From contig CAWFSF010000006.1 of NCBI GenBank assembly GCA_963818475.1, forward strand, positions 768,001-832,000: a stretch of DNA of 64,000 bases, read 5' to 3'. This stretch comes from Nitrospirota bacterium (GTDB lineage: Bacteria > Nitrospirota > UBA9217). The notes below the pieces were generated by a model. That model did not search any database. It was given only the letters and a program-made list of their open reading frames with translations, and was not told the origin of the DNA. A program made the translations under genes and the position numbers. Shown piece by piece: positions 1 through 64,000 of the stretch (positions are counted from its first letter, which is position 1; every line of letters begins with the position of its first letter).

Positions 1-394
1 TTATTGTGCTTCATTTTCCTGTTTGCTTCTGCTGCCCTGGCCCAGTTTCCTGTCATTAGTGCCGACGACGTCAAGGTATGGATGCGCGGCAAAGCAGAAG
101 GTCGTGCTCATTGACTCGCGGCTGCCTGAGGAATATCAACAGGCCCATCTTCCGGGAGCCATCAGCATCCCGGCAGAGCGCATGAAGCTGGAGGCGAAAA
201 AGCTTCCCAAGGACAAGACCACGCCGCTCATTTTTTATTGCCGGGGCGAGGGATGCACTCTCAGCAGGACTGCGGCATATGCTGCGATGGAAATGGGATA
301 CACCCATCTTATGATCTATCAGGCGGGATTGCCTGACTGGCTGCTGCGCGGGAACCCGGTCCAAAAGGGCGACAAGCCGGGATCGCTCAAGTAA
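1..394 (+). CDS. Secreted rhodanese-like domain protein (5' partial, frameshift near 90)
   Basis: Frame 1 reads a signal-peptide end LLCFIFLFASAALAQFPVISADDVK. It continues after a frameshift as VVLIDSR..EY..AHLPGAISIP..IFYCRGEGC, the rhodanese signature with an active-site Cys. Confidence 0.8.
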   Translation, partial: YCASFSCLLLLPWPSFLSLVPTTSRYGCAAKQKVVLIDSRLPEEYQQAHLPGAISIPAERMKLEAKKLPKDKTTPLIFYCRGEGCTLSRTAAYAAMEMGYTHLMIYQAGLPDWLLRGNPVQKGDKPGSLK

Positions 395-419
395 GGCGCG
401 GAACAGGAGATACGATAGC

Positions 420-1223
420 ATGGCCATAAAGAGAGAAAAAGAGAACTATACGATCCAGTCCGTGTCGCATGCGCTGGACATCCTCGAGTCCTTTACCAAG
501 AACGAGGACGAACTCGGCGTGACCGGTCTGTCAAAACGACTGGGACTGCACAAGAACAATGTCTTCCGTTTGCTTGCCACGCTTGAGCACCGGGGCTATA
601 TCGAGCAGAACCATCTGACCGAGAACTACCGCCTCGGCCCGAAGACGCTGCAGATCGGATCGATCTTCATCGAGCAGCGGGAGTGCCGCCGGCAGGCGCG
701 GCCGATCCTCGAGGGCCTCATGGCATCCTCGGGAGAGACGGCGGTGGTGGCGGTGTTGCGCGGCAATAAAGTGATCTATATGGACAGCGTCGAGACCGAC
801 AGGACGGTGCGGGCCGTGTCGCGCATCGGGGCCATGCTCCCGGCGTACTGCACGGCAGTCGGAAAGATCCAGCTTGCCCAGCTCGCGGCTGACGATGTCG
901 AACGGTTGTACCCGGAGCGCGACCTGCCTGTCGTCACCACGAAGACGATCACCAGCCGCGCTGTCCTGGCTGCTGAACTGAAGAAGGCGCTGGAGCAGGG
1001 ATATGCGCTGGAGAACGAGGAGGCCGAGCTCGAAGTGCGCAGCATTGCCGCCCCGATCAGGGATTTTTCGAAGAAGGTCATTGCAGCCGTGGGCATTGTG
1101 GCGCCGGCAAGCCGGCTGACCGACGAACGGATCGAAAAGAACAGGATCAGCGCCATGCTCATCGAGGCCGGCAATGCCATTTCCGTCAAGATGGGCTGCA
1201 GCGGCCCCCTCGCGAAGAAGTAA
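420..1223 (+). CDS. IclR family transcriptional regulator
   Basis: N-terminal IQSVSHALDILE HTH, YRLG motif, CTAVGK, and C-terminal GYALENEE..VRSIAAPI IclR signature. Confidence 0.95.
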   Translation: MAIKREKENYTIQSVSHALDILESFTKNEDELGVTGLSKRLGLHKNNVFRLLATLEHRGYIEQNHLTENYRLGPKTLQIGSIFIEQRECRRQARPILEGLMASSGETAVVAVLRGNKVIYMDSVETDRTVRAVSRIGAMLPAYCTAVGKIQLAQLAADDVERLYPERDLPVVTTKTITSRAVLAAELKKALEQGYALENEEAELEVRSIAAPIRDFSKKVIAAVGIVAPASRLTDERIEKNRISAMLIEAGNAISVKMGCSGPLAKK

Positions 1224-1293
1224 CAACAGCCTGCATCGGGGCGTCCGAGTCCTTTGTTGACACCTTCGATTCAGCTATGTTATTATCGCTCGA

Positions 1294-2124
1294 ATGATGA
1301 GAGAACAAAAATGGGACCGTCTCCGGGAACTGCTCCGGGAGATGAAGCTTGCCGTCCTTGCCTATTCAGGCGGGGTGGACAGTTCCCTGCTGCTTCGCGC
1401 GGCATCGGAGGTCATGGGGCCGCACTTGATCGCGGTCACCGCTGTTTCCGATACCTACCCGCAGGGCGAACTCGAGGCCGCGCAGGCCTTCGTCCGCAGT
1501 CTCGGCGTTACGCACCGCATCCTTCACACCGGAGAACTGGATAACGAGCAGTTCGTGCAGAACACGCCAGAACGCTGCCTTCACTGCAAGACCGAGCTGT
1601 TCGCAAAACTCGCTGCCATAGCCGCCACCGAAGGGATCCCCTTCATTCTTGACGGTTCGAACACCGACGATCTCACGGACCATCGCCCGGGAAGACGGGC
1701 GGCTGAAGCCTATTCCGTGCGGAGCCCGCTGGTAGAAGCGGGGATCAATAAGGCCGATGTCCGCCACCTCGCCTCGTTGCTGAACCTTCCCCAGTGGGAC
1801 AAACCGTCGCTCGCCTGCCTTTCCTCCCGCATTCCCTACGGCACCAGGATCACCAGGGATATCCTCGACAGGGTCCAGCGGGCGGAGGACTGTCTGCACG
1901 GTCTCGGCTTCCGTCAGGTGCGCGTACGCCATCATGGCGATACGGCGCGCATCGAGCTCGACAAAAACGATTTTTCGCGGCTGCTTGCCGCTGATGTTGC
2001 GGACCGGGTGGTGGCATCGCTCAAGGAACTGGGATATACCTATGTCAGCCTCGACCTTGCCGGGTATAGGACGGGGAGCATGAATTTAGGATTGGACAGC
2101 GTAAGTAATCAACAAAGAATATAA
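1294..2124 (+). CDS. larE: ATP-dependent sulfur transferase, LarE family (PP-loop)
   Basis: AYSGGVDS PP-loop, RCLHCK, DGSNTDD..DHRPG, KPSLACLSSRIPYG, RVRHHG, C-terminal GYRTGSMN. Confidence 0.9.
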   Translation: MMREQKWDRLRELLREMKLAVLAYSGGVDSSLLLRAASEVMGPHLIAVTAVSDTYPQGELEAAQAFVRSLGVTHRILHTGELDNEQFVQNTPERCLHCKTELFAKLAAIAATEGIPFILDGSNTDDLTDHRPGRRAAEAYSVRSPLVEAGINKADVRHLASLLNLPQWDKPSLACLSSRIPYGTRITRDILDRVQRAEDCLHGLGFRQVRVRHHGDTARIELDKNDFSRLLAADVADRVVASLKELGYTYVSLDLAGYRTGSMNLGLDSVSNQQRI

Positions 2125-2228
2125 CCTTTGACACGGAAGAAGCTGATAACGGCTATGATAAAGGCGGATACACCAAGGTCTTATCCTGATTTTTCATAAT
2201 TTAATCCGCCCTGATCCGTGTCAAAGGT
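2124..2228. repeat. Intergenic inverted-repeat element (MITE-like)
   Basis: Perfect 14-bp terminal inverted repeat ACCTTTGACACGGA (2124-2137) / TCCGTGTCAAAGGT (2215-2228), plus an inner GGCGGAT/ATCCGCC pair. Confidence 0.7.
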
Positions 2229-2305
2229 CTTTTGCCTGTTTCCGTTGTTGTAGGTTTCGCCCGGTTAGAAATAACATCATAATATCCGCGGTACGAGGTG
2301 GGAAG

Positions 2306-3583
2306 ATGAAGGTATTGGTTATAGGCGGTGGGGGCAGGGAGCATGCGCTGGTCTGGAAGGTCTCGCAGAGCCCGCGGGTCGCGAAGATCTATGCAGCGCC
2401 GGGCAACGCAGGCATTTCGCAGCTGGCTGAATGCGTGCCGGTGAAGTCCGACGATATCTCCGGGCTGCTCGCGTTTGCCAAAGCGAACAGGATCGATCTT
2501 ACGATCGTCGGCCCCGAGGTCCCGCTCTCCATGGGCATTGTCGATGAGTTCGTACAGGCAGGCCTGCGCATCTTCGGCCCGAGCAAAAAGGCCGCGGAGA
2601 TCGAGGCAAGCAAGACCTTTACGAAGGACCTCATGAAGAAATACCATATTCCCTCGTCGGAGTACGGGATCTTCACGGACCGAAAGGCTGCCGAGGCCTA
2701 CGTGCGCGAAAAGGGAGCGCCCATCGTGGTGAAGGCCGACGGTCTGGCCGCAGGCAAGGGCGTGGTCGTTGCCGAGACCGTGGAGGAAGCGCTTGCCGCC
2801 CTCGATATGATCATGGCCCAAAAAGCTTTTGGCGCTGCCGGAGACCGCGTGGTGATCGAAGAGTGCCTGAAAGGGGAGGAAGCGTCGTTCATGGCCTTTA
2901 CGGACGGCAAGACCGTGGTGCCCATGGCGTCGTCGCAGGACCATAAACGCGTGTTCGATCTGGACAAAGGGCCGAACACGGGAGGCATGGGCGCCTATTC
3001 TCCTGCTCCCATCGTGACCAGGGCGATCGAGCGCCAGGTCATGGAAAAGGTGATGATCCCGACGGTGCAGGCCATGGAAAAGGAAGGCCGTCTGTTCAAG
3101 GGCGTGCTTTACGCCGGCCTCATGATCCATGAAGGCGTGGCCAAAGTGCTTGAGTTCAACGCGCGCTTCGGCGATCCCGAGACGCAGCCGATCATGTCCC
3201 GGCTCGATACGGACCTGATCGACATCATCGAGGCCATCCTGGACAACTCGCTCGCGAAGGTCGCGATCACGTGGAAACCCGATTCAGCGGTCTGCGTGGT
3301 CATGGCATCAGGCGGGTATCCCGGCGAATACGAGAAGGACAGGGAGATCACGGGCCTTGAAAAAGCGGCAATCCGGAAGCAGGTGATGGTCTTTCACTCG
3401 GGAACAGCGCTGCGGAACGGCAAGGTCGTGACCGACGGCGGCAGGGTGCTCGGGGTCACGGGACTGGGGCCGAGCGTTGCCGCTGCCATTGATCATGCCT
3501 ATGCCGCAGTGCGGGACATTTCCTTTGACGGGGCGCACTATCGCAAGGACATCGGCGCGCGGGCGCTCGAGACGGGGAGCTGA
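2306..3583 (+). CDS. purD: Phosphoribosylamine--glycine ligase
   Basis: MKVLVIGGGGREHAL, VVKADGLAAGKGV, QDHKR..GPNTGGMGAYSP, EFNARFGDPETQ. Confidence 0.98.
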   Translation: MKVLVIGGGGREHALVWKVSQSPRVAKIYAAPGNAGISQLAECVPVKSDDISGLLAFAKANRIDLTIVGPEVPLSMGIVDEFVQAGLRIFGPSKKAAEIEASKTFTKDLMKKYHIPSSEYGIFTDRKAAEAYVREKGAPIVVKADGLAAGKGVVVAETVEEALAALDMIMAQKAFGAAGDRVVIEECLKGEEASFMAFTDGKTVVPMASSQDHKRVFDLDKGPNTGGMGAYSPAPIVTRAIERQVMEKVMIPTVQAMEKEGRLFKGVLYAGLMIHEGVAKVLEFNARFGDPETQPIMSRLDTDLIDIIEAILDNSLAKVAITWKPDSAVCVVMASGGYPGEYEKDREITGLEKAAIRKQVMVFHSGTALRNGKVVTDGGRVLGVTGLGPSVAAAIDHAYAAVRDISFDGAHYRKDIGARALETGS

Positions 3584-4351
3584 TGGCGCAAAAAGCCACC
3601 ATAACCGCGATCGCCCGTTTTCTGAACAGAACGCTGCGGGTCAGGTCCATCAAGGACGCTTCCGTGAACGGCCTGCAGGTGCGGTCGCGCAAAGCCGGGG
3701 AGATCAGGATGGTCGGTTTTGCCGTCGACGGGTGCCTGTCGACCTTTGAGAAGGCGAAAGAACTGGGTGTGGAACTGCTGGTGGTGCACCATGGCATAGC
3801 CTGGAGGCCGCAAAAGGACCGGGACCTGGAGAAGGGCCGGGCTGCCTGGCTCAGGAAGAACAACATGGCGCTCTATGCGGTGCATCTGCCGCTCGATCTG
3901 CATGAGGAATACGGGAACAACATGCAGCTCTGCCGTTTGCTCGGGGTGCAGGACCCGAAAAAATTCGGGAGATATCACGGCATCAAGATCGGCTACGCAG
4001 GGACCTTCAAGAGGGCTGTCAGCCTGAATGCCGCAGCATCCGTCCTGAACCGAGGATCTGGACACCCAATGCCGCGTTCTTCCCTTCGGGAGCAAACGGC
4101 TCAGCTCGATCGGGATCATCTCCGGCGGCGGAGGAAGCCTGTTAAAAGAAGCCTGCTCAGCCAAGCTCGACTGCTTTCTGGTGGGAGAGATCGATCTGGC
4201 GGTGTACAACGCGGCGCGGGAATACGGCATGAACCTCATTGTGGCCGGCCACTATGCGACCGAGACCGTCGGGGTGAAGGCCCTGCTGCCGCTGGTCAGG
4301 GAGTCTTTTGGCGTGAACACGGTATTTGTGCCGGATAAAAAAGAGCTATAG
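3583..4351 (+). CDS. Nif3-like dinuclear metal center protein (frameshift near 4055)
   Basis: NGLQV, LLVVHHG and YAVHLPLD in the first frame. The alternate frame continues IGIISGGG..GE..IVAGHYATETVGVKAL to TAG at 4349-4351. Confidence 0.85.
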
Positions 4352-4388
4352 CTGTCCGTAGGGGCAGTAAATGAAAACGAATTATATA

Positions 4389-4468
4389 TGCCGACGAGTC
4401 GGCACCACGGTGAATGAAACCCCTCACCCTACCCTCTCCCCTCGGGGGAGAGGATAAAGGTGAGGGGG
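4389..4468. repeat. Compound REP-like palindromic repeat, copy 1
   Basis: TGCCGAC-GA-GTCGGCA hairpin followed by CCCTCACCCTACCCTCTCCCCTCGGGGGAGAGGATAAAGGTGAGGG. A near-identical copy is at 8086-8158. Confidence 0.8.
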
Positions 4469-4495
4469 ATTTACAGGTGAAGGAAGGGAGTTGTT

Positions 4496-5174
4496 ATGGC
4501 CAAACCAGTAGTAGGGATCTTGATGGGGAGCGATTCCGATCTCCCGGTCATGCAGGAAGCGGCAGCCATGCTGCAGGAGTTCGGCATTGAATATGAGATG
4601 TCGATCGCTTCGGCGCACCGGACGCCCAAAAAAGTGCATGGAGTACAGCCAGACCGCTGAGAAGCGCGGGATCAAGGTCATCATTGCCGGCGCCGGCTGG
4701 GCAGCGCATCTGGCCGGTGTCATCGCGTCGCACACGACGCTCCCGGTGATCGGCGTGCCGATCGATTCTTCGCCGCTCAAGGGGCTTGATGCGCTCCTGG
4801 CCACGGCGCAGATGCCGGCCGGCGTGCCGGTAGCCACGATGTCCCTGGGCAAATCGGGCGCGAAGAACGCAGGGATCTTTGCAGCGCAGATCATCGCCAC
4901 GAGCGACGTAAAGATCGCGAACCGGATCAAGGTCTTCAAAGTGGAGATGGAACGCGAAGTGGAGGAAAAGGCGAAGCGGCTCATTGCCATTTCAACCGTC
5001 AGGCCGACACTGAAAGAAGCAAAAGAACCGAAAGAGCTGAGAGAACCAAAAGAGCCGAGAGAACCAAAGGAGCCTGAAGCTGCCGAGGCTGCGCCGGCCA
5101 AAAAGAAATCGCGCCGCCGGCGCTGGAAGAAAAAGACGGGTGGCACGACGCCCGGTCAGGAACCGGCATCGTGA
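4496..5174 (+). CDS. purE: N5-CAIR mutase with charged low-complexity C-terminal extension (frameshift near 4630)
   Basis: [27 protein letters not shown], then [34 protein letters not shown]. The frameshift lies in an A7 run. Confidence 0.92.
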
Positions 5175-6023
5175 GGACCGACCTCGAGTGTCTGCCCTGT
5201 TTCTTCGGCCAGATCACCCGAACCTTGAAGCACGCAGGCGTCAACGGGGACCAGGGCCGCAGCATCGCGCGCCGGGCCGGAGAGATCGTCGCCAGCGCCT
5301 CCCTTGATGAGGTGCCGGCACGGACCTCAACGCTCATCCACCGGTTTTTGCGCTCGGAGAGCGGCGTCGACCCCTACCATGAGGTCAAGACAACGTACAA
5401 CCGCATCGCCCTGGACCTGCTGCCGGAGCTTATGCGGATCGCTGGGCGGCATGCCGGACCGGCTTGAGGGCGGGGTCCGGGCAGCCATTGCCGGCAACGT
5501 CATCGACTTCGGCATCTATGATCACATCGATCTGCGGCGCTCCATTGAAGAGTCCTTCCATCTTGAACTTTCCCGGGGTTCCTTTGATGCCTTTCGGCGC
5601 GCCGTAGAAACCGCCGGCCGCATCCTCTATCTGTGCGACAATGCCGGCGAGATCGTGTTCGACCGCGTGCTGCTCCGGATCCTGCAGGAGAAGGGGAAAT
5701 CAGTGACCGTGGCGGTCAAGGGCGCGCCGGTCATTAACGATGCAACGCTCGATGACGCGGCTGAAGCCGCGATGACGGAATATGCCGAGCTCATCGACAA
5801 CGGCAGCGACGGGATCGGCACGCTTCTCGAGTCCTGTTCGGAACGTTTTCAGGACGCCTACCGGTCGGCCGACATGATCATCAGCAAAGGCCAGGCTAAT
5901 TTCGAGACTCTGGAGCAGACGCGCGATCCGCGCCTGTTCTTTCTGTTCAAGGTAAAATGCCCGGTGGTCGGCCGCGCATTGGGCCGGGAGAATGGCGATA
6001 TCGTGCTGACGCAGGGTTCCTGA
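5171..6023 (+). CDS. Damage-control phosphatase, ARMT1/DUF89 family (frameshift near 5445)
   Basis: ECLPC N-terminus, DPY..K..N, AIAGNVIDFG, YLCDNAGEIVFD, INDAT, ISKGQANFETL, KVKC. Confidence 0.88.
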
Positions 6024-6054
6024 ATTTCGAATTGCGGATTTCGGATTGCGGATT
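6024..6054. repeat. Heptamer tandem repeat arm (TTCGGAT/TGCGGAT family)
   Basis: ATTTCGAATTGCGGATTTCGGATTGCGGATT immediately after the stop codon. The same family recurs at 23906, 24769, 29859, 37750, 40273 and 60751. Confidence 0.75.
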
Positions 6055-6092
6055 TTTCTGTTCCCAACTGTTATCTGCAGAAAATATGATCT

Positions 6093-6743
6093 ATGGGCGC
6101 AGAGATAGTTACCTTTGATCCGGTTCATCCTGATCCGGCGTTTGCGCGTTGCAGCGACGTCATTAGTGCGGGGGGCGTCATCGCCTATCCCACGGATACG
6201 TTCTACGGGCTTGGCGCTGATCCGAGGAACCCCGATGCCGTCAAAAGGCTTTTTGAGATCAAAGGCAGGCCGGCTGGTCAGCCGATCCTGCTTCTGCTGC
6301 ACGACCGCAGCATGGTGCGGGAATGGGCACAGGGGATTACGTCAGAGGCGGCAGCGCTCATGGATGCCTTCTGGCCCGGTCCGTTGACCCTGGTCTTCAC
6401 CGCACTGCCGACTGTGCTTCAGGAATTGACCGGAGGCACGGGTCGTATCGGCCTCCGGGTACCGGGCAATACAGTGACGCGTCGTTTGCTGGAAGCTCTG
6501 GGGACAGCGCTCACCGGGACGAGCGCCAACCGTTCAGGAGGCCCTGACCTGCAGACAGCCCGGGACGTGGCCGGGGTGCTCGGAGAGCGGGTGGACCTGA
6601 TCCTCGACGCCGGCAGAACATCGGGAGGGAAAGCGTCGACCGTCGTCGATGTCAGCGCTGCCGGACTGACGCTGGTCCGCGAAGGTGCTGTTTCAGAACA
6701 AGAGCTCAGGGACACCTGGCATAAATTCAAGAAAAAGGCCTGA
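6093..6743 (+). CDS. tsaC: L-threonylcarbamoyladenylate synthase (Sua5/YrdC/TsaC)
   Basis: YPTDTFYGLGAD, IKGRP, FWPGPLTLV, IGLRVP, TGTSANRSG, STVVD. Confidence 0.95.
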   Translation: MGAEIVTFDPVHPDPAFARCSDVISAGGVIAYPTDTFYGLGADPRNPDAVKRLFEIKGRPAGQPILLLLHDRSMVREWAQGITSEAAALMDAFWPGPLTLVFTALPTVLQELTGGTGRIGLRVPGNTVTRRLLEALGTALTGTSANRSGGPDLQTARDVAGVLGERVDLILDAGRTSGGKASTVVDVSAAGLTLVREGAVSEQELRDTWHKFKKKA

Positions 6744-6754
6744 AAGGAATTTGC

Positions 6755-8074
6755 ATGAAAAAAGTATTTGTTCTGGACACCAACGTACTGCTCCACGATC
6801 CCCGGGCGATCTTTTCGTTCGAGGACAACGATGTGGTGATCCCCATCGTGGTGATCGAGGAACTCGACAAGTTCAAGAAGGGCGTTGACGAGATCGGCAG
6901 GAACGCGCGCCAGGTCTCGCGGATCCTTGACGAATACCGGCTGAAGGGCAAACTTTCGCAGGGCGTGCCGCTCGAAGGCGGGGGGAACCTGCGCGTCGAG
7001 CTGAACCACCAGTCGCCGGAGCACCTGCCGAATGAACTGATTGCGGAAAAGGCGGACAACCGGATCCTTGCCACTGCCCTGAACCTGAAGCATGACGACC
7101 TGCCGGTGATCCTGGTGACCAAGGACACGAACCTTCGCATCAAGGCCGACGCGCTCGGCATGACGGCCGAGGACTACGAGTCGGACACGATCACGCTCGA
7201 CGAACTGTACTCCGGCGAGACCGAACTGCTGGTGGCGCCGGGTGCGATCGACGATTTCTATGCCAGGGGAGAACTGCAGCCCGGGGATCCGACGCCCCTG
7301 CCGAACCAGTTCGTGCTGCTGAAGAACAGCGCCAACGAGTCGCAGACGGCGCTGGCGCGGTACAGCAAACAGAAGAACGCTTTTGTCCCGATCGCCAACG
7401 CCAAAGCACGGCGTCTGGGGCATCTCCGCAAAGAACAAGCAGCAGCAGTTCGCCCTCGACCTGCTTGCTGAACGACGATATCCGCCTGGTGACGCTGGTG
7501 GGCAAGGCGGGCACCGGCAAGACGCTGCTCGCTCTTGCCGCGGGACTGGAAAAGACCATCGAAGTGCGGTCGTTCCAGCGGCTGGTCGTATCCCGCCCCG
7601 TGTTCCCCATGGGCAAGGACATCGGATTCCTGCCCGGCGATATCGATGAGAAGCTGCAGGCCCTGGATGCAGCCCATCCGCGACAACCTCGATTTCCTCG
7701 TCGGCTCCTCGGGCGGGCCCGGCCGGGTCAAGGGAAAGAAGGACCTGCAGAGCCTCTTCGATCTCGGCATGATCGAGGTCGAGCCGCTCACCTACATCCG
7801 CGGCCGGAGCATGCCGAACCAGTACCTGATCGTGGACGAAGCGCAGAACCTGACGCCCCACGAGATCAAGACGATCATTACGCGCGCCGGCGAGGGCACC
7901 AAGGTCGTGCTGACCGGCGATCCCTATCAGATCGACAACCCCTACATCGATTCATCGAGCAACGGGCTCACCTACGTGGTCGACCGGTTCAAGGAAGAGT
8001 CCATTGCCGGTCATATCACGCTGGTGAAGGGTGAGCGTTCCGACCTTGCGGAACTGGCAGCAACGCTCTTGTAA
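6755..8074 (+). CDS. PIN-PhoH (PhoH2/YlaK-type) protein, three frameshifts
   Basis: PIN domain FVLDTNVLLHDP..VIEELD..DNRIL..VTKDTNLRIKA. PhoH domain GKAGTGKTLLA, IGFLPG, YIRGRS, IVDEAQN, TGDPYQID, RSDLAE. Spread over three ORFs. Confidence 0.9.
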
Positions 8075-8085
8075 CCATAACAGCC

Positions 8086-8158
8086 CTGCCGACTTGTCGG
8101 CAGAACAATGAATGAAAACCCTCACCCTACCCTCTCCCCTCGGGGGAGAGGATAAAGG
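8086..8158. repeat. Compound REP-like palindromic repeat, copy 2
   Basis: CTGCCGAC-TT-GTCGGCAG hairpin plus CCCTCACCCTACCCTCTCCCCTCGGGGGAGAGGATAAAGG, matching 4389-4468. Confidence 0.8.
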
Positions 8159-8211
8159 AATGTACGGATGCAACACATATCCTAACCTGTCCACCATAAA
8201 AGGAGAGACCA

Positions 8212-8670
8212 ATGGCAAAAAACACATGCGCTACACCGGGTTTTGAAAAGCTGCTCGTTGCAACGGACGGCTCTCAGTTCAGCAAGGCAGCAGTCCAGGA
8301 GGCGATCGCTCTCGCCCGTGCCTGCTCAAGCACCCTGTACGTTCTGCTGGTGATCGAAGTAAACGCCGAGATCGATCTCTGGGCCGCCGAGGCTGCGGAC
8401 AAACTTGAAAAAGAAATGAGGAAGTATCTCGACGGGATAAAGGCGAAGGCGGCAAAAGAGGGGGTCAAATGCGAGACCATCCTGCATCTTGGCGATGAGC
8501 CCTACAAGGATATTGTTTCCGAAGCCGCCAAGCGGAAGGTCAAAACGATCATTATGGGCAGCCACGGGCGCACCGGACTGACCCGGCTCATGATGGGCAG
8601 TGTCGTCTCACGCGTCATCGGCCACGCTCCCTGCAAGGTACTGGTGGTTCCGACAAAGGCCGGCAAATAG
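8212..8670 (+). CDS. Universal stress protein (UspA family)
   Basis: KLLVATDGS..S..A, IIMGSHGRTGL..MGSV..RVIGHAPCKVLVVP. Confidence 0.95.
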   Translation: MAKNTCATPGFEKLLVATDGSQFSKAAVQEAIALARACSSTLYVLLVIEVNAEIDLWAAEAADKLEKEMRKYLDGIKAKAAKEGVKCETILHLGDEPYKDIVSEAAKRKVKTIIMGSHGRTGLTRLMMGSVVSRVIGHAPCKVLVVPTKAGK

Positions 8671-8785
8671 TGCGGCAGAATGTTTTGGATCCGGGCTTGC
8701 GGAACTGCTGCACTTGAAACAGGGCGAGCCTGGATTCAATTTCTTGCTGGAAAAATCCCTGAAGAGTGTGGTACTATAGAGCGTT

Positions 8786-9652
8786 ATGGCGAAAATTCTT
8801 GAAAAACGGCTCATTCGCAAGCCCGATGTCTTTTACTACAAGATCGCGGCTCCGCTGATCTCGAAGAAGGCCCTGCCAGGCCAGTTCGTCATTATCCGCC
8901 TGCATGACAAAGGCGAACGGATCCCACTCTCTCTTGCCGCTATTGACCCCGCAGAAGGGACAATCAGCCTGATCGTGATGTCGGTCGGGAAGACCACGCA
9001 TCAGTTCTCCACGTTCAATGCCGGAGATGATATCCTCGATCTCTGCGGTCCCCTCGGCCAGCCCACCCATGTGGAAAACGTGGGGAGGGTGGTGCTGGTG
9101 GGCGGCGGTTTTGGTGTGGCGCCGCTCTATCCCATCGCCCGTGCGTTCAAGGAAGCCGGGAACGCGGTAACGGTCGTCATGGGCGCCCGCAGCAGCGATC
9201 TCCTCATCTACGAGCAGGAAATGCAGCAGGTTGCTGACCGGGTGGTCATTACGACTGACGATGGGAGCAGGGGGATGAAGGGCGTGGTGACCACCGCGCT
9301 CGTGCAGGAACTGGAGCAGCGCGGCGCGGACCTGGTCGTCTGCGTCGGCCCTGCGATAATGATGAAATTCGTGGCCGATGCCACGAAGCCCTTTAAGGTC
9401 CCGACCATAGTCAGCCTGAATCCGATCATGGTCGATGGCACCGGCATGTGCGGCGGGTGCCGGGTGACCGTCGGCGGTGTTACCAAGTTCGCCTGTGTGG
9501 ACGGCCCGGAATTTGACGGGCACCTGGTGGATTGGGAATCGCTGATGCAGCGTCAGAAGGGATATCACCGGGAAGAGCGGGAATCCTTTGACGCCTGGAA
9601 GGACCGGCACCAGCGCATGCTCGATAAAGATCATCAACCCCTCTGCGAATAG
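8786..9652 (+). CDS. Sulfide/dihydroorotate dehydrogenase-like FAD/NAD-binding subunit (NfnA/SudB-like)
   Basis: PGQFVII..GERIPLS, GPLG, VGGGFGVAP, and MVDGTGMCGGCRV..FACVDGPEFDGH [2Fe-2S] motif. Confidence 0.9.
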   Translation: MAKILEKRLIRKPDVFYYKIAAPLISKKALPGQFVIIRLHDKGERIPLSLAAIDPAEGTISLIVMSVGKTTHQFSTFNAGDDILDLCGPLGQPTHVENVGRVVLVGGGFGVAPLYPIARAFKEAGNAVTVVMGARSSDLLIYEQEMQQVADRVVITTDDGSRGMKGVVTTALVQELEQRGADLVVCVGPAIMMKFVADATKPFKVPTIVSLNPIMVDGTGMCGGCRVTVGGVTKFACVDGPEFDGHLVDWESLMQRQKGYHREERESFDAWKDRHQRMLDKDHQPLCE

Positions 9653-9665
9653 GAACGGTAGCTTC

Positions 9666-11090
9666 ATGACTGACTCCCCGGCGGCAAAACGTACGGCCGC
9701 AAAAAAAATAGCGCCTCAGAAAACCCCCATTCCGGAGCAGGATCCGCAGACACGCCGTTCCAACTTCGGCGAAGTATCTCTGGGATACACCCCTGAGCAG
9801 GCTAAACTTGAGGCGGGACGCTGTCTGAACTGCGCCAAGCCGACCTGCGTTTCCGGCTGCCCCGTCGGCGTGCCGATTCCGCGCTTCATTCAGGCGCTGA
9901 AAAGCGACAATATCAGTGCGGCCCTCGATATCATCAAAGAAGCGAACCTGCTTCCTGCGGTCTGCGGCCGCGTCTGCCCGCAGGAGAGCCAGTGCGAGCA
10001 GCGCTGCACCCTGGGCAAGAAGTTCGAACCCGTGGCCATCGGCAGGCTGGAGCGCTTCGCCGCGGACTGGATCATGCAAAGCGGCCTCACGGAAGTCCCG
10101 AAGATCGCTCCGTCAACCGGCAGGCGGGTGGCTATCGTGGGAAGCGGACCGGCCGGACTGGCCTGCGCTTTTGAACTTGCCAAGGCGGGCCACGCCGTCA
10201 CCATCTATGAGGCTTTTCATGAAGCGGGCGGCGTTCTCCTGTACGGCATCCCCGAGTTCAGGCTGCCGAAACGGATCGTTGCCGCAGAGATCGAGGTGCT
10301 CAGAACGATGGGAGTGCAGATCGTGGCGAACGCTGTGGTCGGCAGGCTCGTTTCCGTTGATGAGCTCCTCGCTGAGTTCGATGCCTGTTTCATTGCCACC
10401 GGAGCGGGGACGCCGAAGTTCATGTGCATCGAAGGCGAGAACCTCAATGGCGTCTATTCGGCCAACGAATTCCTTACCCGCATCAATTTCATGCGCTCGC
10501 ACTCCTTTCCCGATTACGATACCCCCATCAAGAAGGGACAGCACGTCGCTGTTGTCGGCGGCGGCAATGTGGCCATGGATTCCGTGCGAACGGCGCTTCG
10601 CCTGGGCGCCCGCGAAGGGATCATCGTCTACCGCCGGTCCGAGGAGGAGATGCCGGCCCGGCGTGAGGAGGTCCATCATGCACGGGAGGAAGGCGTGCGC
10701 TTCGAGCTCCTGACCGATATCGTCCGCATCATCGGCAGCGAAGGGTTCGTCACCGGGATCGAATGCGTCAGGATGGGTTTGGGAGAACCGGATGCCGGCG
10801 GCCGGAGAAAACCGGTCAAGATCAAAGGCTCCGAGTTCCGGATCCCCGTGGACATGGTCATCATGTCCATTGGAACCAATCCTAATCCCCTGGTCCCGCA
10901 GAGCACCAGGGACCTGGCGCTGACCACCTGGGGTTATATCGTTGCCGACGACAAAACCGGCGAAACAAGCCGTCCCGGATTGTATGCCGGCGGCGATATT
11001 GTTACGGGTTCGGCAACGGTTATCTCCGCCATGGGGGCCGGCAGACGGGCAGCCGGGGCCATTCATGACTATGTCATGAGGAAACAGTAA
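9666..11090 (+). CDS. gltA: NADPH-dependent glutamate synthase-like flavoprotein (NfnB/SudA-like); with the upstream gene, a probable electron-bifurcating transhydrogenase
   Basis: RCLNC..CVSGCP, CGRVCPQESQCE, GSGPAGL, YGIPEFRLPK, VVGGGNVAMD, YAGGDIVTG. Adjacent to the NfnA-like gene. Confidence 0.88.
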   Translation: MTDSPAAKRTAAKKIAPQKTPIPEQDPQTRRSNFGEVSLGYTPEQAKLEAGRCLNCAKPTCVSGCPVGVPIPRFIQALKSDNISAALDIIKEANLLPAVCGRVCPQESQCEQRCTLGKKFEPVAIGRLERFAADWIMQSGLTEVPKIAPSTGRRVAIVGSGPAGLACAFELAKAGHAVTIYEAFHEAGGVLLYGIPEFRLPKRIVAAEIEVLRTMGVQIVANAVVGRLVSVDELLAEFDACFIATGAGTPKFMCIEGENLNGVYSANEFLTRINFMRSHSFPDYDTPIKKGQHVAVVGGGNVAMDSVRTALRLGAREGIIVYRRSEEEMPARREEVHHAREEGVRFELLTDIVRIIGSEGFVTGIECVRMGLGEPDAGGRRKPVKIKGSEFRIPVDMVIMSIGTNPNPLVPQSTRDLALTTWGYIVADDKTGETSRPGLYAGGDIVTGSATVISAMGAGRRAAGAIHDYVMRKQ

Positions 11091-11139
11091 ACTCCTTGAC
11101 AGCCTATAGACGTTATGCTAAGTTAGCCGAACCTTTTAC

Positions 11140-12662
11140 TTGCCGCAGGAGGTAGCATTGGAACGACAAAAAGGAATTGTTGAAATTGTTGCGGAGAAGG
11201 TCTGGAAGTTCTTCTCGTCAGTGAAGCTGGCTGTCATTCTGCTCATTATCCTGGCGATCGTTTCGGTCATCGGCACGGTGATACAGCAGAACGAGTCTCC
11301 TGAAAAGTATCTGCAGGAATACAGCGAGACCACGGTCCAGCTGTTCGAAATGCTCGGTTTCTTCGATATGTATCACACGTGGTGGTTCGTGATCCTGCTG
11401 TTCCTGCTCACGGCAAATCTGACGGTCTGCACGCTCGAACGCTTGCCGCATACCTTAAAGATCATGACCGCGCCGCTGAAGCCGATCGATGACGAGGGAT
11501 TGAAGGTATTGCAGCTCAAGAAAGAGCTCACCGTGAAAGGCGGGATGGAAAAGGCCGAAGAGCGCGTTCTCAAGGTGTTCAAGGCCCACGGGTACCGGCC
11601 GCTCGAAACGCGGAGCGCCGGGCTCTTCCAGCTGGCGGCACAGAAGGGCGTCTACAGCAGGCTCGGCGTCTATGTCACGCACCTCAGCATTATCCTCATC
11701 TTTGTCGGCGCCTTGACCGGCGCATTCTTCGGGTTCAAGGCGTTCCTGAACCTTCCCGAGGGACAGGCTTCCGACAGTGGTCTATCTCAGGAACGAACCC
11801 ATGTGGGACCAGATCATGGCAGCTCTCGGCATCGCCAAAAGCCCGGTGATCTACAATCCCGACGGCGGGGTGCCTGCCATGCCGCTGGGGTACTATGTGC
11901 ATTGCAACAGCTTTGATGTGGACTACTACCAGGGTCCCCAGGGCCCCACGGGCATGCCTTCGGAATACCACAGCACGCTCAGCGTCTACAACCTGGACAG
12001 AGAAAAGGTCCTTGATAAGCGCATCCGGGTGAACGACCCGCTTACCTACCGGGGCATCACCTTTTACCAATCCAGCTACGGGCCGATACCCGAGGCTCCC
12101 GGCACGGTCCAGTTGAACATCCGACCCAAGAACAGCACGGCACGCAGGAGAGACCGTTTCCATTGAAATGGGTCAGGCAGTGTATGTGCCGTCCATCAAA
12201 AGGACCATCAAGGCGACCAGCTTTGCGCCCTTAGGCATGAGAAACCCGGCCACGGGAGAGGTGCAGTTCTACCACAGCAATAACGACGAGTATATCAATC
12301 CGACGGTGGAGCTCGAGGTCCTGAACAACAACCGGACGGTCTACAAAACCTATGTCATGAAAACGGACAATGGTGCGCCTTATATGCCTGAGGACTATAT
12401 CATCAGCTTTGTCCACTACTTCGGCACACGCTATACGGGGCTGCAGGTCACCAAGGATCCCGGCGTATGGGTCGTGTATACGGGATTCATCATGCTCTGC
12501 ATCGGGCCGCTCATCGCCTTCTTTGGCTCGCACCGGAAGCTCTGGGTGCGCGTTCAGGACCGGAAGGGACAGGCTGTCGTGACCATCGCCGGATCGGCGA
12601 ACAGGAACCGTCTTGGCTTCGAACGCGTGTTTAACCAGATCGTGGAAGAGATCTCAAAGTAG
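11140..12662 (+). CDS. resB: Cytochrome c biogenesis protein ResB/Ccs1 (two frameshifts)
   Basis: FFSSVKLAVILL..SVIGTVIQQ, DMYHTWWF, NLTVCT, G.YVTHLSIILI..G, IRVNDPL.Y.G..FYQSSY, TGLQVTKDPG. Confidence 0.9.
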
Positions 12663-12676
12663 CATCGGAGGGATAG

Positions 12677-13931
12677 ATGGAAAGCTCCTTACTCTTTAAT
12701 ATTGCAACGCTGGCATATCTCGTGGCGATGGTGCTCTATATCAGCTTTCTCGCCTTCAAAAAGGACGGGATCGGCCTGACCGCAACGATCGTCACCTGCT
12801 GCAGGTTTCATCGTGCAGACCATCGCCCTGTTCAGCCGGTGGTGGGAATCCTACCAGATGGGCGCGGACATCGGCAGGGTCCCGCTTTCCAATCTCTATG
12901 AATCGCTGGTATTCTTCACCTGGAGCACGGTACTGATCTATCTTATCGTGGAGTACAAGTATAAGGCCCGGGCCTTCGGCGCCTTCGTGATGCCGGTCGC
13001 GTTCCTCGCGCTTGCTTTCATCAATGTGGCGGGCATCAGCAGCGATATCACCCCGCTTGTCCCGGCGCTCAAGAGCAACTGGCTTTTTTATCATGTGCTC
13101 ATCAGCTTCCTCGGCTACGCGGCGTTCGGCGTTGCTTTTGCCGTCAGCATGGTTTATCTGCTGATGAATACCGATGAACGGGGCAAGACGGCAAACTTGT
13201 TCTACGGCATCGGGGCACTGATCATACTGGCCGTGGCCGGTTACATGCTCACGAGCCTGAGCGCACAGTGGAAAACAGCTTTCTGGCTTGGTCTTGGCGT
13301 GCTGGTCCTTGCATGGTTCATTTACCTCATCGTGAACGGTGCAAATAATAAATCGCAGGTATTCCTGTTCTGGGCGGGCTGTGTGACCCTGGCCGTTGTG
13401 CTGCTGCTCGCCATGGGTGTCGATTTCGTGTATCTGATCACCTTCAAGAACATGGCATCAGGCGAGTCTTTCAAAAAACACCTGTTCGAAGGCACCTTTG
13501 TCAGTCATTCGACACCGGTCGTGATCCTGAGCTGGGCTGCCACGGTAGGCTTTTTCTGGCTTATCTGGTCCCAGGGGATGAAGCTCAAGACCCTGCTTAA
13601 ATCGTACATGCCGAACCTGGACCTGCTCGATGATGTGACCTACCGCATGATCGCCATTGGCTGGCCGCTTTTGACCGGCGGCATCATTACCGGCGCGGTC
13701 TGGGCGAACAGCGCCTGGGGAACCTACTGGAGCTGGGACCCGAAAGAGACCTGGTCGCTCATCACCTGGTTCGTCTATGCCATTTATCTGCATGCGCGGT
13801 ATGTGCGCGGCTGGAAGGGGACACAGATGGCGGTAATATCGGCTGTCGGTTTCCTCGCCGTGATCTTCACCTACCTCGGCGTGAACCTGGTGCTTTCGGG
13901 GCTGCATTCCTACGGAGGCATGGGGGAATAA
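12677..13931 (+). CDS. ccsB: c-type cytochrome biogenesis protein CcsB/ResC (frameshift near 12800)
   Basis: PLSNLYESL, LVPALKSNWL.YHV, GAVWANSAWGTYWSWDPKETWSLITW (WWD domain), SGLHSY. Confidence 0.93.
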
Positions 13932-13961
13932 AATAATAATACTTTATCCCGGTCATTCATG

Positions 13962-14008
13962 GGGCCGTTGTTCACAGCATGGCTGTGAACAACGGCCCTT
14001 TTTATTTT
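13962..14008 (+). terminator. Rho-independent terminator after ccsB
   Basis: 17-bp perfect stem GGGCCGTTGTTCACAGC / GCTGTGAACAACGGCCC followed by TTTTTATTTT. Confidence 0.85.
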
Positions 14009-14113
14009 GTCCATATTTACAGGGCCTGATCGTTCCGCGTTTCCCCATTTGTTGATGGTGGTATAATTAATTATAAGCTCGGTATCCTGTATGCCACAAG
14101 AGGGAGGTGCCCT

Positions 14114-14500
14114 ATGAGAACGTTCGCATGCAAAAGTCTGGGAAATAACTGCACCTGGAAGCATATTGCTAAAACAGAAGAGCTCCTGGCCGATGTCGTG
14201 GCTCTCCATCTCAGAGAGGTTCACGGAATGAAGTCGCTGACGCCTGATCTGGTCGCCAAGATCAAGAACCTGTCGACGAACCCGGATCCGGTCGATATGG
14301 CGGCCGGGGAACAACTTGTGATGAAGGAGTTCAGGTGTCAGGACCTCGGAACTGCCTGTTCGTGGCGCTACGTTGCCCAGACCGAGGAATTGCTGGCAGA
14401 CGGCGTTGCCGTTCATGCACGGGAAGCACATGGCATTCGGGAGTTTACCCCTGAGCTTGTGGCTAAAGTGAAGATCTTGTCACACGAATGGCAAGGATAG
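14114..14500 (+). CDS. Tandem DUF1059-like small metal-binding domain protein
   Basis: Two repeats of F.C..LG..C.W...A.TEELL...VA.H.RE.HG, with a GGAGG RBS upstream. Confidence 0.8.
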   Translation: MRTFACKSLGNNCTWKHIAKTEELLADVVALHLREVHGMKSLTPDLVAKIKNLSTNPDPVDMAAGEQLVMKEFRCQDLGTACSWRYVAQTEELLADGVAVHAREAHGIREFTPELVAKVKILSHEWQG

Positions 14501-14603
14501 TGAGCGACAAGCGTGACGCCGTACTCTGTGGAGATGGGATTTTGTTCAGCATGACAGGAGTGAGTATTGACTCAGCGGTTTTCAGGATCGGAGACCGTGT
14601 ATC

Positions 14604-16163
14604 TTACCGCTTGAGCGTAATATCAACACGCTTGTCAATGGAATAGATCGGGTATGTCTTGAAGTCTTTTACCCAGGGTTGAATGACGTAATAATCCGCC
14701 CGGTGCCACATGAAGACCCAGGGTGCGTTCTGGACGATGCGGTCTTCAGCTTCCAGGTACAGTCGGAACCGCTTCGTATCACTGGTAGTTCGCTGGGCGG
14801 TTTCGATGATCCGGTCGAGGTCCTGGTCGATGAGGCGCGTTCGATTCCCGGAAGGGCCGACGCTTGATGAGTGGAACAACGGAAAAAGAAAGTTTTCGGG
14901 ATCAGGATAGTCGGCCCACCAGGAGAGCCAGAAAGCGTCCGGCTCTCCCTGGTTCACGGCATGTTTGAACGCACTCCAGTCAAGCTGGGTGATCTCCGCT
15001 TTAAGCCCCACCGCTGCAAGGTAGTTCTGTATCACTCCAACGATGTCCAACACTTCGGGATCTGCTGAAATAAAGATCCTGATCACCGCGCCGGTTGCTC
15101 CTGCCTGGCTGATAAGCGCTTTTGCCTTTTCCGGATCATAGGCGTACCCTCTGTCCAGGGAGGGCCGGATATTGTTCTTCCAGAGCCGCGGCGGTACAGG
15201 GCCGGTTGCCAGCACGCCGCGTTTTTCAAAGACCGTGTTCAGGATATGCCGGCGGTCGATGGCCATGTTCACTGCCTGGCGGACCCGCAGATCACTGAAG
15301 GGCGGCCGTGTGCAGTTCAGCCCCAGGTAGTAGCTGTTCAGCCCCGGGTTTCCGAAGACAAGGTCCCTCCAGGCAGGGTCGGTCGTAAAATGGCGGTATT
15401 CCGCCGAGGGGATCAGGAGCACGTCGAGCCTTCCGGTCTCGAACTCAAGCACCGCAGTGAGGTCTTCCGGGATCACGCGGTAGACGATGCCGTTCAGCTT
15501 CGATCTGCCGTCGTAGTAGTCTTCCCGGGCTTCAAGGATAAGGTCCTGACCGTGCTTCCATTCCCTGAGGACAAAGGGGCCGCTCCCTTGCGGGTGCGTC
15601 CCGAAGTCCTGGCCCAGGCGTTCAACCTCTTCGCTCGGCACGACATAGGCTGTTATCATGGCGAGCAGCGACAGAAAGGGGCCAAAGGGTTTTTCCAGCC
15701 TGAGCACCAGCGTATGGTCGTCCACGACCCGTATCCCCGAGACCGTTGCTGATTTTCCCGCGATGAAATCACCGGCGCCCTCGATCTTGTCGAGTACCCA
15801 GGTGAGCGGCGCTTTTGTTTTTGGGGTGAGCACGCGTTCAAAAGAATAGCGAAAGTCTTCCGCACGGACCGTTCTTCCGTTGCTGAACCGCACATCTTTT
15901 CTGAGATGGAAGGTGTAGGTCCGCTGGTCCTCCGAGAGGCTCCAGGAACGGGCGATGTCGGGTATGATCGTGAGGTTCTCGTCAAAGCGGACGAGCCCGT
16001 TAAAGAGCTTTGCCGCGATGCCGCCGCCCTGCACATCGGTAATCAGCGCCGGATCGAGGGTTGTGGGATTCGAGTTCAGGCGAAGATAGAGATGGTTGGG
16101 AAGCTTGCCTTCATCACGAGGCTGACAGCCGGCAATACAGACGGTCAGGAGGAGGGAAAGCAT
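14604..16163 (-). CDS. ABC transporter substrate-binding lipoprotein, family 5 (OppA/DppA); start uncertain
   Basis: Lipobox IAGC, PTTLDP, LFNGLV, PDIARSW, YTFHLRKDVRFSNG, GSGPF, PPFSDLRVRQAV..AIDR, W.ADYPDPENFL. Confidence 0.9.
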   Translation of the reverse strand: MLSLLLTVCIAGCQPRDEGKLPNHLYLRLNSNPTTLDPALITDVQGGGIAAKLFNGLVRFDENLTIIPDIARSWSLSEDQRTYTFHLRKDVRFSNGRTVRAEDFRYSFERVLTPKTKAPLTWVLDKIEGAGDFIAGKSATVSGIRVVDDHTLVLRLEKPFGPFLSLLAMITAYVVPSEEVERLGQDFGTHPQGSGPFVLREWKHGQDLILEAREDYYDGRSKLNGIVYRVIPEDLTAVLEFETGRLDVLLIPSAEYRHFTTDPAWRDLVFGNPGLNSYYLGLNCTRPPFSDLRVRQAVNMAIDRRHILNTVFEKRGVLATGPVPPRLWKNNIRPSLDRGYAYDPEKAKALISQAGATGAVIRIFISADPEVLDIVGVIQNYLAAVGLKAEITQLDWSAFKHAVNQGEPDAFWLSWWADYPDPENFLFPLFHSSSVGPSGNRTRLIDQDLDRIIETAQRTTSDTKRFRLYLEAEDRIVQNAPWVFMWHRADYYVIQPWVKDFKTYPIYSIDKRVDITLKR

Positions 16164-16197
16164 GAGCGGAGAAAATAGCGCGGTCGTTCGCCCGTTC

Positions 16198-16905
16198 CTA
16201 CTTTTTCGCGGCGACAATAAGTGCTTTAAATAGTTTCTTGGTGAAGCGGTCATGGTTCGTCTTTTCCGGGTGCCACTGCACGGCGATGAGAAAGTTCTTG
16301 CCACGGGACTCCAGTGCTTCGACCACACCGTCATGGGCTACCGCAGACAGCTTGAGGCTTCTGCCCGGGTTTTTCACGCTCTGGTGATGCGCGCTCCTGA
16401 CGCGCACGGTGTCTGCACCCATGATGCTGAACAGCCGGGTGCCTTCGATGATATCCGCCGGGTGGAAGACCTTTACACCGCTTTTCGCGGGTCCGTGCAT
16501 TTGTGCTTTCGGGACCTGCAGGAGCAGATCCTGATAGAGGGTGCCGCCCAGTGCTACATTGATGAGCTGCGTGCCGTGACAGATAGCGAGCACGGGTTTT
16601 TTCGCCGCGGCTGCGGCGGTGAACAGCTGGATCTCGAAGCGAGTGCGCTCATCAGGAGAGAACGTCATGCGTGCAGCCGGCAGCGGTTTTTCCTTGTAGA
16701 AGCGCGGATGAATGTCATCACCGCCGGTAAATACGAAGCCGTCCAGGTGCTTAACGATGTCGGGTATCGCTGATTCTACCCCCATGATCGGAACAGGAAT
16801 TCCACCGGCCAGCAGCACCGCTTTGCCGTAATCCTGATCGAGGATGTTCAGATTTCTCGTGGGCTGGACCTCGAGATTCATGGTGATGCCGATGAGCGGT
16901 TTCAT
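16198..16905 (-). CDS. Gamma-glutamyl-gamma-aminobutyrate hydrolase family (peptidase C26)
   Basis: KPLIGIT, FTGGDDIHP, AICHGTQLINVALGGTLYQD, SAHHQ, VQWHPE (class I GATase triad). Confidence 0.92.
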   Translation of the reverse strand: MKPLIGITMNLEVQPTRNLNILDQDYGKAVLLAGGIPVPIMGVESAIPDIVKHLDGFVFTGGDDIHPRFYKEKPLPAARMTFSPDERTRFEIQLFTAAAAAKKPVLAICHGTQLINVALGGTLYQDLLLQVPKAQMHGPAKSGVKVFHPADIIEGTRLFSIMGADTVRVRSAHHQSVKNPGRSLKLSAVAHDGVVEALESRGKNFLIAVQWHPEKTNHDRFTKKLFKALIVAAKK

Positions 16906-17080
16906 GGGCTGACCTCCAAAAAATGTGTTGGCAAATCAATTTATGTATACCACATTTTTAGAGGAATGTCACTTAAGTTTTTATTTTTCAATGACTTATG
17001 TAAAGCTACAGTTAGCTATATACCTGTTCTCTTAATTTTAAGCGTTCGAGGCCGCTATACCATCATCCTATAAACGGCAG

Positions 17081-17253
17081 TTGGCCGCAGATTTACGCAG
17101 ATTCACGCAGATAAAAAATCAGGCATTCAGGATTAAAGAAGTTTCACCCCTGGGGTGAGTCTTTTATCATGTTAATAGGATTTGTTTTGTAAGTTTTTAT
17201 CCGCGTTTATCCGATTTCGCTTAGAAGCGCCTACTTCTGGTATCTGCGGCCAA
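17081..17253. repeat. Nonamer-periodic inverted-repeat element (CGCAGAT family), copy 1
   Basis: TIR TTGGCCGCAGAT (17081-17092) / ATCTGCGGCCAA (17242-17253). The left arm has 3x CGCAGAT at 9-bp period. Homologous to 48825-48971. Confidence 0.8.
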
Positions 17254-17268
17254 ATGCTTTTTTCAGGA

Positions 17269-18192
17269 TCATTTCTTTATCAGCATCTCAAGAACGGCTT
17301 TCTGCGTATGCAGCCGGTTCTCAGCTTCATCGAACACGACTGACTGCGGTCCGTCGATCACGTCAGCAGCGATCTCTTCTCCCCGGTGCGCCGGCAGGCA
17401 GTGCATCACGATGGCGTCAGGCGAGGCGGCCTTCAGCAGCTTCCCGTCGATCTGGTAGCCCTGGAACGCTTTGACCCGCTTTGCATGCTCCGCTTCCTGC
17501 CCCATGCTTGCCCAGACGTCGGTGTAGAGGACATCGGCCTTCATGACCGCCTGGTAGGGATCGCTTGTTGTTTCGATGCATGAGCCGGTCTCCCTGGCCA
17601 CAGCCCGTGCCTCAGAGAGGATCGAGGGGTTCAGTTCGTATCCCTGCGGGCAGGCGATGGAAAAATGCATGCCGGTCTTGACGCACGCCTCAAGCAGCGA
17701 GTTGGCGACATTGTTCCCGTCGCCGATATAGGCAAGCTTGAGCCCCTTGAGGCCGCCTTTTTTCTCCTGGATCGTGAAGAGGTCTGCCAGGGCCTGGCAG
17801 GGGTGGTGCAGGTCGGTCAGGCCGTTGATCACCGGAATGGAGGCATGGAGCGCCAGTTCCTCGACCATTTCCTGGGCAAAGGTGCGGATCATGATGCCGT
17901 CAAGATAGCGCGAAAGCACGCGCGCCGTATCTGCCACGGGTTCGCCCCGGCCGATCTGCAGGTCGTTCGACGAGAGGAACAGGGCCTGGCCGCCGAGCTG
18001 GTACATGCCGACCTCGAAGGACACCCGTGTTCTTGTCGATGATTTTTCAAAGATCATGCCCAGAGATTTGTTGGCAAGGGGGTGGTGCACGATACCCTGC
18101 TTTTGCATCTGTTTGAGCGCTGCGGAGCGGTCGATAATGGCATTCACTTCATCCGGTGTCAGTTTCGATATGGTAAGCAGGTCTTTCTTCAT
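17269..18192 (-). CDS. argF: Ornithine carbamoyltransferase
   Basis: FEKSSTRTRVSFE, HPCQALAD, GDGNNV, YTDVWASMG, HCLPAHRGEE, EAENRLH. Confidence 0.97.
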   Translation of the reverse strand: MKKDLLTISKLTPDEVNAIIDRSAALKQMQKQGIVHHPLANKSLGMIFEKSSTRTRVSFEVGMYQLGGQALFLSSNDLQIGRGEPVADTARVLSRYLDGIMIRTFAQEMVEELALHASIPVINGLTDLHHPCQALADLFTIQEKKGGLKGLKLAYIGDGNNVANSLLEACVKTGMHFSIACPQGYELNPSILSEARAVARETGSCIETTSDPYQAVMKADVLYTDVWASMGQEAEHAKRVKAFQGYQIDGKLLKAASPDAIVMHCLPAHRGEEIAADVIDGPQSVVFDEAENRLHTQKAVLEMLIKK

Positions 18193-18312
18193 AGGTCTCC
18201 AATTCACTCCCTGGCCGATCTGCCGCAACCGGCTTCTCATTTACCGGGGGCATAAAAGTAAGAGGCGGCTCGTACCGCAGCCGCCTTGAGAAAAAAAGAG
18301 GTAACGCCGTTA

Positions 18313-19508
18313 TCAGCGTTTTGAGAATATCGTTGCCAGGGCATCGATCAGCTGATCGATCTCTTCAGTGGACACGATGAGCGGCGGCATGAAGCGCAGT
18401 ACGTTGTCCATGGTGCAGTTGATCAGGAGGCCTTCCTTGAGGCAGGCAGTAACGATATCCTTGCACTCGAAATCGAGCTCCATGCCGATCAGCAGACCCT
18501 TGCCCTCGCACATTCTTTACGAACCCGAATCGTTTTTTCAGGTTTTCCAGGCCCTCAAGGAAGTGCTGACCGTGCTGTTCAACGGCCGGAAGCAGGATGT
18601 TGTCCTCAAGGAGCGCGTCGAGCGAAGCTATCGCTGCTGCACAGGCGAGGGGATTGCCGCCGAAGGTCGAGCCGTGCGATCCCGGCGTGAAGGCCTGGGC
18701 GGCCTTGTCCGTGGCCAGCAGGGCGCCGATGGCCATGCCCGCGCCGAGCCCCTTGGCGAGCGCCGCAACATCGGGCGCGACACCCGTGTGCTCGTAGGCG
18801 AAGAGCTTCCCGGTCCGGCCCATGCCGGTCTGTACTTCATCGAGCATGAGCAGCAGGTTGTGCCGGTCGCAGATATCGCGCAGGGCTTTCAAGATATCCG
18901 GCTGCCGGCACGTTGACGCCGCCCTCACCCTGGATCGGTTCGACCAGGACAGCGCAGGTATGCTCGTTGACCGCCCGCTCGACAGCATCGGCGTCGTTAT
19001 AGGGCACATACCGGAAGCCGTCGACGAGCGGTTCAAAGGTCTTGTGAAATTTTTCCTGGGCCGTTGCGGCCAGTGCTCCCATCGTCCGGCCGTGGAACGA
19101 TCCGCGCATGGTGATGATCTCGAAACGGTTCAGGTGCAGCACCTCACGGCTGTAGCGCCGCGCCAGCTTGATGGCCGCCTCAATCGCTTCCGTTCCCGAA
19201 TTGCAGAAAAAGGCCTTGTCGCCGAAAGAGTTCTGGACGAGCATCTTGGCGAGGTTGATCTGCGGCTCATTATGGTAGTGGTTCGATACATGCATGAGCC
19301 GCTGGGCCTGCTTCTGGAGCGCGACGACGACGCGCGGATGGCAGTGGCCGAGGTTGTTCACGGCCACGCCGGATACGAAATCGAGGTACTCCCTGCCATC
19401 GGAGTCGTAAACCTTCATGCCCCGACCCTTGACGAGCACGAGCGGCTGCCTGCCGTAGGTGTTCATGATGTATTTCTGAGAGTCCGCTATGATGTCGCTC
19501 GTGATCAT
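18313..19508 (-). CDS. argD: Acetylornithine aminotransferase (two frameshifts, near 18900 and 18510)
   Basis: MNTYGR.PL, LGHCHP, FFCNSGTEA, SFHGRT, EPIQGEGG, DEVQTGMGRTG, AKGLG, HGSTFGGNPLA, LRFMPPL. Lies upstream of argF. Confidence 0.93.
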
Positions 19509-19569
19509 GATGGGCAAAAGTATCACAAGAAAGCTTAAAAATCAAATATAAAATGGGTATCTGTTGTTA

Positions 19570-19760
19570 TCAAGAACAGGGGGAAACGCGTGGCCGCAGC
19601 GGAATAGAATCCAGCGGACTCTTCCTCTTTGGATATTTTACGCGAAAATCGAGATAATATCTGAGCCACTTTCGGTAGTGAGGGCGAAGAATGAGGGGAA
19701 TTGCCCTATGTGCCATGACTGCGTCGAAGGGTCTTAAAATTCCGTTCGGGATAGGGAGCA
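19570..19760 (-). pseudogene. Truncated N-terminus of an integron-integrase-like tyrosine recombinase
   Basis: MLPIP..IL..FDAVM..RAIP..LRPHYRKWLRYYLDF..KY resembles the SAM-like N-terminal domain of integron integrases (recognised from memory). No catalytic domain follows. Divergent from a GTTRRRY site. Confidence 0.6.
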
Positions 19761-19854
19761 TAGGACACCAATCGCTGCACATTTTTTGATTCGAATAAGC
19801 CATGTAACCGGATTATTCTTATATAACGTTTTTCTGGAATAGTTAAGTCAAAAT

Positions 19855-19921
19855 TATCGTAAGTCGTTGACTTAACTTAAATTCAATGATAGAGTCCCGT
19901 TCATATAATCACTGGTTAGAT
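19855..19921 (+). mobile_element. Putative integron attI region with GTTRRRY core site
   Basis: AT-rich region upstream of the integrase remnant ending in GTTAGAT (19915-19921), 6 nt before the ATG of the next ORF. This is the typical attI/first-cassette layout. Confidence 0.5.
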
Positions 19922-19927
19922 TCCGCA

Positions 19928-20433
19928 ATGTTCTTATTCCGTTATCTATCACCTGAGTACGCTGACGCGTTCGTCAAAACGGCGAGGTCCTCTTCCTTAC
20001 CTTGTCGTACTTTCGCGACTACGAGGATGATGGCGTCCGAGCCGACGAATACGAAGGAACACTGGTTCATCTACCCAAACAGGGGTTGAAGACTCGCTTT
20101 GCTAAGACCGGCGAGGAAGATCTCGTTCCCTACACGTTCGAATCGTCCGCTCGCGAAGATGAAATATTTGTTTACTGCATGAGCGCAGAGTGTAGTTCGA
20201 TGCTCGCCTCTCGCTTCAAAGCCGAGGCTTGCGTCGAGATTTTCGACCTTCCGAGGTTTTTCTTTCACCTGCGAGCGGCCTTGACAAAATACCCGCAGGT
20301 CCAAGAATCGCAGTTGGTCTACGACACCGTAAAGTACTACGAGGTATACGAACCACCAATTGTCGCGAGCATCAGGATGAGAGGAATATCGCATGCGATA
20401 TGCTGTGGGGCAATTGTACTGAGATGCCGATAA
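19928..20433 (+). CDS. Hypothetical protein, probable first integron cassette (frameshift near 19980, possibly 3'-truncated)
   Basis: MFLFRYLSPEYADAFVK continues by frameshift into LSYFRDYEDDGVRAD.YEG..FVYCMS..ACVEI. No RBS or promoter space before the ATG. Confidence 0.55.
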
Positions 20434-21932
20434 AAATAAAAAAATGGGCCGTTGCGGCAACGCTCGCTTTGTGTGCCGGATGCGCGTCGACTGCGCTTGC
20501 AGCAAACGATACGCCCATGGCGTTCATCGACGCCCAGATCGCAGCGAATGCCGGAAAGAGCGGGGTTTATGTACTCGATACAGGCACGGAGGCGCTTCTG
20601 GCCCGGGCATGGCTGGCAGAAAACGCCAAGGAGTCGATCGAGGTCCAGTACTTTATCTGGAGCACGGACAACATCGGCATCCTGGCGGCGGAGGCGCTGC
20701 TGCGCGCGGCGGAGCGCGGAGTCCGGGTGCGCGTGATCGTGGATGACCTGATGGTCGACGCGCCGGACAAGTGGCTGCTCGCTCTGATCCGGCATCCGAA
20801 TATCGACATCCGCATCTATAACCCACAAGCTTCGGTTGGTGTTCCGGTCCAAAAGCGCCTGTTAAACGTGTTGACCAATTTCCGCGCCGTCAACCAGCGC
20901 ATGCACGACAAGACGCTGGTGGTCGACGGCAAGGTTGCTATTACGGGCGGGCGGAACATGGCTGCTGAGTACTTCGACTACCATCACGAGTACAACTTTC
21001 GCGACCGGGATGCGCTGCTGCTCGGCGACGCGGTCAAAGCGATACAGACGAGCTTCGAAAGCTTCTGGAACAGCGAACTGAGTGTTAAGGTCGAGGAACT
21101 CTACGAAGGGTGGGGCTTGATGCAGAAAAACGTGCGCGTGGACGACAAGGAGATCGAGCGGATATATGGCGAGTTGCACGAGTATGAGAAGTCGCCGGAG
21201 AATTTTGCTCCTGAGGTGCGAGCTGCAATAGCATCTACGCCCGCGGCCTTCGCCCGCCTGGCGCAACAGATGACCTGGAGCAACGTGGAGTTCATCAGCG
21301 ATCGACCCGGCAAGAACGACAATAAAGTTTCCCTTCACGGCGGGGGACAGACCACCTCGGCGCTCGGGCGGTTGATCCAGAATGCACAGCATCGCATCGT
21401 GATCCAATCACCCTATCTGGTACTGTCGAACCAGTCGAAGGATCTGTTTCGCCAGGTCATCGCTCGCGGCGTTACGGTGCGCATCAATACCAACTCCCTC
21501 GCCTCGACCGACAATCTTCAGGCCTTTAGCGGGTATCGAAACCAGCGCAACCGGCTGCTCAAGATGGGGCTGCAGATTTTCGAGTACAAGCCCGCCCCGG
21601 ATGTGCAGCGTAAGCTGATGCAGCGCTCTCCGGGGGACACCGGCAAGGCCCCCGTCTTTTCGCTGCATGCCAAAACCATGGTAATCGATGCAAAAACCGT
21701 CTACATCGGAACGTTCAACTTCGACCCGCGTTCCGAGAACCTGAATACTGAGGTCGGCGTGATTATCCACGACGAGGCGCTGGCGCGCGCGGTGGAGGCC
21801 TCGATCGAAACAGACATGGCGCCGAGCAACAGCTGGGACGCTGACAAGGACGATCCGGATCAGTACGTTTCGTATGCAAAGCGAAGCAAGGTGCTGTTCT
21901 ATCAACTGATGCCCATCAGACCTCTTCTATGA
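20424..21932 (+). CDS. Phospholipase D family protein (ClsC/YmdC-like), secreted or lipoprotein
   Basis: Two HKD motifs (RMHDKTLVVD..GGRN and SLHAKTMVID..GTFNFDPRS..LNTE) and an N-terminal signal with CAGC. Confidence 0.92.
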   Translation: MPIKIKKWAVAATLALCAGCASTALAANDTPMAFIDAQIAANAGKSGVYVLDTGTEALLARAWLAENAKESIEVQYFIWSTDNIGILAAEALLRAAERGVRVRVIVDDLMVDAPDKWLLALIRHPNIDIRIYNPQASVGVPVQKRLLNVLTNFRAVNQRMHDKTLVVDGKVAITGGRNMAAEYFDYHHEYNFRDRDALLLGDAVKAIQTSFESFWNSELSVKVEELYEGWGLMQKNVRVDDKEIERIYGELHEYEKSPENFAPEVRAAIASTPAAFARLAQQMTWSNVEFISDRPGKNDNKVSLHGGGQTTSALGRLIQNAQHRIVIQSPYLVLSNQSKDLFRQVIARGVTVRINTNSLASTDNLQAFSGYRNQRNRLLKMGLQIFEYKPAPDVQRKLMQRSPGDTGKAPVFSLHAKTMVIDAKTVYIGTFNFDPRSENLNTEVGVIIHDEALARAVEASIETDMAPSNSWDADKDDPDQYVSYAKRSKVLFYQLMPIRPLL

Positions 21933-22210
21933 CAGAAGCCGCACGCTATATGCATCCCAATTGGCACGAATTTGCCGCACAAAAAGACCAGTGTACAGGT
22001 TCGCCATTTTCAGCTTCATAATCCCCGTCATTTTTCCTTGCAAGAAATCATTTGCCAGAATTTTTATTGACAAACCTTTGATACTGTTTTATTATCACTT
22101 TTATTCTTTAAAATTAAACGGTTAGATGAATAAATATGTTGAAAATGAAGGATATACGTGGCCCATGCTGGTGCAGGCCGCGACCTAACGTGTAAAGGCG
22201 GATCGAATAA

Positions 22211-23515
22211 GTGGCTAAGAAAGCAATTAACGTCGGCATCATAGGTTTCGGCACCGTGGGAACGGGCACTGCCCGTATCCTGCTTGAGAATGCCGATATT
22301 ATTCAGAGGCGGCTCGGTGCGCCGGTGGTGCTCAAGAAGATCTCTGATCTTGATGTCAAGCGTGATCGCGGAATATCGCTCGGCAGCGTGCAACTGACGA
22401 CCAGTGCTCAGGACGTCCTGACGGATCCGGACATCGATGTCGTTATCGAACTTATCGGCGGGTATAAACCTGCCAAGGAGTTCATCCTGGAAGCGTTCCG
22501 GAACAAGAAACATGTCGTAACGGCGAACAAGGCGCTGCTGGCCGTTCACGGCGAAGAGCTCTATGCTGCTGCTGAAAAAGCGGGCGTGACGCTGGGATAC
22601 GAAGCTTCCGTGGCCGGCGGCATCCCGATCCTTGCGGCCGTCAGGAGCGGGCTCGCGGCAAACAATATTGAATCCATCTACGGGATCGTGAACGGCACCT
22701 GCAATTATATCCTGACGCTCATGACGAACGCAGGCCGGAAGTTCGACGAGGTGCTCAAAGAAGCCCAGGCAATGGGGTATGCCGAGGCTGACCCGACCTT
22801 CGATATCGAGGGCATAGACTCGGCGCATAAGCTCGCCGTTCTCACCATGCTGGCCTACGGCACGCCGGTCAGGTTCGACGACATCTACACCGAGGGAATC
22901 TCGAAGATCACCCCGCTGGACATTGATTTTGCCAAAGACCTGGGCTACAAGATCAAGCTTCTGGCCATCACCAAGAAGGTGAATGGTGAGATCGAGGCGC
23001 GGGTGCATCCCACCATGCTTCCCGAGACCTATCCGATAGCGTCGGTCGACGGCGTTTTTAACGCTCTCGCCGTGGTGGGAGACGCTGTCGGTTCGACCAT
23101 GTTCTACGGCAGGGGAGCAGGAGATATGCCCACGGGCAGCGCGGTCGTGAGCGATGTCATCAGTATCGGCCGCGACATTCTCGCCGGCTCTGTGGGACGG
23201 TCGCCCGTAACGGCATTCCGTGACCGGAAACCGCTCAGAATACGGAAAATGGACGATATCACGTCGTGCTATTATCTTCGCTTCTCGGCACTGGATAAAC
23301 CGGGGGTGCTTTCCCGCATCACGGGCGTACTCGGGAAGAACAACATCAGCATCTCGTCGATGCTTCAGAAGGGCCGCAAGGTGGACGAAGCGGTGCCCAT
23401 CGTCATGATGACCCATGAGGCGGTGGAGCGCGACGTGCGCAAGGCGCTTGACGAGATCAACAAGATGGATTGTGTGTCCGGTTCCACTGTAGTGATCAGG
23501 GTGGAAGAGGGATGA
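22211..23515 (+). CDS. hom: Homoserine dehydrogenase with C-terminal ACT domain
   Basis: GIIGFGTVGTG, HVVTANKA, YEASVAGGIP, GIVNGTCNYIL, GYAEADPTFD, GRGAG..PTGSAV, ACT motif DKPGVLSRI. Confidence 0.97.
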   Translation: MAKKAINVGIIGFGTVGTGTARILLENADIIQRRLGAPVVLKKISDLDVKRDRGISLGSVQLTTSAQDVLTDPDIDVVIELIGGYKPAKEFILEAFRNKKHVVTANKALLAVHGEELYAAAEKAGVTLGYEASVAGGIPILAAVRSGLAANNIESIYGIVNGTCNYILTLMTNAGRKFDEVLKEAQAMGYAEADPTFDIEGIDSAHKLAVLTMLAYGTPVRFDDIYTEGISKITPLDIDFAKDLGYKIKLLAITKKVNGEIEARVHPTMLPETYPIASVDGVFNALAVVGDAVGSTMFYGRGAGDMPTGSAVVSDVISIGRDILAGSVGRSPVTAFRDRKPLRIRKMDDITSCYYLRFSALDKPGVLSRITGVLGKNNISISSMLQKGRKVDEAVPIVMMTHEAVERDVRKALDEINKMDCVSGSTVVIRVEEG

Positions 23516-23526
23516 AGAAAATTAGT

Positions 23527-23630
23527 CAAATTCCCAAATAATAACCAAATACGAAATTCGAATGAGAGAAACGTTTGGGATTTTGAACTTGGAATTTATT
23601 TGCGATTTGGCGATTGTGTTTTGGGATTTT
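23527..23630. repeat. Degenerate heptamer inverted-repeat element (CAAAT/ATTTG family)
   Basis: Left arm CAAATTCCCAAATAATAACCAAATACGAAATT, right arm TTTGGGATTTTGAACTTGGAATTTATTTG..GGGATTT. A similar element is at 36283-36415. Confidence 0.6.
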
Positions 23631-23644
23631 CACCGGAGGTGGTT

Positions 23645-23906
23645 ATGGCTGACGATATCAAAGTTGATAAGACAATCGATCTGAAGGGCCAGGTCTGTCC
23701 CTATACGTTTGTCCGCTCAAAGCTTGGCTATTGAGAAGATGAACCTCGGTGAAGTGCTCGAGGTCATCCTCGACCATAAACCCGCGGTGGATAACGTGCC
23801 CAAGAGCATGGAGAACGAGGGACAGAAAGTTCTGAAAATCGATCAGGTTGGTGAGAAAGAGTGGCATCTCTTTGTCCGGAAGGACAAGGAGAAGGTAAGG
23901 AAGTAA
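23645..23906 (+). CDS. tusA: TusA/SirA family sulfurtransferase (frameshift near 23725)
   Basis: MADDIKVDKTIDLKGQVCPYTFVRSK (CP motif), then AIEKMNLGEVLEVILDH..AVDNVP. GGAGG RBS upstream. Confidence 0.88.
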
Positions 23907-23950
23907 TTTCGGGTTGCGGATTTCGGATTGAAAGATCTGGAATTCGAATT
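23906..23950. repeat. Heptamer tandem repeat arm (TTCGGAT/TGCGGAT family)
   Basis: ATTTCGGGTTGCGGATTTCGGATTG directly after the tusA stop codon. Confidence 0.65.
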
Positions 23951-23963
23951 CAGGTGGAAACCT

Positions 23964-24767
23964 ATGGATTTTACTGAAGATCAAATATTGCGTTACAGCA
24001 GGCACATCCTGCTCCCTGAGGTCGGGGGGGAAGGCCAGGAGAGGATCCTGAACGCCAGAGTGGTGCTGGTGGGCGCCGGCGGGCTCGGCTCTCCGGTGGG
24101 GTACTATCTTGCAGCCGCCGGCGTGGGGACGATCGGGGTCATTGATAACGACCGCGTGGAAATATCGAACCTCCAGCGCCAGATCGCGCACAATACCAGC
24201 AGGCTCGGCGTGTTAAAGGCCGATTCCGCCAAGGAGACCTACGAAACGCTGAACCCTGATGTGAAGGTCGTTACGCATAAAGAACGGCTCACGTCCACGA
24301 ACATCAAGGACATCATCAAGGACTACGACATCGTGGTGGACGGGAGCGACAACTTCCCGACCCGCTATCTGGTGAACGATGCCTGTGTCATGCTCAAAAA
24401 GACGCTCGTGAGCGCCGCTGTTTTCCGCTTCGAGGGTCAGGTGATGACCATTGTACCGGGCGAAGGCCCCTGCTACCGGTGCCTCTTCGAGATACCTCCG
24501 CCGCCGGGGATGGTCCCGTCCTGCCAGGAGGCGGGGATACTGGGCGTCGTGACGGGCGTCATCGGAACGATACAGGCGACCGAGGTGATCAAGATGATCC
24601 TCGGGATCGGCCAGCCGCTCAAAGGGTCGCTGCTGCTCTGGAACGCCCTCGATATGAGCTTCCGCAAGGTCAAAGTGCCGCATAACCGCGAGTGCCCGGT
24701 CTGCGGCGAGCACCCGACCATTACCGAGTTGATCGACTACGAGCAGTTCTGCTCCATGAGCCACTGA
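23964..24767 (+). CDS. moeB: E1-like adenylyltransferase, MoeB/ThiF/HesA family (no rhodanese domain)
   Basis: RYSRHILL, VGAGGLGSP, SNLQRQI, DGSDNFPTRYLVNDAC, PCYRCLF, SCQEAGILG, CPVCG. Confidence 0.93.
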   Translation: MDFTEDQILRYSRHILLPEVGGEGQERILNARVVLVGAGGLGSPVGYYLAAAGVGTIGVIDNDRVEISNLQRQIAHNTSRLGVLKADSAKETYETLNPDVKVVTHKERLTSTNIKDIIKDYDIVVDGSDNFPTRYLVNDACVMLKKTLVSAAVFRFEGQVMTIVPGEGPCYRCLFEIPPPPGMVPSCQEAGILGVVTGVIGTIQATEVIKMILGIGQPLKGSLLLWNALDMSFRKVKVPHNRECPVCGEHPTITELIDYEQFCSMSH

Positions 24768-24768
24768 T

Positions 24769-24802
24769 ATATTGCGGAATGCGGATTTCGGATTGCGGAA
24801 TT
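24769..24802. repeat. Heptamer tandem repeat arm (TGCGGAA/TTCGGAT family)
   Basis: ATTGCGGAATGCGGATTTCGGATTGCGGAATT directly after the moeB stop codon. Confidence 0.7.
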
Positions 24803-24829
24803 AGTACCGCGAACGACGCGGCAAACAAT

Positions 24830-25270
24830 ATGCTGGTGATTACACAGGCAGACATGCAACGCATTTTTGAACATTGCGGACGCGAGTTTCCCAACGAAGC
24901 CTGCGGTATCCTGGGTGGGCATGATAGTACCGTTGAAACAGTATTTCCCATGACCAATGCGCGTCCGAGCCCGCATTACTATGAAATGGACCCGGAGGAG
25001 CAATTCCAGGTGATGAAGGATATGCGGCAGGCAGGGCTTGAGATGGTCGGCATCTACCACTCTCACACGGGTGGTCCTGCATACCCCTCGAGCGTTGACG
25101 TTGAACGGGCATACTGGCCCGGGACGGCATTGCCCAATTACCCTGAAGCCCATTACCTGATCGTTACGCTGCTCGATCGAAAAAAACCAACAGCACGGGT
25201 CTTCACGATAGCGGAAAAACAGATCAAGGAAGCGGAGCTGCTCATTGCTTCGGAGGAGAACAGCCGATGA
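24830..25270 (+). CDS. JAB/MPN+ (Mov34, M67) metallopeptidase, Mec/HcyD-like
   Basis: PNEACGILGG and IYHSHT..PAYPSSVD, the complete JAMM motif E..HxH-x7-S-xx-D. Confidence 0.93.
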   Translation: MLVITQADMQRIFEHCGREFPNEACGILGGHDSTVETVFPMTNARPSPHYYEMDPEEQFQVMKDMRQAGLEMVGIYHSHTGGPAYPSSVDVERAYWPGTALPNYPEAHYLIVTLLDRKKPTARVFTIAEKQIKEAELLIASEENSR

Positions 25271-26499
25271 CGTATGTCAAGAGCCTGCGATGCGTCGAAT
25301 GCGGCAGGGAATACAAGATCGACCCCATCTATGTCTGCGAGTTCTGCTTCGGGCCGCTTGAAGTAACCTACGATTACGAGCGGATCAAGCGCGATATGAC
25401 GCGCCAGAAGGTCGAGTCCCGGCCGCACAATATGTGGCGGTACCGCGAGCTGCTGCCGATCGACGGCGATCCCGTCACGGGGTTCGACACCGGCTACACC
25501 CCGTTGATGAAGGCTCGGAATCTTGCACGCGCGTGGGGTGTCCGGGAGATTTACCTGAAGGACGATTCCGTGAACCATCCGACCCTGTCCTTCAAGGACC
25601 GTGTCGTGGCCGTGGCCGTCACTAAGGCAAAGGAGTTCGGATTCGATACGGTGGCCTGCGCGTCCACGGGCAACCTGGCGAATTCGGTGGCTGCTCAGTC
25701 CGCGCGGGCGGGCATGAAGCGCTTTATCTTCACCCCTGCGGACCTCGAGCTGTCGAAGACCATCAACTCGATGATCTATCATCCGAACCTGGTGACGGTG
25801 GACGGCAACTACGACGAGGTGAACCGGCTCTGCTCCGAGGTGGCGAACAAATACCGCTGGGCTTTTGTGAACATCAATATCCGGCCGTTCTACGGCGAAG
25901 GGTCCAAATCCCTGGGATTCGAGGTTGCCGAACAGCTGGGGTGGAAGACGCCGCACAACATCGTGGTGCCCAATGCCAGCGGTTCGCTCATGACCAAAAT
26001 CTGGAAGTCCTTCAGGGAGCTTGAAAAGCTCGGCCTCATCCCGCCCGTCAGGACCAAAGTGTTCGCGGCGCAGGCCACGGGCTGCAATCCCATCACCACG
26101 GCGATCAAGGAAGGCAGCGATGTTATCAGGCCGGTGAAGCCCAGGACCATCGCGAAATCCCTGGCCATCGGGAATCCCGCAGACGGGTATTATGCAGCCA
26201 AGGTCACGCAGGATACGGGCGGGTATGGTGAAGATTCTACGGACCAGGAGATCGTGGACGCCATGAAGCTCCTTGCCGAGACCGAAGGGGTCTTTGCCGA
26301 GACTGCCGGCGGCGTGACGGTTGCTGCCGCTAAAAAACTTGTCGAATCCGGCAGAATTTCAAAAGACGAATCGCTCGTGATCTGCATCACCGGCAACGGC
26401 CTCAAGACCACGGAAGCGGTCGTTGACCATCTCCTGAGGCCGACGCCCATCAGGCCGAACATCGAAGCGTTCGAGGAGCTGCTGAAGAAGCTGCAATAG
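25267..26499 (+). CDS. thrC: Threonine synthase family PLP enzyme (possibly a homocysteine-forming paralog)
   Basis: N-terminal Zn ribbon CVECG..CEFCFGPL, MWRYRELLP, NHPTLSFKDR (PLP Lys), ASTGNLA, IAKSLAIGNPADG, ITGNGLKT. Confidence 0.9.
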   Translation: MTYVKSLRCVECGREYKIDPIYVCEFCFGPLEVTYDYERIKRDMTRQKVESRPHNMWRYRELLPIDGDPVTGFDTGYTPLMKARNLARAWGVREIYLKDDSVNHPTLSFKDRVVAVAVTKAKEFGFDTVACASTGNLANSVAAQSARAGMKRFIFTPADLELSKTINSMIYHPNLVTVDGNYDEVNRLCSEVANKYRWAFVNINIRPFYGEGSKSLGFEVAEQLGWKTPHNIVVPNASGSLMTKIWKSFRELEKLGLIPPVRTKVFAAQATGCNPITTAIKEGSDVIRPVKPRTIAKSLAIGNPADGYYAAKVTQDTGGYGEDSTDQEIVDAMKLLAETEGVFAETAGGVTVAAAKKLVESGRISKDESLVICITGNGLKTTEAVVDHLLRPTPIRPNIEAFEELLKKLQ

Positions 26500-26508
26500 T
26501 AACTAGGT

Positions 26509-26599
26509 AGGTGAGAAGGCTGAAGGTGGAAGGATTTTCGGGAATGGCTTGATACGAGCAGTGATATACTTCAGCCGTCAGCCTTCAGTCTGAGCACCT
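26509..26599. repeat. Degenerate heptamer inverted-repeat element (GGCTGAA/TTCAGCC family)
   Basis: Left arm AGGTGAGAAGGCTGAAGGTGGAAGG, right arm CTTCAGCCGTCAGCCTTCAGTCTGAGCACCT. A related, more degenerate element is at 39122-39210. Confidence 0.6.
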
Positions 26600-26630
26600 G
26601 CAGTAATGTTTTTTCCAGGAGGATTGCATT

Positions 26631-26909
26631 ATGGCCATCAAGGTACTAATTCCCACACCGCTGCAAAAACTGACGAACGGTCAGGCCGAAGTAGAATGTA
26701 GCGCAACGAACGTTCTGGAGCTGGTTGAGGCCCTGGAAAAGGACTACCCGGGGATGAAGGAACGGCTTTCGGACGGCGGCAAGATCCGCAGGTTCATCAA
26801 TATCTATGTGAACGAAGAGGACATCCGCTTTGTGAACAAGGAAGAGACCGCGATCAAGGATGGGGACAATGTATCGATCGTCCCTGCCATCGCAGGTGGG
26901 CGCGGGTAG
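26631..26909 (+). CDS. Ubiquitin-like sulfur carrier, MoaD/ThiS/CysO family, with GG masked by a C-terminal RG
   Basis: [40 protein letters not shown]-stop. GGAGG RBS upstream. Confidence 0.93.
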
Positions 26910-27019
26910 GTCTCGGGCGTCCGGAAGGTACGCGGGTTGTCGGTCGAAGGGAAATCATAACACCGCAGGCACGGTTTGTATCTTGGTGATCGCTGCGAAG
27001 AGCAAGCCAGGGAGGCACA

Positions 27020-27259
27020 ATGGCGACAAAGAGGGTTAAATTGACGTTTCCGCAGGACTTGATCAAGGAACCCGTTATTTTCAATATGGCGAAGAAGTAT
27101 GACGTGATGCCGAATATCCGCCGGGCCAAGGTCACCGAGAGTGTGGGTGAAGTCGTCCTCGAACTGGAAGGGGCGGATAAAAACCTGGAAGCAGGGATCG
27201 CCTACCTGAAGGAGCGGGGAGTGAAGGTGGAAGCCGTGGAAGGCGATATCGTCGGCTGA
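27020..27259 (+). CDS. Stand-alone NIL domain protein
   Basis: VKLTFP..IKEPVI..Y.V.PNIRRA.V....GEVVLELEG...GV.VE, an ACT-like NIL fold. GGAGG RBS upstream. Confidence 0.82.
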   Translation: MATKRVKLTFPQDLIKEPVIFNMAKKYDVMPNIRRAKVTESVGEVVLELEGADKNLEAGIAYLKERGVKVEAVEGDIVG

Positions 27260-27370
27260 TCATTGGAACAACGGCGGTGCAGCAAAGCAGTGTCCGCGAG
27301 AGTGTCGGGACCGTGGGTCACGGCAGGCGACACGGTGGCATGAGCAGGAACGGTACGGGTGAACCGAATT

Positions 27371-28600
27371 ATGAAATATATCATTCTTCTTGGCGATGGA
27401 ATGGCGGACAGGCCGCATGCAGACCTCGGGGGCAAGACGTGCCTGCAGGCTGCCAGGACGCCGAACATGGACCAGCTTGCCTCGCGGGGGCAGGTCGGCA
27501 TGGTACGGACCGTGCCGGAAGGTTTTCCGCCGGGCAGCGATGTGGCCAATCTTACGGTGATGGGCTATGATCCGCGAAAGTATTACTCAGGCCGGTCGCC
27601 GCTCGAGGCGGCGAGCATCGGTGTAGAACTGGGCCCCGATGACGTTGCTTTTCGGTGCAACCTTGTCACCCTTCGCCTTACGGGCGGCAAGTCTGCCGTC
27701 TCCGGCAAGGGCAGGCGCGCCATCATGGAGGATTTCAGCGCCGGTCATATTACCACGCAGGAGGCGCTCCTTCTGATCGAGGAAATCGACAGCAAGCTGG
27801 GCAGCGACCATCTTCGGTTCTATCCCGGCGTGAGCTACCGCCATCTGATGGTATGGAAGGGCGGCAAGGACAAAATCGAGTGCACGCCGCCCCATGACAT
27901 CCAGGACAAGGATATCCTTGACTACCTCCCGCGCGGGGAGGGTGATGATGTCATCAACGCGCTGATGGAGGCATCAACGGAGCTGCTGCTCGCGCATCCC
28001 GTGAACAAGGCCCGACAGGAGAACGGCAAGCGCATGGCGAACAGCATCTGGCTTTGGGGCCAGGGCAAGCGTCCCAGCATGCCGCCTTTCAGGGAAAAGT
28101 TTGGCATCGAAGGTTCGATGATATCCGCCGTGGACCTGACCAAAGGCATCGGTATTTACGCCGGCTTCGAGGTTATCACTGTGCCCGGCGCGACCGGATG
28201 GCTCGATACCAACTATGTGGGCAAGGCGGAGCACGCGCTCTTTTCCCTCAAGACGAAGGATATTGTGTATGTGCATGTAGAGGCTCCGGACGAGGCCGGC
28301 CACACCGGCGATCTTAAGGGCAAGCTCAAGGCCATCGAGGATTTTGACGAGTTCATCGTCGGGAACATCATGCACGGCATGAAACAGTTCGATGAGTACC
28401 GCATCCTGGTGCTTCCCGACCATCCTACACCGATCGAGATCAGGACGCACTCGAGCGATCCCGTGCCGTTCATCATCTACGACAACAGGAATGAACGTCA
28501 GGGCGGGCCGGTATCCTATGACGAGCAGATCGCGAACCGGAAGGATGCTTTGTTCGTGCAGGAAGGTCACATGCTGATGGAGCTTTTTCTGAAAAAATAA
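27371..28600 (+). CDS. apgM: Cofactor-independent phosphoglycerate mutase-like protein (ApgM family; proposed homoserine kinase subfamily)
   Basis: GDGMAD, TPNMD, PPGSDVAN, GRSPLEAA, FRCNLVT, TPPHD, WLWGQG, HVEAPDEAGH, PDHPTP. Located between thrC and lysC. Confidence 0.88.
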   Translation: MKYIILLGDGMADRPHADLGGKTCLQAARTPNMDQLASRGQVGMVRTVPEGFPPGSDVANLTVMGYDPRKYYSGRSPLEAASIGVELGPDDVAFRCNLVTLRLTGGKSAVSGKGRRAIMEDFSAGHITTQEALLLIEEIDSKLGSDHLRFYPGVSYRHLMVWKGGKDKIECTPPHDIQDKDILDYLPRGEGDDVINALMEASTELLLAHPVNKARQENGKRMANSIWLWGQGKRPSMPPFREKFGIEGSMISAVDLTKGIGIYAGFEVITVPGATGWLDTNYVGKAEHALFSLKTKDIVYVHVEAPDEAGHTGDLKGKLKAIEDFDEFIVGNIMHGMKQFDEYRILVLPDHPTPIEIRTHSSDPVPFIIYDNRNERQGGPVSYDEQIANRKDALFVQEGHMLMELFLKK

Positions 28601-28636
28601 TCAAATCCGGCTTGTCCGGGATAGGGGAGGAAGTCG

Positions 28637-29857
28637 GTGCTGATAGTACAGAAATACGGAGGAACATCTGTCGGGAATCCCGAGCGTATCAAGAATGTGG
28701 CGCGGCGCGTGTGCCGCACCAAAGAAGAAGGCCATGATGTAGTCGTTGTGCTCTCTGCCATGAGCGGAGAGACGGACAAGCTTATCAACCTTGCAGCTCA
28801 GGTGAGCGACAACCCCGACCCTCGCGAAATGGACATGCTCGTATCCACGGGTGAACGGGTGACCATCGCGCTTTTGGCCATGGCCATCCAGTCGCTGGGC
28901 CATAAGGCGCAGTCGTTTACGGGCAGGCAGGCGGGGATCATCTCAGACAGCGTGCATACGAAGGCGCGGATCGAAAAGATCACGGGCGAGCGGCTGAAGC
29001 AGGCGCTCAAAGCGGGGAAGATCGCCGTAGTGGCGGGTTTCCAGGGTATCACGGAAGGGTCGGACGATGTGACGACGCTGGGGCGCGGCGGCTCCGACCT
29101 TTCGGCAGTTGCGGTCGCTGCAGCGCTCAAAGCCGACCTCTGCGATATTTATACGGACGTGGACGGCGTCTACACTACGGACCCGAACATGGTGCCGCAG
29201 GCCAGAAAACTGGACAAGATCTCCTATGACGAGATGCTTGAACTGGCGAGCCTGGGGGCCAAGGTGCTCCAGACCCGCTCTGTGGAGTTCGCGAAAAAAT
29301 ACAATGTACCGGTACGGGTGCTCTCGAGCTTCAACGATAACCCGGGGACCCTGGTGACCAAGGAGGATTCAGATATGGAAAAAGTAGTGGTGTCCGGTGT
29401 AGCCTACGACAAGAACCAGGTGAAGGTGACGATCCAGGGGGTGCCGGACAAGCCGGGAGTTGCCGCGAAGATCTTCAATACCATATCCGACAATTCGGTC
29501 GTCGTGGATATGATCATTCAGAATATCGGCGAAGGCGGGCTTACGGACATGTCCTTTACCGTGCCCAAGACCGATGCTAAGAAAATCAACGAGGTCATGA
29601 AAAAGGTCGTGGCCGAGATCGGTGCAAAGAACGTGAGCATCAAGGAGGACGTTTCCAAGATATCGATCGTAGGGGTGGGCATGCGTTCTCACTCGGGCGT
29701 TGCGGCAAAGATGTTCTCCGCCATGGCCAAGGAGGGGATCAACATCATGATGATCAGCACGTCGGAGATCAAGATCTCCTGCGTGATCGACGCCAAGTAC
29801 ACGGAGCTCGCGGTCAGGGTGCTTCACGAAACGTTCGAGATGGACAAGGCGGCGTAG
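28637..29857 (+). CDS. lysC: Aspartate kinase
   Basis: [40 protein letters not shown], and two ACT domains ending STSEIKIS. Confidence 0.97.
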
Positions 29858-29858
29858 C

Positions 29859-29947
29859 AATTTCGGATTGCGGAATGCGGATTGCGGAATAAACACCAGG
29901 CGGAGCTAGGGTTTCCAATCCGAAATCCGCAATCCGAGATCCGCAAT
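29859..29947. repeat. Complete heptamer inverted-repeat element (both arms)
   Basis: AATTTCGGATTGCGGAATGCGGATTGCGGAAT, a ~26-nt spacer, then AATCCGAAATCCGCAATCCGAGATCCGCAAT. The arms are approximately complementary. Confidence 0.85.
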
Positions 29948-29988
29948 AAGGACACCTGAAATACCGAATGATAAAAACAGAAAGCGTT

Positions 29989-31583
29989 ATGAAAAAATCA
30001 AAAGTACAGCTCTACGACACCACGCTCCGTGACGGGGCGCAGGCAGAGGACGTGAACTTCTCGGTCGAGGACATGGTCCGTGTGGCCAGGAAACTCGACC
30101 AGTTCGGGATGCAGTACATCGAGGGCGGCTGGCCCGGCTCCAATCCCCGCGACGTGAAATTCTTCAAGGAAATGCGGGGGGTCAAGCTGAAGAAGGCCCG
30201 GCTCGTCGCATTCGGCGCCACCCGCCGGGCAAAGCTCAGGGCTTCCGAAGATCCCAGCCTCAGGGCGCTCATTGCATCAGGCGTGTCCGTGGCGACCATC
30301 TTCGGCAAATCCTGGGACCTGCATGTGCTGAAGGCGCTCAGGACGACCTTGCAGGAAAACCTCGCCATGATCAGGGATTCCGTTGCTTTTCTCAAAAAGC
30401 ACATGGACGAGGTCTTCTACGATGCCGAGCATTTCTTTGACGGGTACAAGGCGAATCCGGATTATGCGATCCAGACGCTGCTGACTGCCGAAGCCGCAGG
30501 CGCCGACTGCCTGGTGTTGTGCGATACCAATGGCGGCACTTTGCCGCACGAGGTGGAGCGGATCATCAGCGAGGTCAAGGCGCAGATCAAGGCCCCCTTC
30601 GGCATCCATGCGCATAATGACGCCGAGGTAGCCGTGGCGAACTCGCTTGTTGCCATAAGACTGGGCGGCGTGCAGGTCCACGGCACGATCAATGGGTACG
30701 GCGAGCGCTGCGGCAACGCGAATCTCTGCACCATCATCCCGACCCTCAAGCTCAAGATGGGCGTCGACTGTATCTCCGATGCAGGACTGCAGGGCCTGCG
30801 CGAGGTATCGCGGTATGTCGACGAGCTGGCGAATCTGCCGCACCGCAAGCGCCAGCCTTATATCGGCGACAGCGCTTTTGCCCATAAGGCCGGCGTCCAT
30901 GTCGATGCGGTGGCCAAGAACCCGCTTACCTATGAGCATGTGATCCCGGAGCAGGTGGGAAACAAACGGCGCATCCTGGTCTCTGATATGGCGGGTAAAA
31001 GCAATATTCTTCAGAAAGCGGCCGAGCTCAATATTGCACTTTCCAAGGATAGTCCTGAACTGTCCGAGATCCTCAGGAAGGTGAAGGAACTGGAAAATGA
31101 AGGGTATGAGTTCGAGGGAGCCGAAGGTTCACTGGAGCTCCTTATGCTGCGCGCAGGTCGCGGCTACGAGTCGGTTTTCAATATCTTCGACCGGATCGAC
31201 TACCGGGTGTTCACTGAAAAAAGAAAGATCGACCCCCATCCTCTGAGCGAAGCAACGGTGACCGTCGAGGTCGGCGGTAAGACCGAACATACCGCCGGGT
31301 GGGGCTACGGGACCGGTGAATGCGCTCGATAAGGCCCTTCGCAAGGTGCTGCCCAGATATTTCCCGGGCAAAGGGCTGGAAGATGTACGCCTGCTGGACT
31401 ATAAAGTGCGCGTGCTCACGGCCGCAGAGGGAACGGCAGCCCGCGTGCGGGTGCTGATCGAGTCCGGGGACGGCAGAAACAAATGGGGCACGGTCGGCGT
31501 GTCCGAAAACGTGATCGAGGCGAGCTGGCAGGCGCTGGTGGACAGTATCGAGTACAAGTTGCTGCGGGCGAAGAAAAAAATAA
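29989..31583 (+). CDS. cimA: Citramalate synthase (frameshift near 31305; true stop probably 31581-31583)
   Basis: [58 protein letters not shown]-terminal [36 protein letters not shown]. Confidence 0.93.
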
Positions 31584-31622
31584 GCCGAAGGCGGATCGCG
31601 GTTTATGGAATAGAGGCGCGGA

Positions 31623-32085
31623 ATGATCGAAGAAGAAGGCATTGTCGCAGAGGTCCAGGGGAACATCGCAAAGGTGGAGATACTGAAAAAAAGCGCCTGC
31701 GAGAAGTGTGCCGCTTCAGGGACCTGTCATCCCGGCGACCAGGAGCTCATGGAGGCCGATAATCCGCTCGGGGCGGTCAAGGGGCAGAAGGTAAAGGTCG
31801 TGGTCGCACCGCAGCTCTATCTGAAAGCGTCTCTCATCCTGTACGGCATACCTATGGTTGCGTATGGTCGCCGGCGCCATCCTGGGGAAAAATGCAGCTA
31901 TTGCCTACGCAGGCGAACCGAATTCCGACCTCTGGGCGTTCATCGCCGGCATGACCTGCTTGGTGATATCTTTTTATTTCATAAGGCTGTATAATAATAA
32001 AGTAGAGAAGACCCGTGAGTACAAACCGGTCATTGTAGAGATCCTCTCCCGGCCTGAAGACGGCAAGGCGGTCCCCACACGATGA
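31623..32085 (+). CDS. RseC/MucC family membrane protein (frameshift near 31860)
   Basis: [14 protein letters not shown]...[19 protein letters not shown], then two TM segments. Confidence 0.82.
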
Positions 32086-32348
32086 GAATGATCAAAAAAC
32101 CAGAGGAGGCGAAGCGGCTCGCACGGACGATCGTCTCCGATATCGTTCTGTACAACCAGCAGAAGGTCAAGGAAGGCATCGAAAAGGACAGCCTTTTTGA
32201 CGTGCTTACCGATGAGCTTGCTGAAGGGAAAAAATATTACGAAAGCATGGTGGAAGAGGAAATCCGTCAATCCACCAACTTTTTCAATGAAGCGCTGGTC
32301 GACGTGCTGTTGAAGCAAAATGCGAAAATAAAATCAGAGATCTGGTAG
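32082..32348 (+). CDS. Small hypothetical helical protein
   Basis: Intact 88-aa ORF (AKRLARTIVSDIVLYN...FFNEALVDVLL) translationally coupled to the upstream gene. Confidence 0.7.
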   Translation: MRMIKKPEEAKRLARTIVSDIVLYNQQKVKEGIEKDSLFDVLTDELAEGKKYYESMVEEEIRQSTNFFNEALVDVLLKQNAKIKSEIW

Positions 32349-32387
32349 CTCATAAGATAAGCGAAATCTCTCATCAAGGGGTGTCTT

Positions 32388-34505
32388 ATGAAAAACGCAG
32401 AGAGTAAAGAATTTCGCAATATCGCCATCCTTTCTCACGGGTCGGCAGGCAAGTCATCGCTGGCCGATGCCATGCTGTTCTCCGGCGGCGCGGTCGATGC
32501 CCAGGGAAGCGTGGACGCGGACACCTCGGTGTTCATGCACGAGCCCGAGGAGATCGCGCGCAAGATCACGATCACGTCCTCCTTCGGGTATGTTGACTGG
32601 AAGGGCGTGCGGATCAACATCATCGACACTCCGGGCTATATCAATTTTCTTGAAGAGATCAAAGGTACGCTCCGGGCGGCCGACGGCGCCATTGTGATCG
32701 TTTCCGCGCTTTCGGGCGTCAAGGCCGAGACGGAAAAGATATACAAGTTTGCCTGCGAATATGAGATCCCGCGCATCGCCTTTGTGAGCAAGCTGGACAA
32801 GGAACGGGCGGATTTCTTTCGCGCGATCGGCGACATGGAAAAGTACTTTTGCAAGAACGCCCTTGTGCTTCAGCTTCCGATCGGCCATGAGGACAGCTTC
32901 CGGGGTGTCATCGACCTTATTAAAATGAAGGCACTCTTCTTCACCACCGACGGAAGCGGAAAAACGGAAGAGCAAGAAATCCCCGGAACGATGATGCAGG
33001 ATGCAGCCATGTACCGGAAAAAGCTTGTGGAACAGATCGCGGAATCGGAAGACAGTTTGCTCGAAAAGTATCTCGACAAGGGAGATCTTACGCAGGAAGA
33101 CCTTATTGCAGGACTGAAGCACGGCACGCTGGTCGGCGGCTTGTTGCCGGTCCTGTGCGGCTCCCCGGTGAAGAACATGGGCATTCACCAGCTCATGGAT
33201 GCGGTGATCACCTGTCTTCCTTCTCCAGTCGAACGGGCTGGGATCGTAGCGATCAAGGGAACGGACCCGAAGTCCGGCGGCGAGATAACGCGCAAACCGC
33301 TTCCCGAAGAACCCCTTGCCGCGCTCGTCGTCAAGACCATCATCGATCCCTTTGCCGGAAAACTCTCGGTGGTCCGTGTCTTTTCCGGCACGCTCAAGTC
33401 CGATCATGCGGTCTACAATTCCACCCGCCAGGTGAAGGAAAAGATCGGTACGCTGTTCCTGCTCCAGGGGAAGAAGCAGGTCGCGGTGCAGTCGATCCCT
33501 GCCGGTCAGATCGGCGCGATCGCCAAAATGAAGGAAACAATCACCGGCGATACGCTTTGTGCCGAGGCGCAGCCGATAACACTGGAGTTTGCGAAATTCA
33601 TCGACCCGGTCATGTCCTTCGCCATCGAACCCCGGTCCCGGGGGGACGAAGACAAGGTGAGCATCGGCATCCATAAGCTCCTGGATGAAGATCCGACGCT
33701 CCGTTTTACCATGGACGACCAGACCAAGGAAATGATCCTCTCCGGCATGGGGCAGGTGCATCTCGAGGTGACGCTCGAAAAGCTCAGACGGAAATTCGGC
33801 GTGGATGTGAAGATGAAGACACCCAAGGTCCCTTATAAGGAAACGATAAGGGCCAGGGCCAGCGCACAGGGCAAGTACAAAAAACAGAGCGGCGGCCATG
33901 GGCAGTACGGCGACGCCTGGATCGAGATCGAGCCCCTGCCGCGGGGCGGGGGATTCGAGTTCGTCGACAAGATCGTGGGAGGGGTGATCCCCCGGCAGTA
34001 TATCCCGGCAGTTGAAAAAGGCGTCCTCGAGGCCATGCATGAAGGTGCGCTGGCCGGCTATCCCATGGTCGATGTACGGGTCACGGTTTTTGACGGTTCC
34101 TACCATACGGTAGACTCGTCGGAAATGGCCTTCAAGGTCGCTGCATCCATGGGCTTCAAAAAAGCAGTGGATGCAGCCAGGCCCGTACTGCTCGAACCGA
34201 CCATGAGCGTCGAGGTCGTGTCCCCTGACGATGCCCTGGGCGCGGTCATCGGCGATATCAACTCGCGCCGGGGCAAAGTGCTGGGTGTTGTACCGCAGGC
34301 GAACGGACAGGCCATCAAAGCGCTGGTGCCCATGTCGGAAATGCTTTCCTACGCACCGTCGCTCAATTCACTCACGAGCGGCAGGGGCATGTATACTATG
34401 GAATTTTACGGCTTCGAGGACGTGCCCAGCCACTTGGCGCAAAAGATCATTGCAGAACGAAGCGCACACCTCCAGGGCGTCAATCACCATCAGAAAGAAA
34501 AATAA
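32388..34505 (+). CDS. fusA: Elongation factor G paralog (EF-G2/FusA2)
   Basis: RNIAIL..AGKSSL, IDTPGY, SGMGQVHLE, PKVPYKETI, KKQSGGHGQYG, DGSYHTVDSSEMAF. Lies outside the str operon. Confidence 0.93.
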   Translation: MKNAESKEFRNIAILSHGSAGKSSLADAMLFSGGAVDAQGSVDADTSVFMHEPEEIARKITITSSFGYVDWKGVRINIIDTPGYINFLEEIKGTLRAADGAIVIVSALSGVKAETEKIYKFACEYEIPRIAFVSKLDKERADFFRAIGDMEKYFCKNALVLQLPIGHEDSFRGVIDLIKMKALFFTTDGSGKTEEQEIPGTMMQDAAMYRKKLVEQIAESEDSLLEKYLDKGDLTQEDLIAGLKHGTLVGGLLPVLCGSPVKNMGIHQLMDAVITCLPSPVERAGIVAIKGTDPKSGGEITRKPLPEEPLAALVVKTIIDPFAGKLSVVRVFSGTLKSDHAVYNSTRQVKEKIGTLFLLQGKKQVAVQSIPAGQIGAIAKMKETITGDTLCAEAQPITLEFAKFIDPVMSFAIEPRSRGDEDKVSIGIHKLLDEDPTLRFTMDDQTKEMILSGMGQVHLEVTLEKLRRKFGVDVKMKTPKVPYKETIRARASAQGKYKKQSGGHGQYGDAWIEIEPLPRGGGFEFVDKIVGGVIPRQYIPAVEKGVLEAMHEGALAGYPMVDVRVTVFDGSYHTVDSSEMAFKVAASMGFKKAVDAARPVLLEPTMSVEVVSPDDALGAVIGDINSRRGKVLGVVPQANGQAIKALVPMSEMLSYAPSLNSLTSGRGMYTMEFYGFEDVPSHLAQKIIAERSAHLQGVNHHQKEK

Positions 34506-35762
34506 ATGTATAGAAAAGATACCCTCGCAAACGGGATCCGCGTTGTGTCGGAAACTCTTCCCAAGTCACGCTCGGTTTCCATCGGCGTATGGGTAAAGGT
34601 CGGCTCACGCCACGAACCGCAGGAACTGGGCGGCGTTTCGCACTTTATCGAACATATGTTCTTTAAGGGGACGGAACGGCGGAGCGCAAAGGACATCGCC
34701 ATTGAAATGGATTCCCTGGGCGGCGAGATGAACGCCTTCACCTCCCAGGAAACGACCACCTACTATGCCAAGGTGGTCGACGAGCATCTGCCGACCGTCA
34801 TCGATATCCTGGCAGATATTCTTCTCGCATCGCGTTTCGACCCTGCCGACATGGAGAAGGAGCGCAAGGTCATTCTCGAAGAGATCAAAAGCGTCGAAGA
34901 TACTCCCGATGACTACATTCACGAGCTTTTCACGAGCACGGTCTGGCCGGACAACTCCCTGGGGCGGCCCATTTTGGGGATTCCGGGTACCATCAAGACA
35001 CTTACTCACCAGAACATCATCTCCTACATCGAGAGCTATTATCTGCCCAAAGAGATCGTGATCTCCGTGGCAGGGAACTTTGAGCACAGCCGGCTGATCG
35101 AACTCCTTAATACCAGCTTCGGCAGGCTGTCGAGGGCCGGTGTCCCGAAGAAGGACCTGACCCCGGGTTTCACCCGGGCGACGGTGGTCAAAAAAAAGCA
35201 GCTGGAACAGGTGCAGATCTGTCTTGGATGCGGAGGCCTCAAGTATGCCCATGAGGACCGCTTCGTGCTCATGGCCCTTAATACCGTGCTCGGGAACAGC
35301 ATGAGCTCCCGCCTGTTCCAGGAGATCCGCGAACAGAATGCGCTGGCCTATTCCATTTATTCCTATATCACTTCGTACCGCGATACCGGCCTGCTCACGA
35401 TCTATGCAGGGACGGACCCCTCCAATGCCCTTGAAGTGGTCCGGCTCGTGACCCGTGAGCTCAAAAAGATCAAGGACGAGGGGATCACCCAGGCGGAAGG
35501 TCTGCGGGTGAAGAACCAGATCAAGGGCAGCCTGGTCCTTTCTCTTGAGAGCAGCAACAGCCATATGAGCAGGCTGGCACGGCAGGAAATATACTTCGGC
35601 AGGTATCATTCGATGGATGATATCATTAAGAGCGTTGAATCTGTGGCTCTTGATCAGGTGCAGCAACTGGCTCAGCAGCTTTTTACGCCCGAGAATCTTT
35701 CCCTCACGATCCTCGGACCGCTCAGCAAGGCCGAGGTGCCGGATGCGGTGCTGGAGATATAA
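34506..35762 (+). CDS. M16 family zinc protease (pitrilysin-like, cytoplasmic)
   Basis: GSRHE..GVSHFIEHMFFKGT (HxxEH), NAFTSQE, MSSRLFQEIRE..LAYSIYS. Confidence 0.93.
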   Translation: MYRKDTLANGIRVVSETLPKSRSVSIGVWVKVGSRHEPQELGGVSHFIEHMFFKGTERRSAKDIAIEMDSLGGEMNAFTSQETTTYYAKVVDEHLPTVIDILADILLASRFDPADMEKERKVILEEIKSVEDTPDDYIHELFTSTVWPDNSLGRPILGIPGTIKTLTHQNIISYIESYYLPKEIVISVAGNFEHSRLIELLNTSFGRLSRAGVPKKDLTPGFTRATVVKKKQLEQVQICLGCGGLKYAHEDRFVLMALNTVLGNSMSSRLFQEIREQNALAYSIYSYITSYRDTGLLTIYAGTDPSNALEVVRLVTRELKKIKDEGITQAEGLRVKNQIKGSLVLSLESSNSHMSRLARQEIYFGRYHSMDDIIKSVESVALDQVQQLAQQLFTPENLSLTILGPLSKAEVPDAVLEI

Positions 35763-35827
35763 ATACCTAAACAGGAGATCAGGAGACAATCTACTTCTGT
35801 TTTGGCTCCTGACTACGTTATCATACT

Positions 35828-36280
35828 ATGACTGAACATCTTGCCGTACACATAACCCAACTCAAGAATTCCGATGGACTTCCCGTTCCTCACTATCAGA
35901 CCGAGCATGCCGCGGGCGTTGACCTCTATGCGGCAGTTGACGGGTCGGTCACGATCGAAGCGGGGCGCTGGAAGCTCGTTCCCACCGGCATTGCTGTTGC
36001 CATCCCTGAGGGATACGAAGGCCAGGTTCGGCCGCGCAGCGGCCTGGCGCTTAAGCATGGGATAGGCATGCTGAACGCACCCGGGACCATCGACGCGGAC
36101 TACCGGGGAGAGATCGGTGTAATCCTCTTTAATTTCAGCGATACCTCGTTCAGCATTCGACGTGGCGACCGCATCGCACAACTGGTGCTGGCAAAAGTCG
36201 AAAAGGCGCAATTCGTAACCGTCGACGCACTGGCCGCAACGGGACGGGGTGCAGGCGGCTTCGGCCATACGGGGACGTGA
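35828..36280 (+). CDS. dut: dUTP diphosphatase
   Basis: AAGVDL, LVPTG, QVRPRSGLA, PGTIDADYRGE, GDRIAQLV, RGAGGFGHTG. Confidence 0.97.
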   Translation: MTEHLAVHITQLKNSDGLPVPHYQTEHAAGVDLYAAVDGSVTIEAGRWKLVPTGIAVAIPEGYEGQVRPRSGLALKHGIGMLNAPGTIDADYRGEIGVILFNFSDTSFSIRRGDRIAQLVLAKVEKAQFVTVDALAATGRGAGGFGHTGT

Positions 36281-36282
36281 GG

Positions 36283-36415
36283 CAATCATCAAATGACAAA
36301 CACCAAATGACAAATAAATATCAATCACCATGCACAAATGTTCAAACTTTTTTTGAAATTTAGTGTTTTTGTATTTGGTGCTTATTTGAAATTTGCTATT
36401 TGAGATTTACGATTT
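36283..36415. repeat. Degenerate heptamer inverted-repeat element (CAAAT/ATTTG family)
   Basis: Left arm CAAATGACAAACACCAAATGACAAATAAAT, right arm TATTTGGTGCTTATTTGAAATTTGCTATTTGAGATTT. Confidence 0.65.
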
Positions 36416-36429
36416 AGGAGATAGGTACG

Positions 36430-37750
36430 ATGAACTCTTATAGAAAAATTCTTGTCACCGTCCTGCTCTTGCTATTCACGACGGCGCCGGTCTTTTCCCA
36501 GGACCTCAAGGTCACCGAGAAGGTGCTTCCGAACGGGCTCAAGGTGTTGCTCAAGGAAGAGCATAAGGCCCCGGTGGTCACCTTTCAGATATGGTACAAG
36601 GTAGGTTCCCGCAATGAAAAACTGGGGACGACCGGCATATCGCATGTGCTGGAACATTTAATGTTCAAGGGCACGAAGAAGTACGGTCCCAAGCAGTTTT
36701 CGCAGATCGTGCAGCGGAACGGTGGCAATGACAACGCCTTTACGGGCAAGGACTATACAGCCTATTTTGAGAACTTCGCCTCAGACCGCATCGCCATCTC
36801 GCTCGACCTCGAATCCGACCGGATGCAAAATCTGCTGCTCGACCCCAAGGAGTTCCTGTCCGAACGGGATGTCGTAAAAGAAGAGCGGCGCATGCGGACG
36901 GACGATGATCCGACGAATACGATGGTGGAGCAGATGACGGCTGCCGCGTTCATTGCCCACCCCTATCAGTGGCCGGTGATCGGCTGGATGGCCGACCTCG
37001 GCAGCATCACCCGCGATGACCTTGCCGAGCATTATCACCGGTACTACGCTCCCAATAACGCAACGATCGTCGTGGCCGGGGATTTCGACACCAAGACCCT
37101 GCTGCCGATGATCGAAACGTATTTCGGGCAGATCCCCCAAGGGCCGGCCGTACCCAAGGTCGGTGCTGTCGAGCCCGGGCAGCTCGGCGAGCGCCGCATC
37201 ATCGTGAAGGAAACAGGCTGAACTGCCTGCCGTGTTCGCAGGATATCATACGCCGGACATCAAGCACGCGGACTCCTTTGCCCTCGAAGTGCTGCAGGGC
37301 ATTCTTTCGTCAGGGAAAAGTTCGCGGCTTTACAAGGCGCTCGTATACGAGAAGCAGCTCGCATTGTATGCGGGCGGTGATTACGATAATGTCGCCAATG
37401 ATCCCAGCCTGTTCTATGTGTATGCCGGCGTTATGCCCGGCAAGACAACCGATGAGGTGGAGAAGGCGCTCTATGCAGAGATCGAGAAGCTGAAGGAAGC
37501 GCCTGTTGCGGACGATGAGCTCCAAAAGGCCAAGAACCAGATAGAATCGAGCTTCATCATGGGCCAGGACTCCATTTTCTACCAGGCCATGCTCTTAGGC
37601 CAGTTCGAAACCGTGGCAAACTGGAGACTGCTTGAAAAGTACGTCGAGAACATACGAGCAGTGACCAAAGAGGACGTGATGCGGGTGGCGAAGCAGTATT
37701 TTACCGAGGACAACAGAACGGTCGGCATTCTTGTCCCGACCAACAAATAA
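36430..37750 (+). CDS. Secreted M16B peptidase, catalytic subunit (frameshift near 37215)
   Basis: Signal peptide, WYKVGSRNE..GISHVLEHLMFKGT, EERRMRTDD, HPYQWPVIGW, YYAPNNA. The C-terminal part continues in the next ORF. Confidence 0.9.
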
Positions 37751-37771
37751 AATGCGGAATGCGGAGTTCGG

Positions 37772-39122
37772 AATGCGAAATACCGGTCTCAAACTAAAAA
37801 ATGTTCTTTGTTTGCTAACGTTCATGGTATTGGCGGCACAGCCTGCTGCGGCTGTTGCAGCAGAGCCGCTCGGCAAGCGTATTGTGCTTGAGAACGGGAT
37901 GATCCTCCTGCTCTCTGAAAAACATGATATTCCCATGGTCACGGTCAGTATGGCGATCAAGGCCGGCAATACTGCAGCACCAGCTGACAAACCCGGCATC
38001 GCTTCGCTCACGGCATCGCTCCTCACCCAGGGGACTGCACGGCGCACAGCCAGCCAGATCAGCAAAGAGATCGATTTTATCGGTGGTTCTCTCTCCGTGT
38101 CAGGCGGCGACGATTTTGCCTCGGCCGGGCTGCGGGTGCTCAAGAAGGACCTCACGACCGGTTTTGACCTCCTTGCCGATGTGCTGATGAACCCTGTTTT
38201 TGACCAGAAGGAGATCGACCGCAAGGTCAAGGAGATCCTCGCGTCCATCCAGCAGCAAAAGGACGAACCCGGCGTGGTGGCTGATGAGGCATTCACCAAA
38301 GCGGTCTTTGGCAGGAACAGCTACGGCCAGACAAACGAGGATATTGCTGCGTATCTGCCGAAGCTTACGCGACAGGAGGTCGTCGATTTCTACCATGCCC
38401 GATACGGTCCGAACAATGCGGTCATTGCCGTAGTGGGCGATGTGACCGAAGCGGAGATCGTGCAGTTGCTGAACCGGTATTTCAAAGGGTGGAAACAAGG
38501 CGAGCGGACATTGCCTGCCTCTATCGATGCGCCCAGTATCGACAAGAACGTTGTGCACAAGATAAACAAGGATATCACGCAGGCGAACATCGCCATGGGG
38601 CATCTTGGCATCAGCCGCAACAATCCTGACTACTATGCGGTAATGATCATGAACTATATCCTGGGCGGCGGCGGTTTTTCCTCCCGATTGATGGATTCTA
38701 TCCGTGACAATAAAGGACTGGCCTATGACGTGCATAGTTCTGTCGTCGCGCTCAAGGAGCCGGGGCGGTTTGAGATCACCATTCAGACCAAGAACGAGTC
38801 TGCCAATGAAGTGATCGCCGAGTCGCTGAAGGAAGTCCGCAGGATCAGGTCCGAACTCGTTGCGGAGAAGGAGCTTGCTGATGCAAAAGCATACCTGACA
38901 GGCAGTTTCCCGCTCCGGATGGATACCTCTGCAAAGATAGCCGGCATGCTGGTCTCCATTGAACTCTATGACCTCGGGCTTGACTATCCGCAGAAATATG
39001 CCGGGATCATCAACAGCGTGACCCGCGAGGACATTCTCCGCGTCGCAAAAAAATATCTCCATCCCGACCGGATGGTGATCGTCGTGGTCGCAAACCAGGA
39101 AAAAGCAAAGCTGAAATATTAA
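37772..39122 (+). CDS. Secreted M16B peptidase, non-catalytic partner subunit; start uncertain
   Basis: Signal peptide, lacks HxxEH (ASLLTQGT), has NYILGGGGFSSRL..IR..KGLAY. Paired with the upstream catalytic subunit. Confidence 0.88.
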
Positions 39123-39210
39123 GAAGGTGCAAGCAGGAAGTTGGAAGGCGGAAGTCAGATGGAATTCATTTCTTCTGGTTCCTGCCGACTGCCCTCTGAA
39201 TTCTGAATGA

Positions 39211-40983
39211 CTGCCCTCCATCGTCAAAATACTCCCCGACCTCCTGGTCAACAAGATCGCAGCCGGTGAGGTCGTCGAACGTCCGGCGTCGGTCGTCAAG
39301 GAACTGATCGAAAACTCCCTGGATGCCGGAGCGTCCGATATCTCGGTGGACATCGAACAGTCCGGCAAACGGCTGATTCGCATCATTGATAACGGCAGCG
39401 GCATGTCGAAGGACGATGCCCAGGCCGCATTTCTGCGTCACGCAACGAGCAAAATATCGACTGAGGCTGATCTTGAGGCTATCATGACCATGGGTTTTCG
39501 CGGAGAGGCCCTGGCAAGCATAGCTTCCGTGTCGCAGGTACGCCTGCAAAGCTGTCTGCGTGGCGCCCCGTCCGGCGTGGTAGTCGATATCGAAGGCGGC
39601 GCCATGAGGAGCGTGTCGGATGCCGCAGTGCCGCAGGGAACATCGCTTGAGATCGCCCACCTTTTTTACAATACGCCTGCCAGGCTCAAGTTCCTGAAAA
39701 GCCCGGCAACGGAGTTTTCCCATATCATTTCCACGGTGTCGCACCTTTCACTGGCCCATCCTGAGATCAGGTTCCGCCTGACGCACAATAAAAAGCCGGT
39801 TCTTGACCTGCCAACAGCCTCGAATCTGAAAGAACGGGTGTTCCAGATATACGGTGATGAGATCGCTGAAAATCTGGTCTCGTTCTCCGGCGGAAGAGAC
39901 AGCGTTGTTGTGGCCGGTCTGCTGAGCCGTCCCGCTTACACCCGTGCTGACCGCACCTATCAGGATTTTTTTGTGAACGGACGGTATATCAAGAATGCGT
40001 CCCTGACGCATGCGCTCTACAGCGCCTATAGCGACATGCTCTTGCGGGACCGGCACCCGCTCGGATTTATTTTTCTGCAAATAGACCCCTCGCTCGTTGA
40101 TGTGAATGTTCACCCCGCCAAGTCCGAGGTCAGATTCCGCAATCAATCGCAGATCCATGACCTGGTGCGTGACGTGGTCAGGGAAGGACTGAGGGGAGCG
40201 GGGATGTCGGCAGGAGCCAGTTCTTCTGCACATGCCGACGGCGTGAGAGAGGCGATTGGAAATTATCTTCAGAATGCGGAATTCGAAATGCGGAATGCGG
40301 ATTACACATCAGAGCAGGGAAGGTTTACGTCATCATCCCTATTTTTGCACTCAAACCCTCCTTCAAAGGAGGATCAGGCTAATTCCGAATTCCGCATTCC
40401 GCATTCCGAATTGCTCTTCCCCCTCGCCCAGGTCCATGATTCCTTTATCATCGCCCAGTCACGGGAGGGGATGGCGATCATCGACCAGCATGCTGCCCAT
40501 GAACGGGTATTGTTCGAAAAACTGCAGGACCAATACGATGCAGGGTCTCAGCTCGGACAGCATCTGCTTATTCCGGTGCAGGTGGAGCTGGGTACGGCGG
40601 AGCAGGCAGAGATCGCTGAACATCTTTCAGAGTTGGATCGTCTCGGTTTTGCTGTTGAGGATTACGGCAACGGCACCTTCATGATCAAGACCGTACCGTC
40701 GCTCCTTGCAGGCGCTGATCCCAAGCAGCTGTTCCTGGATATTCTGGATGAACTCCGGGCACTGGGTCACAGCAGGCAGATGGACAGGCTCCGGGATGCC
40801 CTGTTGAGCGTCATGGCGTGCCACCCGGCGATCAAGGTGAACCGCCATCTGGACCGTCGTGAAATGGAAGTTCTCATGGCCGACCTGTTCAAATGCCGCA
40901 TGCCCCATACCTGTCCCCATGGCAGGCCGACGATCGTGCGTTTTTCGATGGATGAGATCAAAAAAATGTTCAAGCGCCTGTAA
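39211..40983 (+). CDS. mutL: DNA mismatch repair endonuclease MutL
   Basis: In-frame N-terminus KILPDLLVNKIAAGEVVERPASVVKELIENSLDAGA upstream of the ORF-track start, RHATSKI, GFRGEALASI, DVNVHPAK, DQHAAHER, ACH, CPHGRP. Confidence 0.96.
   Translation: MPSIVKILPDLLVNKIAAGEVVERPASVVKELIENSLDAGASDISVDIEQSGKRLIRIIDNGSGMSKDDAQAAFLRHATSKISTEADLEAIMTMGFRGEALASIASVSQVRLQSCLRGAPSGVVVDIEGGAMRSVSDAAVPQGTSLEIAHLFYNTPARLKFLKSPATEFSHIISTVSHLSLAHPEIRFRLTHNKKPVLDLPTASNLKERVFQIYGDEIAENLVSFSGGRDSVVVAGLLSRPAYTRADRTYQDFFVNGRYIKNASLTHALYSAYSDMLLRDRHPLGFIFLQIDPSLVDVNVHPAKSEVRFRNQSQIHDLVRDVVREGLRGAGMSAGASSSAHADGVREAIGNYLQNAEFEMRNADYTSEQGRFTSSSLFLHSNPPSKEDQANSEFRIPHSELLFPLAQVHDSFIIAQSREGMAIIDQHAAHERVLFEKLQDQYDAGSQLGQHLLIPVQVELGTAEQAEIAEHLSELDRLGFAVEDYGNGTFMIKTVPSLLAGADPKQLFLDILDELRALGHSRQMDRLRDALLSVMACHPAIKVNRHLDRREMEVLMADLFKCRMPHTCPHGRPTIVRFSMDEIKKMFKRL
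40273..40412. repeat. Heptamer inverted-repeat element in frame inside the mutL linker
   Basis: Left arm AATGCGGAATTCGAAATGCGGAATGCGGATT (NAEFEMRNAD), right arm AATTCCGAATTCCGCATTCCGCATTCCGAATT (NSEFRIPHSE). Same family as 29859-29947. Confidence 0.8.
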
Positions 40984-41018
40984 CAACAGGCCTCATGTAT
41001 AGAAAGGACCCGTATATT

Positions 41019-41774
41019 ATGGAATGGCTCACCAACCCTGAAGCCTGGATCGCGCTCCTGACGCTGACCGCGCTCGAGATCGTGCTCGGCATCGACAACA
41101 TCATCTTCATCTCCATCCTGGTCGGCAGGCTGCCCCGCGAGAAGCGTGACAAGGCGCGCGTTCTGGGACTGGGGCTGGCCATGGTAACCAGAATCATGCT
41201 GTTGCTCTCCATTACCTGGGTCATGCGGCTGACCACGCCGTTCTTCAGCGTTCTCGGCCGGGACATCTCCGGCAGGGACCTGATCCTGATCATCGGCGGG
41301 CTTTTTCTTCTCTGGAAGAGCACTATGGAGATCCATGAAAGCCTGGAAGGAGAGGAGGAGACCAGGACAGCAAAAGCGGCCGCAGGTTTCATGGCGATTC
41401 TGGCCCAGATCGCGGTCCTGGACATTGTTTTTTCCCTCGACTCGGTGATCACTGCTGTGGGTCTTGCGAAGGATGTCATGGTGATGGTCCTCGCGATCAT
41501 GACCGCCGTGGTCGTGATGATGTTCGCTTCACGCAGCATCGGCGAATTCGTCGACCGCCACCCGACCATCAAGGTACTGGCGCTGAGCTTCCTTGTGATG
41601 ATCGGCGTAACCCTGATCATTGAAGGTTTCGGCCTGCATATTCCCAAGGGATATATTTACTTTGCCATGGCATTCTCGGTTACGGTGGAAATGCTGAACA
41701 TCAGAATGAGGAAAAAAGCGGTCCATCCGGTCAAGCTCCATAAAGCGATCGGCGATGGAGACAGCACGGAGTGA
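41019..41774 (+). CDS. TerC family integral membrane protein
   Basis: LTLTALEIVLGIDNIIFI, GRDLILIIGGLFL, DIVFSLDSVITAVG, KGYIYFAMAFS. Confidence 0.93.
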   Translation: MEWLTNPEAWIALLTLTALEIVLGIDNIIFISILVGRLPREKRDKARVLGLGLAMVTRIMLLLSITWVMRLTTPFFSVLGRDISGRDLILIIGGLFLLWKSTMEIHESLEGEEETRTAKAAAGFMAILAQIAVLDIVFSLDSVITAVGLAKDVMVMVLAIMTAVVVMMFASRSIGEFVDRHPTIKVLALSFLVMIGVTLIIEGFGLHIPKGYIYFAMAFSVTVEMLNIRMRKKAVHPVKLHKAIGDGDSTE

Positions 41775-42218
41775 TTTACCGGGGAGAGAACGTTGACGCA
41801 GGGCGAAGGGGCCGGCATTCCCTGATCGTTTCATGCATGATCTCGCTGGCGATGATCGGTATCGGATGCGCGTCCAGCCTCACCCGGGAGGAACTTCTGG
41901 GAAAGATGTCATCCGGCGCGCAACATGCTCATTATCGATGTCCGGTCGCAGGCGGAATACGACCGCGACCATTTGCCCGGCGCTGTGCATATCCCTTTTT
42001 ACGCCATACGCTCAGGACTGGGCGGTCTCGGTCAAACAAAAACCAATCCGCTGGTTCTGTACTGTGAGCACGGGCCCCGGGCCAGCATCGCCGCTCTGAC
42101 GCTCTCCCTTTCGGGCTACAAGTCGATTTATTCGCTCGAAGGACATATGAAAGGCTGGAGGAAGAGCGCCTTCCCGATCGAGATCATTTCTTATGGATCC
42201 CCAACGAACCAACACTAA
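41771..42218 (+). CDS. Rhodanese-like domain lipoprotein (frameshift near 41920)
   Basis: Lipobox-like IGIGC in the first ORF, then IIDVRS..EY..DHLPGAVHIP..VLYCEHGPRA..LEGHMKGW. Confidence 0.75.
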
Positions 42219-43153
42219 ACCGATACTCATCATTGCCGGTCCGACGGCCGTGGGCAAGACCGACGCATCGATCCTGCTTGCCCGGGAGCTCGGCGCGGAG
42301 ATCGTGAGCGCCGATTCCATGCAGATCTACCGGGGGATGGACATCGGTACGGCCAAGCCGACGAAAGAACAGCGTCGTCTTGTGTACCACCATATGATCG
42401 ACATTGTTGAACCGGACCAGCCCTACAGTGTCGGCGACTATCTCCGTGATGCGCGGACGGCGCTGGACGGCATTCTTGCCTCTGAAGGCACGCCGATCGT
42501 GGTCGGCGGGTCGGGTTTGTATATTCGTGCATTGATGCGGGGGCTTTTTCATGGGCCGCCGGCGGACCTGGCACTGCGTGAGCAGCTGCTCAAACGCGAG
42601 GCAGAGGGCGAGAGCGGCATCCTCTATTCCGACCTGGTGAAGGTGGACCCCGAGGCAGCCGTCAAAATTCACCCCAACGACCTGCGGCGTACGATCAGGG
42701 CGCTGGAGGTCTATTACCTCCGGGACCGGAAACTTTCAGACGTTCCAGGAAGAGCACGCGTTTCAGGACAAACCATACCGGTTCCGGCTGCTCTTCCTGG
42801 TCAGGAACAGGGCGGAGCTCTACGCCAGGATCGAGCAGCGCGTCGACCAGATGCTGGCCGATGGGCTGGAGGCTGAGATCAAGACCCTGATGGAACGAGG
42901 GTATCGTCCCGATCTCATTGCCATGCAGGGACTGGGATACAAACAACTTATGGAGCATTTTCTCGGCAACATGCCGCGCGAAGAGACGATCACGCTCCTG
43001 AAACGTGATACGAGGCGGTATGCCAAGCGACAGTTCACCTGGTTCCGCCGGGAACCCGATGCCTGCTGGGTGGATATAACCGGCGTCACCGAACCAGAGG
43101 AAATTGCCGTCAGAATAAAGAAAAACATTGAAATTTCAAATGAGCTGGTATAA
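42193..43153 (+). CDS. miaA: tRNA dimethylallyltransferase (frameshift near 42745)
   Basis: [64 protein letters not shown]. Confidence 0.95.
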
Positions 43154-43230
43154 GATGACCAAAAATATTGTGTGCAGTGATATGGCTTGTAACAGTCGCT
43201 GCTTTGTTCTCATGCTTCACGGAGGGATGG

Positions 43231-43495
43231 ATGGGAAAGTCACAGGTAAATCTTCAGGACATTTTCTTGAACCAGATGCGCAAGGAAAAGATCCCGGTGA
43301 CGATGTATCTCGTGAACGGCGCGCGCCTCACGGGTACGATCAAGGGCTTCGACAACTTCGTGATCCTCATGAAGCAGGAAAACCAGCAGTTGGTGTACAA
43401 GCATGCCATATCCACGATCATTCCCGAGAAGCCGGTGGAACTGCTCGACAGCATGGAAGCCGAAAGAAGCAGAACAGGGTGCGGTCGAGGCGTAG
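43231..43495 (+). CDS. hfq: RNA chaperone Hfq (C-terminal end uncertain; the ORF as given runs to 43590)
   Basis: [44 protein letters not shown]. Directly after miaA, with a GGAGG RBS. Confidence 0.95.
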
Positions 43496-43613
43496 TTCTG
43501 CCTGCCGATCTCACGGAAGGGTGTTGCGGTCTGACGCGCAGGCCCTTCAGTTCGCTGAGGATCGCCGCATTTCGCAGCACGATCTGTTAAACAAGCTCAG
43601 ATGGAGTAGAAGA

Positions 43614-44545
43614 ATGGAATCAGTCAGCATCGGCGTGATCGGCGGCAGTGGTTTATACGAGATGGAAGGGCTGACGCGGGTAACGTCCGTGAAGGTGACA
43701 ACGCCCTTTGGCAAAACCTCCGATGACTTCATCATCGGCACGCTGCATGGCAGACGGGTGGCATTCCTGCCGCGCCATGGCCGCGGACACCGGCTGCTCC
43801 CGACGGACATAAACTACCGGGCGAACATCTACGGCATGAAGAAGCTCGGCGTTCAGCGGATCATCTCGGTGAGCGCCGTGGGCAGCATGAAGGAAAAGAT
43901 CAAGCCCGGTGACATCGTTATTCCCGGACAGTTCTACGATCATGACCAAACACCGGCGGAGCACCTTTTTCGGAAACGGAGTCGTGGCGCATGTGGGCAT
44001 GGCCGAACCGGTTTGCGCCGACCTGGGCAAGGTCCTTATTGCATGCAGGAAAGAAGGTAGGGGCCAGGGTCCACCGGAGCGGGACCTATATCTGCATGGA
44101 GGGGCCGCAGTTCTCGACCCGTGCCGAGTCGCTTACCTACCGGAAATGGGACGTTGATGTGATCGGCATGACGAATGCCACCGAGGCGAAGCTGGCGCGC
44201 GAGGCGGAGATCTGTTACAGCACCATTGCGCTGGCCACGGACTATGATTGCTGGCACCACAGCGAGGAGGCGGTGACCGTGGAAGCCGTGCTTGCCGTGA
44301 TGAAGCATAACATCGAAACGTCCAAGGCAATGATCCGGGAGGCCGTGAAGATGCTGCCCACGGAACGGACCTGCGGCTGCGGCGAAGCGCTCAGGAATAC
44401 GATCATGACGCCGGAAAAACTGATCCCGGCGAAGACCAAGAAGGATCTTGCGCCTGATCATCGGGAAGTATCTGAAGAAGATAGTACCGTGCACAGGTCA
44501 TATCTTCCTTATCGGTCAGAATACTGTCTGGAGGTCATTTCGTGA
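43614..44545 (+). CDS. mtnP: S-methyl-5'-thioadenosine phosphorylase (several frameshifts; 3' end approximate)
   Basis: [71 protein letters not shown]. Confidence 0.92.
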
Positions 44546-45451
44546 GTCTGCTTGTTGTCGGCACGGTCGCACTGGATTCGGTAAAAACTCCTTTCGGAAA
44601 TGTTGATAATGCTCTCGGCGGTTCAGCCACGTATTTTTCCACTTCAGCCAGCTATTTTACCGACGTCCGGCTTGTTGCCGTCATCGGAGAGGACTTTCCC
44701 AAGGAGCACATCCAGTTCCTGAAAAGCAAAAGCATCGACACCCGCGGCCTTGAGGTCCAGAAGGGCGAGACCTTTCGCTGGAAGGGCGAGTATGGTTATG
44801 ATCTGAACGAAGCCCATACCCTGGCCACGCACTTGAATGTGCTGGCGACCTTCAAACCGAGCATCATCTGACGATTACAAGAATTCCGATGTCGTTTTTC
44901 TGGCGAACGTGGACCCGGAGATCCAGCTCGATGTTCTGAAGCAGGTAAAGAAACCGAAGCTGGTCGCGTGCGACACCATGAACTACTGGATCTCAAGCAA
45001 GCTTGAGGCACTGAAACGGACGCTCAAGGAAGTTGATCTGCTCACCATCAACGAGGCCGAGCTCAGGCAGCTGGCGGGCGAAGCAAGCCTGGTAAAGGCA
45101 GCCAAGAGCGTGCAGGCCATGGGGCCGAAGACGATCGTTGTCAAGCAGGGGAGCTACGGCGCCATCATGTTCAGCGGTAACAGCGTTTTCAGCGCACCGG
45201 CCTATCCGCTCGAAACCGTATTCGACCCCACCGGGGCGGGTGATACCTTCGCGGGCGGTTTCATGGGATATCTGGCGAGCACCATGAACTTTTCCGAGGA
45301 CAGCATGCGCAAGGCCGTTATCTTCGGCAGCGTCATGGCTTCGTTGAACGTTGAGGCGTTCAGTCTTGACCGTCTTCGCAGCCTGGATTATAAAGAGATC
45401 GAAGGACGATACCGTGAATTCAAGCAGCTGACGCATTTTGAGAATATTTGA
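44542..45451 (+). CDS. PfkB family carbohydrate/nucleoside kinase (frameshift near 44865)
   Basis: VVGTVALDS, LGGSATY, DTMNYWI, VVKQG, DPTGAGDTFAGG. Confidence 0.92.
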
Positions 45452-45494
45452 TCAGAACGTTCACTCGTTCTGATCGGGTGAATACTCGATAACT

Positions 45495-46551
45495 ATGTTT
45501 ACCACTGATCCAACCATTGTTGATCTGAAAATCAAGGAAAGGAACCTGTACAAGGCGATCTTTTCCATGAATTTTCACCAGGTCGCAACTCCGGAACTTG
45601 GCGTTGATGAAGCGCGGTGTTATATGTTCTTTTTCCGTGAAGGGGAAAAATTATCGGCATATATTGTGCTCTATATGCCGAGCACCGAACGTCGACTATT
45701 CTATACCTATTCATCCAATCCTTTTCCCGAAGCAGACTTGCCCATGGTGGAAGAGATCGCCCGTGCATTCGGCGAGGAAATGGGCTTTTTTCTTGACGAA
45801 AAATCATTTACGTCCTCGTCGGTCGCGGAAAAGAACCTGTGGATCGATGAGCAGCCCCTATTCGGATTTAAGACCCCGGAGGAGCGTGAGGACGCTGCCC
45901 GGACGGAAGAAACCGCAGCGGAACCTGCTGCACAAACGCCACCACCGACAGCTCCCGTTAAAGAGGGCGCGGACACTATTACAGCGCCAGCACCACCTGT
46001 TGCCCAGCAGATTCCATTAGCGACGGAGTACCAACCAGCACCGGCAGCTCCATCACCACCTGCTCCCCCGTCGCCACCTGCAGCTCCGGAGTACAACCAG
46101 CCGGCACCGCCGTTACCGACATCGCAGCCGATGCCGGTAACGGTATACCAGCAAGTGCCGTCACCACCTGCTCCTCCGGCACCACCTGCAGCTCCGGTAT
46201 ACTATCAGCCTGTTCCACCACCAGCACCGGCTGCCCCGCAAACACCTCCTCAGCCGGTGTATAGTAAAGAGATAGAGATAGAACCTCAGGTTGAGATCGA
46301 GGAAGAGGTTAATGCTCGTCCTCCGCGTCAAAAGAGCACTGCTGTGCCGCATTCCTCAACGGAAAGAGCGAAAACAGCAGGAGCAGCACCGCGGGCAGCG
46401 CGACCGCTCCGATCGAACCCTCACGAAGAAGAATACCAATGCAGCACAGAAGACCCCAGCGCCGAAACAGCAGATTAAAAAGGAAACACGCGGCGTCGGT
46501 GTCGTGGGCCGTGAATTGGAAGCGCTTGCACGGTTGATGGCATCGTTTTGA
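45495..46551 (+). CDS. Hypothetical protein with a globular N-terminal domain, Pro-rich linker and ALARLMASF C-terminus (frameshift near 46400)
   Basis: N-terminal domain ..AIFSMN..F.EEMGFFLD, repeated PPAPPAAP..YQ units, and an alternate-frame C-terminus ELEALARLMASF. Upstream of a TPR lipoprotein. Confidence 0.7.
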
Positions 46552-46567
46552 AAGGAGTCCGTTTTTT

Positions 46568-47311
46568 ATGAGACTGTTCGCGTTCGTTCTTGTTCTGTTC
46601 CTGACAGCCTGTGCTACCGCACAGGTCAGCAATGTGGACAATATAAAGATGGCCGAGGGATACTATATGAAGGGAGTTTCATACCTTCAGAAGAAGAACT
46701 ATGAGCTGGCCCTGGTTGAATTCCAGCGTTCTATCCAGACGGACAAAAAGAATAAAAATGCCTATTTCGCGCTCGGCAGCGTCAATGAAACCATGGGTAA
46801 GTTTGCAGACGCAGTGCGGTATTATGAGGAAGCACTCGATATCGATCCTGACTACTCAGAGGCGTATAACGCGCTGGGCGTCGTCTATTCCAGGCAGGAG
46901 CGCTGGAATGATGCGCTCAAATCGTTCAACAAGGCGCTCGAGAACAAACTGTATACGACTCCCCATATTGCTTACTACAATATTGCGCACGTATATATGG
47001 CACAAAGGAACTATGGAAAAGCAATCGAGGCATACCGTGAATCGAAACGGTTCGCTAACTATGATCAGACCATCTATGAACTGGGAACAGCCCTGTTCGA
47101 TGCGGGAAAAGTGAAGGAAGCGATCAGCGAGTTCCAGGAAGGCGTAGCGTTATCGCCGAGCAACGCCTCTATCAGGTATGGACTGGCGCTGGCGCTGTTG
47201 AAGGACGGCAGTAAAAAAGCGGCGCTTGCTGAGTTTAAAAAGACGACAGAGCTTGCCCCAAAAAGTGAACTTGCTAAAAAGGCGAGCGATTACATAACGA
47301 CCCTGAGGTGA
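46568..47311 (+). CDS. TPR lipoprotein, Tgl/PilF/PilW pilotin-like
   Basis: Lipobox LTAC, about six TPR motifs, ALENKLYTTPHIAYYN segment typical of PilF/Tgl. Upstream of rodZ. Confidence 0.8.
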   Translation: MRLFAFVLVLFLTACATAQVSNVDNIKMAEGYYMKGVSYLQKKNYELALVEFQRSIQTDKKNKNAYFALGSVNETMGKFADAVRYYEEALDIDPDYSEAYNALGVVYSRQERWNDALKSFNKALENKLYTTPHIAYYNIAHVYMAQRNYGKAIEAYRESKRFANYDQTIYELGTALFDAGKVKEAISEFQEGVALSPSNASIRYGLALALLKDGSKKAALAEFKKTTELAPKSELAKKASDYITTLR

Positions 47312-47315
47312 TCCG

Positions 47316-48263
47316 GTGGGGACATTAGGACAGTACTTGAGTAGTGCGCGCGAGTTGAAGGGGCTCGATCTGCATGATGCGGCGCAGCAGACCCGCATCA
47401 GCATACAGTATCTTAGAGCGCTGGAACAGGAAGACTTTGCAAAACTGCCGGGTGAGGTTTTTGTCAGGGGCTTTCTGAAAAACTATGCTAAGTTCCTGGG
47501 TCTTCCCGAGGAGGACGTGCTGAAAAAGTACGGTGAGTTGCAGCATGCTGCAGCGGGTGCAACCGTGGCAGCCCCGCCGCCGGTTGCCGCTGAAAAGGCA
47601 CCGGCACCGGTACCGCAGGCTGGGGAAAAGCCTGCAAAAGTATCTCTGGAGCCGTGGCTCTGGGGCACGGCCATATTCATCTCGATCCTCGGCTTTTTGT
47701 TCATGGCCACGCCGGAAAAACAGCCGGAGCCCGTGGCGCCCCTTGAAGAGCATACCGCTGTGCTGCACTCTGATATGACCGGCAGCGCTCCCGGGGCAAA
47801 ACCGGAGAAGCTCTATCTCCAGATCGTTGCCTTGGAGGATGTCTGGCTGCTCGTGAGAACGGATTCAGGGCCGCAGAAGAAAGCGGTTCTGAAAAAAGAC
47901 GAGAACGTTGTCTGGAGCGCTGATGAACGTTTCTTGCTGAGTTATGGAAGCGTCGGCGCCGTGAAACTGCTCCTGAATGGCGAAGAATTGATCGTGACTG
48001 GGCAGAAAAATGAAGTAGTGAGGGACCTCGAGATCACTGCAGCCGGAATCACCAGTGCAAAGGCAGCACCGGTGCCCCCAAGTGTATCAAAGCCCAAGAA
48101 GCAACCGTTGCCCAAGCCAGCAGCGCCTCTGACAGGGCCGGCGACGGGAACTCAGCCAGTGCCGCAACCGCAGGCAGAACCCGCTGTTCCCGCGCCGGCA
48201 CAGCAACCGGTACCGGTGCCAGAAACGCCAACGCCATCTCCGGAGCCGAGTCCTCTGCCGTAA
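47316..48263 (+). CDS. rodZ: RodZ-like protein (HTH + TM + DUF4115)
   Basis: LGQYL..ARE.KG..TRISIQYLRALEQEDF..LPG.VFVRGFLKNYA, one TM helix, periplasmic VWL.V..D..G..GAVKL.LNG. Confidence 0.88.
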   Translation: MGTLGQYLSSARELKGLDLHDAAQQTRISIQYLRALEQEDFAKLPGEVFVRGFLKNYAKFLGLPEEDVLKKYGELQHAAAGATVAAPPPVAAEKAPAPVPQAGEKPAKVSLEPWLWGTAIFISILGFLFMATPEKQPEPVAPLEEHTAVLHSDMTGSAPGAKPEKLYLQIVALEDVWLLVRTDSGPQKKAVLKKDENVVWSADERFLLSYGSVGAVKLLLNGEELIVTGQKNEVVRDLEITAAGITSAKAAPVPPSVSKPKKQPLPKPAAPLTGPATGTQPVPQPQAEPAVPAPAQQPVPVPETPTPSPEPSPLP

Positions 48264-48297
48264 TATCCGCTATTTGCTGAACAGCCTGTTGGGGATT

Positions 48298-48792
48298 TCA
48301 GCGTTTACTTGTTGGACCAGCACCGGGCACAGGCTGTGTGTTCTGATCAGCACAATCCTGGAGCATCAAATTCCTCACATGGTTACCCTTCCAGTATACT
48401 CTTCCGCAGCAAGAACATTGCAGGAACCTGTTGATCCGGTCGTAGACGTAGGAGGGGACCAGATCGCGAACCTCCTGTTTTGCCGTTGATTTCAACGGTT
48501 CATTACACACAGAACAACGGGTGAGGAATGCTGCGGGATCGAGGATAGGCCTGATCGTTTTCAGCACCTGTTCGAGCTGGTCATGCACGTTCTCGCTGCT
48601 GATCAGGAGATGTCGTGCAGCAAGCGGTCTTTTGGACAGGCCGTGGTCCCGCGTAAGGATGACGCGGTCCTGCTCCAGCGAAAGCCTGATGATCTCGTTG
48701 TCCCGGAGTCCTGGGTCGTACAAAACATCGAGACCCATCAACCGCAATCGCTTTGCGAGCTTGCCCAGCATGACGTCGGCGATGAACTTCAT
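48298..48792 (-). CDS. Mut7-C RNase domain protein (PIN-like + Zn ribbon)
   Basis: KFIADVMLGKLAKRLRLMGLD, RVILTRD, TRCSVCN, CSCCGRVYWKGNH. Confidence 0.92.
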   Translation of the reverse strand: MKFIADVMLGKLAKRLRLMGLDVLYDPGLRDNEIIRLSLEQDRVILTRDHGLSKRPLAARHLLISSENVHDQLEQVLKTIRPILDPAAFLTRCSVCNEPLKSTAKQEVRDLVPSYVYDRINRFLQCSCCGRVYWKGNHVRNLMLQDCADQNTQPVPGAGPTSKR

Positions 48793-48824
48793 AAGAAACA
48801 ACCTCAACATCCAAAAAACGGTGG

Positions 48825-48971
48825 TTGGACGCAGATGAACGCAGATTCCCGCAGATAAAACCTGGCATTCAGAATAAAAGTATTTTTAGCACAGCGGCGA
48901 GTTTTTATTCGAATCGTAAGATTTTTATTATCTGTATTTATCAGCGTTTATCAGATTTTATCTGCGTCCAA
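48825..48971. repeat. Nonamer-periodic inverted-repeat element (CGCAGAT family), copy 2
   Basis: TIR TTGGACGCAGAT / ATCTGCGTCCAA. 3x CGCAGAT followed by AAAA..GGCATTCAG, as in 17081-17253. Confidence 0.8.
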
Positions 48972-49000
48972 AGGTTCTTCCCCCAGGCATCCACCTGCGG

Positions 49001-51441
49001 CTAAGAAAATCGTTTGAGCCTGAGCGAATTAGACACGACACTTACCGAGCTGAACGCCATGGCCGCAGACGCGAACATCGGGTTTAATAATCCCTTCGCA
49101 CCCAGCAGGGGATAGAGGACGCCGGCTGCCACGGGTATCCCGATGATGTTGTAAAAGAATGCCCAGAACAGGTTCATCCTGATGGTGGTCATGGTGCGGC
49201 GCGAAAGCCTGATCGCTGTTGCCACGACCCTGAGATCGTCCTTGATCAGCGTGACGTCAGACGCTTCGATGGCCACGTCCGTGCCGGTGCCGATCGCGAT
49301 TCCCACATCAGCCTGGGTCAGGGCAGGGGCGTCGTTAATGCCGTCGCCGACCATGGCAACGATCCTGCCTTCCGCCTGGAGTTTCTTTACCGTATCCATC
49401 TTGTCCTGAGGGAGGACCTCCGCCATGACGCGGCTGATGCCAAGCTCGTTGGCGATGGCCTGCGCCGTGCGCTGGTTGTCGCCGGTGAGCATGACGACCT
49501 CGAGCCCAAGTTCCTTCAGGATGGCGATTGCTGCTTTCGAATGTTCTCTGGCCGTATCCGCAACAGCAATGATGCCGGCTGCCTGGTTGTCCACCGCCAC
49601 GAACATGGGCGTCTTGCCCTGGGAAGAGAGCCTTTCCGCTTCAGAGGTGAATTTCCCGAAATCGATCTTGCGGTCTGCCATGAGCCGCGCATTGCCCAGG
49701 ACAACATCCCTTTCGTTCAGCAAAGCCCTTATCCCGTGGCCGGGAAGCGCCTCGAACTCGTCGCTTTGCTGGAGCGTGATGCCCGTGCGAGGGCGGCCTG
49801 CACAATGGCCTCTCCCAGCGGATGTTCTGAACCTTTTTCCGCAGACCCCGCCAGGAACAGGAGCTCTTTCTCGCTCATGCTGTCTTTGATGATATCCGTT
49901 ACCATAGGTTCGCCGCGGGTGAGCGTGCCTGTTTTGTCGAGGACGATGGTGTCGATCTTCTGGGCCCGCTCAAGACTTTCGGCGTTCTTGAACAGGATGC
50001 CCGATTCCGCTCCCTTGCCGGTGCCGACCATGATGGCCGTGGGCGTGGCAAGTCCCATGGCGCAGGGACAGGCGATGATCAGGACGGCGATGAAGTTTAC
50101 GAGCGCGAAGGTGAAGCGTGTTTCTGCAGGTCCGAAGATATACCAGACGCCGAAGGTGACGAGTCCGATGGAGATGACCGTGGGCACAAAGATACTCGAT
50201 ATGTAGTCCGCAAGCCGCTGGATCGGGGCTTTAGAACCCTGTGCTTCCTGGACCATGCGGATGATCTGGGCAAGCATGGTATCGCGCCCCACTTTGGTCG
50301 CTTCGAAGGTGAAGCTGCCCGTCTTGTTGATCGTTGCGCCGATAACGAGGTCTCCGCTCTTCTTCTCGATCGGCAGGCTTTCGCCGGTCAGCATGGACTC
50401 GTCGATCGAGGAATAACCATCGCGGATCACGCCGTCCACCGGCACCTTTTCTCCGGGCCGCACCAGGATGCGGTCTCCGGCCTCGACCTCTTCGATGGGG
50501 ATATCGGTTTCCTGACCTTCGCGCACCACCCGTGCAGTGCGCGGCTGGAGTCCCATGAGCTTCTTGATCGCTTCTCCGGCCCGGGTCTTGGCGCGGGCTT
50601 CGAGATATTTGCCGAACAGGATCAGCGTGATGATCGTGGCTGCCGTGTCGTAGTAAGCCCCGCCGTGGGCTGCGTGCTGTCCGAGCAGAGCGGGGAAGAA
50701 GGTAAGTACCGCGCTGTACCCGTATGCAGCCGTGGTCCCGACCACGACCAGCGTGTTCATGTTCGTGCTCCCGTGTTTGAGCGAGGCCCAGGCATTCTGG
50801 TAGAAGTGTCGTCCCGCCCAGAACTGGACGGGCGTGCACAGGGCAAAAAGGACATACCACATGGTCTGCTGCGGCAGGAGGGTGATGCCCGGCAGCATGT
50901 CCTGAAGGCTGCCGATCATGATCATGAGGGAGAGGACCGCACTGAAGATCAGCTTGTTCCTGAGCGCTGCCAGCTCCTGTTCACGCGCTTCTTTTTCGAT
51001 ATCGAGAGCGGAGCGGCCCTCTGCCTGGGCAGGGAGGCGGAAACCCGACCGTTCGATCGCCCGCCTGATGTCCCGCAGCCCGAGCTGGCCGGGGATGTAC
51101 TCGACCTCGACGGTCTCAGCTCCCGCGTTCACCACGGTCTTGAGTACGCCGTCCATGGAAGAGACGATCTGTTCCAGCTCTTTCGTGCGCGAAGCATCGA
51201 GGTCCAGGACCGGGATCGTTATCCGGTCGATGACCGGCTGGTAGCCCAATTCCTGGATCGTTGAGATGAATCGGTCCAGGCCCACGGCAGCCGGGTCGAA
51301 CTCGACCACGGCTTTCTCGTTGGCATAGTTCACGTTCGCGGAAGATACTCCGACGAGCTTTGAGATGTCCTTCTGGATGGCAGCCGCGCAGTTCACGCAG
51401 GTCATGCCTTTGACGGGGATGACAGTTTTCTTAGTTTCCAT
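49001..51441 (-). CDS. copA: Copper-translocating P1B-type ATPase (frameshift near 49770)
   Basis: GMTCVNC metal-binding domain, [50 protein letters not shown]. Confidence 0.93.
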
Positions 51442-51968
51442 GGGAGCATATTACCACAAAGAAGGACGAGCTGCAAAATGAGAAGTCATTGGCCGATCTG
51501 TGATTAAAACGATGTTTGGAAGCGTTTCTTATACAATCGTGCAGAGCGCGACGGTTCGTCCCCGGCCATTTGGAGCGCGTTCGGGATCCACCATAGTGCG
51601 ATCAGGAGCGACGACATTCGTACTTTTCGTATGCTCCGCGGTTGGAAAGCAATAAAGCCCAATTTGCGAATGTATTGTACACGTAACTGTGCACCTCAAT
51701 CTGGAACTTTATTACCCTTAAATTACCCCGATTTAAAAGTGTTTTTTCCTTTACATGCTGATGACGTTATGTTACATTTTGCGTCACATTAATAAATGCA
51801 TTGTATCATTCGACCATTCGGGCCCGAAGCTGCTCCCTCGTATTTCAGAATTCCTCCTTGCCAGCCTTGCCGCACCATGCAAGAGTTGTATGCTCGCTCC
51901 ATTTAAATTTGAATATTTCCATATTATTACGGTTGCTACGAATATGTCGTTACATCCCGGAGGACTTC

Positions 51969-54900
51969 ATGACGGATCTCAGAATGCGAAATGACTTTGT
52001 AACGCGTCCCACGCGAAAGTCAATTGTGATGGTAGTATTGACCACTCTCCTGATGCTCCTGCCGGTTTTTACCACAAACGTATTCGCCAGCCCGCCATCT
52101 GTTTTAATTACTTCACCGACAGCAACCCTCGGGAACAATAATACTCCGTTGCTCTCTTACAGTGTCAGTGACGGTATAACAACCGTCAAGGTAGATGGCG
52201 TCGTTGTATCAAAGGTCTCTGGAGACAATCTTGATGCGCTGCCCGACGGCCCACATACCGTCCATGTGGAGGCTACGAATGCATCTTTAGAAACCGGTTT
52301 CGCAGAAGTCGCGTTTACTGTTGATGCCACGCCGCCGACAGAGAACGTATATATAAAGATAGTCGCCGGCACGTATCATACCGTGGCTATAAAATCCGAC
52401 GGGTCGTTGTGGGCTTGGGGAAATAACGGTAACGGTCAACTGGGCGACGGAAGCGTAGTAAACAAATATTCCCCTGTGCAGGTTGGGACCGATACAAATT
52501 GGGCGGCGATCTCGGCAGGGAGCGCACATACAATCGCGTTGAAATCCGATGGGACTTTATGGGCTTGGGGATTCAACGGGAACGGTCGCCTGGGAGACGG
52601 AACCACAACGGAGAGGACCGCGCCGGTAAAGATTGGGACCGATTCGAATTGGGCGGCGATCTCGGCAGGAGGTACATACACAATAGCGTTAAAGTCGGAC
52701 GGAACGCTGTGGGCGTGGGGCTATAATGGAAACGGACAACTGGGGGATGGTACGACTGTAGACCGGTATTCCTCTGTCAGAATTGGCACTGACAGCAATT
52801 GGGTAGTCATAGCGACTGGCGCACAGCACACGTTGGCCCTCAAATCGGACGGCACCCTCTGGGCATGGGGGTATAACAATGCGGGGCAGCTGGGCGACGG
52901 CAGCACCGTAAACAAATATTCCCCAGTGCAGATCGGGAGCGGGACAACGTGGACCTCCGTTGCATCGGGAAATAGTCACACCGTGGCCTTGAAGTCAGAC
53001 GGCACCCTCTGGGCATGGGGGTATAACAATGCGGGGCAGCTGGGCGACGGCAGCTACGTAAGCAAATATTCCCCAGTGCAAATCGGGAGCGGGACAACGT
53101 GGACCTCCGTTGAAGCGGGAACTAGTCACACCATGGCCTTGAAGTCAGACAACACCCTCTGGACCTGGGGGTATAATAATGCGGGGCAGCTGGGCAATGG
53201 CACCACGACGAACAGCAGCACGCCGGTACAGGTAGGTACGGGGATGATGTGGACCGCGGTCTCGGGAGGAAACTGGCATACCGTTGCCCTAAGAACCGAC
53301 GGCACCCTGTCCGTCTGGGGTGATAATTCTTATGGGCAGTTAGGCAACGCCGCCAGCGTCAACAGCGCCACCCCTGTTCAGATAGGATTTGATACTTCCT
53401 GGTCCATGGCCGCGGCAGGGGGTTCACATACCGCAGCTTTAAAGAACGATGGAACCTTATGGTCGTGGGGAAGTAACGGCAGCGGGCAGTTGGGAGACGG
53501 CACGACAACTCAACGAACTACACCGGTCAAGATCGGGAGCGATGCAAATTGGGAGGCGATCTCGGCAGGGCGCTTACACACAATGGCGTTGAAGTCGGAC
53601 GGGACGCTGTGGGCATGGGGAAATAACGGGAATGGACAGCTGGGTGACGGAACGACTATCAATAAAACCTCGCCCGTGCAAGTAGGGATCGCGGACAACT
53701 GGTCGGCTGTTTCAGCGGGGTGGGCATATACCGTAGCCTTGCAGTCCGGGACACTCTGGACCTGGGGGCAGAACAACGCAGGGCAATTGGGCGACGGCAC
53801 CACGACGAACAGGGCTACTCCAGCCCAAATAGGCACAGATACAACATGGACGCATGTTGCAGCAGGTCTTTACCACACCATCGCACTCAAATCAGACGGG
53901 TCTCTCTGGGCGTGGGGCATCAACTGGAACGGACGGCTTGGAGACGGAACCAGCGTTCAGAGACTTTCCCCTGTTCGCATAGGCGGCGAGACAACGTGGT
54001 CAGTGATCGCCGCCGGCGCGGCCCATACTGTTGCATTGAAAACGGATGGCACGCTCTGGGTGTGGGGCCTCAACGCCAATGGTCAATTGGGCGATGGCAC
54101 TACAACAACCAGGTTTGCCCCGGTGCAAATCGGGAGCGATGCCGTGTGGACGCATATTGCCGCGGGCGAGTATCACACCATCGCACTCAAATCAGACGGA
54201 TCCCTCTGGGCTTGGGGCAATAATTGTTATGGTCAACTGGGAGACGGCACCACCGCAGACAAGCATGTACCGACCCGGATTGGAGTTGAAAATGTGTGGG
54301 TGTCTATTGCGAACGGTCAATATCACACCGCAGCGCGAAAATCCAACGGTTCGCTCTGGGCTTGGGGCTATAACGCGTCAGGCCAGCTTGGGAATGGCGT
54401 AATCTCCAGGGAAACGACGCCGTATCAGATCGCATCAGGGAATATTGTGATCAACGACGGAGCGATTACCACAAACAATGCAACGGTGACCCTCGGTTTG
54501 ACAGCTCTGGATGCGAGCAATATCGCCGAGATGCGGTTTAGAAATGAGGACGCTGCATGGTCCGTTCCGGAGCCTTACGCCGCGACAAAGGCCTGGACGC
54601 TCTCGGCGGAAGACGGGACTAAGACCGTCTCGGTGATGTTCAAGGATGCAGCGGGAAACTGGTCGGGCGCATATGCCGCTGCGATTACACTGGATAGGGC
54701 CGCACCCGAAGTAATCATTACATCTCCTGCCGCGGGGACGACTAATAATAAAACGCCGCTTCTCTCATACACGGTGAGCGATGGCAGCGTTATTGTAATG
54801 GTGGACGGTGTTCTCGTCTCCGCGGTTTCTGGAACAATGCTCGATCATCTTTCAGACGGTGCTCATACGGTACGGGTGGAAGCCATGGATACTGCCGGTA

Positions 54901-57900
54901 ACACAGGAGTTGCCGAGCGGTCCTTCACGGTGGACACGTTTGCGCCTGTTATTGCTATCACCTCTCCTGCATCAGGCCCGACCGGACAGAACGCGCCGCT
55001 GCTCACGTATTCAGTAAGTGACGGATTGGTCGTTGTCAAAGTGGATTCAAATATTGTGTCCAAGGTCTCCGGAACAACGCTTGATCCACTCCCTGACGGT
55101 CCCCACGAAATCCTGGTGGAGGCCACGGATGAAGCGGGAAATACCGGTGTTGCCATAGCTAATATTACGATCGATACGGCCGCTCCGGTCGTGAACATAA
55201 GCTTCCCGGTGGCCGGTACCAAGATCAAGGATACCACTCCGCTCCTGTCTTACACGGCAAGCGAGGGCACCGTCGTGGTCAGGGTTGACAATGGTGCTCC
55301 GATTTCAAAAGTTTCAGGCGACAGCCTCGATATTCTCGGCAATGGACTTCACACGGTGCGAGTTGAAGCGACGGACACCGCAGGAAATATCGGCGTCAAA
55401 GAGGTCAGCTTCAGGATAGATACGAATTTAGCCTCCTATGACTCTTATGTCGAAGCTGATATCACGACAAACACCACCTGGACACTCGCCGGAAGTCCCT
55501 ATATCGTCACATCAAGTACAGTGCTCGTCAACTCCGGCTCCACCCTCACGATCGAACCCGGGGTGACGGTCAAGTTCAAAAACGGCCAAGGGATGAGCAT
55601 TTCCGCATTTCCGACCAATTTCGGAGCTCTGAAGGCACAGGGCACGGCAAGTGCACCGATCATCTTCACGTCGAACGATCCTGCGCCCACGCCGGGAATT
55701 GGGCAGGGATAACCTTCGGCAAAAGCTCCGCACGTCTTATCCAGCGTGCTCGATTACGTGACGTGGAGTATGGTGGCGGGGTGCAGTCTGGTGGTGTGTA
55801 CAGCTACGGAAATATAGCTCTGTCTTCAGCATCACCCACAATCACGAACTCTATTATTCAGAAGAGCTCGACGGCAGGGATTTATGTGGCAGGGATCACA
55901 ACGTCTGCCGTAATTCAGAACAACGCTATCATAAACAATGCGACCTACGGGTTTAATGACTTCTACGGTTCGGCGGTACGGTGATTTCAGGCAACACCTT
56001 CTCAGGAAACGGATCGTACCCTGTGCGTATCGAAATAAAACAGACAGGAAGTGCCAACACTTACGGGACGAATGGCATCAACGCCATCGAGGTGGTTTCC
56101 GGAACAGTAAACCAGAACGTTACCATGAAGAACAGCGGTCTGCCTTACGTTGTAACGTCCAACATCATGTTAATTCCACCTCGGGTGCCACGCTCACGAT
56201 CGAGCCTGGGGTGACGGTCAAGTTCAAAGACGGCACAAGAATGTCCATCTCCTCGACCTTCGAACAATTTCGGGGCTCTAAAGGCCAGGGTACGGCAAGT
56301 GCACCGATCGTCTTTACGTCGAAAAAATCCCGTGCCCACACCAGGCAAATGGCGCGGGATCACCTTCAACAGAAGTTCTGCAGGTTTATCCAGCGTGCTC
56401 GATTACGTGACAGTGGAGTATGGTGGCGGATTGCCATCTGGGGCCGAACGGCAACGGCAACATATATATCGTCTGCGTTTCGCCCACGATCACGAATTCT
56501 ATTATTCAGAAATAGCTCGACCGCCGGAATTCATGCGGCCAGTTCGTCGGCTGCGTTCATAACTCGCAACACTGTTATGAACAATACGACCTATGGTATT
56601 TATGTTTCCGCTTCTCAAAATTTAAAGATGAACAGCAACGACATTGTTAATAACGCACAGTACGGCGTTTACAATGCTTCTCATCACCGCAACTCGATGC
56701 CAAGAGTAACTGGTGGGGAGACCCGAGCGGACCCTATCATGTACAGCCAATCCGTCAGGCTTAGGCAATAAGGTAAGCGTTATGTTGACTTTTACGCCCT
56801 GGCTCGGTGTGAGCTACAAAATTGACACTATTCCGCCTACGTTCAGCGTGGATCCTGTTACGTCACCCACGTATACCGCGAGCCAGACGTTAACCGGAAC
56901 CATGGAACTTGATGCGGTAATTACGGTCACGGAAGATACCTCTGCTGTCGTGGGACCGGTGTACCTACCCGACGCTGACGACCTGGATCTGCACGGTAAC
57001 GGAATTGGTCCCGGGCACCAATACCCTCACGGTCATGGCACGGGATGCTGTCGGAAATACGTCGTCGGTTTCAACAGCAATATGGCTGGATGCGATAGCT
57101 ATATCATCGGTTGATACTAGCACGAATGTATTAAATACGGAAACGGCCGAGTCCTCGACTATCTTCTTTACGCTGAGCAGATCCGCTGATGCTACGCTCA
57201 AGATCATTTCCCAGAGAAGCAGGGACTCAGGCATGCCGGTGTACGAGTCCACTCAGAACTGTCGGAACGGCAGGACCATTTTTCTTTACGTGGGACGGAC
57301 ACGACAGGCTGGGCAATATCGTTCCTGACGAGGCCTATCTTTTCGTGATCGAGGCGTCGAGCGGCCTGATGCTACGCGACCTACAGCCCAGCTGCGCCCG
57401 TTTTGAATCCAACATACTGCAGACCTGCACTGTACGCAGGATTCCTATAATCCCTATACGAATGATCCCTTGACTATAAGTTATACCTTAGCTCAAGCCG
57501 TCGCGCGTCGATGCCAGCATCGCATGGGGACCGTCGCTCATTCAAGGTGATGGACAATGTAGCTCAGTGCCGGGAACGTATACGTTCAGACTGGGATGGC
57601 CACAACTCTGGACAGGATTAATGCTCATTCGAAGGCGCCAAAGCACATTGTTCTAGGCGTCCCTTCTTCCAGAGAAACTGTTATCCTCGTTTCAACACGG
57701 CGCTGTCGGTGGAAATTACTTCTCTTTTGCCGATCCGTTACGAGATTCACCTTTCGTACGGCCAGTTTACCCGTATAGGGTATACGCTTTCGCGAGATGC
57801 AAACGTTACCGCGAAATTAATTCTCCGAGCAACGCGTCCGTGAGTCTGATTAACAATGCAGTACCAGGCTGCGGGCGCTCATACGGTATGCGATGCCACG

Positions 57901-58060
57901 ATGCACCGTAGACCTGCATTCGATCTGACCGATGTAATGGGAAAGAAATTTGTTGTGTCTGAGGAAGGGGATTATACGATCTGGATGCAGGCGGTGAATC
58001 CGGTAAACGCGAACAAGCAAGGTATGTGAGGGAATATCAAGATATATCACTCAGAAGACG
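51969..58060 (+). CDS. Giant secreted protein: Ig-like + 14 RCC1/BLIP-II repeats + Ig-like repeats + right-handed beta-helix + FlgD-Ig-like domains (many frameshifts after 55700; end approximate)
   Basis: GGAGG RBS and a signal peptide ending VFA. 14 units of (AG..HT.A.KSDGTLWAWG.N..GQLGDG), four ITSP..TPLLSY.VSDG Ig units, two TLTIEPGVTVKF beta-helix starts, NWWGDPSGP, and C-terminal FTWDG.D..G..VPDEAY fragments. Confidence 0.8.
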
Positions 58061-58226
58061 TGTAAATGAACAACAGCGGAGGTTTTTAGTGTGAATATTG
58101 AACGTTTACCTGCGTCGATCAAGCTATTCACCAGGCCATTGCGGAGGTTTTCGTACGAGAGGCAATCGTGACTATAGAGCTATGGTTGAACTTCAGGTCG
58201 GCTAATGTCGTTATGCTGAGTGCACG

Positions 58227-58601
58227 ATGGTATTACGACCTGCTTCTTTTGCAGATATGCGATACAAAGTGGGAATGAACTATGCACTGCGGCAAGGCGA
58301 AGCATGGGAGCTTTTGCGTGGTTGCCATTTGTCCGCCCGAGGTGCGGATCAATTTCACGCAAGCCAAGCCACTGTTTGGAATTACCAGCCGGTACATTGG
58401 AATCGGGAATGGCATTGCAGTACTACTAGGCAAACAGTTTGCATGTTCAGATGGCAGGCAGACTGCACAGTCGACAAGTGCTGCGGCAGCACCGATCCCT
58501 GCTGCGGAAGCAAGGATCCCTGCTGCGGTGATCCTTTTTGCGGTAACCCCTTTGGTGGTAGTGCTGGCGGCCCCGATCCCGGTCCAGGTCAATGTCAATG
58601 A
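58227..58601 (+). CDS. Cys-rich small protein with CCGSxDP repeats (true start probably further upstream, near 58090)
   Basis: C-terminus DCTVDKCCGSTDPCCGSKDPCCGDPFCGNPFGGSAGGPDPGPGQCQ. GGAGG at ~58078. The N-terminal half lies in an error-rich stretch. Confidence 0.6.
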   Translation: MVLRPASFADMRYKVGMNYALRQGEAWELLRGCHLSARGADQFHASQATVWNYQPVHWNREWHCSTTRQTVCMFRWQADCTVDKCCGSTDPCCGSKDPCCGDPFCGNPFGGSAGGPDPGPGQCQ

Positions 58602-58657
58602 TCAAAGTTCCGTATAGATTCTCGATGATGAAGTGTGGTTTTACGAGGAGGATTTTC

Positions 58658-61600
58658 ATGCGCAGGAACATTGTGGTCTTATTCATTCTCTTTCTTTGTC
58701 TTGGTGCTTTGTCCCCAATGGCAGCCCTAGCCTTGGGCACTGATAGCACCGCCATTAATACGCCTACCGACACCGACGACATCGCCGCCTGCGCAGACGA
58801 TCCTGCACCCAGCATGAACGGCCACATCCCCGGCCTTGCCGGCAAACCCATCAACCTGCTGGCCGGCGCTGAAACCACCTCCCGCACCGATCTTACCATC
58901 GGGAACCTTTACCCTATCGCGGTTCGGCGGATCTACAATAGCCGCTCAGGCTACGACAGCCCCCTGGGCTACGGCTGGGGGATTAATTACGACCGCAGAC
59001 TCTACACCTACCCAGACGGCTCCGTCACCCTCAGGAAAGAATGCGGCTGGAAACGGCGGTTCACCTGGAGCGTAGGAGGCTACATCACCCCCCTCGGCGA
59101 AAGCGGCACCCTTGTCCAGAACGCTGACGACAGCTACACCTTCACCGACAAAAGCGGCGCCAGGGACATTTATGATCCCCAGGGCCGGCTTATCCAGCTT
59201 ATAGACGCAACAGGAGCCTCCATCACGATCACCTATACCGCCCAGGTCCGTGACGGTCTCATGGGCCTGCTGCTCTACAATGTCGGGACGACCCCGCTTA
59301 TCGTGGCATACGATTACAAGATCTACAAAATAGAGGAAAAAAACGCCTCCGGGAACCTGACCGGCGCACAAGTAACCTTCGCATACGACCTTAACGGCAG
59401 GCTCAGCAGCATCACCGACAGCAGAAGGACGGTTAACTACGGTCACGACAACATCGGCAACCTTACCTCAGTCACCGGCCCCGAGGCAAGCATCACCTAC
59501 GGATATACCAATCCCAACAACATGCATCTCATGACGAGCGTGGACGAAGGAAAGGGCGAGTATGTAAATACCTATACCAACGGACGGGTGACCAGGCAGA
59601 CCCACGGAACAGGCGTAATCGATTTCGAGTACATCACGCTTATGCAAAGACAAAGGTCACGACCACGATCAAAGACAGCTCCGGCGCGGTCCTGAACACG
59701 AACATTCGGACCGTAGAGTTCGGAGAGAACGGACAGGTCGTAAAAGAGACCGACACCGTAGGCAACGTCACGACCTATGCAAGAAACAGCCAGACAAAGA
59801 TCACCCGCGAAGAATACTGGGAAAACACGGGAACCGTTTCAGTACCGGTTCTTGTGCTCAGATCAGCCAACGATTTCACCTACGACACCTACGGCAACCT
59901 AAAGACCAAGACAGAGGCAAGCAAACCCAGCCCTAGCGACTGGGCTGCTATTCAGAAGACCACGACGTACATCTACCAGTATGAGATCGATCCGTTAGCC
60001 ACAGCTGCTACGTTCCACAAGCTGGCCCAGGAGATCGTCAAGAGCGTAGTTGACCCGAATCAAAACAAGATCGTCACCAACACCTATGACAATACCACCG
60101 GCAATCTTCTGACCACGACCGATGCCGGGCTTCTTGGCAGCGGCACGGCCTACTCCTATACCACGACCTATGGTTATACCAACGGCAAGCTCACGAGCAT
60201 CGACGGCCCCAGGACCGATGTGACGGACGTTACGAGCTATGCCTACGATCCCACAACCGGGTACCTGACCTCATTGACCCAGCCCATTATCGGCACAACG
60301 ACCTACAGTAACCACGACGCCCTCGGCAATCCCCGGAACGTCCTTGACCCGAACGGCAACAGCACAGCCTATACCTATGACGAAAACGGACGAGTGCTTA
60401 CGGTCACGGCAGCGGGCGACACCAGCCCCACGCAATATGCCTACGTCGCGGGAGGCTGCACTTCCTGCGGAGGGGCGAACAAGATCGATCATATTACCCT
60501 GCCGGAAGGGAACACCATAACCTACGGCTATGACGCCAACAGCAATCTCGCCGACATCACCGACAGTCTCGGCAACAGCATCAACTATACCTACGACTCC
60601 GAGGGGAACAGGCTGACGGAAGAGATCAGGGATGCGGGCAATGCTCTCCAGAAGAGCTTGAGCTACCAGTATGATGCTCTGAACAGGCTTAAAAGGACTA
60701 CCAATCCCGATGCCAGCTATGCGGAAAACTCATACGACTCCAGAGGCAACAAATCCGCAATCCGCAACCCGAATTCAACGCTCACAACTTACTCGTATGA
60801 CGCGCTGAACCGATTGCTAGCAACCATCCAGCCCGGAACGATCAGCACCGGCTACGGCTACAACTCGAATAACAACCTGACCTCGGTCACCGATGCCAAC
60901 AATAACGCCACCACCTACATATACGATGACAGGGGCAGAGTGTACCGGGTTATCTCTCCGGATACCGGCACGACTACCTATACCTATGACCCTGCAGGGA
61001 ATCTCTGACTAAAACCGACGCCAAGGTAGTCACGATTTCCTATACCTATGACGCCCTGAATCGGTTGACGACCATCGACTATCCGGCTGATACAGACACG
61101 GTCTATTCCTACGATACCTGCGTAAACGGCAAGGGCCGTCTCTGTTCCATGACCGATGCATCAGGAACGACCAGCTACGAGTACACGCCAAAAGGGCAGG
61201 TCAAAAAAGAGACCAAGGTAATCGACACCGTGACGTACGTAACGCAATACACCTACGACATGAACGGGAACATGAAAACCATGACCTATCCGTCAGGCAA
61301 GGTCATCACCTACAACTACACCAACGACAAGGCAGTAAGTGTTCTAAACGGTGCAGCCAACCTCGCATCGAATATCACTTACAAGCCCTTCGGCGGGATG
61401 AATGCGATCACCTACGGCAATGGCCTGAGCGGCACGATCGGATACGATAACCAGTACAGGATCAGCTCCATAACGGCAGGGGCGGCACTGAGCCTCAGCT
61501 ATACCGGATATGATAACAATGGGAACATAACAACCATTACGGACAGTCTCGATGCTACAAAGAACAAGAGCTTCACCTACGATAATCTTGACCGGCTTGG

Positions 61601-62601
61601 GACAGCCACATCATCGGGCATATGGGGCAGTTTGGCCTGGACGTATGACGGGGTAGGGAACAGGCAGACAGAGAATGCGAGTGCCTATACGTATTACCAG
61701 AATACCAATAAGCTGAATACTGCCAATGGAATGTCTTTCGGATACGACAACAACGGAAATACGACGACAGAAGCTGCACGACAGTATGTCTACAATCAAA
61801 ACCAGCGATTGATCCAGGTGAATGACGGGTCAATGACGGCCAATTACACCTACAACGGCAACGGCCAGCGGGTGAAGAAGATCGTGAATGGAACAACGAC
61901 GATCTTCCATTACAGCCTGAGCGGACAGATCATTGCAGAGTCGAATAGCGCTGGAACTATCACAGCGGAATATGTATACTTCAATGGTCAACCGTTGGCG
62001 AAGCTGGAGGGGGCGAATACGTACTACTATCACAACGATCATTTAGGTACACCGCAGAAGCTTACCGACTCAACCGGCACCGTCGTCTGGGCTGCGGACT
62101 ACAAACCCTTCGGAGAAGCGACCGTCACAGTCGCCACGATCACGAATAATCTGCGATTCCCAGGACAGTACTTCGATGCTGAGACAGGGCTGCAATTACA
62201 ATTATTTCCGTGATTATAATCCTGCCATCGGTAGTTACATTGAGGCTGACCCTTGGAATTCAGGAGTAAACCGGCGGTCTCGATCCCGTTTTAAAATGAG
62301 TATACGTGTACTTGGACCAGCGATTCTAGATGATATGAATTCGTACTCATATGTCCACAACAATCCAAATAGATATATAGATGTCTTTGGGTTGACGTCA
62401 GATGCTGGAAAAGATGATCCAGATAAGTATGATCCAGAAAAATACGACCCAGATATTAATGACCCCCAATATTGTCAAAAAAAATTAGTAATAGATACTC
62501 TTGTCTGCGAAAAGGAATGTAATCTTGCAAAAAAAGTTATTTGTAAGTGGAAGGCCATTTTTAAAATGGATCAATGTCTTGCTGACCAGATAGGTAAGTA
62601 G
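58658..62601 (+). CDS. RHS/YD-repeat protein with Sec-type signal peptide, DUF6531-like domain, RHS core and short Cys-rich C-terminal tip (frameshifts near 59640, 61005, 62195)
   Basis: GGAGG RBS and signal MRRNIVVLFILFLCLGALSPMAALA. GKPINLLAG..RIYNS..SPLGYGW, many YxYD repeats, YYYHNDHLGTP..NLRFPGQYFDAETGL, and NNPNRYIDVFGL (PxxxxDxxGL cleavage motif). Confidence 0.9.
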
Positions 62602-62606
62602 GGGGG

Positions 62607-63038
62607 ATGAGAATGAGAAAAAAAATAGTATCAATTGTATTAGTGATGTTATCGCCACTAATTTATTATTATTTGACATTCTTGTTTAGAGTAAATATTA
62701 CGTATCAACTAATATATAGTTTTGAAATTAAATCAAAAATACTAGTTGCGAGTGTTATCCTCTTGAGTGATTTTGTGTGCGCAATTATTATTGCTGGTGT
62801 TACTGCATGGCCACTTAGCTATTTATTTAAATTTAAACCGACATATATTACACTAGTATTACTGATTACAATTTTAGGTTTTCCAGCTTTTACTTTTATC
62901 GTGCAGTCAAATTTTAATTATTTAGCATCTATAGATATTATTGGACAATTTGTTTCAGTATCGATTTTTATTTATTATTTTGCGAAGTTTGGTTATCGCG
63001 CAGCTCAAAAAAAGGATCATCAACTCATAAAATCTTAG
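62607..63038 (+). CDS. Putative immunity protein, about 4 TM helices
   Basis: Low-GC hydrophobic 143-aa ORF starting 5 nt after the RHS stop codon, with four hydrophobic stretches. Confidence 0.7.
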   Translation: MRMRKKIVSIVLVMLSPLIYYYLTFLFRVNITYQLIYSFEIKSKILVASVILLSDFVCAIIIAGVTAWPLSYLFKFKPTYITLVLLITILGFPAFTFIVQSNFNYLASIDIIGQFVSVSIFIYYFAKFGYRAAQKKDHQLIKS

Positions 63039-63097
63039 GTAAGTGGCCTCTTTCTCTGTCTGCTTGCGCTTCGGTGCGCGGGAGTCGCGTGGGCTGA

Positions 63098-63268
63098 CCC
63101 CGCCTAATTTATGCGTATATTTGCGAGTTAGATTGTCAGCATCATTTGGACTGGCGATTCAAGGGTAAAGTTACATTGGATACGCCGTATTATACTCAGA
63201 CTACAACTATAACAGAACTATGGATTCCATTGTGGCAAGAACCAACTGGTCCCGGGGAGATGATATGA
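63098..63268 (+). pseudogene. Start-less ORF fragment, possibly an orphan toxin C-terminal remnant
   Basis: Open frame PRLIYAYICELDCQHHLDWRFKGKVTLDTPYYTQTTTITELWIPLWQEPTGPGEMI. Its TGA overlaps the ATG of the next gene (ATGA). Confidence 0.4.
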
Positions 63269-64000
63269 AAAAATGTAAACCATGCCCTGTATTAGTAACA
63301 ACTATGATGATAACATTACTGTGCGTTGCTGTTCTTGGTACTAATTGCATAGCCTTTCCAGCCAATCTTCAAATTGCTATGGAAAAGAACAATGTGATTG
63401 CGGAAAAAAATGTTGCTTCATCTAATTCTAAATCCGCAAAGAACGTGATTTTCGAAATAATTGGTGAAAACGGCGAGCCGTTACGAGGGGCCTCAATAGA
63501 CGTCTTTAACATTAATGGTGCAAAAACGACTTTTTATTTAAAGGAGATGTTAACCAATAAAGATGGTAAAATGACGGCGTCAATAGATTTGCCGTCATTG
63601 CCTTCAGAAACACAAATAGGGATTCTTTCTGAAGATAATTTTTACTGCTATTATGCAAAGATTACAGATCTAATCGTAAGCAATGGGACCGTAAGGATGA
63701 CTGTTCCTAAGTCCGGTATTATATTGGCTACTTTAAAAAAATATCCTACCCGAATAAAAAAACCGGTAGTAGCTGAAATATTTAAGAAGAATAATGGAGG
63801 TAGATACGAAAGTTATAAAGGGATCGGATTTTTTTTGAGCGAAGGTAAACTTGAGGTGGAGTGTTTGCCAGCCGGTATATATAAAATTCAAATTAAAAAT
63901 AGTTATGATTCATCGACATTCCTCTTTGAAAAAGAAAACATTAAAGTTACGTCTGGAATAAAAACTGATTTAGATGGAATTGATTTGACTGATGATTTGA
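63265..64000 (+). CDS. Low-GC secreted hypothetical protein with carboxypeptidase-regulatory-like beta domains (3' partial; absent from the ORF track)
   Basis: Frame open from ATG 63265 to the window end: MKKCKPCPVLVTTMMITLLCVAVLG.., then ENGEPLRGASI..TNKDGK and LPAGIYKIQI motifs. GGGGAG RBS upstream. Confidence 0.7.
   Translation, partial: MKKCKPCPVLVTTMMITLLCVAVLGTNCIAFPANLQIAMEKNNVIAEKNVASSNSKSAKNVIFEIIGENGEPLRGASIDVFNINGAKTTFYLKEMLTNKDGKMTASIDLPSLPSETQIGILSEDNFYCYYAKITDLIVSNGTVRMTVPKSGIILATLKKYPTRIKKPVVAEIFKKNNGGRYESYKGIGFFLSEGKLEVECLPAGIYKIQIKNSYDSSTFLFEKENIKVTSGIKTDLDGIDLTDDL

What the first reader, a model, noticed from the sequence alone, without database searches (positions are those of the whole stretch)
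22211..29857. Ubiquitin-like sulfur relay inside the homoserine/threonine operon: candidate thiocarboxylate-dependent homocysteine pathway
Seen: co-oriented hom - tusA - E1(moeB) - JAB - thrC-like - Ubl - NIL - apgM-like - lysC, with the JAB and thrC genes overlapping. Established: E1 plus a sulfur donor converts a Ubl C-terminal Gly to a thiocarboxylate. In Mycobacterium CysM/CysO/Mec, a PLP enzyme condenses it with O-phosphoserine and a JAB protease releases cysteine. The Wolinella HcyS/HcyD/HcyF proteins make homocysteine through a protein thiocarboxylate. Inference: LysC, Hom and the ApgM-like protein supply O-phosphohomoserine, the ThrC-family enzyme does gamma-replacement with Ubl-COSH, and JAB releases homocysteine. 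From memory, a related ThrC-annotated enzyme and carrier were reported in Streptomyces; this needs checking. A single operon that also has TusA, NIL and a non-ThrB kinase would be a fuller version in an anaerobe.
Basis: partly seen in the sequence, partly recalled or inferred. Interest (0 to 1): 0.82.

Follow-up and report, generated by a model that had tools for sequence, protein, structure and literature searches.

The report
Carrier-protein homocysteine operon with NIL
This Nitrospirota operon most likely makes homocysteine, the methionine precursor, from O-phosphohomoserine with sulfur carried on a small ubiquitin-like protein, a route published in 2024, and it includes a small methionine-sensor-like NIL protein that I did not find described for that route.

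Summary
Its reading is supported. The ThrC-like enzyme is not the threonine synthase. The genome has a separate plant-type ThrC. In relatives a canonical thrC sits in the same operon.

The enzyme falls in one well-supported clade with an actinomycete gene that follows a SAM riboswitch and precedes a Gly-Gly carrier. That matches what citing papers say of the MetM/MetO route of Streptomyces (Hasebe 2024; not held, known only through them). GapMind 2026 already lists a step of this route for a Nitrospirota.

In 151 Nitrospirota genomes, 117 carry the enzyme. Of these, 79 show no match to three families marking other routes (DUF39, MetX, Cys/Met PLP family).

Undescribed as far as I could search:
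- a NIL protein shaped like the methionine-binding domain of MetN;
- carriers with variable tails, or a whole NIL domain, after the Gly-Gly, which implies JAMM processing;
- TusA beside an E1 with no rhodanese domain.

This scan has noted the same operon before on other DNA. The genome also has a possible second route (CGS-family gene), and I found no methionine synthase.

The parts
22067..22095 (+). promoter-like site TTGACA-17-TATTAT (11 of 12 matches), about 115 nt before hom
   Evidence: No + strand terminator-like site lies between hom and the end of lysC. This is a consensus match only.
22211..23515 (+). hom, homoserine dehydrogenase with a C-terminal ACT domain
   Evidence: PF00742, PF03447, PF01842; NF004976 562.7 bits.
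23645..23906 (+). tusA-like sulfur-transfer protein, split by a 1-nt insertion in this assembly (N-terminal part from 23645, remainder 23709-23906)
   Evidence: PF01206; sequence; intact ~90-aa orthologues with GQ[VI]CPYTF in 16 of 16 loci checked; extra G relative to L017.
23928..24767 (+). E1-type adenylyltransferase (ThiF/MoeB family), adenylation domain only, no rhodanese domain
   Evidence: PF00899 286 bits. It matches MoeZ model NF005902 over positions 14-275 of 392 and PRK08762 over positions 116-385 of 387. The protein is 279 aa.
24830..25270 (+). JAMM/JAB metalloprotease (Mec-like); the ORF is open from 24692 and the stop overlaps the next gene by 4 nt
   Evidence: PF14464 87 bits; desampylase NF041370 78.3 bits, below its cut-off. 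The sequence HSHTGGPAYPSSVD fits HxHx7Sx2D (motif definition recalled); closest solved chains are 2kks and the JAMM1 entries 5ld9/5lda.
25267..26499 (+). MetM-like ThrC-family PLP enzyme (candidate thiocarboxylate-dependent homocysteine synthase), 410 aa, with an N-terminal Cys-rich ribbon
26631..26909 (+). MetO-like ubiquitin-fold sulfur carrier (ThiS/MoaD family), ending AIAGG + RG tail
   Evidence: 45% identical to the carrier behind the SAM-riboswitch gene of Nonomuraea; only 4 of 79 relatives end at GG.
27020..27259 (+). stand-alone NIL-domain protein, 79 aa
   Evidence: PF09383; 79% mean column identity over 44 sequences; model pLDDT 89.7; best PDB match is the MetN C2 domain, TM 0.83-0.86.
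27359..28600 (+). HomK, the phosphoglycerate-mutase-like alternative to homoserine kinase
   Evidence: TIGR02535 570.3 bits against a cut-off of 446.3; a GapMind 2026 passage reports that BT2402 (the TIGR02535 family) rescues an E. coli strain in minimal medium and replaces ThrB.
28637..29857 (+). lysC, aspartate kinase with ACT domains
   Evidence: NF005155 649.5 bits.

Best explanation
The operon feeds aspartate into O-phosphohomoserine and converts that into homocysteine with protein-borne sulfur. It is a Nitrospirota form of the MetM/MetO route.

Steps, all inferred from homology and gene context:
1. LysC, Hom and HomK make O-phosphohomoserine. Asd is encoded elsewhere.
2. The JAMM protease trims the two-residue tail of the carrier and exposes Gly-Gly.
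3. The E1 adenylates the terminal Gly. A sulfur donor, most likely TusA persulfide since the E1 has no rhodanese domain, turns it into a thiocarboxylate.
4. The ThrC-like PLP enzyme replaces the phosphate of O-phosphohomoserine with the carrier thiocarboxylate.
5. After acyl shift, the JAMM protease frees homocysteine and regenerates the carrier.
6. The NIL protein, a structural twin of the methionine-binding regulatory domain of the MetN transporter, most likely senses methionine or homocysteine and tunes the system. This last step is the weakest; I put it at about one in three.

Threonine is made from the same O-phosphohomoserine pool by a separate, plant-type ThrC elsewhere in the genome.
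For: Separate threonine synthase.
- The genome has its own plant-type ThrC. Its N-terminal part scores 370.9 bits to Arabidopsis TS 1e5x.
- It is only 24-29% identical to the window enzyme.
- In 7 of 7 relatives inspected, a canonical thrC lies just behind NIL in the same operon. It scores 448-517 bits to solved bacterial ThrCs, against 166-191 bits for the window enzyme.

Anchor to methionine.
- In Nonomuraea gerenzanensis the 53%-identical orthologue follows a SAM riboswitch (RF00162, 68.7 bits). It precedes a 91-aa ThiS-family protein that ends in GG and is 45% identical to the window carrier.
- The canonical ThrC of Nonomuraea is elsewhere in its genome.
- In the tree both genes share a 47-row clade (SH-aLRT 95). 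The 10 canonical ThrCs (100) and 5 plant-type ThrCs (99) are separate.
- 12 of 37 diverse metagenome loci of the clade have a SAM riboswitch upstream.

Linkage.
- Ubl is adjacent in 79 of 80 and NIL in 78 of 80 related genome loci.
- 12 of 12 loci from six other Nitrospirota families show E1-thrCL-Ubl-NIL-E1.
- Ubl is adjacent in 57 of 62 metagenome loci.

Phyletic pattern in 151 Nitrospirota genomes.
- 117 have the enzyme.
- 79 of these have no hit to DUF39, MetX or the Cys/Met PLP family.
- 33 of the 34 genomes without the enzyme have one of those alternatives.

Sequence signature. 82 clade members have L137, R206 and Y209 where both true-ThrC lineages have T, N and R.

Other points.
- The carrier needs a protease: only 4 of 79 carriers end at GG.
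- O-phosphohomoserine supply: HomK is in the operon and no ThrB was found.
- The other carriers in the genome are accounted for: a MoaD-MoaE fusion and a ThiS next to ThiG.

Literature, passages only.
Against: - No activity was measured.
- The Hasebe 2024 paper is not held and I could not compare directly with S. albulus MetM.
- The enzyme passes NCBI's threonine synthase equivalog cut-off.
- PMC12172450 (passages) reports threonine synthase and deaminase activity for a MetM-like Microcystis enzyme. Its authors concluded that it did not appear to act fully as MetM in cells.
- No riboswitch was found in the window (E-value scan of 19500-32500).
- The genome holds a CGS-family gene beside the plant-type ThrC. 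This pairing is conserved in 5 of 5 family members examined. In this genome the operon may therefore not be the only route.
- In 23 sampled members of the window's own family the enzyme gave no strong match.
- No methionine synthase was found: TIGR02082 gave partial hits only; TIGR01371, PF02574 and PF01717 gave none. The genome is 91% complete.
- tusA is frameshifted in the assembly.
- MetA was searched only in the window's own genome, not across the phylum.
- The roles of the signature residues as phosphate ligands are recalled, not checked.
Confidence: 0.85

Rival explanations
1. The operon is an auxiliary or conditional route. The main homocysteine supply in this genome would be the CGS-family enzyme encoded next to the plant-type ThrC, using O-phosphohomoserine as in plants. 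The carrier route would serve particular sulfur sources or low sulfide.
For: - A single Cys/Met PLP family gene lies directly after ThrC2.
- The pair is adjacent in 5 of 5 family genomes examined (with coordinates).
- 35 of 36 sampled family members have such a gene.
- Only 13 of those 36 (14 of 37 with the window's own genome) have the ThrC-like enzyme.
Against: - The substrate and direction of the CGS-family enzyme are unknown. Its best models include gamma-lyases and gamma-synthases, all below their cut-offs for the two pieces.
- Transsulfuration would also need a beta-lyase, and no second Cys/Met-family gene was found.
- 79 of 151 genomes have the carrier route with no hit to DUF39, MetX or the Cys/Met PLP family.
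- This rival concerns the importance of the operon, not what it does.
Confidence: 0.25
2. The ThrC-like enzyme is simply a second threonine synthase. The Ubl, E1, JAB and TusA genes serve molybdenum cofactor, thiamine or tRNA thiolation and only happen to sit in the operon.
For: - TIGR00260 scores 272.7 bits, above its cut-off.
- The E1 resembles MoeB and SAMP-activating E1 models.
- The genome has only two ThiF-family genes, so this E1 may also serve other carriers.
Against: - Separate true ThrCs exist.
- The carrier is next to the enzyme in 79 of 80 genome loci and 57 of 62 metagenome loci.
- SAM riboswitches stand in front of clade members.
- Moco and thiamine have their own carriers in this genome.
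- The clade differs from both true-ThrC lineages at three otherwise fixed positions.
Confidence: 0.04
3. The module makes cysteine or another thio-amino acid, for example from O-phosphoserine, in the manner of CysM/CysO/Mec.
For: - The set of carrier, E1 and JAMM is the same as in the mycobacterial cysteine route (recalled knowledge).
- In six other Nitrospirota families cysK sits directly upstream of the module.
Against: - The PLP enzyme is of the ThrC family, not the CysM/CysK family.
- It is embedded between hom and homK.
- Clade members are under SAM riboswitches, which respond to the methionine product.
Confidence: 0.04
4. NIL is not a sensor. It is a structural adaptor or pro-domain of the carrier. 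It might dock the carrier on the enzyme or E1, or block the Gly-Gly until JAMM cleavage.
For: - 17 of the 23 longer NIL homologues found carry a ThiS domain. In the two fused forms read, and in all 18 rows of alignment A3, the order is carrier, GG, linker, NIL.
- Two further in-frame fusions occur among the 80 genome loci.
- In several loci the Ubl stop abuts or overlaps the NIL start.
Against: - A model of the fusion gives two well-folded domains with no fixed packing: pTM 0.52, and the GG linker has pLDDT below 50.
- NIL is absent from 20 of 57 metagenome loci that have the carrier, and from Nonomuraea. It is therefore dispensable for the chemistry.
- Its fold matches the methionine-binding C2 domain of MetN.
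Confidence: 0.3

Closest known systems
MetM/MetO/Mec/MoeZ route of Streptomyces albulus (Hasebe et al. 2024, Appl Environ Microbiol 90:e0124724). Seen only as cited in GapMind 2026 Table 2 and in passages of PMC12172450.
   Same: - A ThrC-annotated PLP enzyme sits next to a Gly-Gly sulfur carrier.
- O-phosphohomoserine is the substrate, a JAMM hydrolase releases the product, and an E1 loads the sulfur.
- The window enzyme shares a clade with a SAM-riboswitch-controlled actinomycete orthologue at 53% identity.
   Different: - All parts lie in one operon together with hom, homK and lysC.
- The E1 has no rhodanese domain and TusA sits beside it.
- The carrier has a tail after GG.
- A NIL protein is conserved with the module.
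- HomK replaces ThrB.
- There is no SAM riboswitch.
HcyS/HcyD/HcyF/MetY of Wolinella succinogenes (Krishnamoorthy and Begley 2011; recalled, not read here)
   Same: Homocysteine is made through a protein thiocarboxylate. The carrier is made with extra C-terminal residue(s) that a JAMM-type protease must remove.
   Different: The condensing enzyme there is a MetY-type O-acetylhomoserine sulfhydrylase (Cys/Met PLP family). Here it is a ThrC-family enzyme, and no homoserine acyltransferase was found.
CysM/CysO/Mec of Mycobacterium tuberculosis (recalled)
   Same: The logic of carrier thiocarboxylate, PLP enzyme acting on an O-phospho amino acid, and JAMM release.
   Different: That system makes cysteine from O-phosphoserine with a CysM-family enzyme.
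DUF39 (HcyBio) plus NIL/ferredoxin route (methanogens and Desulfovibrio; PMC5764234, passages)
   Same: A NIL domain is tied to homocysteine synthesis.
   Different: No DUF39 was found in this genome. The NIL here has no ferredoxin domain. Homoserine is not an intermediate in that route. In the phylum, DUF39 (8 genomes) and the ThrC-like enzyme never co-occurred in the sample.
C2 (NIL) domain of the methionine importer ATPase MetN (PDB 3dhw, 3tui, 3dhx)
   Same: The same fold: TM 0.83-0.86, rmsd about 1 A, 27% identity. A tandem NIL-NIL relative exists (P0288).
   Different: Here it is free-standing, or joined to the carrier, rather than fused to an ABC ATPase. Ligand binding is untested.

Membership tests
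MetM/MetO homocysteine route | A ThrC-family PLP enzyme that is distinct from the organism's threonine synthase | tested here: met
   A plant-type ThrC lies on contig C5. A canonical thrC lies beside the module in 7 of 7 relatives inspected. The clades are separate in the tree.
MetM/MetO homocysteine route | An adjacent ThiS/MoaD-fold carrier with a Gly-Gly end | tested here: met
   PF02597 65.2 bits. It is 45% identical to the carrier of the riboswitch-controlled Nonomuraea locus. GG is followed by an RG tail, and tails occur in 75 of 79 relatives.
MetM/MetO homocysteine route | Orthology to the characterised S. albulus MetM (UniProt A0A059WBP2, as named in GapMind 2026) | not testable with these tools
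As a proxy, the window enzyme shares a clade (SH-aLRT 95) with a SAM-riboswitch-controlled, carrier-linked actinomycete gene.
MetM/MetO homocysteine route | Sulfur-loading E1 of the MoeZ type (adenylation plus rhodanese domains) | tested here: not met
   The adenylation domain is present, but the 279-aa protein covers only positions 14-275 of the 392-position MoeZ model. TusA is encoded 21 nt upstream instead.
MetM/MetO homocysteine route | A JAMM hydrolase (Mec) for release of the product | tested here: met
   PF14464 87 bits. The HxHx7Sx2D motif is readable in the translation (motif definition recalled). Activity is untested.
MetM/MetO homocysteine route | Methionine-responsive control (SAM riboswitch in front of metM, per a passage of PMC12172450) | tested here: not met
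   No Rfam match at E up to 1 in 19500-32500 apart from a chance miRNA hit. The riboswitch is present in Nonomuraea and in 12 of 37 clade loci.
MetM/MetO homocysteine route | Formation of homocysteine from O-phosphohomoserine and carrier thiocarboxylate | not testable with these tools
   This needs enzyme assays.
Threonine synthase (TIGR00260) | Score above the curated equivalog cut-off | tested here: met
   272.7 bits against 167.1. The model does not separate the paralogue.
Threonine synthase (TIGR00260) | Residues fixed in both canonical and plant-type ThrC (T88, N157 and R160 in T. thermophilus numbering) | tested here: not met
   The window enzyme has L137, R206 and Y209. Across 82 clade members against 10 + 5 true ThrCs, Y versus R is 100% against 100%. 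The functional role of these residues is recalled.
HomK (TIGR02535, alternative to homoserine kinase) | Score above cut-off, and gene context with hom and thrC | tested here: met
   570.3 bits against 446.3. It lies next to lysC and hom, no ThrB was found, and it is present in 69 of 80 related loci.
DUF39 / NIL-ferredoxin route | A DUF39 (PF01837) protein and a NIL protein fused to a ferredoxin domain | tested here: not met
   No PF01837 match in the genome. The NIL protein is 79 aa with no second domain.
NIL domain (PF09383), MetN C2 type | Pfam match and fold | tested here: met
   68.8 bits. Model pLDDT 89.7. Top PDB matches are MetN C2 domains. Methionine binding is not testable here.

The most novel reading that the evidence does not exclude
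The sulfur carrier is made as a precursor, with a variable tail or a whole NIL domain after its Gly-Gly. A JAMM protease must cut it, as happens with eukaryotic ubiquitin precursors. The released NIL protein is a methionine or homocysteine sensor that gives the pathway protein-level feedback control.

NIL would then partly take the place of the SAM riboswitch. Riboswitches were found in 9 of 16 loci without NIL but in only 3 of 21 loci with NIL.
Probability: 0.3. Interest if true: 0.7.

Novelty: new variant of a known kind. Interest (0 to 1): 0.45.

Why it matters
Databases call this enzyme threonine synthase, so automated reconstructions leave methionine synthesis as a gap across Nitrospirota. 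That phylum includes sulfate reducers and sulfur disproportionators, and presumably nitrite oxidisers too (the sampled families are coded, not named).

In my sample, 79 of 151 genomes had the ThrC-like enzyme and no hit to DUF39, MetX or the Cys/Met PLP family.

The conserved extras suggest how sulfur enters the route and how it is controlled. These extras are NIL, TusA, and carriers that need proteolytic maturation. None of this has been examined in the papers I could search. Each point is directly testable with five or six small recombinant proteins.

Tried and rejected
Complex prediction.
- The job was ThrC-like alignment A1 plus NIL alignment A2.
- It never started in 18 attempts:
  - queue full;
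  - held back without being sent on;
  - machine error.
- Nothing can be said about binding either way.

Names for distant relatives.
- A cluster look-up of 10 representatives gave no organism names. I anchored the clade through a PLSDB record of Nonomuraea instead.
I found its canonical ThrC by tblastn.

Literature.
- The Hasebe paper is not held.
- The readable GapMind 2026 supplements had no occurrence of Dissulfurispira, MetM, Mec or NIL. Its S1 Text is a PDF I could not read and may discuss this pathway in Nitrospirota.
- The roles of T88 and R160 in ThrC could not be confirmed from held papers.

Readings rejected.
- The ThrC-like gene is not a cysteate synthase. The genome's real one (TIGR03844, 459.9 bits) is elsewhere.
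- The frameshifts in tusA, ThrC2 and the CGS-like gene are probably not pseudogenisation. Each is a 1-nt insertion relative to a close relative (tusA in a GG run, CGS in a CCC run), and the orthologues are intact.

Methionine synthase. Four family searches in the genome gave no full MetH or MetE.

Full report
**Observation.** The nine co-oriented genes are there (ORFs; Pfam; NCBIfam):
- hom 22211-23515
- a TusA-family gene ending at 23906
- a ThiF/MoeB-type E1, 23928-24767
- a JAB/JAMM protease, ORF 24692-25270, likely start 24830
- a 410-aa ThrC-family PLP enzyme, 25267-26499
- a 92-aa ThiS/MoaD-fold protein, 26631-26909, ending AIAGG-RG
- a 79-aa NIL-only protein, 27020-27259
- a phosphoglycerate-mutase-like protein, 27359-28600, that passes the TIGR02535 'proposed homoserine kinase' cut-off (570.3 against 446.3 bits)
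- lysC 28637-29857

The JAB stop and the thrC-like start overlap by 4 nt. A near-consensus promoter-like site lies at 22067-22095. No + strand terminator-like site follows until after lysC.

One correction concerns tusA. In this assembly it is split by a 1-nt insertion. The first 27 codons, with the catalytic Cys, start at 23645 in another frame. The gene is whole in 16 of 16 relatives checked, and the extra base sits in a GG run. Four other genes are also split: ThrC2 and the CGS-like gene by 1-nt insertions, and cimA and a second E1 into two frames. Orthologues of ThrC2 are intact in 5 of 5 family genomes. I read these as assembly errors.

**Organism and conservation.**
- The best protein matches are Nitrospirota / Thermodesulfovibrionia MAGs.
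- Across 80 related genome loci, tblastn with the window proteins found thrC-like 80, Ubl 79, NIL 78, homK 69, lysC 56, E1 46, JAB 44, hom 41 and tusA 36. Several misses are contig ends. The core order thrC-like, Ubl, NIL is constant.
- In 12 of 12 loci from six other Nitrospirota families the order is E1, thrC-like, Ubl, NIL, E1. JAB was detected in 8 of the 12 and there were no tusA, hom or homK hits. In the one locus I scanned, the gene upstream is cysK.

**The ThrC-like enzyme is not the threonine synthase.** The genome has three ThrC-family genes.
- The window gene.
- A cysteate synthase (TIGR03844, 459.9 bits) followed by a fused sulfopyruvate decarboxylase.
- A plant-type ThrC on contig C5. 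Its first 271 residues score 370.9 bits to Arabidopsis threonine synthase 1e5x.

The window enzyme is 24-29% identical to that plant-type ThrC. It scores only 166-191 bits to solved bacterial ThrCs.

In 7 of 7 relatives inspected, a 355-368-aa ORF lies between NIL and homK. The one I tested scores 448-517 bits to the same solved ThrCs and 324.5 bits to TIGR00260. In most relatives, then, a true thrC and the ThrC-like gene sit side by side at the O-phosphohomoserine branch point.

**Anchor to methionine.**
- A tblastn of PLSDB found a 53.4%-identical gene in Nonomuraea gerenzanensis.
- That gene is preceded by a SAM riboswitch (RF00162, 68.7 bits).
- It is followed by a 91-aa ThiS-family protein that ends exactly at GG and is 45% identical to the window Ubl. 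No NIL is present there.
- The canonical ThrC of Nonomuraea is 64% identical to the Nitrospirota canonical ThrC and lies elsewhere.
- This fits what passages of PMC12172450 say of metM in S. albulus: a homocysteine synthase acting on O-phosphohomoserine, next to metO, behind a SAM riboswitch.

I built a tree of 103 rows (quick search, LG+G4, SH-aLRT). Of the 150 best representatives, I kept the 75 that are 385-470 aa long. The results:
- The 10 canonical ThrCs form one clade (support 100).
- The 5 plant-type ThrCs form another (99).
- The window enzyme and the Nonomuraea gene fall together inside a 47-row clade (95).
- A Haloarcula plasmid thrC and the cysteate synthase fall outside that clade.

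**Sequence signature.** I compared 82 clade members with 10 canonical and 5 plant-type ThrCs.
- The clade has L137, R206 and Y209 where both true-ThrC groups have T, N and R. For Y against R the split is 100% against 100%.
- In T. thermophilus numbering these are T88, N157 and R160 (alignment).
- I recall these as ligands of the substrate phosphate, but I could not confirm that from held papers.

**Phyletic pattern.** The same sample of 151 Nitrospirota genomes (at least 85% complete) was searched four times and cross-tabulated.
- 117 have the ThrC-like enzyme (best E below 1e-100; one of these is a fragment).
- 79 of the 117 have no hit to DUF39, MetX, or the Cys/Met PLP family at E up to 1e-40.
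- Of the 34 genomes without the enzyme, 8 have DUF39, 4 have MetX plus the Cys/Met family, 21 have the Cys/Met family alone, and 1 has none.
- MetA was not searched across the phylum.
- Related genomes are not independent, so I make no statistical claim.

**The window's own genome.**
- No MetX, DUF39, MetA or ThrB was found. The genome is 91% complete with 6% contamination.
- There is one Cys/Met-family gene, directly after the plant-type ThrC.
- That pairing is adjacent in 5 of 5 family genomes examined (with coordinates).
- 35 of 36 sampled family members have such a gene, but only 13 of 36 (14 of 37 with the window's own genome) have the ThrC-like enzyme.
- A plant-like route from O-phosphohomoserine may therefore run in parallel here.

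**Carrier maturation.**
- Of 79 carrier genes, only 4 end at the Gly-Gly. The others carry non-conserved tails of one to more than eight residues.
- Two of the 80 loci have in-frame carrier-NIL fusions (L061, L083).
- 17 of the 23 longer homologues of NIL that a protein search found carry a ThiS domain.
- Their order is carrier, invariant PAIAGG, a linker that is 2-12 residues in 17 of the 18 aligned fusions (about 40 in L083), then NIL.
- The Gly-Gly is thus internal and must be exposed by cleavage. This gives the JAMM protease a maturation role besides product release.
- A model of the fusion has two confident domains (pLDDT 86.6), low pTM (0.52) and a disordered GG linker. It shows no fixed carrier-NIL packing.

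**NIL.**
- It is highly constrained: 79% mean column identity over 44 sequences.
- It folds with pLDDT 89.7.
- Its best PDB matches are the C2 domains of MetN in the methionine importer: TM 0.83-0.86, rmsd about 1 A, 27% identity.
- A tandem NIL-NIL relative exists.

A metagenome scan used 17 diverse clade representatives as query and gave 80 loci.
- 62 loci had at least 900 nt downstream of the enzyme gene. Of these, 57 have the carrier, 39 have NIL and 37 have both.
- Among the 37 with both, the order is enzyme-carrier-NIL in 26, enzyme-NIL-carrier in 7, one shared open frame in 2, and NIL upstream in 2.
- NIL is therefore frequent but dispensable.

I scanned 37 of the 80 loci for SAM riboswitches, choosing those with upstream flank.
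- A riboswitch stands upstream in 12: 3 of 21 with NIL and 9 of 16 without.
- Fisher's exact test gives p = 0.012. The loci are not independent.
- Earlier notes of this scan list riboswitch-plus-NIL operons in other phyla, so the two features are not exclusive.

**Sulfur entry.**
- The E1 is a bare adenylation domain, unlike MoeZ.
- TusA is encoded 21 nt upstream here and appears in 36 of the 80 related loci; E1 was detected in 46.
- In other families a second E1 takes that place and no TusA was detected.
- That TusA persulfide is the donor is inference.
- The genome's other carriers are a MoaD-MoaE fusion and a ThiS next to ThiG.

**Literature.**
- GapMind 2026 (PMC13759103; passages) lists MetO, Mec, MoeZ and MetM as experimentally supported steps from Hasebe 2024.
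- It includes HomK, stating that BT2402 rescued an E. coli strain in minimal medium.
- It lists a predicted Mec in Dissulfurispira thermophila, a Nitrospirota. The route is therefore known and already predicted in this phylum.
- I found no paper that holds 'NIL domain', 'sulfur carrier' and 'homocysteine' together.
- A search for MetM, 'homocysteine synthase' and Nitrospir* returned two papers that hold all three terms; neither was shown to treat the route in Nitrospirota beyond the Mec entry in GapMind 2026.
- The readable GapMind supplements hold none of the terms Dissulfurispira, MetM, Mec or NIL.
- Hasebe 2024 and the GapMind S1 Text could not be read and may bear on these points.

**Earlier notes of this scan.** They describe the same operon in other Nitrospirota genomes, and MetM/NIL/MetO operons in other phyla. 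My analysis was made before I read them and agrees with them. The lead that NIL is sometimes fused to the carrier came from those notes, and I checked it myself.

**Open points.**
- No methionine synthase was recognised in this genome. MetH gave partial matches only. There was no PF02574, TIGR01371 or PF01717 match.
- PF02574 was found in only 5 of 41 family genomes.
- The complex prediction for NIL could not be run.

**Verdict.** This is a real and well-conserved operon. It is a member of the MetM/MetO kind of homocysteine synthesis (confidence 0.85). Three variant features are worth a bench test: NIL, TusA and precursor carriers.

Noticed in passing
own genome G000:C5:245126-247663 (locus L016 7127-9676): A plant-type threonine synthase (370.9 bits to Arabidopsis TS over 250 residues) is directly followed by the genome's only Cys/Met PLP family (CGS-like) gene. 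The pairing is conserved in 5 of 5 family genomes examined. It may be a plant-like O-phosphohomoserine branch point in a bacterium. Both genes carry 1-nt frameshifts in this assembly.
   Followed up: partly
own genome G000:C2:424269-425489 and downstream (locus L004 1378-2637 and 272-1405, - strand): A cysteate synthase (TIGR03844, 459.9 bits) lies next to a fused sulfopyruvate decarboxylase alpha+beta (TIGR03845/TIGR03846). These are genes of the coenzyme M / sulfonate type, here in a Nitrospirota genome.
   Followed up: partly
whole genome G000: No methionine synthase was recognised. MetH (TIGR02082) gave only B12- and pterin-domain pieces. There was no PF02574, TIGR01371 or PF01717 match. 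PF02574 was found in only 5 of 41 genomes of the family, some of which are rated 100% complete.
   Followed up: partly
window 29968-31762: The citramalate synthase gene cimA follows lysC (TIGR00977 630.5 bits, profile positions 1-436 of 526). Its C-terminal LeuA_dimer part lies in another frame (31316-31762). This is probably another assembly frameshift.
   Followed up: partly
L110 5148-10171 and 11 further loci (L111-L121): In six other Nitrospirota families the module reads (cysK)-E1-thrC-like-Ubl-NIL-E1-JAB. It has two E1 genes and no tusA, hom or homK. The upstream gene was confirmed as cysK in the one locus scanned (L110) and gave weak PLP-enzyme hits in the others.
   Followed up: partly
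metagenome loci L122-L201: A SAM riboswitch upstream of the module is more frequent where NIL is absent (9 of 16) than where it is present (3 of 21). The sample is small and the loci are not independent.
   Followed up: partly
window 62001-64000: G+C content drops to 0.371 against 0.51-0.61 in the rest of the window. I did not look at this.
   Followed up: no
own genome G000:C6:74469-75273: The genome's second ThiF-family E1 is also split into two frames. It lies after a radical-SAM gene, a few kb before amtB/glnB-like ORFs. I read this only from ORF translations.
   Followed up: no
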